Part shown: positions 1 to 46,063 of the stretch, piece by piece | How positions within the stretch are numbered: the first letter of the stretch is position 1 | Layout of the letters: each line of letters begins with the position of its first letter | From: a virus | IMG/VR virus record: IMGVR_UViG_3300021077_000115 | Span: 1 to 46,063 of that record | Length of the DNA stretch: 46,063 bases | Direction: 5' to 3' (one strand) | Made by a program: the position numbers and the translations under genes | Notes under the pieces: model-generated | The model's database searches: none | Told to the model about the DNA's origin: nothing | Seen by the model: only the letters and a program-made list of their open reading frames with translations

Positions 1-706
1 GCACGCGGCGGAACGACGCCAGAGAGAACCAGTTGGTCGCAGCGCACTGGCCAGGGTCGGGGTCGGGCGCCAGTGCCCGGGACAGCTCCTCGCCCGCAGA
101 GCTCGCCGCAAGCTCGGGAGGCTCGATGCGGCCCCCGGGCGCAGGCAGGAGCAGGAAGCACCTGCGGCAGGCGAGAGTCACGAACGCCGGCAGCTCCTCG
201 GGCGCCAGGCCCTGCAGGCCGGGCGCCGCCCTCACGAGCGTCTCGCGGACGAAGCGGGCGAAGTCTGCCTCGCACAGAGACTCGCCCGGGCCAGAGCAGT
301 AGTCCGAGAGCAGGGCGCCGACGGCACTCGCGGCCTCTGTTCGCCGGACGAGCCCGAGGAACAGCGAGGGCGTGGGGCCAGCCGGCGTGCGCGAGAGCAT
401 TGCGTACACACTCGGCTTGAAGTACCGCGCGGCCCGGGGCCCAGCCGCCTGCGCTGCCCGCCGGAATTCGTCGTACGAGAGGAACACGGGGAGCGGGACG
501 GGCGGCAGCAGAGGGACGCCGGCGCCGGCCACGGCAGGCGGCAGCGGCGGCAGCGGGTGCGCCTGGAGCAGGGCATCGCGGATCTTGATGATGTCGTCGG
601 GCGAGAGGGACTCTGCCCGGGCGCGGAGGAGGGCTCGCTGCCGCGCGGCCTGTAAGCCCGCGCCTTGCAGAGCCGCCGGCTGTCCCATCGCATCCACGAG
701 TTCCAT
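1..706 (-). CDS. Partial Pro/Ala-rich hypothetical protein. An open frame runs from the ATG at 706..704 to the window edge with no stop. It is not in the ORF track because it is incomplete.
   Basis: Manual reverse-complement translation gives MELVDAMGQPAALQG...PLPPLPPAVAGAGVPLLPPVPLPVFLSYDEFRRAAQ...FRRV with no stop over 235 codons. GC is ~70%. The listed ORFs 232..738(-), 372..854(+) and 73..420(+) are alternative frames of the same GC-rich DNA and look spurious, being Arg/Ser-rich. Confidence 0.35.
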   Translation of the reverse strand, partial: MELVDAMGQPAALQGAGLQAARQRALLRARAESLSPDDIIKIRDALLQAHPLPPLPPAVAGAGVPLLPPVPLPVFLSYDEFRRAAQAAGPRAARYFKPSVYAMLSRTPAGPTPSLFLGLVRRTEAASAVGALLSDYCSGPGESLCEADFARFVRETLVRAAPGLQGLAPEELPAFVTLACRRCFLLLPAPGGRIEPPELAASSAGEELSRALAPDPDPGQCAATNWFSLASFRRV

Positions 707-980
707 TGGGTCACTATTTTTGCATGATCCGACATCATCCATCCATCCGCGCGAGAATGTCGAGGAGAAGTTCGAATACTGGATTCCGAAAGGGATGGGG
801 GGCCGCAGGGCAGTCACTGAGTCTTCGCCTCAGAGCTCCTCCTTGGGCTGGTGAGGGATCTCAGCCTCCTCTTCGATAGGCACGGCCGCTGCAGCCTTGG
901 CGGCCTCCTCAGGGAACTCGAACGGAATCCTGAGCGGGCAGATCGCAGCAGAGGTAACGTTGAGACAAGGGCAGCGCGGC

Positions 981-1310
981 TCAACATCCGTACTTGGCGT
1001 TCTTCTTGATGAAGGCCAGGAGAGTGGCCAGAGTGCGGTCGCCCTCGTAGAGCACCGGCAGCGCTACCGGGCGCCCGAGCCGGTCGACGACCGTCACGGT
1101 GACGGCCGGGGAGCCCGCGCTGGCCCCGGCCCCGTTGGTGGCGACGCAGGTGAGGGTCAGGGGGCCGGCGGCGCCGGCCGAGAAGGTGACGGAGTTGGTG
1201 GTCGCGACCGAAGTGAGGGTGCCGCCACGAGGTCGTTGCACGTCCGCAATTCGATTCAAACAACGGTCGATGGTCGCCACTTTTGCCAAGACGACATCAC
1301 GCTCAACCAT
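981..1310 (-). CDS. Hypothetical protein in the GC-rich flank (109 aa).
   Basis: It is the ORF with the most plausible amino-acid composition among overlapping frames in 68% GC DNA (…VTFSAGAAGPLTLTCVATNG…LYEGDRTLATLLAFIKKNAKYGC). It is co-oriented with the cas-like operon upstream. There is no RBS evidence. Confidence 0.3.
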   Translation of the reverse strand: MVERDVVLAKVATIDRCLNRIADVQRPRGGTLTSVATTNSVTFSAGAAGPLTLTCVATNGAGASAGSPAVTVTVVDRLGRPVALPVLYEGDRTLATLLAFIKKNAKYGC

Positions 1311-1569
1311 GGCGAATCCTCTCGACCAGGGCCTGTTCGGTTTCTACCCCTTCACTTGTCGGAAGGGATTTGAATCTACCCCTCAACTCCACTGTCTTTT
1401 CAATCACTTGAACTAGCCTTCGCGAGCGCCTATCTTATTCGCCAAAAGAACTACACATCCATACACCAAACTTCAACCGCGATAGCTAGGATTTTCTCTG
1501 TGATTATAGTGAGTTGTGAGAATTGCGAGCGGTTGCAGCAGATATCGCACCACCCAACCGCTCAATAAA

Positions 1570-2097
1570 TCATCCAAAAACGTTCATCAAACCAAAACCA
1601 AAAGCCTTCCCGTGCCCGATGCCAGTATGTACCACACTAGCAAATCTTTCAAGATCCGTCACGTTCAAAAAACCCGTCACAAACACTGATGAGTGACAAC
1701 ATTTCATTCCCTTGCGATCACTCACCATCGTACCTTCGTCAATGACCACCTTGGACCGAATATCTGCCCCAATGCCAGACAACTTACCATCTACCCAAGC
1801 ATGAAGCCGGTCCCGATAAACCGGAAACCTTCGTCTCTTGTTGGACTTGACCGCGTTGAGCCGAATCGCAAACTGTACGTCACCAGAAAGACTCGATAAC
1901 GCCTGATCGGTTGTCTTGGCGAATTGTATTTCAAAGTTATCAGCAAACTTAGGGTCAATTTCCAGATCTGTTTCCACTACCAACCGAGCGCCAACCTTTT
2001 GGAACAACAACTTACCATCGCCAGGGAAGATTTCCTTAGCCATTTGATGATTCTTGTATCCGTCCTCGTACGCCCGATGAATGATGTAGACTTTCAT
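1570..2097 (-). CDS. cas6: Cas6-family crRNA endoribonuclease-like protein (Cas6e/Cas6f-like), 175 aa.
   Basis: The C-terminus GIGHGKAFGFGLMNV fits the Cas6 glycine-rich loop GhGxxxxxGhG and resembles the Cas6e/Cas6f C-terminal G(K/R)xxFGFGLL segment. Its size fits Cas6e/f. It is the last gene of the operon headed by Cas3 and overlaps the upstream gene by 4 nt. Confidence 0.55.
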   Translation of the reverse strand: MKVYIIHRAYEDGYKNHQMAKEIFPGDGKLLFQKVGARLVVETDLEIDPKFADNFEIQFAKTTDQALSSLSGDVQFAIRLNAVKSNKRRRFPVYRDRLHAWVDGKLSGIGADIRSKVVIDEGTMVSDRKGMKCCHSSVFVTGFLNVTDLERFASVVHTGIGHGKAFGFGLMNVFG

Positions 2098-3026
2098 TGT
2101 TGAGCCTTGTGGTATCCAGCAACTACCATATCAAGCGTTGTGTTCTGCAAGTCACAAACCCGATCAATTCGGACCAAACCACCATCAAAAATAGTGGCGC
2201 ACCCATTGCCATTACCAAACAGACCCAACTCTTTGGTGAAAACTGGTATGCAAATCCGCCCATCTAACCGAATCACATCGCATACACCTTTAGTCACTAG
2301 CGTCCTGAGGTATGGGCCAAGACCTTGATAGCCAGCCTGATATAAACCATTATCCTTGTTCCCTTCTAAGAGCTTCGCCAATGGCTCACATCTACTTTCC
2401 CTAGCTTTAACCACCAGCTTATTAACCCTAGCATCCTTGCTTTTCAAGAGAGTGTTTGCAACCTTCTCAAACAGCATCTCCTCGGCATTGCCACCGCAAA
2501 TATCGCTAGCAACCACGACCAATTCTACATATAGCTCATCTGGTAAAAGGTATTTAAACCTAATCCAGCTTGGAATAGCATATGACCAGCTATTATGCAT
2601 ACACTTTCTAATAGTCATCTTCTCGGTTAGATATACTACGTTCCCTTCCTTATCCTCTTTTGTAGCATTGTCTATATGAACAAAAGAACGCTTGGCAATT
2701 GCGACGAAGTTACCATAACTATTTACACAGGTTGGACGGTACCTGCTGATTGGGCGCATACCACACAAAACCCTAATCACATTCTCAATAAATGTAGCGT
2801 GAATCGTGTTCACTTGTTGCTCGACCCATTGAGATTGGATTCTATTATTACGAGATTTACCAATAAATATTCGGTCATCCTTCGATCGGCTGGTCATCGT
2901 TCCATCTACATCCTTCCAACGCTTTGGAAAGATTCCCGCATTCTCAAACCTGAGCACTAATGCGTAATCGTATGGCGGCATGATTTCCCCTGCATGTAAA
3001 CAAGGAATTAAGGTTGATGGAGGCAC
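2094..3026 (-). CDS. Cascade-like subunit, tentatively Cas5-like (310 aa). Identity is inferred from position and size only.
   Basis: It lies between the Cas7-sized gene and cas6 in the same tightly packed operon. There is a Gly-rich segment LGLFGNGNGCATIFDGG near the C-terminus. I recognise no family-specific motif with confidence. Confidence 0.3.
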   Translation of the reverse strand: MPPSTLIPCLHAGEIMPPYDYALVLRFENAGIFPKRWKDVDGTMTSRSKDDRIFIGKSRNNRIQSQWVEQQVNTIHATFIENVIRVLCGMRPISRYRPTCVNSYGNFVAIAKRSFVHIDNATKEDKEGNVVYLTEKMTIRKCMHNSWSYAIPSWIRFKYLLPDELYVELVVVASDICGGNAEEMLFEKVANTLLKSKDARVNKLVVKARESRCEPLAKLLEGNKDNGLYQAGYQGLGPYLRTLVTKGVCDVIRLDGRICIPVFTKELGLFGNGNGCATIFDGGLVRIDRVCDLQNTTLDMVVAGYHKAQQ

Positions 3027-3030
3027 TGAT

Positions 3031-4107
3031 CTACTTTTTCTTTGCAGCTGGCTTGGCAGGTTTCTCTTCCTTCACCGGCTTCTCGTAGCCAAACTTCTTC
3101 TTGTAACTATCGCATTTTTGTAATGCCTCTTCCTGCAGCTTCACTTTGGTGTAGGCCGTTGCAAAAGACTCGCCATCAAAAGCGCTAACATCGAATTTTT
3201 TACCATCAAAAATCTCAACCCAACCATCTGGATTGCCGAATAAATCCTCCAGAGGGTCGCTGACGATCTTGATGCTCACCGACGCCGTCTTGGCGCTTCC
3301 AGTAACAGTTCGAACTACATTGAATAGCGCCAATCGCCGAAGAATGTTCGTGGTTAGGAATTTGACCTGTGCCTGCGTAAGCAAAATTCCACACTCAGGA
3401 ATATCATACACATCACCATTCTTCTGGAAGAACGCAGGCTCCGGAATTTCTGAGCCCATCCGCCCTTTCAGAAGCTCGCGATATCTGGCGGCGTAGTCTA
3501 GGTCGAAACTCAACCGGTCATGGACATCGCTAAGCGAAATGAATGCCAACTCGCTCACATCAATAGCCCCGGAAAGTTCATAAGTAGTATCGCCTCGAAC
3601 TTCTCGCTTGAAGAATGATGTTTCTGCCACGTCTTCCGTTTTGTTCTCGCCAGTTTTTGGTTGACTGTTCGAGTATGTCTCTAGCATCGGGGCCGAACTA
3701 GTCACTGCCCTGGCATAGGATAATGCAAATGCAGACTTTCGCTTCCAACTTGAGCGATTGTCACGAGCAAACATATACCCGCGCTCCAGAAATGCCGGAT
3801 GAGCCACCGTGCTGAGTAACAAACCATCATCATGCATGACATTCGGAAGATGAATGAACATACAATCCTCATACATACTGTGACGAATGCAGTCCGCTGA
3901 TATGACACCTACTTTTTTTAGGTATTCCCTATCGTCACCGTCACGCCCCACCTCTGGATAGTAACGACCTTTGCCAAAGGACACGTTGTTGTGCCAAACG
4001 CTTTCTACATTGCGCTGTCGGTTCCAAATAAAGCGTTGGTCGTTGGAATCGAAGTTGACAATCCCAGAACCTTCAATAACTGCCTTTATGAAAATTGATT
4101 TAATCAT
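3031..4107 (-). CDS. Cascade-like subunit, tentatively Cas7-like backbone protein (358 aa) with a Lys-rich C-terminal tail.
   Basis: It sits immediately downstream of cas3, 22 nt after its stop. Its size is typical of Cas7e/Cas7f(v). The C-terminal KKKFGYEKPVKEEKPAKPAAKKK tail is basic and nucleic-acid-binding-like. The assignment rests on operon context. Confidence 0.3.
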   Translation of the reverse strand: MIKSIFIKAVIEGSGIVNFDSNDQRFIWNRQRNVESVWHNNVSFGKGRYYPEVGRDGDDREYLKKVGVISADCIRHSMYEDCMFIHLPNVMHDDGLLLSTVAHPAFLERGYMFARDNRSSWKRKSAFALSYARAVTSSAPMLETYSNSQPKTGENKTEDVAETSFFKREVRGDTTYELSGAIDVSELAFISLSDVHDRLSFDLDYAARYRELLKGRMGSEIPEPAFFQKNGDVYDIPECGILLTQAQVKFLTTNILRRLALFNVVRTVTGSAKTASVSIKIVSDPLEDLFGNPDGWVEIFDGKKFDVSAFDGESFATAYTKVKLQEEALQKCDSYKKKFGYEKPVKEEKPAKPAAKKK

Positions 4108-4129
4108 GTTATCCTATCTGTTACTTTCT

Positions 4130-6508
4130 TCACACTCGCGCTTTGACGAGACCAAGCGTTGCATCGTAGTACCACGTAAAGATTGGTAGTGGTGTTTCTC
4201 CACAACGAGCAAATGGCTTCAGGTTTTCAACCGTTAGCCTCTTTGGTTTCTTCTTACCAAAGAACATTTTCGTTAGTTCGGCATAGTCAAACTCACCTGT
4301 GGCCTCTAACGATTCCCATACCGTTTTCAATGTAGAAGATTCTATTCTTCTTCTATTATCAGCAATCAGATCCTTCAGTTCGATGTCTTGAACATTGAAT
4401 GTGAAAGGGCACCAAACTCCAGTTGTTCTGTTTTTCACCACAATAAAACACGAACTCGAACTATTCCTCAGCGTCTTGGCAGTTACAACTTTACTCTTGC
4501 CACTCTGATGTTTGCGCGCCCTTGGGAAGAATGTCTTCAACTTATCAATTGATATCAGATACTTATTTTTAATAAACGCAACTAGCTCATCGTTGTAAAC
4601 CTTATTGAATTTGTTATACAATCGGTATAGGAAATCCAAATCAACTGGTTCGGATGCCTCGCCCTCTAACATACGGCTCCAAAGATCCGATAGATGACAG
4701 CTGTACCGTTCGCTGATGGCCGACCTCTCACCTTTATTACTCCTAAGTTTAAGCATGACGAGTTCACATACCCCGTCTTGTTCTCCCCATCGGTTGATTC
4801 TTCCGAAAGTTTGTATATCGGATTCTGGTGATTCTATGGTTTTGAATAGCCCTCTGAAGCTGATGTCAAGAGCGGCCTGTAGAATCGGCGCTGAAACCAC
4901 AGTGCCATTCTTATCACCACCCTTCCCAAATGACTTAAGAATTCCATTCATTATCGCATGGCGATCTGGTTCTCCGTAGTTACTATGAACGATGCTAGTG
5001 TATCCGTTGCCGTAGCACCCTTGAACATTTCTGATCGATGAGTACATTGTCAAAGAACCACCAATTGGGTGTTCAACAAAGTCTTCATCGAAAGATATCT
5101 TGTAAAGCTTCTTATGCTGTGCTAGATAATGTTCAGTTGGATTTGGAAGGATTTTTGTCCTTCTAGATTCACCTTCACCTTCCCAGAATTTATGCATTAT
5201 CGATGGGGTAGCTGAGAGTAGCAGTGTATGACTGTTCGCACATACCAGATTGCGCGCCCTCATATAGATGACAAACGCCCCAAACAAAGCCTCATCATTA
5301 AGGAATTCATGAAACTCATCAAGTACCACATTGCGAGCTGTAACATCAAACAACCTCGCAATCGATTTTGAATCAACCATTGGCGATAGAAGGTTGTCAA
5401 TATTGGTTACCACAATGTCACAACCACAATCTGGTACACTTGGTGAGTTGGTAGCTTTACGCTCTCCTGCGTGGTACAGTTCAATGGAGATTGTACCAAG
5501 TCCAAGGATATCAATCTCCTTCAATAGATTTAAATATACACCTTCAGCAACTGCATTTCTTGGGCATACCCAATACACCGGTCCGGACTTCTGGGCTCCC
5601 CACATCAAACCAACCAGCGACTTACCAAATCCCGCAGAACCTTTTACTAATGTCGTTCGTTCACAAGAGTTTACAATGTCCTTTTGAATCTGAAATCGTT
5701 CCTGGTCATATGTGATTGGACATTGAAAATTTTCGTACCTTATATCCCTTCCCTTAGGGAAGTATGAATCAGCACTATTTTCAATCAGGTCATCCAGCTC
5801 TTCTATCGATAGCTTGGATACAATGTGGTCGGAGAAGATAACGCAACTCCTGGCAATCATGCGATGAGCGTTGGTCAGGCTACTTTCATCACCATCATCG
5901 GTAAACAACCTTGGAATATTGCGAGGTTCGTCATCAACGTCATCCTCTAGGTACTTGGTGACATCAAATGGGAACTGAACAGACTTCAGAATACCATCAA
6001 TTGTCTCTGATATCTTCGTCCATTCGTTTTCATCGAATAGTTTCAGCTCGCCAATGACGGTATGTGTGTTTCTAGGAGAGGTTTGATCTAAAATCTCGTA
6101 CGAATTCAGCAACGTACCGTGATGCCAATAGATCGCCTGCGGCCCGATGTCTTTGAACCGAACACCACGACCCTTGGCCTTTGCATGAAATGTCGCATAT
6201 ACCCATGAAATCTCATTGTGCCTTGGATATTCATGCTGTCCAGAGTATTTAGGATAATGCTTCTGTTTATTCTCCTCGCTATAGTCACTAGCCAAGGAAA
6301 TGTTGTTAAAATATACGGTACACTTCCCAATGTCATGAAGGAATGCCGACAAACCAATCACGTTGATTAGATCGTCATCGGAAATCCCAAGGTGCTTGGC
6401 GCAATGCATAGCTAACATCATCGCACCAACGCAGTGTTTTGTAAGTTCTTGTCTGTGGTCTGAATTAGCTAGCATACTAAAAATCCTCTCCCTCTTTGAA
6501 CACCTCAA
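4130..6508 (-). CDS. cas3: Cas3: N-terminal HD nuclease domain fused to a DExH superfamily-2 helicase (792 aa as tracked). The track start is a TTG. A better ATG start lies at 6475, giving MLANSDHRQ….
   Basis: HD motifs are present: H…LHDIGK (AFLHDIGKC), YPRHNEISW and IYWHHG, matching Cas3 HD motifs II-V. Helicase motifs are present: motif I GSAGFGKS, motif II VLDEFHEF (DExH), motif III LLLSATP and motif VI QTFGRINRWGE. The ATG at 6475 sits 1 nt after the TAG of the upstream ORF (TAGTATG). Confidence 0.85.
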   Translation of the reverse strand: MRCSKRERIFSMLANSDHRQELTKHCVGAMMLAMHCAKHLGISDDDLINVIGLSAFLHDIGKCTVYFNNISLASDYSEENKQKHYPKYSGQHEYPRHNEISWVYATFHAKAKGRGVRFKDIGPQAIYWHHGTLLNSYEILDQTSPRNTHTVIGELKLFDENEWTKISETIDGILKSVQFPFDVTKYLEDDVDDEPRNIPRLFTDDGDESSLTNAHRMIARSCVIFSDHIVSKLSIEELDDLIENSADSYFPKGRDIRYENFQCPITYDQERFQIQKDIVNSCERTTLVKGSAGFGKSLVGLMWGAQKSGPVYWVCPRNAVAEGVYLNLLKEIDILGLGTISIELYHAGERKATNSPSVPDCGCDIVVTNIDNLLSPMVDSKSIARLFDVTARNVVLDEFHEFLNDEALFGAFVIYMRARNLVCANSHTLLLSATPSIMHKFWEGEGESRRTKILPNPTEHYLAQHKKLYKISFDEDFVEHPIGGSLTMYSSIRNVQGCYGNGYTSIVHSNYGEPDRHAIMNGILKSFGKGGDKNGTVVSAPILQAALDISFRGLFKTIESPESDIQTFGRINRWGEQDGVCELVMLKLRSNKGERSAISERYSCHLSDLWSRMLEGEASEPVDLDFLYRLYNKFNKVYNDELVAFIKNKYLISIDKLKTFFPRARKHQSGKSKVVTAKTLRNSSSSCFIVVKNRTTGVWCPFTFNVQDIELKDLIADNRRRIESSTLKTVWESLEATGEFDYAELTKMFFGKKKPKRLTVENLKPFARCGETPLPIFTWYYDATLGLVKARV

Positions 6509-6953
6509 CCGCGCCGTGGTCCATTACAACCACAGTGTTGACCATCCATGCCTCTCGTAGCTTCTGGCCTTCCAGCGGGTCAAGTTCATCCAAGATTCCC
6601 TGCAGTCCCTCGCGCCCGGCAAGCCCACGCGCGAACGGAACCTCCCCAAGATCACGGAACTGTTGCCAATCGTGGCCGGGCATCAGGATGTCTGCCACCG
6701 CGCCGCCATGAGGATCGTCAACGTTGAGCAGCACGATAACCACTTCGGATGGTCGCCGACCCAACTCACGGACCCTTCGAGCGAAATGCTTAGCCCGCTC
6801 CAGTTGGAGTTCAAGAGTGCTGCGGCAAAGGCTTTTGTTGTGCTGTTGAATAGCGTCAATCATAGCACAGGCCATTGGATCAACCAAGACTAACTTCCCA
6901 TCAACCTCGGTGACGTAAGCTTCAGGTTCCATTTCAACCTCCACATACAGCAC
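6477..6953 (-). CDS. Hypothetical 158-aa protein encoded by a GC-elevated (~57%) island, directly upstream of and translationally coupled to cas3.
   Basis: It is a long ORF with sensible composition. Its stop abuts the cas3 ATG. There is a local GC jump relative to its neighbours. Its size resembles Cas11/Cse2-type small subunits, but I see no motif to support that. Confidence 0.45.
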   Translation of the reverse strand: MLYVEVEMEPEAYVTEVDGKLVLVDPMACAMIDAIQQHNKSLCRSTLELQLERAKHFARRVRELGRRPSEVVIVLLNVDDPHGGAVADILMPGHDWQQFRDLGEVPFARGLAGREGLQGILDELDPLEGQKLREAWMVNTVVVMDHGAVEVFKEGEDF

Positions 6954-6991
6954 GGCGGAGATTACAATCTCCGCCGTATTTTTGACTATGA

Positions 6992-8911
6992 TTACTTCTC
7001 GAAGTAACTATTCCACTTCTCTTGATAATTACCAACAACTACTTGATTTATCGGAACATCAATAATTTGCTCATTGTTCTTTTGGAACATACCAACAAGA
7101 TCTATTGGCTTAACTTCTCCGGTTTCAATTAGCTTTTGAGCAATCTCTCGGAATAACACCTTATGATCATTGATCATGTCAATGGCTGTGTTCTTTGCTT
7201 CCTTCAACATATCTTCAATTGTAACATTTGTGCGCGCAATGTCTGTATTGAATGAGTCACTGTGTGGCGATCCATCATGTACAACTCTGCTTTGGATACC
7301 ATCAAAAGCACATTGTCTAATGAAAAATGCCGCAAGTTCTGTGGCCCTTCCAATATCAGAGGACGCACCAACAGACTTCATTTCATCTCCGAAGAAAATC
7401 TCTTCGGCCGCTTGCCCAGCTAGACAAACAATAATCTCATCTTTGGTAATCTTTTTATTACCACTATAGATGTGTTGGCCTACGAACCCTTGAGAGCTCA
7501 GGTTTGATGTAATACTTGTGATTTGTGTAGGCGGTATCTTGTACAGCAGAGAATAAACAATAGCGTGTCCTGCTTCGTGTATTGAAACAAGGACAGTATC
7601 ATTGATATTCTTTTCCTTCTTTATCTTGGAAATTGATAGCTCCACTCTTCTAGAGATAGATTCATTTCCAATTTTACCAATTATTTCTTCCTGGCTATAG
7701 CTTACGTAAATTGTATCTATACCAAGTTCAATTGCCTTGAATAGAAAAACTGGAAGATAGTTATCAAAGATACTTGAAATTGTACTGTGAACTGGCCTAA
7801 CGCCCTGTACAGGGAAAACACCATTCTGATAAATTGTAGTGAATATAGACTCATCAGGTACAACTCTTATCTTATTGATAGCGTATACGCGATTGATTGT
7901 ATCATAAACATTTCGTTTGATGATACTCATATAGCTTGTTTTATTTAGTGACGGATATATAATATGATTGTTTCCGAACCTAGCTACTTGTTCTGGCTTG
8001 AATCTTCTAAGGAGCGCGCTCTTGATTCTTACTACATTTATCTTCTTTGAATATTCGTGGAAGATATCAGCATCAATATCTGCATTCGATACATCAGTTG
8101 ACATTGAATAAGCTTCATCTATATTTCCAGCTATGATGATAAGCATCTTTGAATAAGATACACCTTCGAAGGTGGCATCATTATTCAAAGCCTCTTGTCC
8201 CTTCTTGAGCTTTGTCTCTTGATCCCACTGCATGATCTCTTCAGCGGAACCATTATAGTTTAGAAGCTTCTTCAGCCGTTGTGCTGTCCAATATGAGTTC
8301 TTATATTTAAATGTCTTGGGACGACCTGGTTTCTTTTTTTCTTCGTCCTTATTTTTTGGCGCTCCTTCAGGAGCATCTGGTTCTTCGCCTTCATCTAGAA
8401 CTTCGTTATGATGATAATAGAGATCATCGAAGAGTATTTCCATGATCTCCTTTTTCTTATCAGATGCCGATTGAAACTTACCATCAGACAATAGCATCCA
8501 TACATCCTGTAGTCTTTTCTTTGGAACATCGCATCCAGCGTCATCAACTGTTCTAAATCTCTGCATTTCATCAAGCAGCAGAACTGACGGCTTGTCTGGT
8601 TGAATGTCGGCGTATTCAATGTATGATTGGATCTTGTCTATATAACTTTCAGTATCCATTTGTAGCTCAACAAATGAATCTGACATTTTGATTAGTCTTA
8701 CAAATGTACGAACCAGATCTGTTTTTCCAGAACCAGTTAACCCCCAGAGATTGACAATTACTGGACGGATCATTAGTTCCGGCATCAAGTACCATACGCG
8801 AACTGAGTCAATAAATTGATCGATTATACCATCAATTCCTACGAATTTTTCCTTAAGCTTATTACCAATTTGTACAAGCTCACTGTCTTTTCTACTTAAT
8901 AATTCGTCCAT
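6992..8911 (-). CDS. Soluble P-loop ATPase fused to a HExxH zinc-metalloprotease domain (FtsH/M41-like architecture without an obvious transmembrane anchor), 639 aa.
   Basis: Walker A is NLWGLTGSGKTDLV and Walker B is VLLLDEMQ. A C-terminal HEAGHAIVY motif resembles the FtsH HEAGH zinc-binding motif. It is the first gene of the minus-strand run that continues into cas3. Confidence 0.6.
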   Translation of the reverse strand: MDELLSRKDSELVQIGNKLKEKFVGIDGIIDQFIDSVRVWYLMPELMIRPVIVNLWGLTGSGKTDLVRTFVRLIKMSDSFVELQMDTESYIDKIQSYIEYADIQPDKPSVLLLDEMQRFRTVDDAGCDVPKKRLQDVWMLLSDGKFQSASDKKKEIMEILFDDLYYHHNEVLDEGEEPDAPEGAPKNKDEEKKKPGRPKTFKYKNSYWTAQRLKKLLNYNGSAEEIMQWDQETKLKKGQEALNNDATFEGVSYSKMLIIIAGNIDEAYSMSTDVSNADIDADIFHEYSKKINVVRIKSALLRRFKPEQVARFGNNHIIYPSLNKTSYMSIIKRNVYDTINRVYAINKIRVVPDESIFTTIYQNGVFPVQGVRPVHSTISSIFDNYLPVFLFKAIELGIDTIYVSYSQEEIIGKIGNESISRRVELSISKIKKEKNINDTVLVSIHEAGHAIVYSLLYKIPPTQITSITSNLSSQGFVGQHIYSGNKKITKDEIIVCLAGQAAEEIFFGDEMKSVGASSDIGRATELAAFFIRQCAFDGIQSRVVHDGSPHSDSFNTDIARTNVTIEDMLKEAKNTAIDMINDHKVLFREIAQKLIETGEVKPIDLVGMFQKNNEQIIDVPINQVVVGNYQEKWNSYFEK

Positions 8912-9023
8912 TTATAACTCCACTAAATTACAAACTTACGTTTGAAAACCCTATTAAATATTTCCAGCTCTGAGGCTCTAAGCTCTGGACGTGATTCTTT
9001 TGGAAGTTGATCTGCCAAGAGCT

Positions 9024-9242
9024 TTATGTGGTTGTACACTTATCTATCTTTTCAAAAGTCAAATTGAAGCCTTTATTTTTGTACAAGACAATCAATTCAT
9101 CAAGTGTGATTTTTTCAGATAAGACTGATGAATAACCACTAAATGTAGATCGATCTGGAGCGTATTCGTAAATACGAAATGTTCCATTTTCATCAACTTG
9201 ATAATAAGACATAAATATGCCCCGAACACCGCTCGGGGCCAC
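9024..9242 (-). CDS. Hypothetical protein (72 aa).
   Basis: ORF with plausible composition in a compact gene run. Confidence 0.35.
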   Translation of the reverse strand: MAPSGVRGIFMSYYQVDENGTFRIYEYAPDRSTFSGYSSVLSEKITLDELIVLYKNKGFNLTFEKIDKCTTT

Positions 9243-9257
9243 GCGGATGTTAATGAA

Positions 9258-9449
9258 TCAACGTGCCGGCAAGCCTACTGCTTTGCGAAGTGATTCACGA
9301 AGGTTGCTTTTATCACGCCCTTCGCAAGTGATAAGTCGTTGAACCGCCTCAGTAGCTTCTTGTATTGCTCTGAGATAATCACCGGCTTGTGCATGTTCCA
9401 CGGCATGATGCAAGCAATTGATGGCGTCGATTGGGTTTGGGTTTTCCAT
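9258..9449 (-). CDS. Hypothetical small helical protein (63 aa).
   Basis: Its composition (AINCLHHAVEHAQAGDYLRAIQEATEAVQRL) is more protein-like than the overlapping 99-aa frame 9275..9574. Confidence 0.35.
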   Translation of the reverse strand: MENPNPIDAINCLHHAVEHAQAGDYLRAIQEATEAVQRLITCEGRDKSNLRESLRKAVGLPAR

Positions 9450-9473
9450 ATTTTTCCTTTAGCTGATTCTGAG

Positions 9474-9995
9474 TCATTGCCCAGATGGCCACTTGAATGC
9501 TTCAGCCTTGCACCAAAACACTGCCCAAGCATCCTTAAGACGAGATAATAAGCCTGTATAAGCACGCGTACCATTCAATGGTCTAGCTGGTACGTAACGA
9601 CCATCAATTAGTGCATAGAAAGAGAATGGAGATTCTCCAGCAAACGCTATCATATACCAGTACATAAAAGTAAAGTCATATCCAGCTGGGTATCCAACAA
9701 ACACTGGCCTATCTCTACTAGACGCTCTCTTTACCCACTGAACGAACTCTGGCATGACCACTTCAGCTGGGCGAGTATCTTTTCGGCAAGCAGCCCAAGC
9801 CTCGGGCTGGCCCTTCCACCATTCCATAGTATTAGGATCGGTGGTTGCTTCAGAAAGAGTATCTAAATTGGCAGTGTAAGTCTCGATCATTTTACCTGCA
9901 TCAGTGAACACCGCGCAGCCAAATGACAACATGGAATTTCTTCCAGGAATTGGCCCATCAGATTCTATATCAACGGAGAAATAAAGCTCAGACAT
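9474..9995 (-). CDS. DEDD-family (DnaQ-like) 3'-5' exonuclease.
   Basis: The Exo I motif is FSVDIESDG. There is a later YDF/acidic-aromatic motif (YPAGYDFTFMYWY). Its size fits small phage exonucleases. Confidence 0.55.
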   Translation of the reverse strand: MSELYFSVDIESDGPIPGRNSMLSFGCAVFTDAGKMIETYTANLDTLSEATTDPNTMEWWKGQPEAWAACRKDTRPAEVVMPEFVQWVKRASSRDRPVFVGYPAGYDFTFMYWYMIAFAGESPFSFYALIDGRYVPARPLNGTRAYTGLLSRLKDAWAVFWCKAEAFKWPSGQ

Positions 9996-9996
9996 A

Positions 9997-10512
9997 TTAC
10001 TTTCTTCGGCGCAAAGTCTCGTATGAAAAAATTATTGGTAGGTTACTGATACGATCAACTGCTTCTTTGGTTGATGTTGATATCACTTCCCATTTAGTAT
10101 CATCGTATTTTGGGAAGAATGCATCACCCTCGAACTCTCTGTGAATGAGAGTTAGTTCCAGATAATCGGCAACATCCATTGCCAATCGATAGATTGTGGC
10201 ACCACCAGTAATGAATGCTTTCTCCACGCCTTTGTCTCGCACGTAGTAAATTGCTTCATTGAAGTCATGAAAGACTGTTACACCTGGAGGTTGATAATAG
10301 TGGTCAAGGGTAAGGATGATATTTTCACGTCCAGGCAATGGGCGAGATTTATTCGGTAATGACATATAGGTTAGATCACCCATGATACATGGGAATCCCA
10401 TAGTGAGATCTTTGAAATGTCTAAAGTCCTCACTGATACGCCACGGGATGCTATTGTTCCTACCGATAATATTGTTCTGCGCAACGGCAGCAATGATAAT
10501 AATATCTGTCAT
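9997..10512 (-). CDS. folA: Dihydrofolate reductase.
   Basis: The N-terminal IIAAVAQNNIIGRNNSIPWRISEDFRHFKDLT matches the DHFR signature (IAA…IG…LPW…ED…F…T). Its length is 171 aa. It overlaps thyA by 4 nt. Confidence 0.85.
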   Translation of the reverse strand: MTDIIIIAAVAQNNIIGRNNSIPWRISEDFRHFKDLTMGFPCIMGDLTYMSLPNKSRPLPGRENIILTLDHYYQPPGVTVFHDFNEAIYYVRDKGVEKAFITGGATIYRLAMDVADYLELTLIHREFEGDAFFPKYDDTKWEVISTSTKEAVDRISNLPIIFSYETLRRRK

Positions 10513-11390
10513 ACGGCTATTTCAAAAGCAATCTTAGGATGGTGTTTATATTCCTCAACCCTAGAATCTTTATGACTCCAAGAGAAGATGTCGGTAAAAT
10601 TATCTGTTACAATAAGTGGAAGCTTATATGTTTCTCGCTGCAGTTGTAGCATCATACCTTCAAGATGATTTACATAGATATGAGTATCTGCCAGAAACCC
10701 TACAAGCCTACCCTCCTGTAGATTGGATTCTTTAGCCAGAAGGTGAAGAAGCAATCCATAACTTGCAATGTTGAATGGTAAACCCAAAGCAACATCAACA
10801 CTACGCTGATTCCATAGTAGATTTAGCTTACCGTTAATTACGGTTACCTGAAATCCATAGTGACAAGGAGGTAGGGCCATGTCTAATAAGTCTGGAGGGT
10901 TCCATGCTGATACAATCATTCGGCGATCAGATGGGTCTGACTTTAGCTTCTTGACCATATTGCCTAGCTGATCAATACCAACACCAACTGGGGCCTCATT
11001 GTAACTTATATATACGGCCCCAAAGTTTCTCCATTGCCAGCCATAGATTGGACCAAGATCGCGCTCAGCTTTCATCTTGGCTTTCGTTTCATCATCATGG
11101 CCATAAGGAACTAATTGTGGATTGCACCACTCGTCCCAGATATGATTGTTGTTATCTATCAACCACTGTTTGTCAGTGAGCCCTTTAATAAAGAATTCAA
11201 GCTCAGAAGATATGAGTCGCAACGGAACCGATTTGGTTGTGAGTAATGGAAAGCCATCGCTCATATCATGTTCAAACATTGCGCCCGGAATAGTGATGGC
11301 ATCAACGCCTGTTCTATTCTGCTTGCGCACACCAACATCAAATATCTTTCGCACGATATCTAGATAAGACTTCATTATTACCCTCCACAA
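10509..11390 (-). CDS. thyA: Thymidylate synthase (ThyA type).
   Basis: A full-length ThyA-like sequence (…RTGVDAITIPGAMFEHDM…PPCHYGFQ…) with an active-site Cys context. A strong SD, GGAGGGTAATAATG, precedes it. Confidence 0.9.
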   Translation of the reverse strand: MWRVIMKSYLDIVRKIFDVGVRKQNRTGVDAITIPGAMFEHDMSDGFPLLTTKSVPLRLISSELEFFIKGLTDKQWLIDNNNHIWDEWCNPQLVPYGHDDETKAKMKAERDLGPIYGWQWRNFGAVYISYNEAPVGVGIDQLGNMVKKLKSDPSDRRMIVSAWNPPDLLDMALPPCHYGFQVTVINGKLNLLWNQRSVDVALGLPFNIASYGLLLHLLAKESNLQEGRLVGFLADTHIYVNHLEGMMLQLQRETYKLPLIVTDNFTDIFSWSHKDSRVEEYKHHPKIAFEIAV

Positions 11391-11517
11391 CGGCCATCAC
11401 ATTTAGCGCATTCTCCACCAACACCCAAAAGGTTCTATTTTGAAGATCATTACGAACGAAATGTACTTTCATAAATTACCTGTATGCAACAGTAGTCACC
11501 CAATCCAGCGTCATTCC

Positions 11518-11901
11518 TTAATTATCTTTAACAACTGTATAGTCCTTGTCAAGTTTAGCCATCGTCTCAACAGCTTCTTCTGGATTCTTAGCAAGGCTAT
11601 GAGGGTTATCTGGAGAATACCCAGGAACTGTATAGGTCAGGAGTCTATGACTTCCGTATTCAACAACCTTTCTGGTCCAGCAAAAGAACTTATTGAAGAA
11701 CCATTTTGAATTATAGGCTTCGAATATATATACCTTTACAGTCTCTATAGATCCTGGGAAGGCTGCTTTTATATAAACTATTTTCTCAAAGTCCAGTTTT
11801 GTTTCTGGGAAGTCAATTAGGATAGCGTTCTTGAAATCATCAATAACACTTCCTGTTGAAAGAATATTTCTATTTCTATGAAAGCTAATCTTCTTTTCCA
11901 T
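11518..11901 (-). CDS. Hypothetical protein (127 aa).
   Basis: ORF only. Confidence 0.4.
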   Translation of the reverse strand: MEKKISFHRNRNILSTGSVIDDFKNAILIDFPETKLDFEKIVYIKAAFPGSIETVKVYIFEAYNSKWFFNKFFCWTRKVVEYGSHRLLTYTVPGYSPDNPHSLAKNPEEAVETMAKLDKDYTVVKDN

Positions 11902-12006
11902 TATATTACCAAAGAGTTATTTTGTTTTGATAAACAAAAGCGGATCTTTGTGCCGGCAAATCACCAACCAATTCTTTCAATGCTTCGAATCTATTTGTAT
12001 CAGGAT

Positions 12007-12240
12007 TCATTCTGGTTGCTTTCCGGCCGCTCTATCCATTGTCTCATCAATGGCAGCCGATAATTCTGCGATGCGATATATCTCGGCTATTTTTTCTGGA
12101 GTTATATCTTCAAGAAAATAAATCCAATCTCCTTGGTAATCACAATCCAAACAAATCTCAGTTCCCAAACGCCATCGTGGGCTCATCACACTTGGGCGCT
12201 TAGTGTTGTGGCTATTACACTTCGAGCACTTCATGTTCAC
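12007..12240 (-). CDS. Small zinc-ribbon protein (77 aa).
   Basis: CSKC…CLDC Cys pairs. Confidence 0.4.
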   Translation of the reverse strand: MNMKCSKCNSHNTKRPSVMSPRWRLGTEICLDCDYQGDWIYFLEDITPEKIAEIYRIAELSAAIDETMDRAAGKQPE

Positions 12241-12502
12241 CTATGAATTCATCAATCGCATTTTTGAACTTGATGATTTCTTCAATCAAAGCTTGGCCGG
12301 CTTTCTCAGGGCTATCGTAATCATGCACAGAAATCATAGATCCCTTACCATGTCTCTTTACGATGCACGCACTCCAAGCTCCCCATAATTCTTGTCGTAT
12401 AAGAATCCTGGAGTTTTCCGAGAAACCTTCGTAGCGGTTTAATCCCTTATTGAGACCCAATGTCAGGGCAACTGTTCCGACCTTTATTGTCCGGTTAAGC
12501 AT
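12215..12502 (-). CDS. Hypothetical protein (95 aa).
   Basis: ORF only. Confidence 0.4.
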   Translation of the reverse strand: MLNRTIKVGTVALTLGLNKGLNRYEGFSENSRILIRQELWGAWSACIVKRHGKGSMISVHDYDSPEKAGQALIEEIIKFKNAIDEFIGEHEVLEV

Positions 12503-12548
12503 GCACGCTCCAAGCTACCGGTGCCGGACATGGTACCCGATTACTCGC

Positions 12549-12746
12549 CTAGTAGCAACGATAAAACATCGAGAATAGTACGGCAACGATGGTAATTAAT
12601 ACCATGATAAGTGGTATATTGAAAGTTGATTGTGTAATTGTTACTGCTGTAGATTTTGCCTGGTTTTCTTCAGGTTGTTCTTGAATTTGATTATCAGGAA
12701 TTGTGGGTGGTGGCGAAGGAATTGTATCATGATTATCATTAAACAT
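12549..12746 (-). CDS. Small membrane protein (65 aa, one C-terminal TM segment). It is a possible lysis-associated protein.
   Basis: The hydrophobic stretch IPLIMVLITIVAVLFSMFY lies directly downstream of the peptidoglycan hydrolase gene. Confidence 0.4.
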   Translation of the reverse strand: MFNDNHDTIPSPPPTIPDNQIQEQPEENQAKSTAVTITQSTFNIPLIMVLITIVAVLFSMFYRCY

Positions 12747-12754
12747 ATTTCTTC

Positions 12755-13444
12755 CTAGGCATTGTCATCTAAACTTTGAGAAGCTGTCATCGCTACAAGA
12801 TTTAGTATTCTATTCTTCTCGTCATTTGTAAGGTTATTATCCACAGGAATTGAATAATCAACCTTTAGTTTTGATATAGTTCCAAATACTGAAGTTAAAG
12901 TTCTAGTATAACTAGACTCATCAGCTGTATAATATCCCTGAGTACGAAGCATGTGTGAAAATTGTGCTGGGTTTCCGGCGCATACCGCCGGCCATGCATT
13001 GGTGAATCGCTTATTCAATAGACCAATATAATCAATGCAACCCTCAAGTAGATTATTGAATGCCCTAAATCTGCATCCTGGGTGTTTCGGATAAAACCAG
13101 ATAATGGCAGTCCCATCTCCACGGTACTGAGTGACCTTGGCAGTAGATGGATCCTTGGCAGCGTATGCATCCGCTACAGACTTCTTGAGTATCTCATTAC
13201 AAGCGAAGTAGCAGTAATCATGGCCATCGCCATCCTTGGATTTTACGTTGCCTAGATTGTAGCACCACATTGAAGAGCCATTTCCCGTTTCTAAACACCA
13301 TTGGCTTGCAAGTACCCAAATAGATTCTTTTTTTGGAACATCTTCAAACAAATGAAACCAAGCATCATACAATGATTTTATAACTTCTTCTCTGCTAACT
13401 TTGGTTTTTTGAGCAATTAATTCACTTGGCATAATAAAATGCAA
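12755..13444 (-). CDS. Glucosaminidase-like peptidoglycan hydrolase (putative endolysin).
   Basis: QWCLETGNGSSMWCYNLGNVK resembles the mannosyl-glycoprotein endo-beta-N-acetylglucosaminidase (FlgJ/LytD-type) catalytic Glu region. Confidence 0.5.
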   Translation of the reverse strand: MHFIMPSELIAQKTKVSREEVIKSLYDAWFHLFEDVPKKESIWVLASQWCLETGNGSSMWCYNLGNVKSKDGDGHDYCYFACNEILKKSVADAYAAKDPSTAKVTQYRGDGTAIIWFYPKHPGCRFRAFNNLLEGCIDYIGLLNKRFTNAWPAVCAGNPAQFSHMLRTQGYYTADESSYTRTLTSVFGTISKLKVDYSIPVDNNLTNDEKNRILNLVAMTASQSLDDNA

Positions 13445-13497
13445 ACATATTACATTTTATCCATAACCAACATTGAAGCAACGATATATAGTTTAGT

Positions 13498-14343
13498 ATG
13501 AAAGCCTGTATTTACGTAGTAAAAAACATTATCACATCACAAATTATTTACGTTGGAAAGACATCTAATCCTAGTAAGAGATGGGGTAGGCACAAGACAC
13601 ATAAAAGCGGAAGATTATTAAAATATATGTCTGAAAATGGCGGACATCTTAGTTTTGAATTGACTCCAGTTATCTGGTTTGATACTGAGGAAATGGCATT
13701 TGAAGCTGAAGCTTATTTCATACAGATTTGTCTAGAGCAACAAATTCCGCTAATAAATCAAGACAGAGGCGGTATTGGAACAATTAGCGGAAGAAAGGCC
13801 TCGAAAGAAACACGTGAAAAGCTATCTGAAATGCAAAAGAAAAGATATTTAGATCCAGAATTTAAAGAAAAAATATCCAAATATTTTCAAGAAAACAAAG
13901 AAGTTTGGTTATCAAAACTAACAGATGCAATGTCAAAGCCAGAAGTTAGAAAGAAGATATCTGATGCAAGGATACATCAATACAAATTACTAACAGACGA
14001 AGCTAGAAAGGAACTTACCAAGAAAGCTACAGAGGCAATTAAAGGAACAAAACTTACACAAGCAAGAAAAGATCAAATATCAACAGATAGACTTAAATGG
14101 TTCAGTGAACATCCAGAAGCTCGTATTGAGGTTGGTAATCGCAGAAGAGGAAAAAATCACACAGATGAAACAAAAATAAGCATAGGACAAAAGATGAGAC
14201 TTCTTTCAGATGAACAGATTGTAACTTGTCGTAAGCTTCATTCTGAAGGGCTTTCTATGAAGAAGATAAGTGAAAGGTTAGGTGTATCAATCAAACCAGT
14301 GTTTAATGCAATAAATTGCCGAGGTATATATGGCATAGCGTGA
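13498..14343 (+). CDS. GIY-YIG homing endonuclease with NUMOD-like repeats and a C-terminal HTH (Seg/I-TevI-like).
   Basis: The N-terminal CIYVVKN…IIYVGKT…R…H is a GIY-(10 aa)-YVG motif. There are repeated basic helical modules (ETREKLSEMQKKRY, EVRKKISDARIHQYK). The C-terminus is KKISERLGVSIKPVFNAINC. Confidence 0.75.
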   Translation: MKACIYVVKNIITSQIIYVGKTSNPSKRWGRHKTHKSGRLLKYMSENGGHLSFELTPVIWFDTEEMAFEAEAYFIQICLEQQIPLINQDRGGIGTISGRKASKETREKLSEMQKKRYLDPEFKEKISKYFQENKEVWLSKLTDAMSKPEVRKKISDARIHQYKLLTDEARKELTKKATEAIKGTKLTQARKDQISTDRLKWFSEHPEARIEVGNRRRGKNHTDETKISIGQKMRLLSDEQIVTCRKLHSEGLSMKKISERLGVSIKPVFNAINCRGIYGIA

Positions 14344-14368
14344 TATATGCTTAACAAAGGAGAGTGCA

Positions 14369-14686
14369 ATGTTTACGTGGATTATCAATATCATACGGGC
14401 AATAATTAATCTGTTCTGCGCTCCTCTTCCATATGGAGCGTTTATGTTGAAAAAAGAATCTGGAAAAATGTTCGTCTCTGGAAAAGGCGAAGTAATAATT
14501 CAAATGAAGGTGCGAAAACCTACTCATGTAGAAGTGTTTTTTATTGACCACCCAGTTACTTGCGATGGAAACAAGCACGATCATCTTGAGCATAAAGTCC
14601 ATAGACATATGTTCGAACATAAGACTGATCTTATTATCAAGTGGCATGTTGGTGGAGTAAGAGAAATAGAATATATTTATCACTAA
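14369..14686 (+). CDS. Hypothetical protein, paralog A of a tandem pair. The start may be the internal Met MLKKESGKMF at about 14444.
   Basis: About 55-60% identity by eye to the next gene (KMF[VI]xGxxEVIIxMKVRKPxHxEVFFIDHPxxCDGN…DLxIKWHVGGVREIEYIY). AAGGAG lies upstream. Confidence 0.5.
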   Translation: MFTWIINIIRAIINLFCAPLPYGAFMLKKESGKMFVSGKGEVIIQMKVRKPTHVEVFFIDHPVTCDGNKHDHLEHKVHRHMFEHKTDLIIKWHVGGVREIEYIYH

Positions 14687-14695
14687 TGGATTTAT

Positions 14696-15004
14696 ATGGG
14701 ATTAAAAAAACACTCTGGCAAAATGTTTATCTATGGAAATGATGAGGTAATAATTCCAATGAAAGTTCGTAAGCCAGTTCATGCTGAAGTATTTTTTATT
14801 GATCACCCAATTCCATGTGATGGCAATAGACGTGATAAAGTTGAATGCAAAATAGTTAGGCATGTAGGCGTCGCACCACATACTGCTTATAATCCAGGAA
14901 TGGCTGCAATGTTTGGAACATCAAGGCTACCTGATTGTACCACTGATTTAGTTATAAAATGGCACGTAGGCGGAGTAAGAGAAATTGAATACATCTATAC
15001 CTAA
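14696..15004 (+). CDS. Hypothetical protein, paralog B of the tandem pair.
   Basis: See paralog A. It shares the C-terminal WHVGGVREIEYIY. Confidence 0.5.
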   Translation: MGLKKHSGKMFIYGNDEVIIPMKVRKPVHAEVFFIDHPIPCDGNRRDKVECKIVRHVGVAPHTAYNPGMAAMFGTSRLPDCTTDLVIKWHVGGVREIEYIYT

Positions 15005-15938
15005 CATTTTAGTTTATGGTTGGTATGATAATCACAACCTTGGTGATGAATTATTCAAACTTGCTTTTCAAAAGCTGTTTCCTAAATATAGATTTACATT
15101 TGTAAATTACATAACAAATAATCATCTACAAAATTGTGATGCTATATTTTTTGGAGGCGGATCTTTATTAGATAGCCCTATACAATCAGAGGTTGATAAA
15201 AGAAAACTTCTTGATAAGCCAATATTATATATTGGAGTTGGTCTAGAAACATCTATTCATCAAGACCATGGTATGTTATTATCAAGATCCAAATTGGTTG
15301 CCTCAAGAAATGATGGGAAGATATCATCAATAAAGATACCAGATTTAGTTTACTCACTCAATGATATTGAGCCTGAGAACTTGATAGATAATACGCTGTT
15401 GTTTCTGCCGAATGCTTTTGTGTTACCAAAGAATACGGATTGTAATTGGAAGTTCGTTGCATGGAACTATTTCAAATCTGAAGTATCTCAATTTCTAGAC
15501 GAATTGATTGAAGATAATTGGAAGGTGAAGTTCTATCCGATGTGCAGATCAGATGAGATTGATGATTCATGGGCGGCTTCCGAGATTATAAGTTTGATGA
15601 AGAACCGTAGCCGGTCCCTTCTCATCAGAGAGGAACTTAGTGAAATAAATTCTGTCATAGAAATGTTCTCTAAAAGATCCATAATATTCACTCAGAGATA
15701 CCACGGGATTGTTTTATCAGATCTGTCTAACAGACCTTTCGTTTCAATAAGTCATCACGACAAACTTGAGTCAGATATTTCCTACTACGGAGTACATAAA
15801 AAAGATCTGCATAATCTTGTTAAATCTAAAAGAAATACCACCAGCTACGTTAGGAGCTTTGATATATTGAAACAAGAAGTTGATAAGATTATTCAGGAGA
15901 ACGTATGTCCTATATTGGGCACAGGAACAATGAAATAA
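14985..15938 (+). CDS. Polysaccharide pyruvyl transferase-family protein.
   Basis: The N-terminal VYGWYDNHNLGDELF matches the pyruvyl-transferase GxxGxxNxGD motif. Its size is about 317 aa. Confidence 0.55.
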   Translation: MNTSIPNILVYGWYDNHNLGDELFKLAFQKLFPKYRFTFVNYITNNHLQNCDAIFFGGGSLLDSPIQSEVDKRKLLDKPILYIGVGLETSIHQDHGMLLSRSKLVASRNDGKISSIKIPDLVYSLNDIEPENLIDNTLLFLPNAFVLPKNTDCNWKFVAWNYFKSEVSQFLDELIEDNWKVKFYPMCRSDEIDDSWAASEIISLMKNRSRSLLIREELSEINSVIEMFSKRSIIFTQRYHGIVLSDLSNRPFVSISHHDKLESDISYYGVHKKDLHNLVKSKRNTTSYVRSFDILKQEVDKIIQENVCPILGTGTMK

Positions 15939-17134
15939 AAGTAATTTCGGATCAGCCATTTACCTCTAGCGATTTAAGTATTATAGAGGTTGATGATGGA
16001 ATATCATGTGAAGATATTTTTTGCAACTACCGAATAAGGAATAACCAACTAGTAATCAAGAAACCTTTTGGTAACACAGCTGATTTGAAGATTGCCTTTG
16101 TAACCAATTGGAATATGGCTTGTGGTATCTCTACCTATGCTGAAGCATTGTTTCCTAAAATAGCAAAGCAATTCAGAGATTATAGATTATTCATTGAGGA
16201 TAATGGAACAACAGGCTACAATATAATACCATGTTGGAAACGTGGAGAGGATCCTTCTGAGCTAATAGATAAGCTAAAGGAATATGATCCTGATATCATA
16301 CTAATAAATCATGAGTGGGGGCTGTTCCCCAACGCAACTATTTGGCTATCATTGATGACACAGCTAGATGATTATAGGGTTGTCGTTGTCCTACATAGTG
16401 TCTTTCACCATGCAGATAAGACAATCTGTGAAGCCGCTATGCCAGAGATTATTATTCATTCAGAAAGCGGTAAGAAGGTTCTCAAAGAAGAGAAAGGTAT
16501 AGCTGGAACAGTAACAGTAATTCCACATGGCTGTGATGATTACGATGGCGAAAGATTATGGAACTTGTATCATACCAAGCATTGTATATTGCAGGTTGGG
16601 TTTGGATTGAGGTACAAGAACTTTCAGGATTCGATTAGAGCAACAGCAATATTAAAAAATAAATACAATGATATATTCTTTACAGCATTGTTTTCAGAGT
16701 CACCATTTGGACGAATGGATCACCAGAAATATTATGATGAACTGATAGCCCTTGTAGAAGAGCTTGGATTGAAAAGGCATGTAGCTATTGTTAGGGGATT
16801 CCAATCAGATAATGTTATTAACTCTTATATGAAAACCAATAAGGTTGCGGTATTCCCATACATAGCCCAGAAGGGACATGAAGTTCATGCGGCAACAGGA
16901 ATTTCAAGGAAGGCAATGGCAAAAGGAATTCCTGTAATCTCAAGTTCGAGCGCTCACTTCTCGGATGTGCCAACAATAAAAGCAGACTCTCCAGAAGAAA
17001 TTGCAAACGCAATTGAATGCCTATTCGAAGATGAGTCTTTGGTTGCCGCACAACTAAATAGGCAGAAAGAATACGTCGAGAAGTTCTCTTGGGTAAATAC
17101 AGCTGGACTATACAATAAAGTATTCAACCCGTAA
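15905..17134 (+). CDS. Glycosyltransferase, GT-B fold (group 1 / GT4-like).
   Basis: It is 409 aa. The C-terminal half carries an E…K…G…E-like region (GHEVHAATGISRKAMAKGIPVI) typical of retaining GT4 enzymes. It overlaps the previous gene. Confidence 0.5.
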   Translation: MSYIGHRNNEIKVISDQPFTSSDLSIIEVDDGISCEDIFCNYRIRNNQLVIKKPFGNTADLKIAFVTNWNMACGISTYAEALFPKIAKQFRDYRLFIEDNGTTGYNIIPCWKRGEDPSELIDKLKEYDPDIILINHEWGLFPNATIWLSLMTQLDDYRVVVVLHSVFHHADKTICEAAMPEIIIHSESGKKVLKEEKGIAGTVTVIPHGCDDYDGERLWNLYHTKHCILQVGFGLRYKNFQDSIRATAILKNKYNDIFFTALFSESPFGRMDHQKYYDELIALVEELGLKRHVAIVRGFQSDNVINSYMKTNKVAVFPYIAQKGHEVHAATGISRKAMAKGIPVISSSSAHFSDVPTIKADSPEEIANAIECLFEDESLVAAQLNRQKEYVEKFSWVNTAGLYNKVFNP

Positions 17135-17459
17135 CTGCAGATTTCCTTTTACTCTCATACCAATGCCTATATTGAGCGAACCATTCTCGAACGTAGTCAG
17201 CGTCATCTAGATCTATTTCCTCTAATGGAGGCGGCGCTGAATTCAGTGCAGCAAGGCTTTTGACACTAGCCTTCTCTTGGTTCCTGAACTTTCGGCGCTC
17301 TTCAATGTTAGCATCGATGCGCTGGTCTATTAGCTCATTCATTGCTTTGACAAAACGAGCTGATGAATCCCTTGCATCTCCTAGATCGGCATTGCCGGTT
17401 CTAAGATCATTCTGGGCTTTAATTGCCTCTATCAATGATACAAGTAGCATATCAACCAT
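17124..17459 (-). CDS. Hypothetical protein (111 aa).
   Basis: ORF only. Confidence 0.4.
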   Translation of the reverse strand: MVDMLLVSLIEAIKAQNDLRTGNADLGDARDSSARFVKAMNELIDQRIDANIEERRKFRNQEKASVKSLAALNSAPPPLEEIDLDDADYVREWFAQYRHWYESKRKSAVTG

Positions 17460-17498
17460 GTCCCACCTCAGTGATTAACATGCTACATTATGCTAAGT

Positions 17499-17909
17499 CT
17501 ATTCCGTTGGGAATATACTCTCTGGCATTATTTGACCGATCCAATTATTAAACATCTCACCATCATTATGTTCGGTCTTCATAACAATATTAATCAGTTT
17601 GGCAAATCTTTTTTTAGATCGAAATGCTGATATGTGACAAAGAATATAATCTGATGTAGAGATGTCGGCAACACCTATCATTCTTAGTTTTGGATTGCCA
17701 TATGCTCTAAGATTGTTTCTTTGTCTTCCCTTGATCCATAATCCAAATTCTTCCGGATCTTTTATCACGCTCATTTGGATAGACCTTTTGGCAATGAATG
17801 TCCTCATATCACTCAATTGTTTATCCAAGAAAAGCAAATGAGTAACTGGAACTGCCGTCGCCAACACCACACCATCAACCACTACATCTGCAACCAAAGG
17901 GGCCGTCAA
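17499..17909 (-). CDS. Hypothetical protein (136 aa).
   Basis: ORF only. Confidence 0.4.
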   Translation of the reverse strand: MTAPLVADVVVDGVVLATAVPVTHLLFLDKQLSDMRTFIAKRSIQMSVIKDPEEFGLWIKGRQRNNLRAYGNPKLRMIGVADISTSDYILCHISAFRSKKRFAKLINIVMKTEHNDGEMFNNWIGQIMPESIFPTE

Positions 17910-18035
17910 AGTCCAGATATCTGAAACTCAGTGTGACTCGTTCATTAAGGATACTGTCCGGACAACCGCCGGGCCGCGCTTCCTTGCCGCTGCGTGGCAT
18001 TTCGCGCCTGCGAGCGTTCTTATTTCCCACAATGG

Positions 18036-18590
18036 CTACGCAAAATTGGCATCAGGTGGAAGCGAGCCGTAATATTCGGCCAGTGACGCCTTCGAAATTT
18101 CCGCACTACATCGTTCATCGGGCGCACACCCTCGACGAGCCTTGCGCCACGGATCTTCCATGTGAGTTAAGTCACTGAGCCACTGCGCAGACTTACTGCC
18201 ATAGTCACGAATTACCGCATCAATAGTTTCACGTGCATCCGTGCCGATCAGCGATGCGTTCCCCTTGACCCACGTGTTCACTGTGAATTGCCCACGATGA
18301 ACGGCGTAAAGTTCTGGCACCACGGGGCCATTTGCCCATGCTTCGATTCTCTCGTCGAATAGCGCCCGTTCGTCCCAAACGAGGGACCACGCTTGCGAAT
18401 AGTAGACAAGCTTTTGAAGCTTCATTGCGGAGATGGTTCCGCATTTCTCCAAAATGTACGCAGCAACGTCGTGAACTGAATTCGCCATTTTCAAATCGTC
18501 AATTCCTAGACAGATACGCCGCAGAATTGCCTCCAATAAGGAGTAGATTGCCTTCCTGACGGGCAACCGACCGATTATTCCAGTACTCAT
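18036..18590 (-). CDS. Panacea-domain (DUF4065, SocA-like) protein, a putative antitoxin.
   Basis: MKLQKLVYYSQAWSLVWDERALFDERIEAWANGPVVPELY matches the DUF4065/Panacea core (KLxYyaqgw…lf.e…AW..GPVvp.ly). The gene has elevated GC (~52%). Confidence 0.6.
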   Translation of the reverse strand: MSTGIIGRLPVRKAIYSLLEAILRRICLGIDDLKMANSVHDVAAYILEKCGTISAMKLQKLVYYSQAWSLVWDERALFDERIEAWANGPVVPELYAVHRGQFTVNTWVKGNASLIGTDARETIDAVIRDYGSKSAQWLSDLTHMEDPWRKARRGCAPDERCSAEISKASLAEYYGSLPPDANFA

Positions 18591-18895
18591 AGTCTCATCA
18601 CGTCGGCAGGACGCGTCAATCCATTGCGTGAAAAATCGAACCGATCCCTGCAGGTGGGGCTTGTCTCCGCGAGTCCAGCTTGTGCTAGCTTGACAATCTC
18701 GGGAGCATTTTGTTGAATGACTTTGCGCTGTTCAGGTTGCTTCAGCGTTGGGTCTTCGGTATGTGGCGCATATGTTGCCACAAATCCTGAAAATAAATCT
18801 GGCTTCTGCAAAACATGATGTGTCTTAGACAGATCTGCATAACCATTCTTCTTAGTACCATCTTCGATAGCAATTATCTGATTGAGCTTTGGCAT
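18587..18895 (-). CDS. Hypothetical 102-aa protein. It is a candidate toxin partner, co-translated with the Panacea-domain gene.
   Basis: There is a 4-nt overlap with the downstream Panacea gene. The two genes form an island with local GC elevation. Confidence 0.45.
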   Translation of the reverse strand: MPKLNQIIAIEDGTKKNGYADLSKTHHVLQKPDLFSGFVATYAPHTEDPTLKQPEQRKVIQQNAPEIVKLAQAGLAETSPTCRDRFDFSRNGLTRPADVMRL

Positions 18896-19030
18896 GTTTT
18901 AATCGACTTCTTTAATAACCTAGAGCTTTGCCGAGAGGCCTAAAGATTGCGGCGGCCAGCTGACGTTTGCCTGTAGGCGTGTGCCGAGCAATGAGTTCGT
19001 CCCGCATACTATTCATTGAAGTTGTTCCTG

Positions 19031-19071
19031 TCAATAAAACAATTGAGGGGCGGTGATATTCCGCCCCTCAA
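19031..19071 (-). terminator. Rho-independent terminator: an 11-bp perfect stem with a 7-nt loop, followed by a T-run on the minus strand.
   Basis: ttgaggggcgg-tgatatt-ccgcccctcaa at 19043..19071. The minus-strand downstream sequence is TTGTTTTATT. It sits 9 nt past the stop of the coiled-coil gene. Confidence 0.6.
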
Positions 19072-19079
19072 CCTATTAT

Positions 19080-20013
19080 TTACTTCTTGCCGCCTTGGTT
19101 TTGAATAGTTTCCTGCACGGCAGACAAAGCCTGCTTGCCGGATTGAGCATTCATAGCCGCAACTGCAACCTCTTTGACCTCTGAATCCTTCTTTTCAAGG
19201 GCAGTTCGCAGCTGAGATATCTCACGATCCTTAGCAGAAACTGACTCTTTCAAGCTTGCATTTTCATGCGCCAGAATTCTTTTCTCATTATCGAATTCCA
19301 AAGCCTTAATTCTGGCTTCGGTTTCATGTCTTGTCTTAATGGAGTTGCCGATAATAGCAACCTGCTTATCAACTTCTGCCTTGACAGTGATATCGAAATT
19401 ATCGATCTTTGATTTGGCCATAGCGATTTCAGCTTCCAATTTCTGGATAGCGTCTTCTCGCTCCTTCCAATTCTTTACATGAGATTCTTCAGCTTGTTGT
19501 AATTCAAGAACTCTCTTTGTATGAGTTGCCTTCCATGTATCTTCTAAATTCCTGCGCGCAATACCCTTTGCGTATTCGAGCTGCTACATGTTCTGCCTGC
19601 TCCTTGGCCCATGCTTTACGGAACTCATCTTCAGTCTTCAACAACTCAGCTTTGCGGGCTTCATAGTGAAGAACAAGATCAGTTAAAGAAGCGGCAACCA
19701 CTTCTTTATCATAGATAGATTCCATCTCCTCTTGCTTTGCCTCGATAGCATCTTTTATAGTCTGAAGAGAGTAAATCTCAGACTCAAAAAGCTCCCGAAC
19801 AGAATTGAGGGTTTTGGAAATATCAAGCCCAGCTTTGGTTAATGATTGAGTAACCTTCTCAACTGTAAGCGATGCAGAGTCTGCAACCGCTTTATCCTTT
19901 TGTAAGGCTCTCACTTTACGAACCTTTTCATCTTGAAGAGGTGCTTGAATTACATCATTGACGATGTCAGAGACGTTTGTTTTTGATTTAGATGTTACTT
20001 TTTTCTGCGCCAT
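19080..20013 (-). pseudogene. Coiled-coil protein gene split into two ORFs (19504..20013 and 19080..19439) by an apparent single-nucleotide frameshift near 19560..19590.
   Basis: The second frame is open upstream to a TAG at about 19586. It reads …YAKGIARRNLEDTWKATHTKRVLELQQAEESHVKNWKEREDAIQKLEAEIAMAKSKIDNF, which is continuous heptad-like sequence joining straight into the annotated downstream ORF. Confidence 0.5.
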
Positions 20014-20156
20014 TGTATACCTTCTTTGTCCTATTATTTGCTCAAACAGAGCGTTTTTATGGACGTATTATTTGTGGAACGGGTATTAGCCCGCACCATA
20101 TCTATATCAATACTTTCTGATATTGATGCGATATTGGTGAAAATTAATTCCCAAAT

Positions 20157-20444
20157 TTAGCTAAGCGGAACATTATTCATCCGAATAGCAAAAGAGTTTA
20201 TTTGACAATCGCTATCTTGATATGGATGCTTGCCAATAAGATCCTTGATATCAGTGTTTCTAATTGTGAACTGGGACACCTCATCAACGGACTTTCCAAC
20301 CACCGCACATTCTTCTGTACAATTAGTACAGCTCCAAATGAAACAAGTTCCATTGACTATGAAAACACCACCTTCTACTGATCCACAATGCGGGCATCCA
20401 AATTTAGTAAGATCAAAATTGCTGATTACTAGCAGCGTGTCCAT
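20157..20444 (-). CDS. Cys-rich zinc-binding hypothetical protein (95 aa).
   Basis: CPHCG…CTNCTEEC. Confidence 0.4.
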   Translation of the reverse strand: MDTLLVISNFDLTKFGCPHCGSVEGGVFIVNGTCFIWSCTNCTEECAVVGKSVDEVSQFTIRNTDIKDLIGKHPYQDSDCQINSFAIRMNNVPLS

Positions 20445-20783
20445 GCGTCCTCCTCAGATCTCACCTATTAAGTAAGCGCAGTTCGGTCTCGGGCCGCCTT
20501 CCCTAATCTGCGGCATCGTACTCATCGGGCGTCCAGGGTCAAGTTTTTTATGAATTAGATTCATGATTTGCGAGATAGCTGACTACATCAGGATTGGGCC
20601 GGATGACCGTACAACAACTATTTGGAATATCCTAATAGTTCCAATTTAGGCTCAATTAATTCATTCATATAACAACTTATCCTGATTTTTTCATGTGAGT
20701 TATATGACATGGGATAACTTTGCATTATCTCGAACCTCTAATAGGTAATTTTTACCAAAGGATTCTAATCCTGTAGGACCATT

Positions 20784-21701
20784 ATGAGTAAACCAAGACA
20801 AGAGTTTTTAGGACCAATTACCAAATTAGCAGCTGTCTATGATACTTCATGGATGCCTGATGGCTACGGTATCGTTGATGGCTATGGCGCAGAAATCCAT
20901 AATGTTACTATGGTTCTTAATTCCCGTACCCCTCATCCAACTACAGGGGCAGGCAGAGGTTCGTTCTGGGTAAAACCAGGCAGCCCAACAACCCCTTGGT
21001 TTACAGATAGTGCTGGCACTGATATCTCACTGACAGGAATCTCACCTGGCGGCAATAATACACTTCTTTATACCGATGGAACAGGGTCTATGTTGTGGTC
21101 CGGTGCCCCAACAATTAGCACCCTACAGCTAACAGGGCATCTTACATTAGATAATTCATCCATAGTTACTAGTGTAGTTGGCCCAACTATTACATGCTTC
21201 AATGATAGTGTCGTTTTTGATTCACGTTCAGACTTTGGATCTACTACTATTGGTCCCTTCATTTATAATCAGACTGACGGCTATATCTCACGGTTTGATA
21301 AACAACAAGGTGGATTTGGTGTTTTTGGAGCATCTCCGCAAAAGAAGCTGACATTTCAAACTTCAATCCATGGCCATCCAATACAGAGCAACTGTAGCAT
21401 TATGGGTAAAATGCGCATCGGTTGGATTGGTAATGGAAACTATACCAATGGTGGATGCATGGAATTCCTAGTTGTAGTTACCACCAATGGATTTGGAGCA
21501 GTATCAGTTGTTAATCATAGCGCTGGTGACACTGATGGATTGATGCATATCAGCGGCAGTGGACAGACAGATCCTATAGTTACCGTTGGTTCTGATAGTC
21601 CTAGCTCGTTTTATGTTCAGTTTATGTTCGCTGGCGAAGCTTTTAATCAAGGGTCAAAAGCATCCTGGCAATTCGAATATGGATGGTGTGCAAACGGATA
21701 A
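20784..21701 (+). CDS. Gly/Ser/Thr-rich hypothetical protein, a possible virion fibre or structural protein.
   Basis: Composition and size only. Confidence 0.4.
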   Translation: MSKPRQEFLGPITKLAAVYDTSWMPDGYGIVDGYGAEIHNVTMVLNSRTPHPTTGAGRGSFWVKPGSPTTPWFTDSAGTDISLTGISPGGNNTLLYTDGTGSMLWSGAPTISTLQLTGHLTLDNSSIVTSVVGPTITCFNDSVVFDSRSDFGSTTIGPFIYNQTDGYISRFDKQQGGFGVFGASPQKKLTFQTSIHGHPIQSNCSIMGKMRIGWIGNGNYTNGGCMEFLVVVTTNGFGAVSVVNHSAGDTDGLMHISGSGQTDPIVTVGSDSPSSFYVQFMFAGEAFNQGSKASWQFEYGWCANG

Positions 21702-21704
21702 ACT

Positions 21705-22490
21705 ATGATCTATTGCATAGCTGGATTACATGACCCAAGATGGTTACAAAATATCTTGCACAATTACAAGAGGCAACGCTGTACAAAAAAATGTCTAATC
21801 ATCGTAGAAAATGGCGATGCTGTAGGAAGTATAGACCAAGCTATCTTACCAGAAGAAGTAATTGTACTTAAATCAGAGCGTGGGCCAGCTCAAGCTATGA
21901 ACATAGGCCTTCAATTCTTGAAGGCTCGTGCCAATTCTAATGATTGGTTTTGTAAATTTGATAGCGATGATTGGTATGGGGCTAAGTATTTAACCACAAT
22001 AAACGCTGCAATCAAAGCAGGAGTTGATTATTGTGGCCGAAGCTCTTTGTATATAAAACCATCCTTTGGTAAAAAACTATGGTTTGTCAAATCAACACAA
22101 CAGATGACAATATTTCATGGACCAACAATTGCTGGAAAGATAAGTTCCGCAGTAATGTTTCCTGAAGTAAAAGATTGGGGGGAGGATGAGCAGTGGTGTA
22201 TAGAGATGACTAAGGCTGGAAAGCTTTGCATAACTCTTGAGCCAGAGCATTTTTTGTATCAGCGGCATGCGGATTATACTCATACTTGGCCATGTAAAGA
22301 TGATGAGATTAGAACAAGCTGGCAAACACCGTTTCAAGAGATGGATTTTGATATCGATATTGTAATTGGTAAAAAGCCTCGAATTGGTAAGATGCTTGAC
22401 GTACCAGAATTTTCATTAGATAACTTTATGCCATTCAGATTATTACAAGAACAAGGTTCGAAAAGCGTCAATTTTATAGGTACTGTGTAA
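21705..22490 (+). CDS. Putative GT-A-fold glycosyltransferase.
   Basis: FDSDDWY is a DxD-type motif after a Rossmann-like N-terminus. Confidence 0.4.
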   Translation: MIYCIAGLHDPRWLQNILHNYKRQRCTKKCLIIVENGDAVGSIDQAILPEEVIVLKSERGPAQAMNIGLQFLKARANSNDWFCKFDSDDWYGAKYLTTINAAIKAGVDYCGRSSLYIKPSFGKKLWFVKSTQQMTIFHGPTIAGKISSAVMFPEVKDWGEDEQWCIEMTKAGKLCITLEPEHFLYQRHADYTHTWPCKDDEIRTSWQTPFQEMDFDIDIVIGKKPRIGKMLDVPEFSLDNFMPFRLLQEQGSKSVNFIGTV

Positions 22491-22512
22491 ACTAACTCAA
22501 GGAAGGAAAGTA

Positions 22513-22779
22513 ATGGACTCAGAAAAACCAACAGATCCAAATGGAGTAGCAATTAGCCAGGAAGACAGATCGAGGGATACAGAACCATCAAATCTAAAAC
22601 CAACACTCGAAGATTTGATATCCTCATTGGTTGGGAGTGTACAAAGATTAGAAGTGCAAGTTGCAGAAATTCAATCTGATCCTCCAAAATGGATGCAACA
22701 ATTTATGCAGAGAATCGAAAAACTTGAAAGCAATTGCAGAAATAATCATGAGAATAATAAAAATCTAAGACTTTTCTAA
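22513..22779 (+). CDS. Hypothetical protein (88 aa).
   Basis: The SD AAGGAAGGAAAG lies 3 nt upstream of the ATG. Confidence 0.45.
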   Translation: MDSEKPTDPNGVAISQEDRSRDTEPSNLKPTLEDLISSLVGSVQRLEVQVAEIQSDPPKWMQQFMQRIEKLESNCRNNHENNKNLRLF

Positions 22780-23763
22780 TACATAAATGTTATTAGATAT
22801 TAGCGTATCTTTGATATATTTTTCAACCTCTTCATCAGATTGATTGTAGTAAGTACATATAAGAAGGCAACCGTTATCCTTACATAATCTATATTTATCT
22901 GCGTCTTTATGAATCTGATAGAAAAAATCTTTTAATTCTTTAGGATGAAATTTACAAATTGCACAGCAATGTTGTTCGCCTTGATGTTCAAATATTATAT
23001 TTAAATCCGCACAATAGCCATCAGCCTCATACTTTCGTTTAGTTTTACTATTGAGCAACCATGGTATACTTCTAGTTTTCGGAAATTTCTTACCAGTTAG
23101 TTTTTCAAAAATTAGCCTTATTTTCTCCTCTTGATAATACAAATTACAATGTGGGCAACCAGAGTTACGCTCTCCAGCTCTATCGACAATTATTGCTTTC
23201 CAAGACTTCTTGCATTTGTCACAGACCCACCATGCCTTTATACCAGATCCACAAGTAACATCTTTTGCAGTTAAATTACCATTTAATATTGGATGCCACT
23301 GGCTAGCAATATTAGGCTTTTTGGTTGCTAAACAATTCCAACTGCAAGCCTTTCTTCCGGAACAATACGGACACCCATTATGCTGTCTATCCTTTACTAC
23401 AGCCCTATAGCTTTCCTTACAAATTGAGCATATCCACCATGCCTTTTTGTGAGATCCACACGTAATGTCATTTGCAGTAAGACTACCATTTAGTGTTGTG
23501 TGCCATTCTTTGGCAATTTCAGGAAGTTTTGTAGCCAGGCAATTACTTAAAGATGCTTTTGATCCAGCACAAAAAGGACAGTTGCTTTTCATATTTGTTC
23601 TATGATCTATTCTAGCCTCATAGCCTTCAAGACAAACCAAGCACCGCCACCATGCTCTTTTATGACTACAGGGTGAAATATCATGTGGATAAAAATCATT
23701 CTTTTCAAAATCCCACTCCTTAATAAGCTCTGGAAATTTATCAACCAAACAAGCTTTTAACAT
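22765..23763 (-). CDS. Protein with four tandem treble-clef zinc-ribbon repeats and a C-terminal nuclease-like domain.
   Basis: Repeats of the form KAWW[RIV]C..C…Y.A…DR…GCP[FY]C.G occur four times. The C-terminus EADGYCADLNIIFEHQGEQH is reminiscent of endonuclease-type YxxD…E.QG motifs. Confidence 0.55.
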   Translation of the reverse strand: MLKACLVDKFPELIKEWDFEKNDFYPHDISPCSHKRAWWRCLVCLEGYEARIDHRTNMKSNCPFCAGSKASLSNCLATKLPEIAKEWHTTLNGSLTANDITCGSHKKAWWICSICKESYRAVVKDRQHNGCPYCSGRKACSWNCLATKKPNIASQWHPILNGNLTAKDVTCGSGIKAWWVCDKCKKSWKAIIVDRAGERNSGCPHCNLYYQEEKIRLIFEKLTGKKFPKTRSIPWLLNSKTKRKYEADGYCADLNIIFEHQGEQHCCAICKFHPKELKDFFYQIHKDADKYRLCKDNGCLLICTYYNQSDEEVEKYIKDTLISNNIYVLEKS

Positions 23764-23874
23764 ATGGATATTATAGAATAGTATTGATGTTTCTCGACAG
23801 AATAATTACATTCCAATTCATCCGCCACTACGAAGATAGTGGTTTTCTTGGCATTGGATCGCTAAAGGATAACT

Positions 23875-25134
23875 ATGAAACTAATATCATACATCAAAAG
23901 ATTTAATAGTGAGCTAACACATGCCACTCCTAAATCTCCAGTTCGTGCTGGACAAAGACCATTGCCTGGAAGTCAATGGCCTCGTACTAGGAGCGTTAGC
24001 TATACTCCTAAACAACTAGCTGCATTCTATGGCTTCCCAACTAACGCAACTGGTGTGGGTACAAAAGTTGCTGTTATTGAATTGGGCGGCGGCTATGTTC
24101 AAGCAGATCTTAATAAGTATTTTACTTCCCTAGGACTTACGGTAAAGCCGGTTGTATTCCATGGTATCGATGGCGCAAAGAATGCTCCTGGTGATCCTAA
24201 TGGAGCTGATGGTGAAGTGATGTTAGACCTATGCATCATTGGTGCAATGGCCCCTGGTGCAGAGCTTCATTGTTATATGGCCCCAAACACTGACGCTGGA
24301 TTCTTGGACGCTATCAATCAGGCTATTACCGATGGTATGACAGCGATCAGTATCTCTTGGGGAGCTCCAGAAGATCAATGGAGTTCTACTTCAATTGCTA
24401 ATTTCAATGCCGCTTTCCAGCGTGCAGCTACTGCTGGTATTACTATTACAGTTGCAGCTGGTGATGGTGGCTCAAGTGATGGTGAGTCTGGTAGTCATGT
24501 TGATTTTCCATCTTCTTCACCACTTGTTCTTGGTTGTGGAGGAACCACACTTCCTTCTTTGAGTTCGACATCTGAAGCGGTATGGAATGATGGCGGTGGA
24601 GAAGCAACAGGCGGCGGCATTAGCTCATTGTTTGCCATTCCAGACTTTCAAGCAAAGGCAAATGTTCCTGGTGGAAAGTCTCGTGGCGTTCCAGATGTTG
24701 CCGGTAACGCTGATCCCAATAGCGGATGGAGTGTTATTGTTGATGGCCAGAGTTATGTTATTGGTGGGACAAGTGCTGTCGCCCCTATGTGGGCGGCTTT
24801 AGCAGCTTGCTTGACACAATCTCTTGGAAAGAATGTTGGATATCTAAACTCAGCTCTCTACTCCTTGGCTGGATGGAACCGAGATATTACCTCTGGTAAT
24901 AATGGAACCTATTCGGCGCGTGCGGGATATGATTGTTGCACAGGTATGGGAGTTCCAGTTGGAACCAAGCTGCTTACTGCATTGCAGACGGTTACACCTA
25001 CGCCAGTACCAACCCCAACGCCAACCCCAACACCAACGCCGGTTCCAACTCCACCAGCTCCAACTACAACAACCCATACGATTATTGTAACAGGAGCAAC
25101 GTCCATTACCTTGGATGGGAAAACGGTAGTATAA
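23875..25134 (+). CDS. Peptidase S53 (sedolisin/kumamolisin-like) with a C-terminal Pro-Thr linker and small terminal domain.
   Basis: The catalytic Ser motif GGTSAVAPMWAALAA matches the kumamolisin GGTSAVAP motif. There is an upstream acidic/His region (DGGSSDGESGSHVDFP). The TPTPVPTPTPTPTPTPVPTPP linker is present. The SD is AAAGGATAA. Confidence 0.7.
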   Translation: MKLISYIKRFNSELTHATPKSPVRAGQRPLPGSQWPRTRSVSYTPKQLAAFYGFPTNATGVGTKVAVIELGGGYVQADLNKYFTSLGLTVKPVVFHGIDGAKNAPGDPNGADGEVMLDLCIIGAMAPGAELHCYMAPNTDAGFLDAINQAITDGMTAISISWGAPEDQWSSTSIANFNAAFQRAATAGITITVAAGDGGSSDGESGSHVDFPSSSPLVLGCGGTTLPSLSSTSEAVWNDGGGEATGGGISSLFAIPDFQAKANVPGGKSRGVPDVAGNADPNSGWSVIVDGQSYVIGGTSAVAPMWAALAACLTQSLGKNVGYLNSALYSLAGWNRDITSGNNGTYSARAGYDCCTGMGVPVGTKLLTALQTVTPTPVPTPTPTPTPTPVPTPPAPTTTTHTIIVTGATSITLDGKTVV

Positions 25135-25160
25135 ATATATAAATAAGCGGTCGGACTAAT

Positions 25161-25198
25161 GCCTGGCTCAATAAAGAGCCAGGTATTATCAATTATTT
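25161..25198 (+). terminator. Probable rho-independent terminator after the S53 peptidase gene.
   Basis: gcctggctc-aataaa-gagccaggt, followed by an A/T-rich tract. Confidence 0.45.
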
Positions 25199-25227
25199 AA
25201 ACATTGCCAATATTATGACATATATAT

Positions 25228-26382
25228 ATGACATATAAACGATTTGCTGATAACGCTGATAATATTGGCTTTATGACTGGTGATGATTTTACTAGGCTTA
25301 ATGGTATATCAGATGGTTATGTTACTAAGATTGATTCTCGCTTACCGACATCACCAATAATTACCAACAGCGGGTCTGCTGTTTCTGGTGACGTTGTTCG
25401 ACTTGCATCTACCGGGGTATTAGCTAAAGCTCAGGCTGATTCAGTATCCCATGCTGTTTCTGTTATAGGTGCGTGGGATGGTTATCAAGTATTACCATTC
25501 TCTTCTCAGCCAATAGTTACATTTGATTCAGCACCAATTGTAGGAAAACCCTGCTATTTGTCATCTACCATCGCAGGAGCATTGACTTCTGCTGCTCCAG
25601 CTAGTGGCGCTGTATCAGTGCCTCCTGATTTGATTATATTACAGGATTATACAGTTGGAGTATCTTATAAGGCTAGAGTTGGCAAAAGCGCCTCAATTGT
25701 TTCTCCACTAAGTATAGATCAACAATTCGTAGCTGATGCCGCATCTTTAATTGGAGTACTTCCAAATTCATTGCATCTAAAGTTTGATGACTTCAATACC
25801 TTGCCAACAACTGGGTATCCTGTCTTTGGTACAATAACCTACGCGATCACGCCTGGCACTCACCTGAACCAGACCGGAGCACCATCCACCCTAGATTTCT
25901 CTTCCACTGATGGAGCATACCCAGAGTGGGTTGTTCAACTAGCATCACCATCCACCCCTACAGACTTGAACTTGCTTTCGAATGTAGCGCTAACCTCCCA
26001 GCTTTGGGCTTTTAGAGCAAGGTTCAAGATAGCAAGACTGAACGAGACGTTCAAGTTCTACATCGATAGGGGCGCTGGGAATGAAACAATTGGAATAGTC
26101 ATAGTCACTGTGTCGGCCGTGAATAGCTTCTATGCTATGTTCGGTAACTTTAGTCCATTGGCTATTGATCCTAGCCCGAGCCAACGACAACTACTCATCG
26201 CGGAAGATACTGCTTGGCATGTGTTTACTATGTGGAGTATTGGTGATGGATCAATGAGAGTAAAGTTAGACAACGGTACTACTTATACCTTTGCTCTTCC
26301 TGCAATCAGCGCCATCGCCCCACGGTTCTCAATGGTCACAACGAATGCAATCTTCGACTATTGGATGATGGGGACTGTCTAA
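25228..26382 (+). CDS. Hypothetical protein (384 aa), a possible structural or fibre protein.
   Basis: ORF only. It is rich in Ser/Thr/Gly. Confidence 0.45.
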   Translation: MTYKRFADNADNIGFMTGDDFTRLNGISDGYVTKIDSRLPTSPIITNSGSAVSGDVVRLASTGVLAKAQADSVSHAVSVIGAWDGYQVLPFSSQPIVTFDSAPIVGKPCYLSSTIAGALTSAAPASGAVSVPPDLIILQDYTVGVSYKARVGKSASIVSPLSIDQQFVADAASLIGVLPNSLHLKFDDFNTLPTTGYPVFGTITYAITPGTHLNQTGAPSTLDFSSTDGAYPEWVVQLASPSTPTDLNLLSNVALTSQLWAFRARFKIARLNETFKFYIDRGAGNETIGIVIVTVSAVNSFYAMFGNFSPLAIDPSPSQRQLLIAEDTAWHVFTMWSIGDGSMRVKLDNGTTYTFALPAISAIAPRFSMVTTNAIFDYWMMGTV

Positions 26383-27443
26383 TGCATCTAATATCATCAC
26401 GTTGGAGTAATCGTTGGAATCAAAGTCCAGCTCAATGGGCTTCTATGAGGGCTGCCTTCATAAATGTTATTTATCCTCATGGCTTGCCAACTGGTGGAGT
26501 TGATGTAATTCAACAAAATTTTAACTACGCCGGAGTTGGAATAGCTCTACCAGCTAATTGTACTCACATGACACGGTACACAATTACCTCTCCAGGTATG
26601 CGTCCAGGAGGAGATCCTCAGTACACTTATTTATTGTACCCGACAAGCCCAAACAACAAGTTGATTGTGTGGTTGACAGGTCACGATGGCTGGGTTGACT
26701 ATGCTGGACCAGCTGAGGGTAATGTTATCCAAGCAATGCTAGGTGCTGGGTATTATGTGCTTGTATGCCAACAAATGTCATTTGATTACCCGACTGGTCC
26801 AGTGGGGACTCACATTGTAGTGGGCGGATCTTGGACTTACTCAGCAGGATCTTGGAGCAATACCGGTGGCACTCTAACTCACTTCACAGAGCACGAAGCA
26901 TGGCCACTTGCTAGTGATGGTGGTCCGGATGGCATACTACAGTTCATCCACCACATCATGCTTAGTGCGAACCAAGCTGTGACTGAGGTTAGCCCAATAA
27001 AGTGTATTCTGGCTGGACACTCGGGTGGTGGCGTTGACGGAAACATTGTTGCTGCTATTGATTCGCGATACGTCTCTTGGTATAGCAACTGTCCAGGATT
27101 GCCTCTTATTCAGACAGGATACCTAGGGTCTCCTATTGATTGGGAAAGTTACTTACCAACAATTACTTACTCAAGTCCACCCTACTCACAGGACTACTGG
27201 GGGACCCTCAGAATAGGCGCAAGTTGGCCTGGGAGACACTCAGACCTAGTGAGTTCTCTCAATGATGAGTACTGGTTTCCAGTGAACGTGCCTCTATGGT
27301 ATGAACTCAGTGAGTCAATTGTCGATTATATGCGCTCTGCTGGTTCAACCTTTACCTATTACCTAGACCCGACAAACTTCCCAGGTCACGTGATGAACGC
27401 AGTGCGAATCAATAGAATGCTAACCTTAATGGCAAATGACTAG
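26361..27443 (+). CDS. Hypothetical protein with an alpha/beta-hydrolase-like nucleophile elbow.
   Basis: ILAGHSGGGVDG is a GxSxG motif. Confidence 0.4.
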   Translation: MDDGDCLMHLISSRWSNRWNQSPAQWASMRAAFINVIYPHGLPTGGVDVIQQNFNYAGVGIALPANCTHMTRYTITSPGMRPGGDPQYTYLLYPTSPNNKLIVWLTGHDGWVDYAGPAEGNVIQAMLGAGYYVLVCQQMSFDYPTGPVGTHIVVGGSWTYSAGSWSNTGGTLTHFTEHEAWPLASDGGPDGILQFIHHIMLSANQAVTEVSPIKCILAGHSGGGVDGNIVAAIDSRYVSWYSNCPGLPLIQTGYLGSPIDWESYLPTITYSSPPYSQDYWGTLRIGASWPGRHSDLVSSLNDEYWFPVNVPLWYELSESIVDYMRSAGSTFTYYLDPTNFPGHVMNAVRINRMLTLMAND

Positions 27444-27491
27444 CTGAAGACTCGGAAGCTTCGGAGCTTACGCTAAGTCTGGTATATTGTT

Positions 27492-28523
27492 ATGGCTCGT
27501 AAATTTCTATACAAACTTCATGCTTTAATTTCTAACTATGCTTCTAACCAAGTAACGCATTTGCTTTATTCGGGGCTTGGGTGGACGGTAGTTGGAAACA
27601 TTGATACCGCAGGAACGTCTGGTAACTTATCATCTATTGCCTCAAATGTTCAAGGCTCACGTGTATTGTTTGCTAGTTACTATGGAAGTAGTGTAGTTCC
27701 ATTAAATTATTCTGGTGGCACTTGGATTGCAGGAAGCCCAGTTTCAGTTCCTAGTGGTGGTGGTAATGTATCGTCTGTTACAATATCAGATGATGGACTG
27801 CATGCATTAGCAACCGGAGATTTTGCAACTGGAGTTACTCCATTTGAATTCAATACAGGCACTGGCCTTTGGACGGCTGGGTCTATTGTTCTTGTCCCAA
27901 GTGGAGACTCATTAGGTTTTGATTCAATAAGAATGACACGTGATGGGTTAAGGGCATTAGTTGTTCCTAAATATGATGATACCGCATGGCCATTGGCACG
28001 TAATCCAATTACTAATATTTGGACTGTAGGAAGTGGTATTTCACTCAATTCATCTAACGAAAGATTTTTCGCAATCGGAATTTCACAGGATTCTAATGTA
28101 GCAATAATAGGTAGTAACTTGTCCGGAGTCCAATCAGATGGTCTTACTTGGAATGGGACTACATGGGATCGTACGTCAATACCAGTCACATTAATTAGTG
28201 CTTCTTGGCGACCAGATGGCTTATCAGCAATAGGGGGAAATGGTGAGGGAGAAGCGGGATCTATTCGTACTGTTAATTTTGATCCAATAACCAAAGCTTT
28301 TACTGCAGGACAAACTCTAACTGGCTTTTCTAATGTAGGTACAGTTACCGTAGCTAATGATGGAATTGGCGATCTTGCCTTAGCTTCTGACTTTTCTGGA
28401 AACGTATTAATCCCTCTCACTTATTCTAGGTCTACCGGGCTTTGGTCAGCCGGAGCTCCAATCACAAGCCCACTTTTCACTAACCCTTCCACGTCTATTG
28501 TATTCCCGGTTTGGGATGCTTGA
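27492..28523 (+). CDS. Hypothetical repeat-containing protein (343 aa).
   Basis: Recurrent G[LT]W[TS]AGS segments suggest a beta-propeller or fibre-like repeat. Confidence 0.45.
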   Translation: MARKFLYKLHALISNYASNQVTHLLYSGLGWTVVGNIDTAGTSGNLSSIASNVQGSRVLFASYYGSSVVPLNYSGGTWIAGSPVSVPSGGGNVSSVTISDDGLHALATGDFATGVTPFEFNTGTGLWTAGSIVLVPSGDSLGFDSIRMTRDGLRALVVPKYDDTAWPLARNPITNIWTVGSGISLNSSNERFFAIGISQDSNVAIIGSNLSGVQSDGLTWNGTTWDRTSIPVTLISASWRPDGLSAIGGNGEGEAGSIRTVNFDPITKAFTAGQTLTGFSNVGTVTVANDGIGDLALASDFSGNVLIPLTYSRSTGLWSAGAPITSPLFTNPSTSIVFPVWDA

Positions 28524-28554
28524 TAAATATCAGCTAATTCTTTGGTAATATAGT

Positions 28555-29079
28555 GTGGATATTATTCAGCTTCATAAGTTCGCAGACCTATTTAAAGCAG
28601 CGGTGAAAGAAGTAAAGATCGAAACTAACTTCGACAAAGGAGATCATGTATTCGGTTATCAACTACTTCTAGACTTCTACAATTGCAAGAAGGGCGTCTG
28701 CGATGACATGGAACTTTGTTATGATTTCTTGGACAAGGTAGTTGAGCATATAGGTATGAACAGAATGGCACCGCCACAAATTCTACGTGGTGATGCTAAG
28801 AAATATCCAGAGAAAGGCCCTGGGCTTTCTGGATGGATACCACTAATTGAAAGCTCTGCTGTAATCCATACGTTATCAAAGAAGGATTTTATTTCTATCG
28901 ATGTGTATAGCTGTAAGTATTTTGAAGTCCAGAAGACGTTGGACTTTGCACGTCAATATTTTAAACCTAAGGTTATTGAATATCAAACTATTGAACGCGG
29001 AATAGACTATTATAGGGTACACACTAAACACCATTCGATGACAGCTAGTGACGATATAATAGATATTGAAAAGAAGTAA
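28555..29079 (+). CDS. speH: Pyruvoyl-dependent S-adenosylmethionine decarboxylase proenzyme (SpeH/SpeD small bacterial class).
   Basis: PLIESSAVIHTLSKKDFISIDVYSCK matches the self-cleavage and active-site region (…ES|S…IHT…D[VI]F[TS]C) of class-1 AdoMetDC. Confidence 0.6.
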   Translation: MDIIQLHKFADLFKAAVKEVKIETNFDKGDHVFGYQLLLDFYNCKKGVCDDMELCYDFLDKVVEHIGMNRMAPPQILRGDAKKYPEKGPGLSGWIPLIESSAVIHTLSKKDFISIDVYSCKYFEVQKTLDFARQYFKPKVIEYQTIERGIDYYRVHTKHHSMTASDDIIDIEKK

Positions 29080-29112
29080 GTCGAGAATATTTATGCGATT
29101 CCATTGTAATCA

Positions 29113-29643
29113 ATGGAAATTAAGTTAACTAAAGGCTTGGTTGCTATTGTTCCAGATAATGTATTTGAACATTTGAATGCATGGAATTGGCACGCCGGAA
29201 AATATGGTAGGACTTTTTATGCCATTCGCAACAGCCCTCGTAAAAACAAGAAGAGAAAAACAATACTAATGCACCGCATTATATGGGAATTATTACACCC
29301 AGAATATATTGGAACTAAATACCAATTAGATCATGTTGATGGAGTTGGATTTAATAATCTTGAGAATAATCTTAGAGTTGCCTCCGTGATTGAGAATCAA
29401 AGAAACAAGATAAAACCTAACAACTGTTCAAGTAAATATAAAGGTATACACTGGAATAAAGAGAAGGGTAAGTGGCAGGCACAAATTAGAGCTGGAGAAT
29501 TGTGTCAGAATGGGAAACACAAGCAAATACACCTTGGTTATTTCTGTTCTGAAATAGAAGCGGCTGAAGCTTATAATCAGGCTGCTATAAAATATTTTGG
29601 AGAGTTTGCAAAATTGAATTTTACACTAAGAAATTACCAATAA
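29113..29643 (+). CDS. HNH homing endonuclease with a C-terminal AP2 DNA-binding domain.
   Basis: The HNH region is HRIIWELL…LDHVDGVGFNNLENNLRVASVIENQRN. The AP2-like region is YKGIHWNKEKGKWQAQIR…IHLGYFCSEIEAAEAYNQAAIKYFGEFAKLNF. Confidence 0.75.
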   Translation: MEIKLTKGLVAIVPDNVFEHLNAWNWHAGKYGRTFYAIRNSPRKNKKRKTILMHRIIWELLHPEYIGTKYQLDHVDGVGFNNLENNLRVASVIENQRNKIKPNNCSSKYKGIHWNKEKGKWQAQIRAGELCQNGKHKQIHLGYFCSEIEAAEAYNQAAIKYFGEFAKLNFTLRNYQ

Positions 29644-29664
29644 ACGCTGATATATAAATCGGGC

Positions 29665-30501
29665 ATGGATAAAGAATGTGCAGTTTATGACGGGTATTGC
29701 TTTTACAGAATTTCTGGGACCAGAAGAGCAAGGTTTATTATAGATTATGGTGAGGGATTTGAAACTGGCACGATAATCATTCCTATGTTTAAAATAGCAA
29801 ATGGCATCGTTAGATCTTCTAATTGGAATGGTGATACTTCAAAAGACTCAGAGATAGAAGACCAGTACAGGAGCAATAGTGATTATGAATGCTTGCTGTC
29901 AAATATAGAAGCATCAAAAGATCAATTCTTCAATCCAAAGTATAAATTTATACCAGCTCCAAATCATTGGGTAAATGATACAATGATAGAAATTGGTCCA
30001 GATGAGCCAAAACTAGAAATCCCTATAAGAACAACTATAGTTGTTGCTGGTGACGATGGGCACTTTGGAGTTGCAATTGTACCAGGAATGGTAATTGCAA
30101 GAATTAAAGAAGAAGTAATCAGTAATGATATAGATGAATGTTTCACATCTTACGATGGTTATTGTGTATATCATATTTCTAGTTATCACAAAGAAGGCGT
30201 TAGGTTCCTTGCAGATTGTGAAGATGCCAAAGGAAAATATGAACAACGATATATTGTTCCACTATTCCGCATAGCTAATGGCCAAGTAAGGACTCGTAAT
30301 TGGAATGGCGATACCTCTGGAGAAGAGCTAGGTAATGATTACGATTGCCTACATGCTAATATCAAAGCAACAGAAGATATTAACCCTATAAAAGGTAAAA
30401 CTATAGTAATAACAACAGACGACGGATTATATGGTGTTGGTGTCTTTAAATGTATTCCAACTGCCAGAATAAAAGAAGAAGTAATACCCTTGCATTGTTA
30501 A
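29665..30501 (+). CDS. Hypothetical protein built from two about 140-aa internal repeats.
   Basis: The two halves share DGYC[FV]Y[RH]IS…[IL]FRIANG.VR[ST].NWNGDTS…G[VA]…ARIKEEVI. Confidence 0.45.
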   Translation: MDKECAVYDGYCFYRISGTRRARFIIDYGEGFETGTIIIPMFKIANGIVRSSNWNGDTSKDSEIEDQYRSNSDYECLLSNIEASKDQFFNPKYKFIPAPNHWVNDTMIEIGPDEPKLEIPIRTTIVVAGDDGHFGVAIVPGMVIARIKEEVISNDIDECFTSYDGYCVYHISSYHKEGVRFLADCEDAKGKYEQRYIVPLFRIANGQVRTRNWNGDTSGEELGNDYDCLHANIKATEDINPIKGKTIVITTDDGLYGVGVFKCIPTARIKEEVIPLHC

Positions 30502-30502
30502 T

Positions 30503-31834
30503 ATGAAAGCATTATCCGCTGCGCTATTATTATTGGTAATGGCTTGTGGTTCTTCTGGAAACACAAATCAAACTATAGGAACTGTTTCAGTAGGCGGTTC
30601 AAATGTTACACAAAGCTCCAGCGGTAATACCGATGTAAGCTCTGGCAACACTGGCGGTGTCTCAACTGCTAGCTCTGGTGGCGATACAAGCTCAGCTGGC
30701 ACCATGGCCACAAGCACTGATGGACCTGGAGGCACGTCCAGCACTGGTGATACAAGCACAGATCCATCAATGAGTTTAGGCGGTTCGCAAGACTTTGCCT
30801 CAAGCGGTGGCGGCAGTTCAATGGATGTTGGTTCTGGTGGCGGTAGCTCAGTAGATGTATCAACTGGAGGTGCAGTGACAATAGATATACCAACCGGAGG
30901 CGGAAGCTCGATAGATGTAGCAACTGGCGGAGGAAGTTCTGTTGATGTTATTACGGGTGGCGCAAGCTCTATTGATATGCGAACTGGTGGTGGAACTAGT
31001 ATTGATCTGGCAACTGGCGGAGCACCTTCCATTGATCTCGGCTGCAACAGTGCGTCTCCTCTAAACCAAATAAACGTCTTCGTAACCATGGACGCAGCGC
31101 CCTCGGGCGCTGACACCGAAGGCAACATGTACGTTGGCGGTAATCTGACAGCCACGGGTAGTTACACCGTTGGCGCGAAAGACACGCTGGATTGCACCCG
31201 TTACTCATTGGTCGTGGGTGGGAACATCACGATCAAGGGCGGAAGCGTAAACGGCGGCAAGGCCGTTTATGGCGGAACCACCGCTAGTGTCAGCGGCGTC
31301 AGCTTTGCGTGTGACGGTTTGACGCGAGGCAAGGGCCCGGTTGACTTGGTAGCGTTGAAGGCAACGGTCGAAGAGTTGAGCATTCGATTGTCGAAACTCA
31401 CATCCAACGGCACGGTCACCTCAACCAGCGGCAAGCTGACGCTCACCGGCACGGACAAGAAGCTCAACATCTTCAACGTCACGGCGGCGCAGTTGAACGC
31501 CGTCACGGAAACCGTTGTGAATTTCCCAGCGGCCTCTGCTGTGGTCGTCAACGTGAGCGGCACAGACGTGGTCTGGGGCAACGGCTCCGTATGCCTCAAT
31601 GGGCAGTGTGGGGATAGCGATCAAGCGACTAACGTGCTCTGGAATTTCTACGAGGCTGCGACCCTCTACTCGACGGGTATGGCCATTCAAGGGTCTGTGT
31701 TGGCACCGTTCGCCACGCTCGATGGAGGCGGCGGACATATTGCGGGTCAGGTCATCGTGCGGTATCTAAAGGGCGGACTCGAATATCACCCCTACTACTT
31801 CGATGCGTGCCTCATGTGGACTTCGCTCGTGTGA
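30503..31834 (+). CDS. Secreted lipoprotein with a Gly/Ser-rich region of tandem 12-aa repeats and a C-terminal GC-rich domain (choice-of-anchor-A-like by eye).
   Basis: A lipobox LLLLVMAC|G. Eight imperfect repeats of GGGSS[MVI]D[VMIL]xTGG. A C-terminal NVFVTMD…GNMYVGGN…YSLVVGGNITIKGGSVNGG pattern. GC rises to about 60% from about 31040 onward. Confidence 0.55.
   Translation: MKALSAALLLLVMACGSSGNTNQTIGTVSVGGSNVTQSSSGNTDVSSGNTGGVSTASSGGDTSSAGTMATSTDGPGGTSSTGDTSTDPSMSLGGSQDFASSGGGSSMDVGSGGGSSVDVSTGGAVTIDIPTGGGSSIDVATGGGSSVDVITGGASSIDMRTGGGTSIDLATGGAPSIDLGCNSASPLNQINVFVTMDAAPSGADTEGNMYVGGNLTATGSYTVGAKDTLDCTRYSLVVGGNITIKGGSVNGGKAVYGGTTASVSGVSFACDGLTRGKGPVDLVALKATVEELSIRLSKLTSNGTVTSTSGKLTLTGTDKKLNIFNVTAAQLNAVTETVVNFPAASAVVVNVSGTDVVWGNGSVCLNGQCGDSDQATNVLWNFYEAATLYSTGMAIQGSVLAPFATLDGGGGHIAGQVIVRYLKGGLEYHPYYFDACLMWTSLV
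30803..31040 (+). repeat. Tandem 36-bp (12-codon) direct repeat array, about 6-7 units, inside the lipoprotein gene.
   Basis: Seen directly: …ggcggtagctcagtagatgtatcaactgga / ggcggaagctcgatagatgtagcaactggc / ggaggaagttctgttgatgttattacgggt…. Confidence 0.7.
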
Positions 31835-31974
31835 GCGGTATGTTGAGAAATATAATCACCAACAGCTTCATGAACAATACTAGTCAACGTCACGCCACGT
31901 TGCTTAGCGAGTTCTTTGAGAGCTTTTAAATCAGCAGTTGGAATATTGAATCTAACGTTAGTGTTCTCTGCCAT
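31795..31974 (-). CDS. Ribbon-helix-helix (CopG/Arc-like) small DNA-binding protein, 59 aa. It is absent from the ORF track because it is under 60 aa.
   Basis: Manual translation gives MAENTNVRFNIPTADLKALKELAKQRGVTLTSIVHEAVGDYISQH…, a beta-strand then two-helix RHH pattern. Its ATG lies 1 nt after the TAA of the upstream minus-strand gene. Its 3' end overlaps the convergent lipoprotein gene by about 40 nt. Confidence 0.4.
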   Translation of the reverse strand: MAENTNVRFNIPTADLKALKELAKQRGVTLTSIVHEAVGDYISQHTAHTSEVHMRHASK

Positions 31975-31975
31975 G

Positions 31976-32284
31976 TTACATTTCGTATATAGATTCTACT
32001 TTGCGTTTATCTATTAGGTATTTGCTAAGACCTCCATCAATCAATGCAATAGCTTCTTCTGGTGTCATTACACTTGATTGACTATGCAAGACATATTCAG
32101 ACCCAACTTTCAAATGGAAAGAATAGTTCTTGTATGGCGGAGAATCATATCCGCTATATCCAAACTTCCATTCGACAATGTGAGCTTCATAAGGACCAAG
32201 CTTGATTGCCCAATGAGTTTTACTATCTGGGTCTCCAATATCTGGCTGACCTTCAACTTCTACGCCCAACAGTATTAGTTTCAT
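31976..32284 (-). CDS. Hypothetical protein (102 aa).
   Basis: ORF only. It is followed immediately by the RHH ORF. Confidence 0.45.
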   Translation of the reverse strand: MKLILLGVEVEGQPDIGDPDSKTHWAIKLGPYEAHIVEWKFGYSGYDSPPYKNYSFHLKVGSEYVLHSQSSVMTPEEAIALIDGGLSKYLIDKRKVESIYEM

Positions 32285-32581
32285 ATTGATGTTCCTTAAA
32301 GCGAAGTAGGCAGAAGGTTATGATCCTACCTGCCCATCGACTCCCCGTCCGGAGCTACTTCTGTCGATGTTGCCTAGTTCGTGTCCTGCGTCCAGTCCAA
32401 GCGATCTCAGCGCTTCCTAGGCCGGTAAATACTTACCCTCGGATAAGAGATGTCCTTTAGGGGACTACCTAGGGATTAAGTTGCTTACCTGAAAGCGATA
32501 CTAGCTAAAGCCGTCTGAATTGTCAAAGAAAAATCTCAGCGCGTAGTCAAAAATCCTCTGGGCCTAACGCCGTATTCTTAT

Positions 32582-33115
32582 ATGGCAAGCCCAAATGACA
32601 TAATTGAAATAGTGAATAGCTACATTGGTGATAGTTTAGTTAACAAGAAAGATGATCTTGCTGAACTCATTGCTCGTGGTGTTGATGATCCTGCACAAAT
32701 TGTTATGGTGAAAACCAATTGCGCAGTTTTCGCACTGGGAGTTTGGTGTTTGGTTGGCGTTCAACATGATCTATTGAAGATAAAATATCAGAACGGAATG
32801 GCCATCGTCTGGGTCCGTAAGATAGCACAGGCCAAAGGTGCCCTACGCACATATAAGAAAGATGGTCTTCCTATTGCTGGATCCTTAATGCATTATTATA
32901 CTCCCAATCGAAATGACAATCATGTAGAATTCTTACTTGAAGATCCAAACGATAAACACTTTGCCTTACACGCCGGAGGTGGTCGAGATAAAAACGAGAT
33001 AGGTTCGGGCACAAGTGATATCACTTGGAGCTGGCAACCAAGCCGCAAACTCCAAGAATGGATAGATCCTGTGGCCCTTCTCGCAGACTCTCCTGATTTC
33101 AGCTGGAATAAATAA
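32582..33115 (+). CDS. Hypothetical protein, possibly a papain-like (CHAP/NlpC-P60-type) cysteine peptidase.
   Basis: A candidate Cys in KTNCAVFALGVW and a downstream His in DNHVEFLL. This is weak. Confidence 0.3.
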   Translation: MASPNDIIEIVNSYIGDSLVNKKDDLAELIARGVDDPAQIVMVKTNCAVFALGVWCLVGVQHDLLKIKYQNGMAIVWVRKIAQAKGALRTYKKDGLPIAGSLMHYYTPNRNDNHVEFLLEDPNDKHFALHAGGGRDKNEIGSGTSDITWSWQPSRKLQEWIDPVALLADSPDFSWNK

Positions 33116-33154
33116 ACACTCTTTGGTAACAACAATTTACTTAACTACAGATCT

Positions 33155-33895
33155 ATGTATGAACTTAAGGCTGCTAAATTCTATATCAGAAACCGTGATG
33201 GATTCCCTGAAACGGAAGTGCTGGACTATTCTCGCCGAGGATTTTGGTTACTTGGAGTAGAAACATCTACATTCGAATCTACAGAAGAGATTTCAGAGAT
33301 TGGTGATCTAAGTCCTACCGTTGGTCTGGCTGGTTACATAGAGGATGTTCATCGCGCTCTTGCAAAGCTTGGGCTTCCAACACCAAAGAGCATTGACTAT
33401 CCAGAAGAACTCACAGACTTTCTTGGACGTTCGCTACGGCAAATGAAGCTGGGAGAGATCCGTTCCATGGCGGATTCCTACTTCATCAAGCCAGTCCAGC
33501 ATAAAATCTTCAATGGAATGATTTGGAACAATGATAAACTATCTCGCCGTTTAATTGTAACCCAAGCCGATGACGTTGATGTTTGGGTATCCGGGCTTGT
33601 CAATTTCGTTTCAGAATACCGATCATTTATTTTGGATGGGCAGGTACTTGACTGCCGGCATTATAAAGGAGATTGGTCAAAGGCTCCTGACAAGTCAGTG
33701 GTAGAGGCTGGCGCGGCAGCTATGAAGGGACACAGCCCGATAGCATACTGCCTAGACTGGGGCGTCACCGATGATGGCAGAACTCTACTGGTAGAGTTCA
33801 ATGACGGATATTCCTTCGGTCACTATGGGCTCAATCCAGTCTTCTGCGCACATATGCTATCAGCGAGGTGGTATGAGATGTGTTTAGGATATTAG
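33155..33895 (+). CDS. ATP-grasp-fold ligase-like protein.
   Basis: KPVQHKIFNG, EYRSFILDGQVL and LDWGVTDDGRTLLVEFNDGYSFG resemble the ATP-grasp B/C subdomain motifs. Confidence 0.45.
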   Translation: MYELKAAKFYIRNRDGFPETEVLDYSRRGFWLLGVETSTFESTEEISEIGDLSPTVGLAGYIEDVHRALAKLGLPTPKSIDYPEELTDFLGRSLRQMKLGEIRSMADSYFIKPVQHKIFNGMIWNNDKLSRRLIVTQADDVDVWVSGLVNFVSEYRSFILDGQVLDCRHYKGDWSKAPDKSVVEAGAAAMKGHSPIAYCLDWGVTDDGRTLLVEFNDGYSFGHYGLNPVFCAHMLSARWYEMCLGY

Positions 33896-34456
33896 ATTCA
33901 CAATCCTGATATAACCTTACTCGCCACCAATGCTGATATTCAAATATACGCGTATGGAACATATTCTACAACTAACGCTTTTCAAATCAATGGTACTTGT
34001 AAAGCTGAATTGCACACTAATAACACATGCGCTAATCCAGTAGTAATCAATTTCAATAATGCCAATCCTACAACGGTTACTCTATCAGGTGAACTGATTC
34101 AGGATACGGCTACAACCGGTTCTAAGAGAAGCAATCAGTATGAAGCACCCTGCCGCCATCGACGAACACTTGGGTTCGTATCTTGGACTTGAGCACCAAG
34201 TCTTCAGTCTGAACGTGATACTCTATCCCATTCCTTGAAAGGCTTCTGTTCAGCCCCATCGCTGGTTGTCGAGCTTCAGGCATTAGTGGCTCCCCCTGGC
34301 GCAGTAGATTTATCTGACCTAATCAATCCAGATGAAATCTTCGTTGCCATATTAAGATGCTACAGGCGAACCATCTCAATGTTCAACTAAAAACTTCAAC
34401 CTGTTGAATTTAGGTAGGCCTTTTGGATAGTGTGAATTCAAAGAACCCACATAGAG

Positions 34457-35392
34457 TTATCCATATGGAAGTTCATGGGTGTGTGGATTATCATCGAACA
34501 TTATCCACCTGTTAGATACGCCACGACTATCAAGGAATGCCATCATGTCCCGCGCCCCATCGCCATTCGAAGAGTGGATATGGATCACTTCCGGAGCTTT
34601 GTGCAGATACCTCATCAGATAGCCGCAAGCATCTCTGCCGGTCAGATCACAATCTCCCATATAGCTACGGTGTTCGAAATCATTCAGGTCATGATCCAAA
34701 CTGATCATGTCAAAGTGATCGTATCTCTCCAATGCTTCGCGGTATTCATCGATATCGTATACGTGTATGATCTCGTCTAATGGATATCGAGCATCCATTA
34801 TATCGTGGCGAGCTGGATTGTCATCAAGGAACAAGATTCTTGTATGATAAGTTACTGGCTCTTGATCTATATGTGAGTTGATAGCGGCATCCTCTTCCTG
34901 TAATAGTTTCTTCCTTGGCTCATCTAAATGGTCTGTGTAACAAATTAGAGTGTTGTGTCTCGAACATACATGAATTTGTATCTTGCGAGTGGTTAGATAT
35001 CTGAATAGAGATGGAGTTCCACAAGCAGAACCATCAGTATTTTTACCAAGGTATAGTATTATTTTGGTTTGCATTAGAACGTTCAACAGACCATTGTTAT
35101 AGTTGGAGGGCCAGCTAACAAAGGCGATGTCGATTTCATCATGCATATCTTGGAAGAATTGATGTCGCAGCTCAATCTCCGGAGGTACACCATTGAAGAT
35201 TTTGCGATTGTACTCCTTATCAATCGCAATGATCTTGGCGGCACCCAGCCTCAGAAGTTCGAGAGCAAGCCCCAAATCCCCAGCGCCAAGGTCGTGGATT
35301 ATCTTACCAATAACAAGCGGGGCTAACACGCCAAGCTGAGTTTTGTTGAGCTGTCCGTATGACATAACATTCTCTTCTCTATCAACTTGCAC
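34457..35392 (-). CDS. Two-domain protein: an N-terminal Rossmann/SAM-methyltransferase-like domain and a C-terminal receiver (CheY-like) domain-like region.
   Basis: IHDLGAGDLGLALELL is a GxGxG segment. The C-terminal RILFLDDNP … FDMISLDHDL … VIHIHSSNGDG pattern resembles REC-domain signature segments. Confidence 0.35.
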   Translation of the reverse strand: MQVDREENVMSYGQLNKTQLGVLAPLVIGKIIHDLGAGDLGLALELLRLGAAKIIAIDKEYNRKIFNGVPPEIELRHQFFQDMHDEIDIAFVSWPSNYNNGLLNVLMQTKIILYLGKNTDGSACGTPSLFRYLTTRKIQIHVCSRHNTLICYTDHLDEPRKKLLQEEDAAINSHIDQEPVTYHTRILFLDDNPARHDIMDARYPLDEIIHVYDIDEYREALERYDHFDMISLDHDLNDFEHRSYMGDCDLTGRDACGYLMRYLHKAPEVIHIHSSNGDGARDMMAFLDSRGVSNRWIMFDDNPHTHELPYG

Positions 35393-36378
35393 AATGATGA
35401 ACGTTCAGAAATACCCCTTGTCTTACCATAAAGCGCTGAATTGTAACCGCTCCAAGTCTCTAAAGGCTTCCCTGGGACTGGTAATGTTTCTCTCTTGTTG
35501 GGAAGCCTACCATGCAAGTTATAAAAAGACTGTATATCGTACAAGATTATATCTTCGGTTAGTCTTGGTTTGCCCTTTGGATTCTGAACACCGCGTTCTT
35601 TTTGAAGTAATTTTGCTAATGTAGATCCTCCCGGCAAACCACGCTGACCACGGCTAAGGTAAATATCATAATGGGTCCAAGATTCGTATGATTTATCTGG
35701 AACTCCAAAGCTAGAATTAGTCTTAGGCCAAAACCCATGTTGCTGAAAAAATCTATCAGCATCCTCCAATATTGTTTCCTCGGTTATTTTATCTGAAAAG
35801 CGATTATCTTCTAATGACTCTGCCTCTAGAAGTTTCTTCCTAGCCATGGCTTGTCTTGGGTACCAATCGCCAAATAAATCCCTTGATATAATATCCTTTA
35901 TAACCGGAACAAATAACAGCCAAGCTTCGTATGGCATGTCTCTTCGTAGCGTATTGCATCTTTGACAAGCCGGCACAACATTCATTTTCAAATGCCCAAG
36001 ATCGTTATAAACACGGTCGAGTCCAAGCAAACGTATATCGCGTTCACCGCAATATGAGCATCCATTACTAATCTTCTCTTCAATGAATTCCTTTGTCAGA
36101 TCACAATTTCGTCCTCTTGCTTTGTCACCTGTTTTGTAGCTGCGTAATAAGTTTGCTGAGTGGCCTATTCCTTGGGCTCTATTAATAGCAGCCCTGTGTA
36201 ATCTTTTTTTATCTATTTCTGGCGATCTTTTTTCTTTGTTACGTTTGATGTAACATGGTTTACATACATCTTTGTATACCGGCTTCCCATTTTTCGCAAT
36301 GTATGAAACATAGAACAGATCTGTCTTTTGCGGACCACATACTTTACATACTTTTATTTCTAAATTTTCCATGACCAA
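35323..36378 (-). CDS. HNH endonuclease with an N-terminal zinc ribbon.
   Basis: CSYCGERDIRLLGLDRVYNDLGHLKMNVVPACQRCN carries the C-x2-C…H…N…H…C-x2-C HNH signature. The N-terminus is CKVCG…CKPCY. Confidence 0.6.
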   Translation of the reverse strand: MVMENLEIKVCKVCGPQKTDLFYVSYIAKNGKPVYKDVCKPCYIKRNKEKRSPEIDKKRLHRAAINRAQGIGHSANLLRSYKTGDKARGRNCDLTKEFIEEKISNGCSYCGERDIRLLGLDRVYNDLGHLKMNVVPACQRCNTLRRDMPYEAWLLFVPVIKDIISRDLFGDWYPRQAMARKKLLEAESLEDNRFSDKITEETILEDADRFFQQHGFWPKTNSSFGVPDKSYESWTHYDIYLSRGQRGLPGGSTLAKLLQKERGVQNPKGKPRLTEDIILYDIQSFYNLHGRLPNKRETLPVPGKPLETWSGYNSALYGKTRGISERSSLCKLIEKRMLCHTDSSTKLSLAC

Positions 36379-36514
36379 AAAGAATGGGCGAACGAGTCCA
36401 TCTCTTTGGCTCTAAGTATCTATCAATTAAAACGAAGTATTCATTTCCATTGGTTTCAAACCCATCGCCCATCACAAATACATATATCAATATGCATAGG
36501 TGTGTGGATAGCTT

Positions 36515-38491
36515 CTACTTCAATGCTGTTATTTCTGCGGTAAATCCACCAGATAATAGGGGAAATCTACACCAAGTATCGGCTTCTAGGCTGTGATTAT
36601 CGCAGTGCAAAGAAGGTGAAAATTTAATTCTTTTCCACTGGTTTCTTGACCACAGAGTGAAGAACTTTTTGACGTATGAAACTGCCAATGGATTTGTGAT
36701 ATCAGTCCGTTCACGACGCAGGCAATCAAGTACCTCTTGTGGTCCCTTCTTCTCCAGAATAGCCCATGTCTCGATGGCATCGAGGACTGTGTAAGGCATC
36801 AAGTCTTCTTCATCGGTTTGCCCCTGCCCTGGCCGCAGCTCAGCGGTTGGTTTCTGAACCACGATACCCTTCAGCGAAGAATAGGTCGTGACCATCGCAG
36901 TCAACCATTCGAGCAGGAAAGCCTTATCAATGCCGCCGATAGGCGCAATGGATCCGGCGGTATCACCATCCATCGTGCAGTAACCCACGGCCGCTTCAGA
37001 GCGATTGCTCGTTGTGATCAGGAGCTTGCCTTCGAGGTTGGCCACCATCCAAATGCCGGGAGCTCGTGCACGGGCCTGAATGTTCTGAAGCGCAAGGTCG
37101 TCCTTATCCCAAGTTAGCGGACGGCCTTCAACTTGCTCAGCCAACGCTGTGTAGCGCTTCACAATTGAATCGATGCTGATGCTCTTGAACTTGGCACCAA
37201 GCTGCTTAGCAACGTCTCTAGCTGCCTTGAGCGTTACCTTGGAGCTGTTCGATGTAGATTGATAAACGCACGTCAATAACTTACTCATGAGCTTCTTACA
37301 ATCAGATGGATCTTTATAGTTTGCGCCATGGCAAAGGTCGCCCAGGCCAATCCGATTGCAGGCCTCTTGTAGGCCAAGCTCTGAAGCTGCGCGCGTAAAC
37401 ATGATGTCAACCAGAACAGCGCATGCTGCTGAATCTGCTCCGCCGCTGAGCGATACCACGAAGCCTTTCGAATGAGACTTTTCCAAGTAGTCGAAGAGCC
37501 CAAGCGTAATCGCATTGGTGAACTCTTCATGCTTGGTGATTGAAGTGTCTTGAACTGGCTTCGTTACTTTCTCTTCGCTGTTTGCTAACTTACCACCACA
37601 CCTTATCATTCCATTAGCTTCAAGGTTTGGTGAGAAGCTTGCGGTACTGACAATTTTCGTAGTGGTCTTAGCCAGATCAATGACAGCGGTGGTTAGATTG
37701 ACCCTCTTCATATTCAAATAGGGGCCTCTAGCAAGCAGATCTCCACAGTTTGCGATGAGACAATCTCCGTCATAGATGGCTCGGCCTGCTTCATTACCAA
37801 GAAGATTGGCGTAGATGTACGTGACGTTGAATGCTCGCGAGCCCTCAACAACAAGACGTTCTCTGGTGACTCTCTTTCCAAAGGCAAAGTGAGATGCCGA
37901 AGGATTCAAGATGATATCAACCCCACGCTTTGCTAAAGCATTGCCTGGGCGCTCTGCAACAAAAGCATCCTCGCAGATCTCGAATCCAATATTGACTCCA
38001 TCAATATTGAAAATGAAATCGCCCATCGGCGCACCGCGCAGAGAAAGCCCCTTACTGAGCTGGCCGCGTATGGGAGTTGTTGTTCGTATGCCGCTTGGCC
38101 ATGGTTTGAACCATCGTGGTTCGTAATGAAGACCGTCACCTGCGAGATGTTGTTTGGGAACAATGCCAATAATCTCTTTGTCGTAAACGCAGACCATTAC
38201 ATTGTAGAGTGCATTATGTAGCAGGTACGGCACACCGAAACAGGTGAAGATGCCCTCGGTGCAAGGCAGTAAGTCTTGAAGCACATCCCAGGCACTATCC
38301 CTTACTGCCTCTGATAGGAAATGATCTTCGCAACCGTATCCGGTGATTGCCATCTCAGGCAAGCATAGGATTTTAACACCCTCTCTTTTGGCCTCGTAGA
38401 GGGCATCGATGACGTTCTTTTTGTTGCGCTCCCAATCGAGGGGAGTTTGGTTCAAAGATGCCGCGCCGACTTTGATGTTTGACATGAGCAT
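36515..38491 (-). CDS. nadE: Glutamine-dependent NAD+ synthetase (N-terminal CN-hydrolase/nitrilase domain plus C-terminal NAD synthetase).
   Basis: At 658 aa it has the long two-domain form. The N-terminal Glu/Lys/Cys hydrolase region is ILCLPEMAITGY…FEICEDAF. The PP-loop is VVSLSGGADSAACAVL (SGGxDS). Confidence 0.8.
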   Translation of the reverse strand: MLMSNIKVGAASLNQTPLDWERNKKNVIDALYEAKREGVKILCLPEMAITGYGCEDHFLSEAVRDSAWDVLQDLLPCTEGIFTCFGVPYLLHNALYNVMVCVYDKEIIGIVPKQHLAGDGLHYEPRWFKPWPSGIRTTTPIRGQLSKGLSLRGAPMGDFIFNIDGVNIGFEICEDAFVAERPGNALAKRGVDIILNPSASHFAFGKRVTRERLVVEGSRAFNVTYIYANLLGNEAGRAIYDGDCLIANCGDLLARGPYLNMKRVNLTTAVIDLAKTTTKIVSTASFSPNLEANGMIRCGGKLANSEEKVTKPVQDTSITKHEEFTNAITLGLFDYLEKSHSKGFVVSLSGGADSAACAVLVDIMFTRAASELGLQEACNRIGLGDLCHGANYKDPSDCKKLMSKLLTCVYQSTSNSSKVTLKAARDVAKQLGAKFKSISIDSIVKRYTALAEQVEGRPLTWDKDDLALQNIQARARAPGIWMVANLEGKLLITTSNRSEAAVGYCTMDGDTAGSIAPIGGIDKAFLLEWLTAMVTTYSSLKGIVVQKPTAELRPGQGQTDEEDLMPYTVLDAIETWAILEKKGPQEVLDCLRRERTDITNPLAVSYVKKFFTLWSRNQWKRIKFSPSLHCDNHSLEADTWCRFPLLSGGFTAEITALK

Positions 38492-38495
38492 TTCC

Positions 38496-40031
38496 TCAGA
38501 GCGAATTGAAATTAGCTAGGCGATTTGCTTTGCAGGCATCAATCAATGCTTGTGTGGCTGGTGAGTTGGCGATGGTGTTAATCCCTAATGCTGCCGTTTT
38601 GAAATCCGGTTCGAAGCCGCCGCGCTGGCTTCCTCTATCACTCAAGCAATAGTGGTTTGCGATGGCTTCCCCCTTCTGTCCGATGATTCCAACAGGAATC
38701 CCAATGTTGGCGTGCATTGGATACGGACGATAGATGACTGGAAGTCCTGGGGCAGACTGCTTGCTGTTTCCGGCCTCATCTCCAAATTTCATAGTGGCCA
38801 TGTCACCGCTCTTTGTAAGCTTCCAAACAGCAGCAACGTCATCGCGCCGGAACGTCGTCCACGTTGGCTCCACCAAGAATCCTCCGAAGCCGTAGGCTTG
38901 CCGATCTGGTGACCACTCCATCATCTCACGATACCTCTCGAACTCAATCGTCTTGTGCAGATTCCATCCGCTTTCCAAGATGAGCTGAGGCAACAGACCA
39001 AGACGCAAGCATTCTGTTATCGTGTAGAAGTAGTGGTTCTTGATTCGATCTTCTGAATCGAAACGAATGCCGGCATTGCGGTCTGGCCGCTCTTGAATTG
39101 CGCGCAGCGCTGCAGGGATTCCCGATCGAATAGAATCGAACGTGTCTGGTAAGTAGGAAATGAAACCAGGGAAACGATCACGCATTGTGATGAATGATTG
39201 ATAGTCATTGCCGAAGCGCTGAACATGCTCGTGCCCCATCGTGCCAACCGGAATCATCCCAAGCTCTTTGGCTAGATAGACATTCGATGTGCGCAGAATG
39301 CCTGCCTCTTTTATGGCGCTGAGAGCTATCCTGTGCTGTGCCATGCACGATACGGCACGCATACCAACCTCAAAGATCCGATCTGGATTTCCGCCAACTG
39401 CGTCCACCAAGGCTTTAGCTTTAGCCAAGATGTCTTGGTAGAACTCATCGGAGCGCACTTCAATTTCTGGTACCTTACAGCCAACGAGAGCGCATGTTGA
39501 GATGATGAGCTCCTTCTCTTCTTCACAGGTCGCAAGCATCTTTTGAGGCAGAGTATGCACCTTGCCCGCTGTTGCCACCTGGACAACGAAGTTGAGCATG
39601 AGTGTCGTTGGCTCTAGCCAACTAGCAACAGCTGATGGGCCTGTTGCCGAGAATGCCGGCTCTCGATTGTAGAACCAGGATCCTTCTGGAATGGCCGAGA
39701 CACTTACAGTATTGGCCAACGAGAATGCTTTGCGATACGCCGCGCCAACAGCGTAGGAGTTGGCTTCAAGGTATCTGTAATCTTCGGTAAGTTCTACCGT
39801 AGGGAAATCATTTGGCGGTGGGAATTCGTCAATTGGAAGAAGGCCTTTGACGTACTTCTCCGCGTCTATCGGCATGAAATGCCAGCCATAAAATCCACCG
39901 CGCCTATGAGTATAATAAAATGTCTCTGTTCTTAGTGGAAATCCAGCTTCGGCCATTGATAGTTTATATGCGTCGGTTTCTGTGATTCGTCTCATGATAG
40001 TATAATACCTCAAGCATAATTCGCTTGTCAA
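38496..40031 (-). CDS. Nicotinate/nicotinamide phosphoribosyltransferase-family protein (PncB/NAMPT type II PRTase). The sub-family is not resolvable by eye.
   Basis: The N-terminal TDAYKLSM resembles the TDxYK[LV]T motif. GTMGHEH is a phospho-His-like segment. Length is 511 aa. It is adjacent to nadE. Confidence 0.65.
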   Translation of the reverse strand: MTSELCLRYYTIMRRITETDAYKLSMAEAGFPLRTETFYYTHRRGGFYGWHFMPIDAEKYVKGLLPIDEFPPPNDFPTVELTEDYRYLEANSYAVGAAYRKAFSLANTVSVSAIPEGSWFYNREPAFSATGPSAVASWLEPTTLMLNFVVQVATAGKVHTLPQKMLATCEEEKELIISTCALVGCKVPEIEVRSDEFYQDILAKAKALVDAVGGNPDRIFEVGMRAVSCMAQHRIALSAIKEAGILRTSNVYLAKELGMIPVGTMGHEHVQRFGNDYQSFITMRDRFPGFISYLPDTFDSIRSGIPAALRAIQERPDRNAGIRFDSEDRIKNHYFYTITECLRLGLLPQLILESGWNLHKTIEFERYREMMEWSPDRQAYGFGGFLVEPTWTTFRRDDVAAVWKLTKSGDMATMKFGDEAGNSKQSAPGLPVIYRPYPMHANIGIPVGIIGQKGEAIANHYCLSDRGSQRGGFEPDFKTAALGINTIANSPATQALIDACKANRLANFNSL

Positions 40032-40053
40032 TATGTTTTATCCAATAGTTGGA

Positions 40054-40509
40054 TCACGTATTAGGGGCAAGTTTTAGAGTGTCGAGATCCCAAATTCCAA
40101 GTTCCCTAATCACCATTTCGACTGGTGGCTGCGGCATCTTCTTCCTTTGAATCATACACCAAACCGATGGGCCCCATACCGGATCTTTCCTCCACATTCG
40201 GTATAAGGTTTCGATTTCTTTTTTGGGCAACTCTTCAGCGTCTGCACATGCCCACGCGAACACATCGCTACAATTCACATTCACGCTGATTGACTCTTTA
40301 AACTTCTCAGGAAGATCTTTCTTCCACCAATGATTATTCACAAATACAACGTCATTGAGCAGCAGATGAGCGAGCGCTTTGTCTTTCTCAAAAACTAACT
40401 CATCTGCAGGTCTTCCATGCTTCAACTGGTCTTCCTCAGACCAATCCATTTTCCACTCGATTGATTCTTCGGTGATTACCCACTCAATATTCTCAGCCAT
40501 CAGCGCCAC
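40054..40509 (-). CDS. Hypothetical protein (151 aa).
   Basis: ORF only. Confidence 0.4.
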   Translation of the reverse strand: MALMAENIEWVITEESIEWKMDWSEEDQLKHGRPADELVFEKDKALAHLLLNDVVFVNNHWWKKDLPEKFKESISVNVNCSDVFAWACADAEELPKKEIETLYRMWRKDPVWGPSVWCMIQRKKMPQPPVEMVIRELGIWDLDTLKLAPNT

Positions 40510-40554
40510 TCCTTAAAATGAGAGGGCCTCAGTTGAGGCCCTCTCAAATTACTA

Positions 40555-41373
40555 TCAGATGAAACCTCCAGCGGCTTGGCTAAGACCACCGGAGGTTGCC
40601 TGGCTGAAGCCACCGACGCCGGCTTGACTCACGTTCAGAGCAGACTGCGAGAGCAAACGGAATGCCTCACGGAACTCGTGCTCCGAATTTTCTGGGGTCA
40701 GGATCCAGTTATCCAACAGACCCATCTCCGAGAACATCTTACGGAAGTCGTAGTATCCGTCGCTGATTCCGATGCCGGCAATCACATCCATCTCGTGATT
40801 CATGCGGCCCATTGTTAGTGGGAGAAGTTCCTTTGCCTCCTTGAAGGCCTTGGAATGCTCATCCCTACCGTCTGTGATGAACGCGGTGATTGTTCGACAG
40901 GGAATGCAGGCCTCTTCGTACTCATCGACCTGCTTGGCCACAATTTCGTATGTGACTGCGATTTCGTCATAGAGTGGCGTGCCACCATTCGCGAAGAAGT
41001 TCTGCCGATATACCAACTCGGGAACTTCCTTGAGCTTGCGAAATGGATAGATCACCTCTCCGCTTAGGTTGCGCGCTGCCATGAATACGTCAGCGCCTTG
41101 CTTGCTGCCCAAGAGCGTTCTTCGGATTAGGTTGTGGCCTTCGCACAGAAGTTCTGCGTTGTTCAAATTGCTTTGGGACTTCGGATTCCTTCGCTGCATT
41201 GAGCCGGAATCGTCGAGAAGCAATTGAATAAGCAGCGCAGTACTTACCTTTGCGTTGATGGCCGGCATCCCTTGTCCAGCTTGAATCTTGGCAGTCAAGT
41301 CTGGAATTTGAACCAGGGTTGCCGTAACTCCCTGATCCTGTGTTGATGCAAATAAACTGCTGCTAGAACTCAT
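40555..41373 (-). CDS. von Willebrand factor A (vWA) domain protein.
   Basis: The MIDAS motif is LLLDDSGSM (DxSxS). A Rossmann-like alternation follows. Confidence 0.55.
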   Translation of the reverse strand: MSSSSSLFASTQDQGVTATLVQIPDLTAKIQAGQGMPAINAKVSTALLIQLLLDDSGSMQRRNPKSQSNLNNAELLCEGHNLIRRTLLGSKQGADVFMAARNLSGEVIYPFRKLKEVPELVYRQNFFANGGTPLYDEIAVTYEIVAKQVDEYEEACIPCRTITAFITDGRDEHSKAFKEAKELLPLTMGRMNHEMDVIAGIGISDGYYDFRKMFSEMGLLDNWILTPENSEHEFREAFRLLSQSALNVSQAGVGGFSQATSGGLSQAAGGFI

Positions 41374-41421
41374 AATTGGTATTCCTTGTATTGTGTTTTT
41401 ATTGGGGTGAAATTGAACTCG

Positions 41422-42480
41422 TTATGCAGCCAATTGAATGCCAGGCCAGGTTTCCATACGATCGCTCAGGCGAACGACATTCATTCCAGCATTGCGGAAT
41501 TTGTTGAGCGCCTCTGTGGCGGAGTCTGTAAAGTCTGGCCCACCGAATGCGCTGAGATTCACAGCGGACATTCCATCCTCTGCTATGTACACCTTCTTGG
41601 CAAGGCTTGGATCGTTTGCCAATATCCAGGTAAGTAGATCATCGATCGTGCTTGCCACGCAATGACTTGATGCTTGGCCCATGATGACGACGTAGTCAGC
41701 AGCCAACAGCGTCTTGATCATGCGCATGCGGTTCTCGCCGTTGTCGAGAATGGTTCCGTCGTGCGCAATCTTCACCTCGGGCCCGAGTACGGAGAAGCAC
41801 TCAGTGAGAACGTTGCCTCCTTTAACTTCAGGATCGTTCTCTACGCGGCGCACGAAAGAGTGGAACGAGATGGCTTCAAAGACCGTTCCGATAATTGGAT
41901 GGCCGTCACTGCCGAGAACGCAATGGGGAGCGAAAGCAATGAGGACTTTCTTGCCATCCGTTTCGAGCTTGCGCGCATAGTGCACAACGTAGTCGTTGAT
42001 CCAAGTGCTCGTTGCGCCCGGAATGAAGTTGACCATCGAGGGGATGACTTTGATCTTGCCGGAAGCAATCATGTCTAGTGGGATGATTTGATTTTGCGGA
42101 ACCGGAGTGCCGTCTGCCATTTGCCAGAAGGTCGGCGTGAAGATCTGATAGCGCTTGTGAGTGTCCATCGTTGGTACGATGTCCGTAATCACGTCGAGAT
42201 TTTCGTAGACGAACCTGGCGATGCGATTGCTATCATCGACGGCACCAGTTCCAGAACGCCCGCTAACGAACAGGGTACCGCGCGGATGACAGAAGTCTTT
42301 GTTGGCATCGATGATGAGTACGGTGACCTTCTTCTTCGCTGTCACGGACGCCTTGATCTTATGGTCCTTGCGCCACTCATCTGCAAAGAGACGAAGCTTA
42401 TCTAGGCTCGGGCTATAGTCCCAGTTGCCAGCATTTGCTGGGTTGAAAAACGCTGGGACTGGTAGAAGAGAACGTTGCAT
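41422..42480 (-). CDS. Isochorismatase-family cysteine hydrolase (nicotinamidase/PncA-like) with an N-terminal extension.
   Basis: VTVLIIDANKDFC has the catalytic Asp context. IMGQASSHCVASTIDD has the catalytic Cys in a GxxxxxCVxxT context. Confidence 0.6.
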   Translation of the reverse strand: MQRSLLPVPAFFNPANAGNWDYSPSLDKLRLFADEWRKDHKIKASVTAKKKVTVLIIDANKDFCHPRGTLFVSGRSGTGAVDDSNRIARFVYENLDVITDIVPTMDTHKRYQIFTPTFWQMADGTPVPQNQIIPLDMIASGKIKVIPSMVNFIPGATSTWINDYVVHYARKLETDGKKVLIAFAPHCVLGSDGHPIIGTVFEAISFHSFVRRVENDPEVKGGNVLTECFSVLGPEVKIAHDGTILDNGENRMRMIKTLLAADYVVIMGQASSHCVASTIDDLLTWILANDPSLAKKVYIAEDGMSAVNLSAFGGPDFTDSATEALNKFRNAGMNVVRLSDRMETWPGIQLAA

Positions 42481-42519
42481 TTGTGTTTTACCTTTCTATG
42501 TCCTTCAGTTCCTACTTAC

Positions 42520-44400
42520 TCAGTTAATTTTAAGTTTCACAATGTCGCGCCGTCCGACTACATAAAGCCCATCGGCTGCGGCAAAAAGTCTTGACCCTGA
42601 ATTTACAAACGGCTCTGTGTCGGGGAACTCCTTCGCCACAACAATTTGTGCTCCATTGCACTTCACCTGAACTACACCATCATCGGTTGGGGCAAGAAGG
42701 ACATTGCCGGCAGCCGTTGCTCCACGAATGTTTGACAACCAGGAACCATCACCATGAACGGCCTCAGCTGAAGCTAAGACAGTCCCATCTTGTTGAATGG
42801 CAGAGCAGCGATTGATGGTCTGCCCATTCTCTTGAGATGATGTGAAGAACCAACAGAGCTTGTCGGTAAACGAACAGGAGGCATCTATCAACTGCCCTCG
42901 AATTCTTGGCACCTTGACGCTGTCATTGATGCCACGCGAGTCCGCTTTGAAAATGAATGCGATGTTCAATTCACCAGCGCGATAGAAACCAAACCCAAAT
43001 GTTGGGCCGACCCAAATGTGTGTCAGTCCGGAGATGACAGCTCCAATATACTCTGGTCCAAGTGGCGTGTTTCGATTCAAACGATCGTTGGTTGTCCAGA
43101 ATATGTTGTCAGCATTTGAATCAAACACCGGACGCTCTTGCACGATATCCATCTGAAGCTGTGTTGGCTTCTTGTTTGGTGTAAAGATGGCACCCATTCC
43201 ATCCTTACCAATAATCGTTGAGCTTCCCATTATGCGATATCTGAATCTCGGATCAATCTCGTGCTCAATAACAACGGATCGATCCTCTCGCCTGAATGTT
43301 TCTGCCTCATAATAGAGCCAGAGCATTCGTCCTTTTTGAACTGTTGCGAATACAATAGAACCAGTAGTATTGAACATCTGCGTCACGGTGACACTCTTCC
43401 TAACCGTCACCGTTTGAACAACGGCAATGGGTGGAGCCTTCACGCAGTTGGGACAATTCGGACGAGAATATTCTTGGCCACATACGTTACACTTTGTCCA
43501 GCGCATGTCTTCCAAGCACTTCACAGGGAAGACGCTTCGATTCCCTTGTTCGAAGATGCCGGCAAGATAATGGCACAGCTCATCTGATAGTGCGCTGTAA
43601 TGGATTGCCGTCTTAGGGTATCCAACTTCAGGATTGAATACGCTTATCTTGTGCAGGCCGCGCGCTGTATGGGCAACCTTCTTAGTCCTGTCAGCTGGCT
43701 TATAGATGCCGCCGTACGGATGAACGAAGAGCATGCACTGCATGAACATGACACAGAACGAATACCAATCAGAATCCGGTGTGTGATGCTTGATTAGTTT
43801 GGGCTCCTTCAAACTCGGATCGCACAGCAGTGGATCGATATAGGCCTGCGTGAACATGAAAGATGGGAAGCCTTCAATTGACGCACTGTCAATGTCAATG
43901 ATGTATGGCATATCTGATTTTGCCAGCACCAAAATATTCAGCGGATTGACATCACCAAGGATAACTTTGTGCGCATGAAGGGCAACAAAATCTTCATGGA
44001 TCTTCGTGAAGACATTTCTAACGTGATCATTTGAGATGCCAGCTCTAAACTCCTGGTCACCGTATTCAAGCAGAACGTTAGTGCCACCAATGAATGGCAT
44101 GCGGTAGCCGGCTATCTTCTTCGAATGATCGGTTGTAAATGCAAGCGCATCCGGAACGATAACACTCGGCGGCAAGTTCCTTGGAATGGCTGGAAGCTTC
44201 TTTTGATGCTGGTTGATACGCGCCGATGCCGCTTGCTGAGCCTCCGGCTTTCCTGCAAAGTCAGGATGGTCTGGCTCCTTGAATATCTTCAAGACTTTGT
44301 TATTGGGCAGGCCGTAAATTATTGCCTCGCCGCCCTCACCCTTTACTGAGTTTGGGGTTAGCCTGATCCTTTCCCCTTCGACATCAACCTCTTTAATCAT
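42520..44400 (-). CDS. Protein-kinase-like domain protein (Ser/Thr kinase fold) with a C-terminal zinc ribbon and large C-terminal domain.
   Basis: The Gly-rich loop is GEGGEAIIYG. VLKIF is the Lys strand. The catalytic loop LHAHKVILGDVNPLNILV is HxD-like. IDIDSA is DFG-like. CNVCGQEY…CPNC is also present. Confidence 0.55.
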   Translation of the reverse strand: MIKEVDVEGERIRLTPNSVKGEGGEAIIYGLPNNKVLKIFKEPDHPDFAGKPEAQQAASARINQHQKKLPAIPRNLPPSVIVPDALAFTTDHSKKIAGYRMPFIGGTNVLLEYGDQEFRAGISNDHVRNVFTKIHEDFVALHAHKVILGDVNPLNILVLAKSDMPYIIDIDSASIEGFPSFMFTQAYIDPLLCDPSLKEPKLIKHHTPDSDWYSFCVMFMQCMLFVHPYGGIYKPADRTKKVAHTARGLHKISVFNPEVGYPKTAIHYSALSDELCHYLAGIFEQGNRSVFPVKCLEDMRWTKCNVCGQEYSRPNCPNCVKAPPIAVVQTVTVRKSVTVTQMFNTTGSIVFATVQKGRMLWLYYEAETFRREDRSVVIEHEIDPRFRYRIMGSSTIIGKDGMGAIFTPNKKPTQLQMDIVQERPVFDSNADNIFWTTNDRLNRNTPLGPEYIGAVISGLTHIWVGPTFGFGFYRAGELNIAFIFKADSRGINDSVKVPRIRGQLIDASCSFTDKLCWFFTSSQENGQTINRCSAIQQDGTVLASAEAVHGDGSWLSNIRGATAAGNVLLAPTDDGVVQVKCNGAQIVVAKEFPDTEPFVNSGSRLFAAADGLYVVGRRDIVKLKIN

Positions 44401-45230
44401 AGTGCCACGCTCCTGCGACGACAGACAATTAATGAAGCATCATCACGAGCAATACCAGCCCGTGCGTCAGCGCAAAGACCTCCATTGAATACCATGATTC
44501 GGCGGCGCACCGCCTCCTTGTCGTCGAAGTATTGATCGCCAGTCCAGAACTGACTGAGCGGGCCAACCAACTCCTCCTTAGGAATGCGGCTCCCAATCTG
44601 CTTTTTGGGGATTAGCTTTCCCTCTGCAACACGAATGTCCTTGAGCCCATCTGAGCCGAGCAAGAAGTGATCAACCTCGGAGGTTGGAAGCTGTAGCATT
44701 ATTTCGATGTCAGGACGAATCGAACTGCTTATTAAGTTGTAGCCGAGATACTCTGGGCGATTCCCCTCAGGTGTTTTGATTGGGATCTCTTCTCCATTAA
44801 CAATCAGCACTCCATCCCCGGCACGGAAGAATGTGGTTTGTTCATCAGTCATCACAAAACCGATTATCGTGAAAAAGAAATACTCGATAATCAATGAGTT
44901 GTAATCTTCATTAACTGACCATACTGACTGTGCAATATTGCCAACCCTAGCTATTATATCATCCTTGATTGTAGACCAATCAACCTCAGTACACAAACTT
45001 GCCGATGATAAATACTCTGTTGATATTACATCTGTTGCGATGTTGACACCAAGCTGCGCTCCAACTTCTGTGTGCTCCCCAGTTCCACATCCATCAGCGC
45101 AAACGCCAACAACAACAGTATTATCATCAGAGGTTTTTCTGAAGACGCGAACAGCATCTTGACAGTTTGTTCTAATGTACCGATGATCGGCTCCCTGAAG
45201 AACTCCAGATGCGAATTCATGATTTGACAT
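44397..45230 (-). CDS. PP2C-family Ser/Thr phosphatase-like protein.
   Basis: GVCADGCGTGEHTEVGAQLG resembles DGMGGHxxGE. LLGSDGLKD is GSDGL-like. The C-terminal ARDDASLIV is DDxT/S-like. Confidence 0.5.
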   Translation of the reverse strand: MSNHEFASGVLQGADHRYIRTNCQDAVRVFRKTSDDNTVVVGVCADGCGTGEHTEVGAQLGVNIATDVISTEYLSSASLCTEVDWSTIKDDIIARVGNIAQSVWSVNEDYNSLIIEYFFFTIIGFVMTDEQTTFFRAGDGVLIVNGEEIPIKTPEGNRPEYLGYNLISSSIRPDIEIMLQLPTSEVDHFLLGSDGLKDIRVAEGKLIPKKQIGSRIPKEELVGPLSQFWTGDQYFDDKEAVRRRIMVFNGGLCADARAGIARDDASLIVCRRRSVAL

Positions 45231-45298
45231 CTGCCAAGTAATACATTTAATCAGTGATAAAAGTCAAGACAAAATGTCTGTTCGGCCACTAGTTCTGA

Positions 45299-45982
45299 CT
45301 AAACAAACGGGTCTGAGCCTGGATTCTTTTCATCATCGCGCCGCTCCACGCAGCACGCGCACTCGCCAGTCCCTTCGCGCTCTGGGCAATGCTCGCACCT
45401 ACACCCACTAAACTCTCCGGGTGGCGGGAAGAATTTGTTACCAGAAGATTTGTTGATTTTCCATTCGGCCGGAACGAAAAGTTCGCACTCTGTTAAAGTG
45501 GTCTTGAGCTTGAAGCCCACCGTACAGACGCCGGTCCACCAAGGGGTTGCCGTAGAGTGAAATGGAGATGATGGTATGCAATGAATGCAGGTCTCGCACG
45601 GCGCATTGGTTGGAATGTGCCCGATAAAGCTCATGGGAGTTTTCTTCTGGGCTCGCAGATCGTCAACACAATCCTGAGCGGTTTGAACGCACTCATCGCA
45701 GATGTTGACCATAGGTCCAGCCACGAGGGCTTCGCAGTCTGCGCCCGAGCGCCCACAGAACGAACAACAGAAAACCGATGAACGCTTATCTTCCTTTGAT
45801 AACTTAACGTTAACCTCAACCAAACAGAGTGTGTCTTCAACATTGGCAAGGCAACGCCAAGTTCCATCATCCATCTGAGTAGCTTTGCCGATGTAAGTAA
45901 TATCGTGATTAGGATCCTTCATCCCATCGACATCTATTTCAACCTTATCAGGAATTGTATCAGGAATTTTCATATCATACAC
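45299..45982 (-). CDS. Cys-rich hypothetical protein (227 aa).
   Basis: Multiple CxxC clusters (CDECV, CETCIHC, CRCEHC, CACC). Confidence 0.4.
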   Translation of the reverse strand: MYDMKIPDTIPDKVEIDVDGMKDPNHDITYIGKATQMDDGTWRCLANVEDTLCLVEVNVKLSKEDKRSSVFCCSFCGRSGADCEALVAGPMVNICDECVQTAQDCVDDLRAQKKTPMSFIGHIPTNAPCETCIHCIPSSPFHSTATPWWTGVCTVGFKLKTTLTECELFVPAEWKINKSSGNKFFPPPGEFSGCRCEHCPEREGTGECACCVERRDDEKNPGSDPFV

Positions 45983-46063
45983 TTTGGTTATAGTCGAGAG
46001 GATTTAATGAGCTTCATTAAATAAATGGTGAAATATATCAGATTATCACAAGAACAAACAGCT

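Follow-up and report, generated by a model that had tools for sequence, protein, structure and literature searches.

A poorly annotated, Cas8-less I-F2-like CRISPR-Cas cassette in a phage-like genome, with its array very probably cut at the first spacer by a chimeric assembly join

[quoted passage not shown] The Cascade of these systems functions with only Cas5, Cas7, and Cas6, with Cas5 acting as the PAM reader and Cas7 recruiting Cas3 (PMC12956352, PMC4937334). I-F2 systems have repeats of 27-28 nt and are associated with mobile elements (PMC12956352). Almost all CRISPR systems described from huge phages are devoid of Cas1, Cas2, and Cas4 (Al-Shayeb et al. 2020, PMC7162821).

The window analyzed in this study (the whole stretch of DNA, 46,063 nucleotides) contained a minus-strand operon in the order cas3, cas7 (Cas7fv-like), cas5-like, cas6 (Cas6e family), leader, and CRISPR array (Table 1), with the four Cas proteins totaling ~1,600 aa. 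It is a real four-gene I-F2-like cassette, whose own array was very probably cut by a chimeric assembly join at spacer 1. Neither array-less nor repurposed, it is most aptly described as an I-F2-like variant with poor annotation, and it is probably an ordinarily working Cas8-less type I interference module that is closest to I-F2 (I-Fv). A sequence-only reading had described Cas3, two middle genes (358 and 310 aa), and a Cas6e/f-like gene as a minimal type-I-like cassette; all of these ORFs were present in a minus-strand operon, the last of them encoding 175 aa, profile searches agreed, and kinship with the I-F variant (I-Fv/I-F2) was borne out by matches to Cas7fv and Cas3fv. The motifs on which that description was based were all found in the translations (LHDIGK, IYWHHG, GSAGFGKS, DEFHEF, SAT, QTFGRINR, and the C-terminal GIGHGKAFGFGLM). 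For the 310-aa gene, the ORF stands, but a product of 295 aa from ATG 2981 is more likely according to gene callers and all homologues.

Table 1. Features of the cassette, the array remnant, and the adjoining DNA in the window.
Feature	Position	Strand	Evidence
Foreign 69%-GC DNA, read as mis-joined target of spacer 1	1..1303		GC, GC3, no sibling match
Spacer 1, 36 nt, CGAACAGGCCCTGGTCGAGAGGATTCGCCATGGTTG	1304..1339	-	100% identical to L014 spacer 1
CRISPR repeat 1, 36 nt, ATTCAAATCCCTTCCGACAAGTGAAGGGGTAGAAAC	1340..1375	-	1 copy in window
CRISPR leader, 194 nt	1376..1569	-	Same or almost the same sequence in six contigs; full arrays follow in L004 and L014
cas6, Cas6e-family pre-crRNA endoribonuclease, 175 aa	1570..2097	-	Pfam, PADLOC
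cas5-like subunit, 295 aa	2094..2981	-	RRM core + helical insertion
cas7, Cas7fv-like backbone subunit, 358 aa	3031..4107	-	NCBIfam, PADLOC, phmmer, AF2 + Foldseek
cas3, stand-alone HD nuclease + SF2 helicase	4130..6475	-	Pfam, NCBIfam, PADLOC profiles; gene callers
ORF of 151 aa upstream of cas3	6477..6932	-	No family match

The Cas3 protein (781 aa from ATG 6475 according to gene callers; 792 aa for the mechanical ORF from TTG 6508) matched the Pfam families Cas3_HD, DEAD, and Cas3-like_C_2, as well as NCBIfam cas3_HD above its cutoff. In the alignment to the PADLOC Cas3fv profile (E=5.6e-59), residue 12 of the query is the first to align and positions 108-770 of the 951 in the model are covered, which indicates that the N-terminal Cas2 domain is absent. 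Only ~11 residues precede the HD domain, and the earlier statement that Cas3 is not fused to Cas2 was thereby confirmed. The Cas7 protein matched the NCBIfam Cas7fv model (E=9.5e-19), but its score of 67.8 bits does not reach the equivalog cutoff (200), and it is therefore a distant member of Cas7fv. Additionally, it matched PADLOC Cas7fv (E=4.5e-14), the Pfam Cas7fv-like family, and Cas7fv of PDB 5o6u_C in phmmer (E=8e-9). Its AF2 model (pLDDT 86) was closest in Foldseek to 9g44_E and 5o6u_D (E~1e-17, TM 0.6-0.7, 22% identity), with other Cas7 structures at 1e-6.

The Cas5-like protein has an RRM core with a helical insertion of ~90 residues (~139-230), and by analogy it is a candidate PAM reader replacing Cas8. 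No similarity between its sequence and the Cas5fv models could be detected, and its own structural model resembled Csf3 weakly, at a level that was not significant. The family comprises 390 clusters at 50% identity, from which ten sampled members carried no informative name and did not match any NCBIfam model. The 175-aa protein matched Pfam PF08798 (E=9e-16), PADLOC Cas6e (2e-17), type IV Cas6 (1e-14), and TIGR01907, with no match to Cas6f in the profile searches. Thus, of the former label "Cas6e/f-like", the Cas6e part (PF08798, PADLOC Cas6e) holds and the Cas6f part does not; the HMM searches proposed for the proteins downstream of Cas3 returned Cas7fv and Cas6e. His17 of Cas6 (in NHQ) aligns with the histidine of the LHQ motif of E. 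coli CasE (His20 in alignment numbering, in a low-scoring stretch), and both His17 and the G-rich loop are conserved in nine family members.

Between cas3 and cas6 there are only two genes, identified as Cas7 and Cas5, in agreement with the former view that a large subunit is absent. None of Cas8, Cas11, Cas1, Cas2, and Cas4 was found in the window, where the Cas1, Cas2, and Cas4 models gave 0 matches among the 51 other ORFs, as expected from the earlier claim that adaptation genes are absent. No cas1 or cas2 was present in the ~56 kb inspected around the cassette; in siblings, the downstream 10 kb contained no Cas1, Cas2, or Cas4. The cassette had initially been drawn to position 6953, including a 158-aa ORF at 6477-6953 that is no conserved part of the system. 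This ORF, of 151 aa in Table 1, has a stop codon overlapping the cas3 start (ATGA), and it gave no family match in profile searches. Only the closest relatives have it, and the L008, L011, L019, and L020 lineages lack it. The possibility that it encodes a small subunit or an accessory function was weighed, but its absence from these diverged lineages led to its rejection as a core component.

Compared with type I-F2 of Shewanella putrefaciens CN-32 (PDB 5O6U, 5O7H, 9G44), the cassette likewise encodes a Cascade of Cas5 (here a Cas5-like protein), Cas7, and Cas6 without Cas8 and Cas11, together with an HD-helicase Cas3. In structure as well as sequence, its Cas7 is clearly nearest to that of I-F2 (Cas7f2, i.e., Cas7fv), Cas3 best matches the Cas3fv profile, and the Cas5-like protein, like I-F2 Cas5, appears to carry an extra domain on an RRM core. 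However, the locus departs from I-F2 in several defining features, because its Cas6 belongs to the Cas6e family rather than Cas6f, its Cas3 is not the Cas2-Cas3 fusion, Cas1 is missing, and the repeats are 36 nt; I-F2 spacers are 32 nt, whereas those found here are ~33-40 nt. The closeness of Cas7 and Cas3 to I-F2 proteins, and an inspection that extended over ~56 kb around the locus, would fit an ordinary I-F2 (or I-E) locus with cas1 and cas2-3 lying just beyond the assembled region, in which case the architecture would not be new. We consider this highly unlikely, since a Cas2 domain would not fit into Cas3, the Cas6 family (Cas6e, not Cas6f) and the repeat length (36 nt, not 27-28; PMC12956352) differ from those of I-F2, the NCBIfam Cas7fv score is far under the equivalog cutoff, and the Cas5-like family is without an NCBIfam match. 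Moreover, no Cas1 was found within 10 kb in ~12 related loci, one of them chromosomal. For the three MAG loci, the absence of Cas1 is based on a Pfam table, which would show a strong match, although a weak Cas2 could escape it.

An array belonging to the locus lies immediately downstream of cas6. The sequence-only reading had reported no CRISPR array, and in the window itself neither TRF nor direct-repeat scans, run with several stringency settings, found a multi-copy array; nevertheless, the leader, one repeat, and one spacer are located at 1304-1569. This single repeat, for which zero copies are expected by chance, was recognized after two sibling contigs proved to end at the same place. Seven copies are present in the sibling contig L014 and at least three in L003, and close variants occur 16 times in L004. 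In both L014 and L004, near-identical repeats and unique spacers lie near cas genes, as in a bona fide array. Repeats are 36 nt and spacers mostly 33-40 nt, with one of 27. In four lineages, the repeat can form a hairpin with a stem of 6-8 bp that ends 7-8 nt from the 3' end, with compensatory changes between lineages (CCCTTC/GAAGGG, CCCTGC/GCAGGG, CTCTTC/GAAGAG, and CCCGCC/GGTGGG). Covariation of the stem was argued from individual folds and not from a pair-count test, the ungapped repeat alignment having left the 5' arms out of register.

The arrays are real and have turned over. L004, whose cas region is 99% identical to the window in DNA sequence, has 0 extracted spacers in common with L014, and L014 and L003 share two trailer-end spacers; the spacers are unique, and degenerate repeats sit at the array end distant from cas6. 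The exact repeat was absent from 185,579 GTDB species genomes and was found in JGI metagenomes only on the L004 contig, and no CRISPR-DR family in Rfam matches it. No targets of L014 spacers 2-4 were found in IMG/VR, nor did spacers match the fetched loci outside arrays, except for spacer 1 in the window.

These results bear on the proposal that the cassette is a genuinely array-less Cas3-Cascade module, which would either depend on crRNAs supplied by arrays in the host or at a distance, or have been repurposed for an array-free function. The lack of a multi-copy array in the 46-kb window and of adaptation genes speaks for it, yet the window holds the leader, repeat 1, and spacer 1, the 100%-identical L014 has seven repeats at the same position and L004 has 16, and the more distant relatives all carry arrays. 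In addition, a search for compatible host arrays, which had been suggested as a check, recovered the repeat in none of the GTDB species genomes, so that no such host array is known. We therefore regard an array-less module as scarcely credible, and dependence on a host or distant array, or a repurposed Cas3 module, as previously considered, is contradicted by the array directly downstream of cas6. A conventional array with cas1-cas2 just outside the window had also been envisaged; the array was found in siblings, but no cas1-cas2 was found beside it.

The array is interrupted in the window at a sharp junction. Window positions 1303-18911 correspond to L014 positions 1-17609 over 17,609 bp with 0 mismatches, and the identity stops at window 1303, a base that is common to repeat 2 of L014 and hence ambiguous. 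Spacer 1 of L014 equals window 1339-1304. Beyond the shared part, L014 continues with repeats 2-7, followed by an HNH gene, a DNA ligase, and a PcfJ gene, and the window with orphan DNA of 69% GC (1-1302); siblings carry the HNH, ligase, and PcfJ genes where the window has this DNA. GC jumps from ~45% to 69% at the junction, and GC3 is 0.81-0.83 in the ORFs of the high-GC segment. This segment matched no sibling locus and had no DNA match in phage records, its 236-aa ORF had no translated match in plasmid records, and the segment yielded neither Pfam domains nor protein homologues, its 109-aa ORF not being on record. Spacer 1 itself was not found in IMG/VR. Four independent Logan contigs break inside repeat 1, and in L015 the array is collapsed to one hybrid repeat.

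We read the join in the window as an assembly chimera through spacer 1 and its matching protospacer, and only one repeat and one spacer are present because the assembly departed from the array within spacer 1. The 69%-GC DNA is then most probably the protospacer-bearing target of spacer 1, foreign to the phage-like genome. On its PAM side, this protospacer, the sole one found, is flanked in the join by the repeat instead of its own neighboring sequence. A biological junction, either by recombination between spacer and protospacer over their 36-nt identity or by deletion of the array beside captured high-GC DNA, is quite unlikely in our judgment: the window sequence is continuous and short-homology recombination of a spacer with its target is conceivable, but the break coincides exactly with the spacer end, the GC change is abrupt, and the high-GC segment is unrelated to the element. 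Furthermore, all siblings from other samples have the array, HNH, and ligase at this position, and breaking or collapsing at the repeat, as in the other assemblies, is typical assembler behavior.

Diverged relatives (Cas7 28-66% identical) contain the same four genes with arrays and no adjacent adaptation genes. The cassette without adaptation genes is kept in relatives with Cas7 identity down to 28-35%, including a chromosomal locus of Terrimicrobiaceae, and in the P0060 relatives a classical Cas6 takes the place of the Cas6e-like protein. The chances are about evenly balanced that these loci form a distinct, widespread, unannotated lineage, namely a Cas8-less I-F2-like subtype (stand-alone Cas3, Cas7fv-like, and divergent Cas5) with exchangeable Cas6, ~36-nt guides, and no adaptation genes of its own, carried by huge phage-like elements and some bacterial chromosomes, with arrays turning over fast. 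The quick turnover of the arrays would imply that spacers are acquired in trans or by an unrecognized route.

Among other systems, type I-E (E. coli, T. thermophilus) has in common with the locus a Cas6e-family RNase with an N-terminal His at the catalytic position and a G-rich loop, and a repeat hairpin positioned to leave a ~8-nt 5' handle. In contrast to I-E, the locus contains no Cas8e (Cse1), Cas11 (Cse2), or Cas1-Cas2, its repeats are longer, and neither its Cas7 nor its Cas5 belongs to the I-E type, with no such genes or profile matches. Type IV-A likewise occurs on mobile elements without adaptation genes and shares the Cas6e-like/type IV Cas6 profile match; however, Cas3 here has an intact HD nuclease and is not CasDinG, Cas7 is I-F-like rather than Csf2-like, and there is no Csf1, neither DinG nor Csf1 giving a match in profile searches of the cassette. 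The systems of huge phages resemble this one in the large phage-like element, the short or medium array, the lack of Cas1/Cas2/Cas4, and a spacer that matches another genome of the same community (PMC7162821). Unlike the present cassette, the type I variant of huge phages is I-C-like, with processing by Cas5d, no Cas6, and another helicase for Cas3 (PMC7162821), and ICP1 carries a full I-F1-type system with Cas8f (Csy1), Cas1, and Cas2/3 (PMC10161043). No description of the combination of Cas7fv-like protein, Cas6e, and stand-alone Cas3 was found in the literature searched.

By homology to I-F2 and I-E, a mode of action can be proposed. The leader would drive transcription of the array, and Cas6 would cut at the 3' base of the repeat hairpin, so that the crRNA would begin with a 5' handle of 7-8 nt ((G)UAGAAAC); Cas6 would probably remain bound to the 3' hairpin. 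The Cas5-like protein may cap this handle and, through its helical insertion, read the PAM instead of Cas8. The guide (~36 nt) would be held by perhaps ~6-7 Cas7 subunits, forming an R-loop without Cas11, and the stand-alone HD-helicase Cas3, once recruited, would shred the target. New spacers might be gained at the leader end via adaptation proteins encoded away from the locus, either by the host or elsewhere on the element. The system is probably used against competitors or host DNA, and one target would be the 69%-GC genome of the same sample that was captured by the chimera.

These findings remove a false lead, as the apparent absence of an array would be an assembly artefact in which a spacer bridges to its own target. 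Such spacer-bridged chimeric contigs may provide a direct link from spacer to target, and when metagenomes are scanned they can give rise to "orphan cas" loci that are spurious. Another Cas6, an unfused Cas3, and longer guides would extend the hypercompact I-F2 design, in which genome editing has an interest, and the number of Cas5-like clusters points to a sizeable metagenomic family. Additionally, differing arrays on near-identical elements without nearby Cas1-Cas2 make spacer acquisition by mobile elements testable in this lineage.

The carrying element was provisionally assigned to phages because it has genes typical of them (homing endonucleases, thymidylate synthase, DHFR, endonuclease VII, and NAD synthetase) and a sibling contig belongs to IMG/VR. 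The 25 families listed as matches in the window included no virion genes. When the locus was compared with phage records by megablast, no match was obtained, and a single-protein search of IMG/VR retrieved no Cas7 relatives. Proteins identical to Cas5 and Cas7 are encoded on a 463-kb contig that is labelled "Candidatus Pacearchaeota archaeon" by NCBI.

The sequence-only reading had described a cassette without a CRISPR array, and TRF and repeat scans of the window detected none. This claim proved wrong, however, since a leader, a first repeat and a first spacer lie in the window, the single repeat being revealed via sibling contigs. Two Logan contigs with an identical cas6 end about 220 nt downstream of this gene, within hairpin-containing sequence, and four Logan contigs are broken inside repeat 1. 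The 28-nt hairpin core, for which no copy is expected by chance, occurs once in the window (1340-1367) and in repeated copies at the end of one IMG/VR contig. The decisive sibling contig, L014 (JGI 3300046484, 52 kb), matches window 1303-18911 without a single mismatch in 17,609 bp and carries seven 36-nt repeats downstream of cas6; beyond the array lie genes for an HNH protein, a 137-aa protein, an NAD-dependent DNA ligase and PcfJ. Sixteen repeats directly past the same leader, with the same downstream neighbours, were found in the near-identical sibling L004 (JGI, 196 kb; cas region 99% DNA-identical), and the related contig L003 has the same HNH-sized ORF by its array.

The first spacer of L014, CGAACAGGCCCTGGTCGAGAGGATTCGCCATGGTTG, equals window 1339-1304 and is followed by repeat 2 in L014 versus 69%-GC DNA in the window. 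Searches of sibling loci, phage and plasmid records, IMG/VR and the protein database gave no match to this DNA, and its two ORFs had no homologue in any database searched. On the simplest reading, window 1-1303 is a chimeric extension, in which the assembler crossed from spacer 1 into the protospacer-bearing genome. The array-less look of the window is thus an assembly artefact, explained by the chimeric join. Spacer 1 has its natural target in the joined DNA; with this capture, at least one spacer is shown to be aimed at a high-GC genome of the same community. Moreover, the array has collapsed into one hybrid repeat in contig L015 and is absent from the same locus in L009, both of them long contigs from other assemblies, indicating that array collapse by assemblers is recurrent in this cassette family. 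Such collapse would mislead array-based screens.

Features of the window and of contigs carrying the same or a related locus
Feature	Location	Strand	Remark
Leader	window 1376-1569		CRISPR leader
Repeat 1	window 1340-1375
Spacer 1	window 1304-1339		first spacer of L014
109-aa ORF	within window 1-1303	-	high GC3; start inside protospacer
ORF >236 aa	within window 1-1303	-	high GC3; runs off window
151-aa ORF	window 6477-6932	-	stop overlaps cas3 start codon (ATGA)
639-aa protein	window 6992-8911	-	AAA-type P-loop; C-terminal FtsH-like M41 peptidase domain
Tandem units	window 30806-30985		within ORF 30503-31834
Collapsed array	L015 17530-17660
Absent array	L009 8871-9111
Array	L004 11609-12725
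Classical Cas6 (PF01881), 262 aa	L025 8906-9694; L026 6510-7298		distant cassette branch
TnpB / IS605 OrfB (Cas12f1-like_TNB)	L020 5791-6492; L008 15338-16459; L010 1080-2201; L025 15819-16900
78-nt tandem repeats	L020 8145-9321
Apyc1-family gene	L016 1-347		PF23023

Five closely packed minus-strand ORFs occupy window 1570-6953, and all motifs quoted in the sequence-only reading (LHDIGK, IYWHHG, GSAGFGKS, DEFHEF, SAT, QTFGRINR and GIGHGKAFGFGLM) were found in the operon translations. Its Cas3 identification was borne out for the 792-aa ORF by Pfam (Cas3_HD, DEAD and Cas3-like_C_2), NCBIfam (cas3_HD, above cutoff) and PADLOC (Cas3fv, E=5.6e-59); gene callers on sibling contigs choose ATG 6475 as the start, for a product of 781 aa. 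As also read earlier, this Cas3 is not fused to Cas2, because the Cas3fv alignment starts at model position 108 and query residue 12, leaving no Cas2 domain. The 151-aa ORF preceding cas3 is restricted to the closest relatives, gave no match in a family search, and lies in a kilobase with GC somewhat above that of neighbouring DNA; its role may be accessory, regulatory or anti-defence. Directly upstream of the operon is the 639-aa AAA/M41 gene, which in the L004 lineage is replaced by a block of Band_7, YqiJ and radical-SAM genes.

The 358-aa protein matched Cas7fv (NCBIfam E=9.5e-19, under the equivalog cutoff; PADLOC E=4.5e-14) and PDB chain 5o6u_C (E=8e-9). Its AlphaFold2 model (26 homologues as input, pLDDT 86) had as best Foldseek matches the Cas7fv chains of the I-F2 Cascades 9G44, 5O6U and 5O7H (E about 1e-17, TM 0.6-0.7, 22% identity), versus about 1e-6 for all remaining Cas7 proteins. 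The 310-aa ORF had no match in profile searches; homologues and gene callers support a 295-aa product starting at 2981. In its model (14 homologues as input, pLDDT 73, pTM 0.71), a helical insertion of about 90 residues is set into an RRM-type core; Foldseek returned no significant match. With moderate confidence, we regard this protein as a putative Cas5, which agrees with the constant place of its gene between cas7 and cas6. The last gene had been called Cas6e/f-like; the 175-aa product is a Cas6e-family member (PF08798 E=9e-16, PADLOC Cas6e E=2e-17), and no Cas6f match was obtained. His17 (NHQ) is invariant in nine of nine family members, alongside a conserved G-rich loop, and aligns, in a low-scoring stretch, with the LHQ histidine of E. 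coli CasE (His20, alignment numbering), which we take to be catalytic.

The closest known system is I-F2, with which the cassette has the Cas7, the Cas3 core and the lack of large and small subunits in common. In contrast to I-F2, the cassette has no Cas6f, Cas2-Cas3 fusion or adjacent Cas1, its repeats are 36 nt instead of 27-28 nt, and a Cas5 relationship of its Cas5-like protein shows at the fold level only. Membership of I-E is ruled out by the missing Cse1 and Cse2, that of type IV by the presence of Cas3 and the absence of DinG and Csf1, and that of I-F4 by its definition through an HNH-Cas8f fusion (PMC12669027). A variant lying between I-F1 and I-F2 is mentioned in the 2025 classification, in which nothing matchable to this gene combination was found; a literature full-text search of partial coverage found the combination nowhere described. 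We rate the cassette as a variant relative of I-F2 that is predicted to function in the ordinary way.

In I-F2, Cas5, Cas7, Cas6 and crRNA form a functional Cascade, the PAM is read by Cas5, and Cas3 is recruited by the Cas7 backbone (PMC4937334, PMC12956352). By homology, the three proteins and crRNA would form a Cascade without Cas8 and Cas11. After processing the array transcript, Cas6 would remain bound to the 3' hairpin. At the 5' handle, the Cas5-like protein would act as the cap and may read the PAM via its helical insertion, and a backbone of six to seven Cas7 subunits would carry a guide of roughly 36 nt. The target would be degraded by the unfused Cas3, and adaptation would be supplied from elsewhere. 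The earlier statement that adaptation genes are lacking held, as Cas1, Cas2 and Cas4 were unmatched among the 51 other window ORFs (PADLOC); they were also absent from the precomputed Pfam lists for 10 kb past the array in sibling contigs. Almost all CRISPR systems of huge phages lack these three genes (PMC7162821).

Every relative examined (lineages L008, L011, L016, L019 and L020), in which Cas7 identity ranges between 66% and 35%, has the four-gene cassette. So do three GTDB MAG loci, each of which has an array; the Pfam matches listed for the flanking 10 kb of these loci include no Cas1. One of the three, the L023 cassette, lies on a 325-kb Terrimicrobiaceae scaffold between ordinary chromosomal genes (CheX, response regulator, YkuD transpeptidase and GpsA), indicating that the design also occurs outside phages. 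Scanned in full by HMMER, the Cas5-like profile retrieved 390 clusters (50% identity) at E<=1e-3 and 265 at E<=1e-10; NCBIfam models did not match ten sampled members, and the few named ones are all 'hypothetical protein'. The distant member P0060 has the same cassette with a classical Cas6 (PF01881) instead of the Cas6e type. In a distant cassette branch (L025 and L026), Cas6 is likewise of the classical kind, and an additional 74-aa ORF lies between cas3 and cas7. The Cas6 module appears to have been exchanged within the family. The L011, L012 and L020 lineages have their array placed between cas5 and cas6. TnpB genes recur near cassettes, including a fragment between array and cas6 in L020. 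Downstream of the L020 cassette, thirteen 78-nt tandem repeats over two adjacent ORFs were rejected as CRISPR, being in-frame units of a repeat protein.

Proteins encoded in the window include thymidylate synthase, DHFR, NAD synthetase, endonuclease VII, the FtsH-like AAA/M41 protein and several HNH and GIY-YIG homing endonucleases, with no virion proteins among the matches listed (25 families). One sibling contig is an IMG/VR member, and a 463-kb contig carries identical Cas5 and Cas7, both named by NCBI under 'Candidatus Pacearchaeota archaeon'. The carrier is likely a huge phage, or some other large mobile element that was binned into a MAG. On L016, a contig labelled Bacteroidota by NCBI, a gene about 7 kb upstream of the related cassette matches the Pfam anti-Pycsar family Apyc1, which fits a phage-like carrier. 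A 443-aa window ORF contains five 30-nt in-frame tandem units (GGxGGxxSSxxDV-type), and one window ORF matches a Pfam ice-binding-like adhesive domain (pAdhesive_15).

The repeats of four lineages (window/L014, L008, L011 and L020) each fold into a 6-8-bp hairpin ending 7-8 nt ahead of the 3' end, with stems differing by compensatory changes (CCCTTC/GAAGGG, CCCTGC/GCAGGG, CTCTTC/GAAGAG and CCCGCC/GGTGGG) and a conserved 3' tail, GTWGAAAC; no Rfam CRISPR-DR family matched the repeat. Cas6e and Cas6f use this geometry to generate a 5' handle of 8 nt (I-E values, PMC4937334), and by analogy the repeats here would be processed likewise. The spacers are unique, and their length is mostly 33-40 nt, apart from one of 27 nt. 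Despite their 99% DNA-identical cas regions, L004 and L014 have no extracted spacer in common, whereas L014 and L003 have their two most leader-distal spacers in common, and repeats are degenerate at array ends far from the leader. Judged from these sequences, the pattern is that expected of polarised, ongoing acquisition. The L004 array contains two repeat variants, namely eleven leader-proximal repeats with loop CGACAAG and tail GTCGAAAC, and older distal repeats with loop CAATAAG and tail GTAGAAAC, suggesting repeat drift or recombination between arrays.

Follow-up and report, generated by a model that had tools for sequence, protein, structure and literature searches.

Probable capture of a Panacea-domain antitoxin gene, with a stub of its toxin gene, in the DUF7873 gene of a probable huge phage

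Two overlapping open reading frames in a 46,063-nt viral contig (IMG/VR record IMGVR_UViG_3300021077_000115, positions 1–46,063, analyzed in full and referred to as the window) raise the question of whether a Panacea-domain antitoxin gene is paired here with a new kind of toxin gene. Both ORFs, 18587–18895 (102 aa) and 18036–18590 (184 aa), are on the minus strand and share a 4-nt overlap (ATGA). A preliminary description, which quoted the peptide KLQKLVYYSQAWSLVWDER...EAWANGPVVPELY (found within the 184-aa ORF), had read them as a co-translated cassette of recently acquired DNA in which the upstream ORF would be the toxin or an effector. The comparisons presented below point to another arrangement: it is highly probable that a fragment of a Panacea/RelE-like toxin operon has been joined into the DUF7873 gene of a probable huge phage, leaving an orphan antitoxin gene and a dead toxin stub.

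The 184-aa ORF matched the Pfam profile SocA_Panacea (PF13274) over positions 1–112 of 113 (E 5e-17; 63.3 bits against a curated cutoff of 25.7 bits) as well as phrog_1281 (E 8e-38), and at least 7995 database proteins matched it at E ≤ 1e-10, which confirms the Panacea assignment made at the outset. The protein showed 60–71% identity to hundreds of proteins of about 143–150 aa, the best relatives being just 66–71% identical, and 59–69% identity to 12 aligned relatives, with all 48 invariant columns of that alignment kept. The family is very large and tightly conserved and was found in Acidobacteriota, Thermoanaerobaculia, Verrucomicrobiota, Deltaproteobacteria, and other groups. The window protein reached 46.1 bits with the SocA equivalog model (NCBIfam NF047745), whose cutoff is 190 bits; it shares the domain of SocA but is no SocA orthologue. 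More distant Panacea genes (34–37% identity) were found on many IMG/VR contigs of human-gut phage type (L011–L033), some of them without an obvious downstream partner and others accompanied by two unrelated ORFs of 81 aa and 91 aa. Such genes might encode further phage PanA proteins that are orphans or have a different partner.

In the family alignment the conserved start aligned with Met35 of the 184-aa ORF (ATG at 18488), and the 34-aa N-terminal extension from which the overlap arises was found to be unconserved. DNA similarity to related genes begins only at about 18490, and the shorter, 150-aa form was the choice of the gene callers on two of the four identical contigs. Given the start at Met35, the lack of conservation of the preceding 34 residues and the point at which DNA similarity begins, the 4-nt overlap is most likely accidental, and the co-translation proposed for the two ORFs is probably a coincidence of ORF extension; the overlap itself is real. 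The intact antitoxin gene, designated panA, was thus placed at 18036–18488 (minus strand; 150 aa from Met35) by the PF13274 match and the family alignment.

The upstream 102-aa ORF, earlier described as an unknown protein, could be assigned to a family over residues 1–77, which matched positions 1–76 of 244 of the DUF7873 profile (PF25283; E 2.4e-14). Of these 77 residues, 75 (97%) were identical to those encoded at L039:3001–3231, within the gene for an intact 244-aa protein on an 84.5-kb IMG/VR contig. Codons 1–77 of a DUF7873 gene are thus found at 18665–18895 (minus strand), a placement based on the PF25283 match, the identity to L039 and the end of the blastn homology, and the last 25 codons of the ORF are read-through into inserted DNA. 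The possibility that this 25-aa tail (RFDFS...ADV) is diverged DUF7873 sequence was rejected, since the HMM match does not continue beyond residue 77, and in comparisons with four relatives the nucleotide homology breaks off at 18664–18666. Another piece of the same gene, codons ~94–128 (ADVVVDG...TFIAK), was detected by PF25283 and blastn downstream of panA at 17787–17891 (minus strand), in a frame different from that of the N-terminal remnant; residues 6–41 of ORF 17499–17909 matched PF25283 positions 92–127, and the DNA showed 77–87% identity to L039, L049, L050, and L051. Both pieces exceed the cutoff of 27 bits (54.1 and 41.7 bits), but in two frames and over profile positions 1–76 and 92–127 only; they are fragments of a DUF7873 member and not an intact one. 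A tblastn search with the full-length DUF7873 proteins of Gordonia phage Phendrix and Pseudanabaena phage PA-SR01 recovered the same two pieces. The window residues belong to the same family as these phage proteins (e.g., Phendrix gp144 and PA-SR01 QIW88563.1, a hypothetical protein of 254 aa), but family members are single ORFs of 243–265 aa, whereas the window copy is in pieces.

Synteny with L039 further showed that the downstream phage gene (17499–17771, minus strand; 90 aa), a homologue of L039:4216–4467 (BLASTP E 5e-13), is fused in frame to the middle DUF7873 remnant through a second deletion of ~830 nt. This second break lies at 17787, and DUF7873 codons 129–244 are gone together with the following intergenic region; the window copy therefore lacks codons 78–93 and 129–244. 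All four syntenic relatives (L039, L049, L050, and L051) carry an intact DUF7873 gene of 244–247 aa, the proteins of the last three being 88–92% identical to the window, and genes of full length (243–265 aa) were present in 56 of the 58 other loci that are readable end to end (51 of 53 metagenomic and all five viral). Comparison of the stump with L039 gave a dS of ~1.0, a dN of 0.011 and an omega of 0.011, and the DUF7873 gene was therefore strongly constrained until very recently. Measured against how far these phages have diverged, the insertion is young. The low omega fits a very recent disruption, and the stump may keep some residual function.

Some further DUF7873 loci deserve mention. 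The gene at L008:6001–6223 (ENA GROS21 scaffold_13848) contains an in-frame TAG (PSES*IVQQ...) at a position occupied by a sense codon in relatives, with homology continuing beyond it, and this phage may use TAG recoding. On three short contigs (L007:750–1054, L086:1357–1707, and L093:639–995) only the N-terminal part of DUF7873 was found, with breaks at about aa 79, 73, and 109, respectively, two of which lie within a few codons of the insertion site in the window. Past its break, L007 ends in a tRNA-like acceptor/T-arm minihelix (CAGGGAA...CTGGTTCAAATCCAGCTCCCTG), at which ARAGORN called no tRNA. The three breaks could coincide with the edge of a domain, reflect a hot spot for recombination or stem from chimeric assemblies. 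As the window, L007 and L086 each keep only the N-terminal module, codons ~73–79 might be a recurrent breakpoint, which is a weaker, additional reading.

The DNA between the two DUF7873 remnants was delimited as a foreign insert of 772 nt at 17892–18663 (minus strand; boundaries ±2 nt) by alignment against L039, by the breakpoints relative to the four relatives and by GC content. In the pairwise alignment with L039 it replaces 48 nt, i.e., 16 codons (MWN[IV]VATKDIGNC[ST]AK), of the DUF7873 gene. In blastn comparisons, homology to L039, L049, L050, and L051 stopped at 18664–18666 and restarted at 17879–17891; positions 18664 and 17891 are 773 nt apart in the window compared to 48 nt in the three relatives that restart at 17891. 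The GC content of the insert was 0.528 compared to 0.37–0.40 in the 5-kb flanks, and among windows of the same size taken from 7–30 kb, only 0.4% reached this value. At third codon positions the GC content was 0.54 for panA, 0.38 for the DUF7873 part of the 102-aa ORF and 0.34–0.44 for neighboring genes. The steps in GC and GC3 coincide with the breakpoints relative to the four syntenic relatives and mark the insert as foreign and little ameliorated, which bears out the suggestion of recently acquired cargo. The GC-elevated island that had been proposed for 18036–18895 was in part upheld: GC is raised there (0.50, compared to the ~52% claimed), but the island occupies 17892–18663, extending 144 nt past the Panacea stop and leaving most of the 102-aa ORF outside. 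The junction arrangement was 100% identical in four separate assemblies and is therefore not an assembly chimera.

The first 175 nt of the insert (18489–18663, minus strand) are donor DNA from upstream of panA that is non-coding in the conserved reading, as judged from patchy DNA similarity to the regions upstream of panA in L036 and L035, e.g., TTGGAGGCAATTCTGCGGCG compared to TTGGGGGCAATTCTTCGGCA. A promoter scan of this leader found no consensus promoter. Upstream of the DUF7873 stump, a consensus scan alone indicated an intrinsic-terminator-like hairpin (19041–19073) followed by a promoter-like TTGACA-17-TAGTAT (19006–19034), both on the minus strand within 19006–19073. The promoter-like site is the likely start of a phage transcript that would read through the stump into panA.

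The other end of the insert was found to contain the start of a toxin gene. In relatives, panA lies 3–7 nt upstream of, or overlaps, a small toxin gene; a partner gene of 142–157 aa, whose product ends in ...LWWDPxHxVCP, was located directly downstream of panA in seven of the seven related contexts examined (L009, L010, L035, L037/38, L044, L045/46, and L047/48). BLASTP and a partner HMM identified a stub of this cognate gene, its first ~46 codons, at 17893–18030 in the window (minus strand). The stub showed 47% identity to the L035 partner (BLASTP, E 1e-10), and the HMM, built from six partners with the window sequence left out, matched the 46-kb window only there (E 7e-6; HMM positions 6–50 of 149). 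As in the relatives, the stub starts 5 nt past the panA stop. It terminates exactly at the junction with the middle DUF7873 remnant; the ORF (17875–18030; 51 aa) runs past it out of frame into DUF7873 sequence and then reaches a stop.

The partner family itself proved to be large, comprising at least 2299 representative clusters in an exhaustive profile search compared to just three matches in a word-indexed protein search. It has neither a Pfam match nor a Pfam model, PDB sequence searches with partner profiles gave nothing, and matches to MAG6450_fam and NsnC were below threshold. An AF2 model from a single sequence was useless (pLDDT 39.9) and an 87-sequence alignment was needed. The resulting model supports a predicted RelE/YafQ/HigB-like alpha/beta fold for the partner of the relatives; an RNase activity is putative. 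Compared to the RelE/YafQ/HigB/YoeB mRNA interferases of the RelE/ParE or BECR superfamily, the modeled partner has an additional N-terminal extension of ~55 aa. A published account (PMC12065111) classes the PB-BECR1 domain of Menshen NsnC as a YafQ-like BECR RNase and assigns it an H-R-H triad; the partner differs from these enzymes and from PB-BECR1 in having no sequence-level Pfam or PDB match, and none of the core is found in the window. The RelE-like core comprises residues ~59–144 of the partner model and the window stub ends at residue ~53, so that no toxic core is left in the window. With the toxin gene reduced to ~46 codons, the locus is not a complete TA module, nor a functional TA pair.

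The locus can be compared to the PanA-PanT (Panacea/DUF4065) type II TA systems (Kurata et al., 2022; PMC8832971). The window antitoxin is likewise a single-domain Panacea protein, 60–71% identical to members of a very large family, but here only ~46 codons of the toxin gene are left, and the module is lodged within a disrupted phage gene. In PanAT loci the antitoxin gene more commonly comes first (PMC8832971), and the panA-partner order of the relatives fits this. A full pair of panA and RelE-like partner was found on L037:1–6100 (Bryobacterales MAG, JADJWL010000003.1) within a small integrated element that also encodes two integrases, a primase and a major capsid protein. This element is satellite- or PICI-like and shows the type of mobile element that carries such modules.

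That the 772 nt are a self-splicing intron or homing-type mobile element with a Panacea ORF, with DUF7873 functional after splicing, is extremely unlikely: the insert does lie inside a conserved gene, is GC-richer than that gene and includes ~280 nt of non-ORF sequence, but Rfam gave no match, either with the gathering threshold or with E ≤ 10, the site lacks 48 nt of exon, the insert breaks off at its 3′ end at an arbitrary point within the truncated toxin ORF, the C-terminal half of DUF7873 is also deleted, and the two remnants are in different frames. One plausible splice, joining AGL to VSDIWT, was considered and rejected, as the same bases encode in another frame RYLDFDGPFG, the conserved N-terminus of the partner toxin.

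That the 102-aa and Panacea ORFs form a translationally coupled cassette, with the former as a new toxin or an effector, is very unlikely as well. This reading could draw on the ATGA overlap, on the existence of toxin-upstream PanAT arrangements (PMC8832971) and on the strong constraint on the N-terminal 77 aa relative to L039 (omega 0.011). However, the ORF consists of 77 DUF7873 codons and 25 read-through codons, DUF7873 proteins elsewhere are 243–265 aa, and the overlap needs the unconserved 34-aa extension. A search for the 102-aa protein beside Panacea genes elsewhere found no Panacea or partner gene within ±3 kb of DUF7873 at any of 72 other loci, and this Panacea subfamily already has a conserved partner, on the opposite, downstream side in all seven contexts. 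A false lead is thereby removed, and the locus offers no new Panacea toxin partner.

Capture of an operon fragment by the phage accounts for the anatomy, and the sequence comparisons show the following steps. The donor would be a higher-GC bacterium, or one of its mobile elements, with an operon of panA-panT type in which the antitoxin comes first. Illegitimate recombination put a 772-nt fragment, carrying 175 nt of upstream sequence, the whole antitoxin gene and the first ~46 toxin codons, into the conserved accessory gene DUF7873 in place of 16 codons. That gene was destroyed, its N-terminal 77 codons running into the insert to give the apparent 102-aa protein and its middle 35 codons being left in another frame, and a second deletion removed its C-terminal half. 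The further steps are inferred: a phage promoter ahead of the dead DUF7873 gene probably drives panA, and if selection keeps panA, its product would bind and neutralize a host RelE-like PanT released in infection.

The window around this locus is probably of phage origin, on the strength of its IMG/VR relatives, the presence of DUF7873 in cultured phages and phage-typical accessory genes; no phage structural genes were found in the window. Type I CRISPR-Cas-like genes are present at 1570–6508 (minus strand), among them Cas3 (HD, DEAD, and Cas3 C-terminal domains; 4130–6508) and a Cas7/DevR-like gene (3031–4107), and no CRISPR repeat array was found beside them in 1–1700. Positions 1–1500 have a GC content of 60–73% compared to ~43% elsewhere in the window; both strands carry ORFs that overlap here, and short repeats rich in GC are present. 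This stretch might be of foreign origin, result from a join made during assembly or contain a gene of low complexity. A gene for an ice-binding-like adhesin domain protein (30503–31834, plus strand; PF20597, E 4e-58) coincides with a further local peak in GC (0.49–0.57) and may represent a second acquisition of cargo. At 36515–40031 (minus strand) an NAD synthase gene (NadE with a CN-hydrolase domain) adjoins a nicotinamide phosphoribosyltransferase-like (NAMPT-like) gene (phrog_448), a pair that, by analogy, resembles phage NAD+ reconstitution counter-defense modules; a protein-kinase-like gene is located nearby at 42520–44400.

In this contig, whose phage origin is suggested by its IMG/VR relatives and gene content, the antitoxin gene is intact and lacks its cognate toxin. 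T4 Dmd is a phage-borne orphan antitoxin in counter-defense, and escape phages of PhiTE are said to have captured ToxI. Dmd is cited as a phage orphan antitoxin in PMC8832971, and orphan antitoxins in phage counter-defense have been documented for DarG-like enzymes against DarTG1 (PMC11825919) and for a DarG2-like protein of a chimallivirus (PMC13309987). The window resembles these DarG-like and DarG2-like cases in that a phage genome contains an antitoxin without its toxin, taken up from a TA locus through recombination; it differs in that a visible toxin stub records the capture. No literature account of a Panacea-domain orphan as phage counter-defense was found. By analogy, the orphan PanA may tentatively be regarded as a counter-defense antitoxin against host RelE-like PanT. 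A fuller proposal is less likely than not: the captured Panacea antitoxin would have been domesticated by a huge phage as a counter-defense against host RelE-like PanT abortive-infection toxins, with the capture caught almost in the act; the words "almost in the act" refer to the toxin stub and the un-ameliorated GC, which still mark the donor operon.

There is an even chance that the same anatomy holds an inert insert, i.e., a recent illegitimate-recombination scar of host or mobile-element DNA from an infection, decaying in a dispensable gene. This would agree with the un-ameliorated GC and GC3, with a toxin stub still 47% identical to relatives, with the two deletions that have wrecked the surrounding gene, and with a 175-nt leader without consensus promoter. 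Furthermore, as all four copies are identical, population variation is absent, the within-lineage dN/dS of panA is unmeasurable and constraint cannot be shown. Un-ameliorated GC and a recognizable toxin stub point to a recent event, so that an intact 453-nt ORF would be expected even without selection. Set against a scar are the completeness of an antitoxin ORF with every family-invariant residue, beside a toxin cut before its catalytic core, which is the outcome that counter-defense selection would favor; the fixation of the allele in four separate assemblies; and the other counter-defense-like cargo of the window, the NAMPT and NAD synthase pair. The complete antitoxin with its dead toxin, the fixation and the nearby cargo lean towards an orphan antitoxin, and the youth of the event leans towards neutral debris.

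Read as an orphan antitoxin gene, the locus would, modestly, be one of a known kind carried by phages. What it adds is a scar in which the capture can still be seen, and a partner family that is large, unnamed and RelE-like. This Panacea-associated family, uncharacterized and predicted to be RelE-like, merits its own toxicity and neutralization test. For phage biology, the locus represents a clean, datable case of orphan-antitoxin acquisition, in which a single illegitimate-recombination event kept the antitoxin and beheaded the toxin, and if the orphan PanA is indeed active, the idea of orphan antitoxins as counter-defense would be extended to the Panacea domain.

Follow-up and report, generated by a model that had tools for sequence, protein, structure and literature searches.

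A mosaic gene for a predicted surface lipoprotein in a phage-like genome carries the 3′ part of a Myxococcota-type ortholog

The window, i.e., the whole 46,063-nt stretch of DNA analyzed here, carries at 30503..31834 on the plus strand a single unbroken ORF of 443 aa, and its status as a complete gene is supported by full-length homologs of the same architecture and by an identical protein (P0121), present both in an independent assembly and on a 391,957-bp contig. The JGI annotation retains only the high-GC half of this gene, a truncation attributable to the step in composition described below, which misleads gene callers. A promoter and terminator scan of its flanks yielded signals no stronger than those in shuffled sequences. 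A convergent gene for a ribbon-helix-helix-like protein of 59 aa lies at 31795..31974 on the minus strand (delineated as an ORF and by comparison with L035, L037 and L038), the product of which gives a weak RHH_3 match (0.02). Its final 13 codons overlap the lipoprotein gene and lie in bacterial-derived DNA, as a side effect of the 3′ replacement discussed below. We found no virion or replication hallmark genes in the window, and its designation as a phage accordingly rests on its gene content and its IMG/VR relatives, with relatives of its genes being found on contigs of 84–452 kb. The high-GC segment at its left end shows no Pfam, tRNA, Rfam or CRISPR-like repeat match and has 0 homologs in 5.8 billion proteins. 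Elsewhere in the window, the gene at 25228–26382, which has full-length homologs on huge-phage contigs, was considered as another possible mosaic and rejected; no bacterial donor for it was seen in a homolog search.

The 443-aa protein begins with a predicted signal peptide (MKALSAALLLLVMAC; 30503..30547, plus strand), recognized by pattern match, conservation and alignment against phage (P0010, P0012) and bacterial (P0001–4) orthologs. It displays the elements of the PROSITE PS51257-type pattern, namely an N-terminal basic residue, a hydrophobic stretch and a lipobox with a terminal Cys (SAALLLLVMAC, residues 5–15), and A14, C15, G16 and S17 are conserved in at least 90% of 30 homologs. From these sequence features, we infer that the product is a lipoprotein lipidated at Cys15; the mature part contains six more Cys residues conserved in the homolog alignment. 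The signal peptide is of the short phage type (MK/MR-xLSxxLL), as opposed to the bacterial type (MTRTCLNW). It is followed by a Gly/Ser/Thr-rich, low-complexity tether with low GC3 (30548..30805, plus strand), which is predicted to be disordered (pLDDT <50). Gly, Ser and Thr constitute 61% of residues 16–181; the lipobox match and this composition bear out the lipobox signal and Gly/Ser linker proposed in a first-pass annotation made from the sequence alone.

The tether leads into an array of eight 30-nt units (30806..31045, plus strand), defined by period, unit count and identities, each encoding 10 residues of the form TGGGSSxDxx, with TGGAPSIDLGC as the last. The first-pass annotation had located this array approximately correctly (30803..31040) but with a period of 36 bp. 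It had further proposed that the repeats render the gene length-variable, which does not hold: neighboring units share only 60–70% DNA identity, only diverged 30-nt units reveal the array, and Tandem Repeats Finder, run on 30000–32500 with scores down to 30, reported no repeats. The unit number is likewise conserved, being eight in 26 of 45 homologs and 7–9 in 40 of them, and a second sample yields an identical protein; we hence reject a slippage-prone locus. Bacterial copies show concerted evolution among their units. RTX-type calcium-binding β-roll repeats (nonapeptide GGxGxDxUx), suggested by the GGxxxxD pattern, were also rejected, as the period is 10 rather than 9 and the region, which is predicted to be disordered, is modeled with pLDDT <50; a Pfam search returned no match at E ≤0.1 other than PF20597, and so none to the hemolysin-type calcium-binding repeat model.

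The segment at 31031..31834 (plus strand), which HMMs, the structural model, DNA matches, trees and dS concur in delineating as bacterial-derived, comprises the end of the last repeat, the whole of a further domain (residues ~182–436) and a tail, DACLMWTSLV, with the stop codon after it. The first-pass annotation had compared its NVFV, GNMYVGGN and VVGGNITIKGG motifs to choice-of-anchor A (CAA) surface domains, and profile searches identify it by sequence as a full-length CAA domain: TIGR04215 matches residues 188–434 over model positions 1–254 of 255 (206.9 bits, cut-off 29; E 4.2e-61) and PF20597 (pAdhesive_15) scores 197.7 bits (cut-off 23.8; E 4.2e-58). The protein has no second Pfam domain, and PHROGs holds no family for it. 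A C-terminal anchor, the alternative forms of which lend the CAA family its name, is usual in this family, although the domain model does not demand one; no PEP-CTERM, LPXTG or T9SS anchor is present here, and the protein stops 7 residues past the last conserved Cys of the domain. PF07589 is present in distant homologs, and some homologs have a CBM_3 domain fused to the CAA domain (P0042). An AlphaFold2 model (residues 182–436 with pLDDT >93) indicates that the domain adopts an ice-binding-protein-like β-helix fold: the top 29 Foldseek matches in the PDB are ice-binding or antifreeze proteins throughout, all with an ice-binding-like β-helix. The best are of the DUF3494/IBP-1 fold (7bwy, 5uyt, 4nu2; probability 1.0, E 6e-5 to 1e-3), which shares the right-handed β-helix and flanking α-helix. 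Sequence identity to these is 10–16%, with TM scores of 0.40–0.51 (against single-domain ice-binding proteins, normalized by target length), and nothing suggests ice binding by the CAA domain.

The two parts of the gene differ sharply in composition, with GC3 of 0.30 over gene nucleotides 1–537 and 0.71 over the remainder, or 0.31 and 0.72 when the gene is divided at about codon 175–190. The maximum-likelihood change point falls after codon 190 (support interval codons 175–194, i.e., 31027–31084), with a log-likelihood ratio of 38.2. The ratio never exceeded 9.8 across 1000 permutations, and in 13 further long genes from the window it did not rise above 16.8; hence, the step is real and far exceeds chance, as the first-pass reading of a compositional chimera had anticipated. 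The 45 other genes of the window have a GC3 of 0.39 ± 0.10 (maximum 0.62), relative to which the 5′ half is typical and the 3′ half lies ~3.1 SD higher. Total GC is 0.57–0.61 over ~31100–31800, in line with the ~60% from about 31040 noted earlier. The 5′ half, in contrast, is not low-GC as had been claimed: its total GC of 0.49 exceeds the ~0.35 of adjacent genes because Gly, Ser, Thr and Ala codons lift its GC2 to 0.67, and only its third positions are low.

Such a step could arise in a metagenome if phage and bacterial reads were joined through a shared k-mer. The JGI contig matches the window at 100% identity and is hence not independent, and two other assemblies end at the left end of the window (~1346–1351), where a chimeric join is possible. 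However, an independent run processed with a different assembler (Logan SRR35912072, contig L046) reproduces 30037–41834, including both junctions of the gene, and differs from it at a single position out of 11,798 nt (99.99% identity). Moreover, a chimera would require two in-frame joins, one of which would have to fall precisely on the stop codon, where no sequence is shared. The mosaic is thus not an assembly artefact, and we practically discount this explanation.

Homologs with the lipobox, Gly/Ser linker, eight-repeat and CAA architecture number more than 40, and both types of relative that mark a host–phage recombinant are among them, namely bacterial chromosomal orthologs and syntenic phage orthologs. 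The bacterial copies, often two per genome, come from MAGs of Myxococcales, Polyangiaceae and “delta proteobacterium”, with flanking GC of 0.57–0.66 and GC3 of 0.54–0.75 in the 5′ half and 0.58–0.83 in the 3′ half. One of these (P0026), on an 820-kb contig, is flanked by ThrRS and PBP genes, and another (P0002, on L036) has the same HAD-PMT-CBM_3 neighbors as are seen in the P0026 context. The same-locus copies of related phages have low GC3 in both halves (0.37/0.46), and their gene order matches that of the window, with P0009 and P0012 downstream of AdoMet_dc and P0010 upstream of cREC_REC; the flanks of these syntenic orthologs are 73–87% identical to the window. The first-pass annotation had held that homologs with both halves high or both low in GC would speak against a chimera; precisely such homologs exist, and the window gene is still a mosaic. 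Among IMG/VR proteins, we recovered a single, distant homolog (36%; on a 458,729-bp contig). IMG/VR also gave no exact match to a 35-nt stretch of the bacterial-derived DNA, and blastn of 29000–33000 against 50,697 phage records gave no match.

Codon alignment places the 5′ crossover at 31012..31030 (plus strand), between the last phage-diagnostic site at 31011 (GCA, Ala170) and the first bacterial-diagnostic site at 31030 (TCC). Repeat units 1–7 are of the phage type, and the crossover falls inside the last unit. At codon 181/182, DNA identity to the bacterial orthologs rises from 60–73% to 76–94% and third-position identity from 25–51% to 47–89%, the same place at which the GC3 change point falls. 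Residues 101–181 are 78–88% identical to phage orthologs vs. 62–80% to bacterial ones, and residues 182–443 are 78–98% identical to bacterial P0001–4 vs. 38–75% to the phage type, with bacterial-type indels and C-terminal tail. Three bacterial loci (L036, L014, L015) match the window only from 30785 or 30890 to 31836, at 80–85%. Comparison of 3′ ends sets the other junction at 31835..31860 (unstranded): bacterial similarity ends at the stop codon, phage-type DNA common to the relative L035 is back within 25 nt, and no sequence is shared at the junction. In trees bootstrapped with our own distance code, the CAA domain of the window groups with P0001–4 in 200 of 200 replicates. For residues 1–181, the window protein groups with the phage proteins in 123 of 200 replicates and with the bacterial proteins in 0 of 200, the latter forming their own cluster in 198 of 200; the moderate support (61%) for this half reflects the low complexity of the region. 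Synonymous divergence follows the same division. In the CAA domain, window vs. bacterial dS is 0.39–0.57 (dN 0.07), comparable to 0.33–0.57 among the bacterial copies, and dS has reached saturation between window and phage; for the repeat array, it is window vs. bacterial dS that is saturated, as against 0.14–0.61 among the bacterial copies. The dN/dS of ~0.05–0.18 shows that the gene is under purifying selection. These data establish that the gene is a mosaic, what its two parent types are, in which direction the transfer ran and where the breakpoints lie.

They also bear on two simpler histories. A single capture of the whole bacterial gene, after which its low-complexity 5′ half ameliorated or diverged faster, would draw on the rapid evolution of low-complexity repeats and the concerted evolution of units in the bacterial copies. 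It is, nevertheless, extremely improbable: the step is sharp (~20 codons), both the signal peptide and the repeats belong to the phage type, 5′ third positions are saturated against a bacterial cluster whose own dS there is just 0.14–0.61, and mutation pressure hits the synonymous sites of both halves equally. A de novo fusion of an unrelated phage lipoprotein or repeat gene to a bacterial CAA domain, creating a new architecture, would account for a C-terminal half that is bacterial in composition and ancestry, an N-terminal half that is phage-like and a non-homologous 3′ join. We consider it very unlikely, as the lipobox–tether–eight-repeat–CAA architecture already exists in Myxococcota chromosomes and in the syntenic phage genes, of which P0009, P0010 and P0012 already have a phage-type CAA domain, and the 5′ crossover lies within homologous sequence. 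Thus, the domain capture proposed in the first-pass annotation is correct insofar as a high-GC bacterial C-terminal domain recently entered a low-GC phage-like genome; what occurred, however, was the replacement of a homologous 3′ part and not the gain of a new domain.

Accordingly, we favor, with a probability of roughly 85%, the reading that this gene is a recombinant of two members of one gene family. We posit that a very large phage lineage long ago took from Myxococcota a complete surface-lipoprotein gene, with the lipobox, Gly/Ser tether, eight 10-residue repeats and CAA β-helix, which then would have drifted to phage-like codon usage. Later, the 3′ ~0.8 kb of this resident copy would have been swapped for the equivalent stretch of an ortholog from a bacterial chromosome, with the 5′ crossover occurring in the last repeat, TGGAPSIDLGC (31012–31030), where the gene is best conserved. 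The 3′ join, which falls no more than 25 nt downstream of the stop codon and shows no homology, was either illegitimate or has lost its traces. The transfer appears recent, for no amelioration is visible (GC3 0.71 vs. 0.39 for the genome). No recipient-type parent above ~60% overall identity was found. The donor would most simply be the ortholog of the host, exchanged during infection; this identification is indirect, since the bacterial orthologs nearest to the donor segment are only 76–94% identical in DNA (dS ~0.4–0.5). The same gap (dS 0.39–0.57) could suggest that the mosaic is real but that its bacterial-type allele came from another phage or mobile element during co-infection, for which the common phage–phage exchange of psbA offers a precedent (PMC1484495). 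We regard such a donor as unlikely: all donor-cluster members with context are chromosomal, L036, the only other member with long flanks, lies in the conserved HAD-PMT-CBM_3 neighborhood, and the segment, at GC3 0.71, has not ameliorated toward the phage genome.

In the recombination reading, the product would be exported, lipidated at Cys15 and flexibly tethered in the envelope of the infected cell, where its β-helix may bind a surface or extracellular polymer, as presumed for the host paralogs. CAA domains of the Acanthamoeba Jonah lectins bind cellulose (PMC6541295), and the adhesive-trail proteins of diatoms (Trailins) contain CAA domains (10.1101/2023.03.06.531300); where assayed in eukaryotic recipients, the domain is a polysaccharide-binding or adhesive module (PMC6541295; 10.1101/2023.03.06.531300). 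As in these lectins and Trailins, a CAA domain has moved here from bacteria into another type of genome, but here a phage was the recipient, and it took over the bacterial architecture in full. It resembles other members of the CAA family (TIGR04215/PF20597) in its full-length, high-scoring domain, ice-binding-protein-like β-helix and predicted secretion to the surface; unlike typical members, its subfamily has an N-terminal lipobox anchor and a conserved array of eight 10-residue repeats before the domain. A surface-binding role is a tentative suggestion, to which we give somewhat less than even odds.

Intragenic host–phage recombination is known from the psbA and psbD genes of cyanophages (Zeidner et al. 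2005; Sullivan et al. 2006, PMC1484495), and the mechanism seen here is thus not new. The likeness extends to a phage copy of a host gene with patchy G+C, segments that differ in whether their nearest relative is host or phage, and an inferred host-to-phage exchange. The differences lie in the gene, which is one for a surface lipoprotein adhesin and not a metabolic gene, in the very large phage and Myxococcota donors, in a single clean event with GC3 of 0.31/0.72 and breakpoints resolved to ~20 nt, and in one non-homologous join exactly at the gene end. Phage lipoproteins that alter the infected cell surface include Llp of T5, Cor of phi80 and N15, and Ltp of TP-J34, which are small, lack host homologs and block the receptor or DNA entry. 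The window protein shares with these a phage-borne gene, a signal peptide with a lipobox and a probable location in the host envelope; unlike them, it runs to 443 aa and is copied from an adhesin family of the host.

Through the swap, the phage copy would have gained its binding module from a bacterial allele then in circulation. On a more speculative note, which we deem improbable, gene conversion might match the phage lipoprotein to the current host allele because the protein has to engage a partner or ligand that is specific to the host and borne on myxobacterial cells, for instance in surface contacts of a homotypic or kin-specific kind or as an outer-membrane lipoprotein passed between neighboring cells. 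If so, the mosaic would be an adaptive allele update and not a neutral accident, with the infected cell manipulating social surface interactions or excluding competitors. In any event, the gene presents an unusually clean, breakpoint-resolved case in which a bacterial allele has replaced part of the older, host-derived copy in a phage, an exchange hardly documented for surface adhesin lipoproteins or for phages of at least 392 kb. Viruses of Myxococcota are poorly known, and this mosaic furnishes sequence evidence that Myxococcota of fen and soil are infected by an uncultivated lineage of huge phages, or at least provide the cells in which it recombines.

We identified the lipoprotein gene at 30503-31834 (+) as a recombinant, with a probability of about 0.85, of a phage-type 5′ part and a bacterial-type 3′ part. 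It is a single ORF of 443 codons that starts one base past the stop codon of the upstream ORF. As the first-pass annotation had recognized, its product opens with a lipobox signal and a Gly/Ser linker: the N-terminus (MKALSAALLLLVMAC) matches the PROSITE-type lipobox with a predicted lipidation Cys at Cys15, and Gly, Ser and Thr make up 61% of the following segment. A repeat array then follows at 30806-31045 (+), with 8 units of 30 nt (10 residues, TGGGSSxDxx; terminal TGGAPSIDLGC) in place of the 36-bp period proposed there; DNA identity between neighbouring units of the window gene is just 60-70%, and Tandem Repeats Finder called no repeat in the array down to its lowest threshold. The C-terminal region belongs, as had been suggested, to the choice-of-anchor A (CAA) family by profile and fold: TIGR04215 matches at 4.2e-61 (model positions 1-254 of 255) and PF20597 ('putative ice-binding-like adhesive domain') at 4.2e-58, while an AlphaFold2 model built with 84 homologs shows a β-helix and one long α-helix across residues 182-436 (pLDDT > 93; residues 1-175 < 50), whose top PDB matches are all ice-binding or antifreeze proteins of the same fold (probability 1.0, E from 6e-5). 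Unlike usual CAA members, whose anchors are C-terminal, this protein has an N-terminal lipid anchor. In the JGI annotation (contig positions 9481-10747, window 30568-31834), the gene is split: only the high-GC 248 codons are called (P0005) and a 173-aa antisense ORF is put across the Gly/Ser-rich half, a gene-calling artefact of the composition step described below; the Logan call gives the full 443 aa.

Among 5.8 billion proteins searched, 137 relatives were found, dozens of which have a common four-part architecture: an A-C-G-S lipobox, a Gly/Ser/Asn-rich tether, the TGGGSSxDxx array and a CAA domain with a terminal GGLEYHPYYFxxC. The array had been thought to make the gene length-variable; of 45 homologs, 26 have 8 units and 40 have 7-9, and the array is therefore a fixed-length element, on which constraint seems to act through length. 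In three bacterial orthologs (L014, L015 and L036), adjacent central units are 90-100% identical in DNA, still with 8 units, reflecting concerted evolution or recent duplication. Across species-representative genomes, the family is confined to Myxococcota MAGs (labelled Myxococcales, Polyangiaceae or 'uncultured delta proteobacterium'), often with two paralogs each. One bacterial copy (P0026) lies on an 820-kb contig amid genes for threonyl-tRNA synthetase, a PMT-type glycosyltransferase, a CBM_3/Stig1 protein, an RND/MFS pump and a penicillin-binding protein; P0002, 82% identical to the window protein across 79% of its length, has the same HAD-PMT-CBM_3 neighbours, and these chromosomal-type neighbourhoods mark P0001-P0004 as bacterial chromosomal orthologs. 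The conserved order upstream of the bacterial genes (L002 and L036), namely HAD hydrolase, PMT-type (protein O-mannosyltransferase-like) glycosyltransferase, CBM_3/Stig1 protein, CAA lipoprotein and another lipoprotein, hints at a glycosylated, polysaccharide-binding surface system. A second set shares the genomic context of the window: an AdoMet decarboxylase gene immediately precedes P0009 and P0012, P0010 precedes a cREC_REC gene as in the window, and the flanks of this set are 73-87% identical to the window in nucleotides.

The first-pass annotation described a chimera of a low-GC 5′ half and a high-GC domain, an observation that was largely right, with its repeat period, length variability and 'low-GC' wording set aside. 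The entire ORF is a GC island (5′ part 0.49, 3′ part 0.58, neighbours ~0.35), so the 5′ half is not low in total GC, which comes from its Gly/Ser/Thr/Ala codons (GC2 = 0.67); only its third positions are GC-poor. GC3 steps from about 0.30-0.31 in the first 179 codons to 0.71 in the remainder rather than being uniform, and a two-segment likelihood scan places the change after codon 190 (support interval codons 175-194, nt 31027-31084) with an LLR of 38.2, against a maximum of 9.8 in 1000 permutations and at most 16.8 in 13 other long window genes. Set against the 45 other window genes (0.39 ± 0.10, maximum 0.62), the 5′ half is typical of the genome, and the 3′ half deviates upward by ~3.1 SD. 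A GC3 step, from 0.21 to 0.49 at codon 187 (LLR 16.8), also lies within the gene at 25228-26382 (+); no bacterial donor is apparent from its homologs, which are full length, 80-86% identical and found on contigs as large as 510 kb. Homologs of the CAA gene uniform in GC, named in the annotation as counter-evidence, do exist: bacterial copies are high in both halves (GC3 0.54-0.75 and 0.58-0.83; flanks 0.57-0.66 GC) and both halves are low in copies from low-GC, phage-like contexts (P0012, 0.37/0.46; a 458,729-bp IMG/VR contig, 0.25/0.33; L026, 0.31/0.25). Among the homologs compared, the window gene alone is split (0.31/0.71).

The parentage of the two parts follows the same division. The window gene has a phage-type signal peptide, and residues 101-181 are 78-88% identical to the phage-type orthologs (P0009, P0010, P0012) and 62-80% to P0001-4; from residue 182 on, identity is 78-98% to P0001-4 and 38-75% to phage orthologs, every bacterial-type indel is present, and the tail reads DACLMWTSLV, as in the bacterial type, and not AGCLKY, as in the phage type. 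Across codon 181/182, identity to the bacterial orthologs rises from 60-73% to 76-94% in DNA and from 25-51% (saturated) to 47-89% at third positions, and blastn matches bacterial loci only to window 30785/30890-31836, with unmatched flanks. In neighbour-joining trees (200 bootstrap replicates), the C domain groups with P0001-4 in 200/200 and with phage orthologs in 0/200 (P0001-4 alone, 18/200), while residues 1-181 do so in 0/200 and 123/200, respectively (P0001-4 alone, 198/200). In the CAA domain, the window differs from bacterial orthologs by dS 0.39-0.57 and dN 0.07, much as these differ among themselves (0.33-0.57 and 0.07-0.09), and from phage orthologs by saturated dS and dN 0.28-0.31; in the repeat array, window-bacterial dS is saturated (dN 0.24-0.26), versus 0.14-0.61 (dN 0.06-0.12) between bacteria. 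Accordingly, the 3′ ~0.8 kb is one more allele of one bacterial ortholog cluster and the 5′ part is not. The proposed domain capture from a high-GC bacterium thus holds for the origin of the 3′ half, and not for acquisition of a new domain, since phage orthologs and Myxococcota share the architecture.

A double in-frame assembly chimera is not credible as the source of this mosaic, as another assembler and another run reproduce it. The JGI contig is 100% identical to the window and hence gives no independent confirmation; the exact 443-aa protein is also recorded from Logan assemblies and a 391,957-bp contig, and a Logan contig from run SRR35912072 matches window 30037-41834 at all but one of 11,798 nt and spans both junctions. 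Elsewhere, window 1-1350 is 66-76% GC (34-54% in the rest) and its ORF 829..2 (-), with no homolog or Pfam match, looks like a real gene from an organism of very high GC (GC1/2/3 = 0.77/0.58/0.87). Two independent assemblies, each 100% identical to the window, end at 1346 and 1351; this boundary could be an integration junction, genome end, sample-specific region or chimeric join.

In the codon alignment, the last site diagnostic of the phage type is 31011 and the first diagnostic of the bacterial type is 31030; the 5′ crossover lies between them, in the last repeat, where the parental types resemble each other most. At the other end, bacterial-type sequence continues through the stop codon (31832-31834), homology to the phage relative L035 is back within 25 nt, and the 3′-end comparison found no shared sequence at the junction. 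A ribbon-helix-helix-like (RHH-like) gene at 31795-31974 (-), convergent with the CAA gene with a 40-nt overlap, has its final 13 codons in imported bacterial DNA; L035 retains only a truncated remnant of it. The neighbourhood is indel-rich: in L037, another phage relative, three genes that lie between the S8 peptidase and AdoMet decarboxylase are missing (window 25135-28526), as are the HNH-AP2 endonuclease and most of an internally duplicated ORF of 278 aa that precedes the CAA gene (window 29113-30460).

The window encodes an FtsH-like protease, HNH-AP2 and GIY-YIG endonucleases and a dense complement of host-like metabolic and signalling genes (9997-11390, 28555-29079, 36515-40031, 42520-45230), including DHFR and ThyA, AdoMet decarboxylase, NAD synthase and an NAMPT-like protein, and a Ser/Thr protein kinase with a PP2C phosphatase. 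It also has a type I-F-variant-like CRISPR-Cas set, all on the minus strand, of Cas6-like (1570-2097), unassigned 310-aa (2094-3026), Cas7fv-like (3031-4107) and Cas3 HD-helicase (4130-6508) genes; the whole window has no repeats of 24 nt or longer, CRISPR arrays included, and lacks any capsid or terminase gene. Its NAD synthase has relatives on IMG/VR contigs of 84, 155 and 452 kb, and we infer with good support that the window derives from a huge phage.

This phage lineage very probably carries an old, ameliorated version of the complete myxobacterial lipoprotein gene; dN of 0.11 with saturated dS between L035 and L037 indicates that the phage copy is under purifying selection. In the window's phage, a bacterial allele then very probably replaced the 3′ part of the resident copy through a single homologous crossover within the conserved final repeat and a single non-homologous join immediately beyond the stop codon, the altered end of the RHH-like gene being a side effect. 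The direction from bacterium to phage follows from the imported part being bacterial in composition and nested in bacterial diversity, with phage flanks and 5′ part. Most simply, the donor would be the host, which would then be among the fen/soil Myxococcota carrying P0001-4; the nearest sequences differ by dS ~0.4-0.5, which keeps this assignment provisional. The event is of the same type as the intragenic host-phage recombination of cyanophage psbA and psbD, likewise first spotted through patchy G+C (PMC1484495); the gene class and the virus group differ, and the case is a new, very clean instance of a known process rather than a novel type of event.

The conserved lipobox, together with six Cys conserved in the mature part, predicts export, lipid anchoring and disulfide bonding of the protein. 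CAA domains serve as surface adhesin modules. Those of the Acanthamoeba Jonah lectins, where tested, bind cellulose (PMC6541295), and CAA domains are also present in diatom adhesive trails (10.1101/2023.03.06.531300). Within the window's family, a bacterial CAA gene adjoins a CBM_3 protein gene, and in one homolog CBM_3 is fused to the CAA domain. The likeliest role, offered tentatively, is that of a surface-displayed binding protein produced in the infected cell; after the swap, the phage copy carries the predicted binding module of a contemporary bacterial allele.
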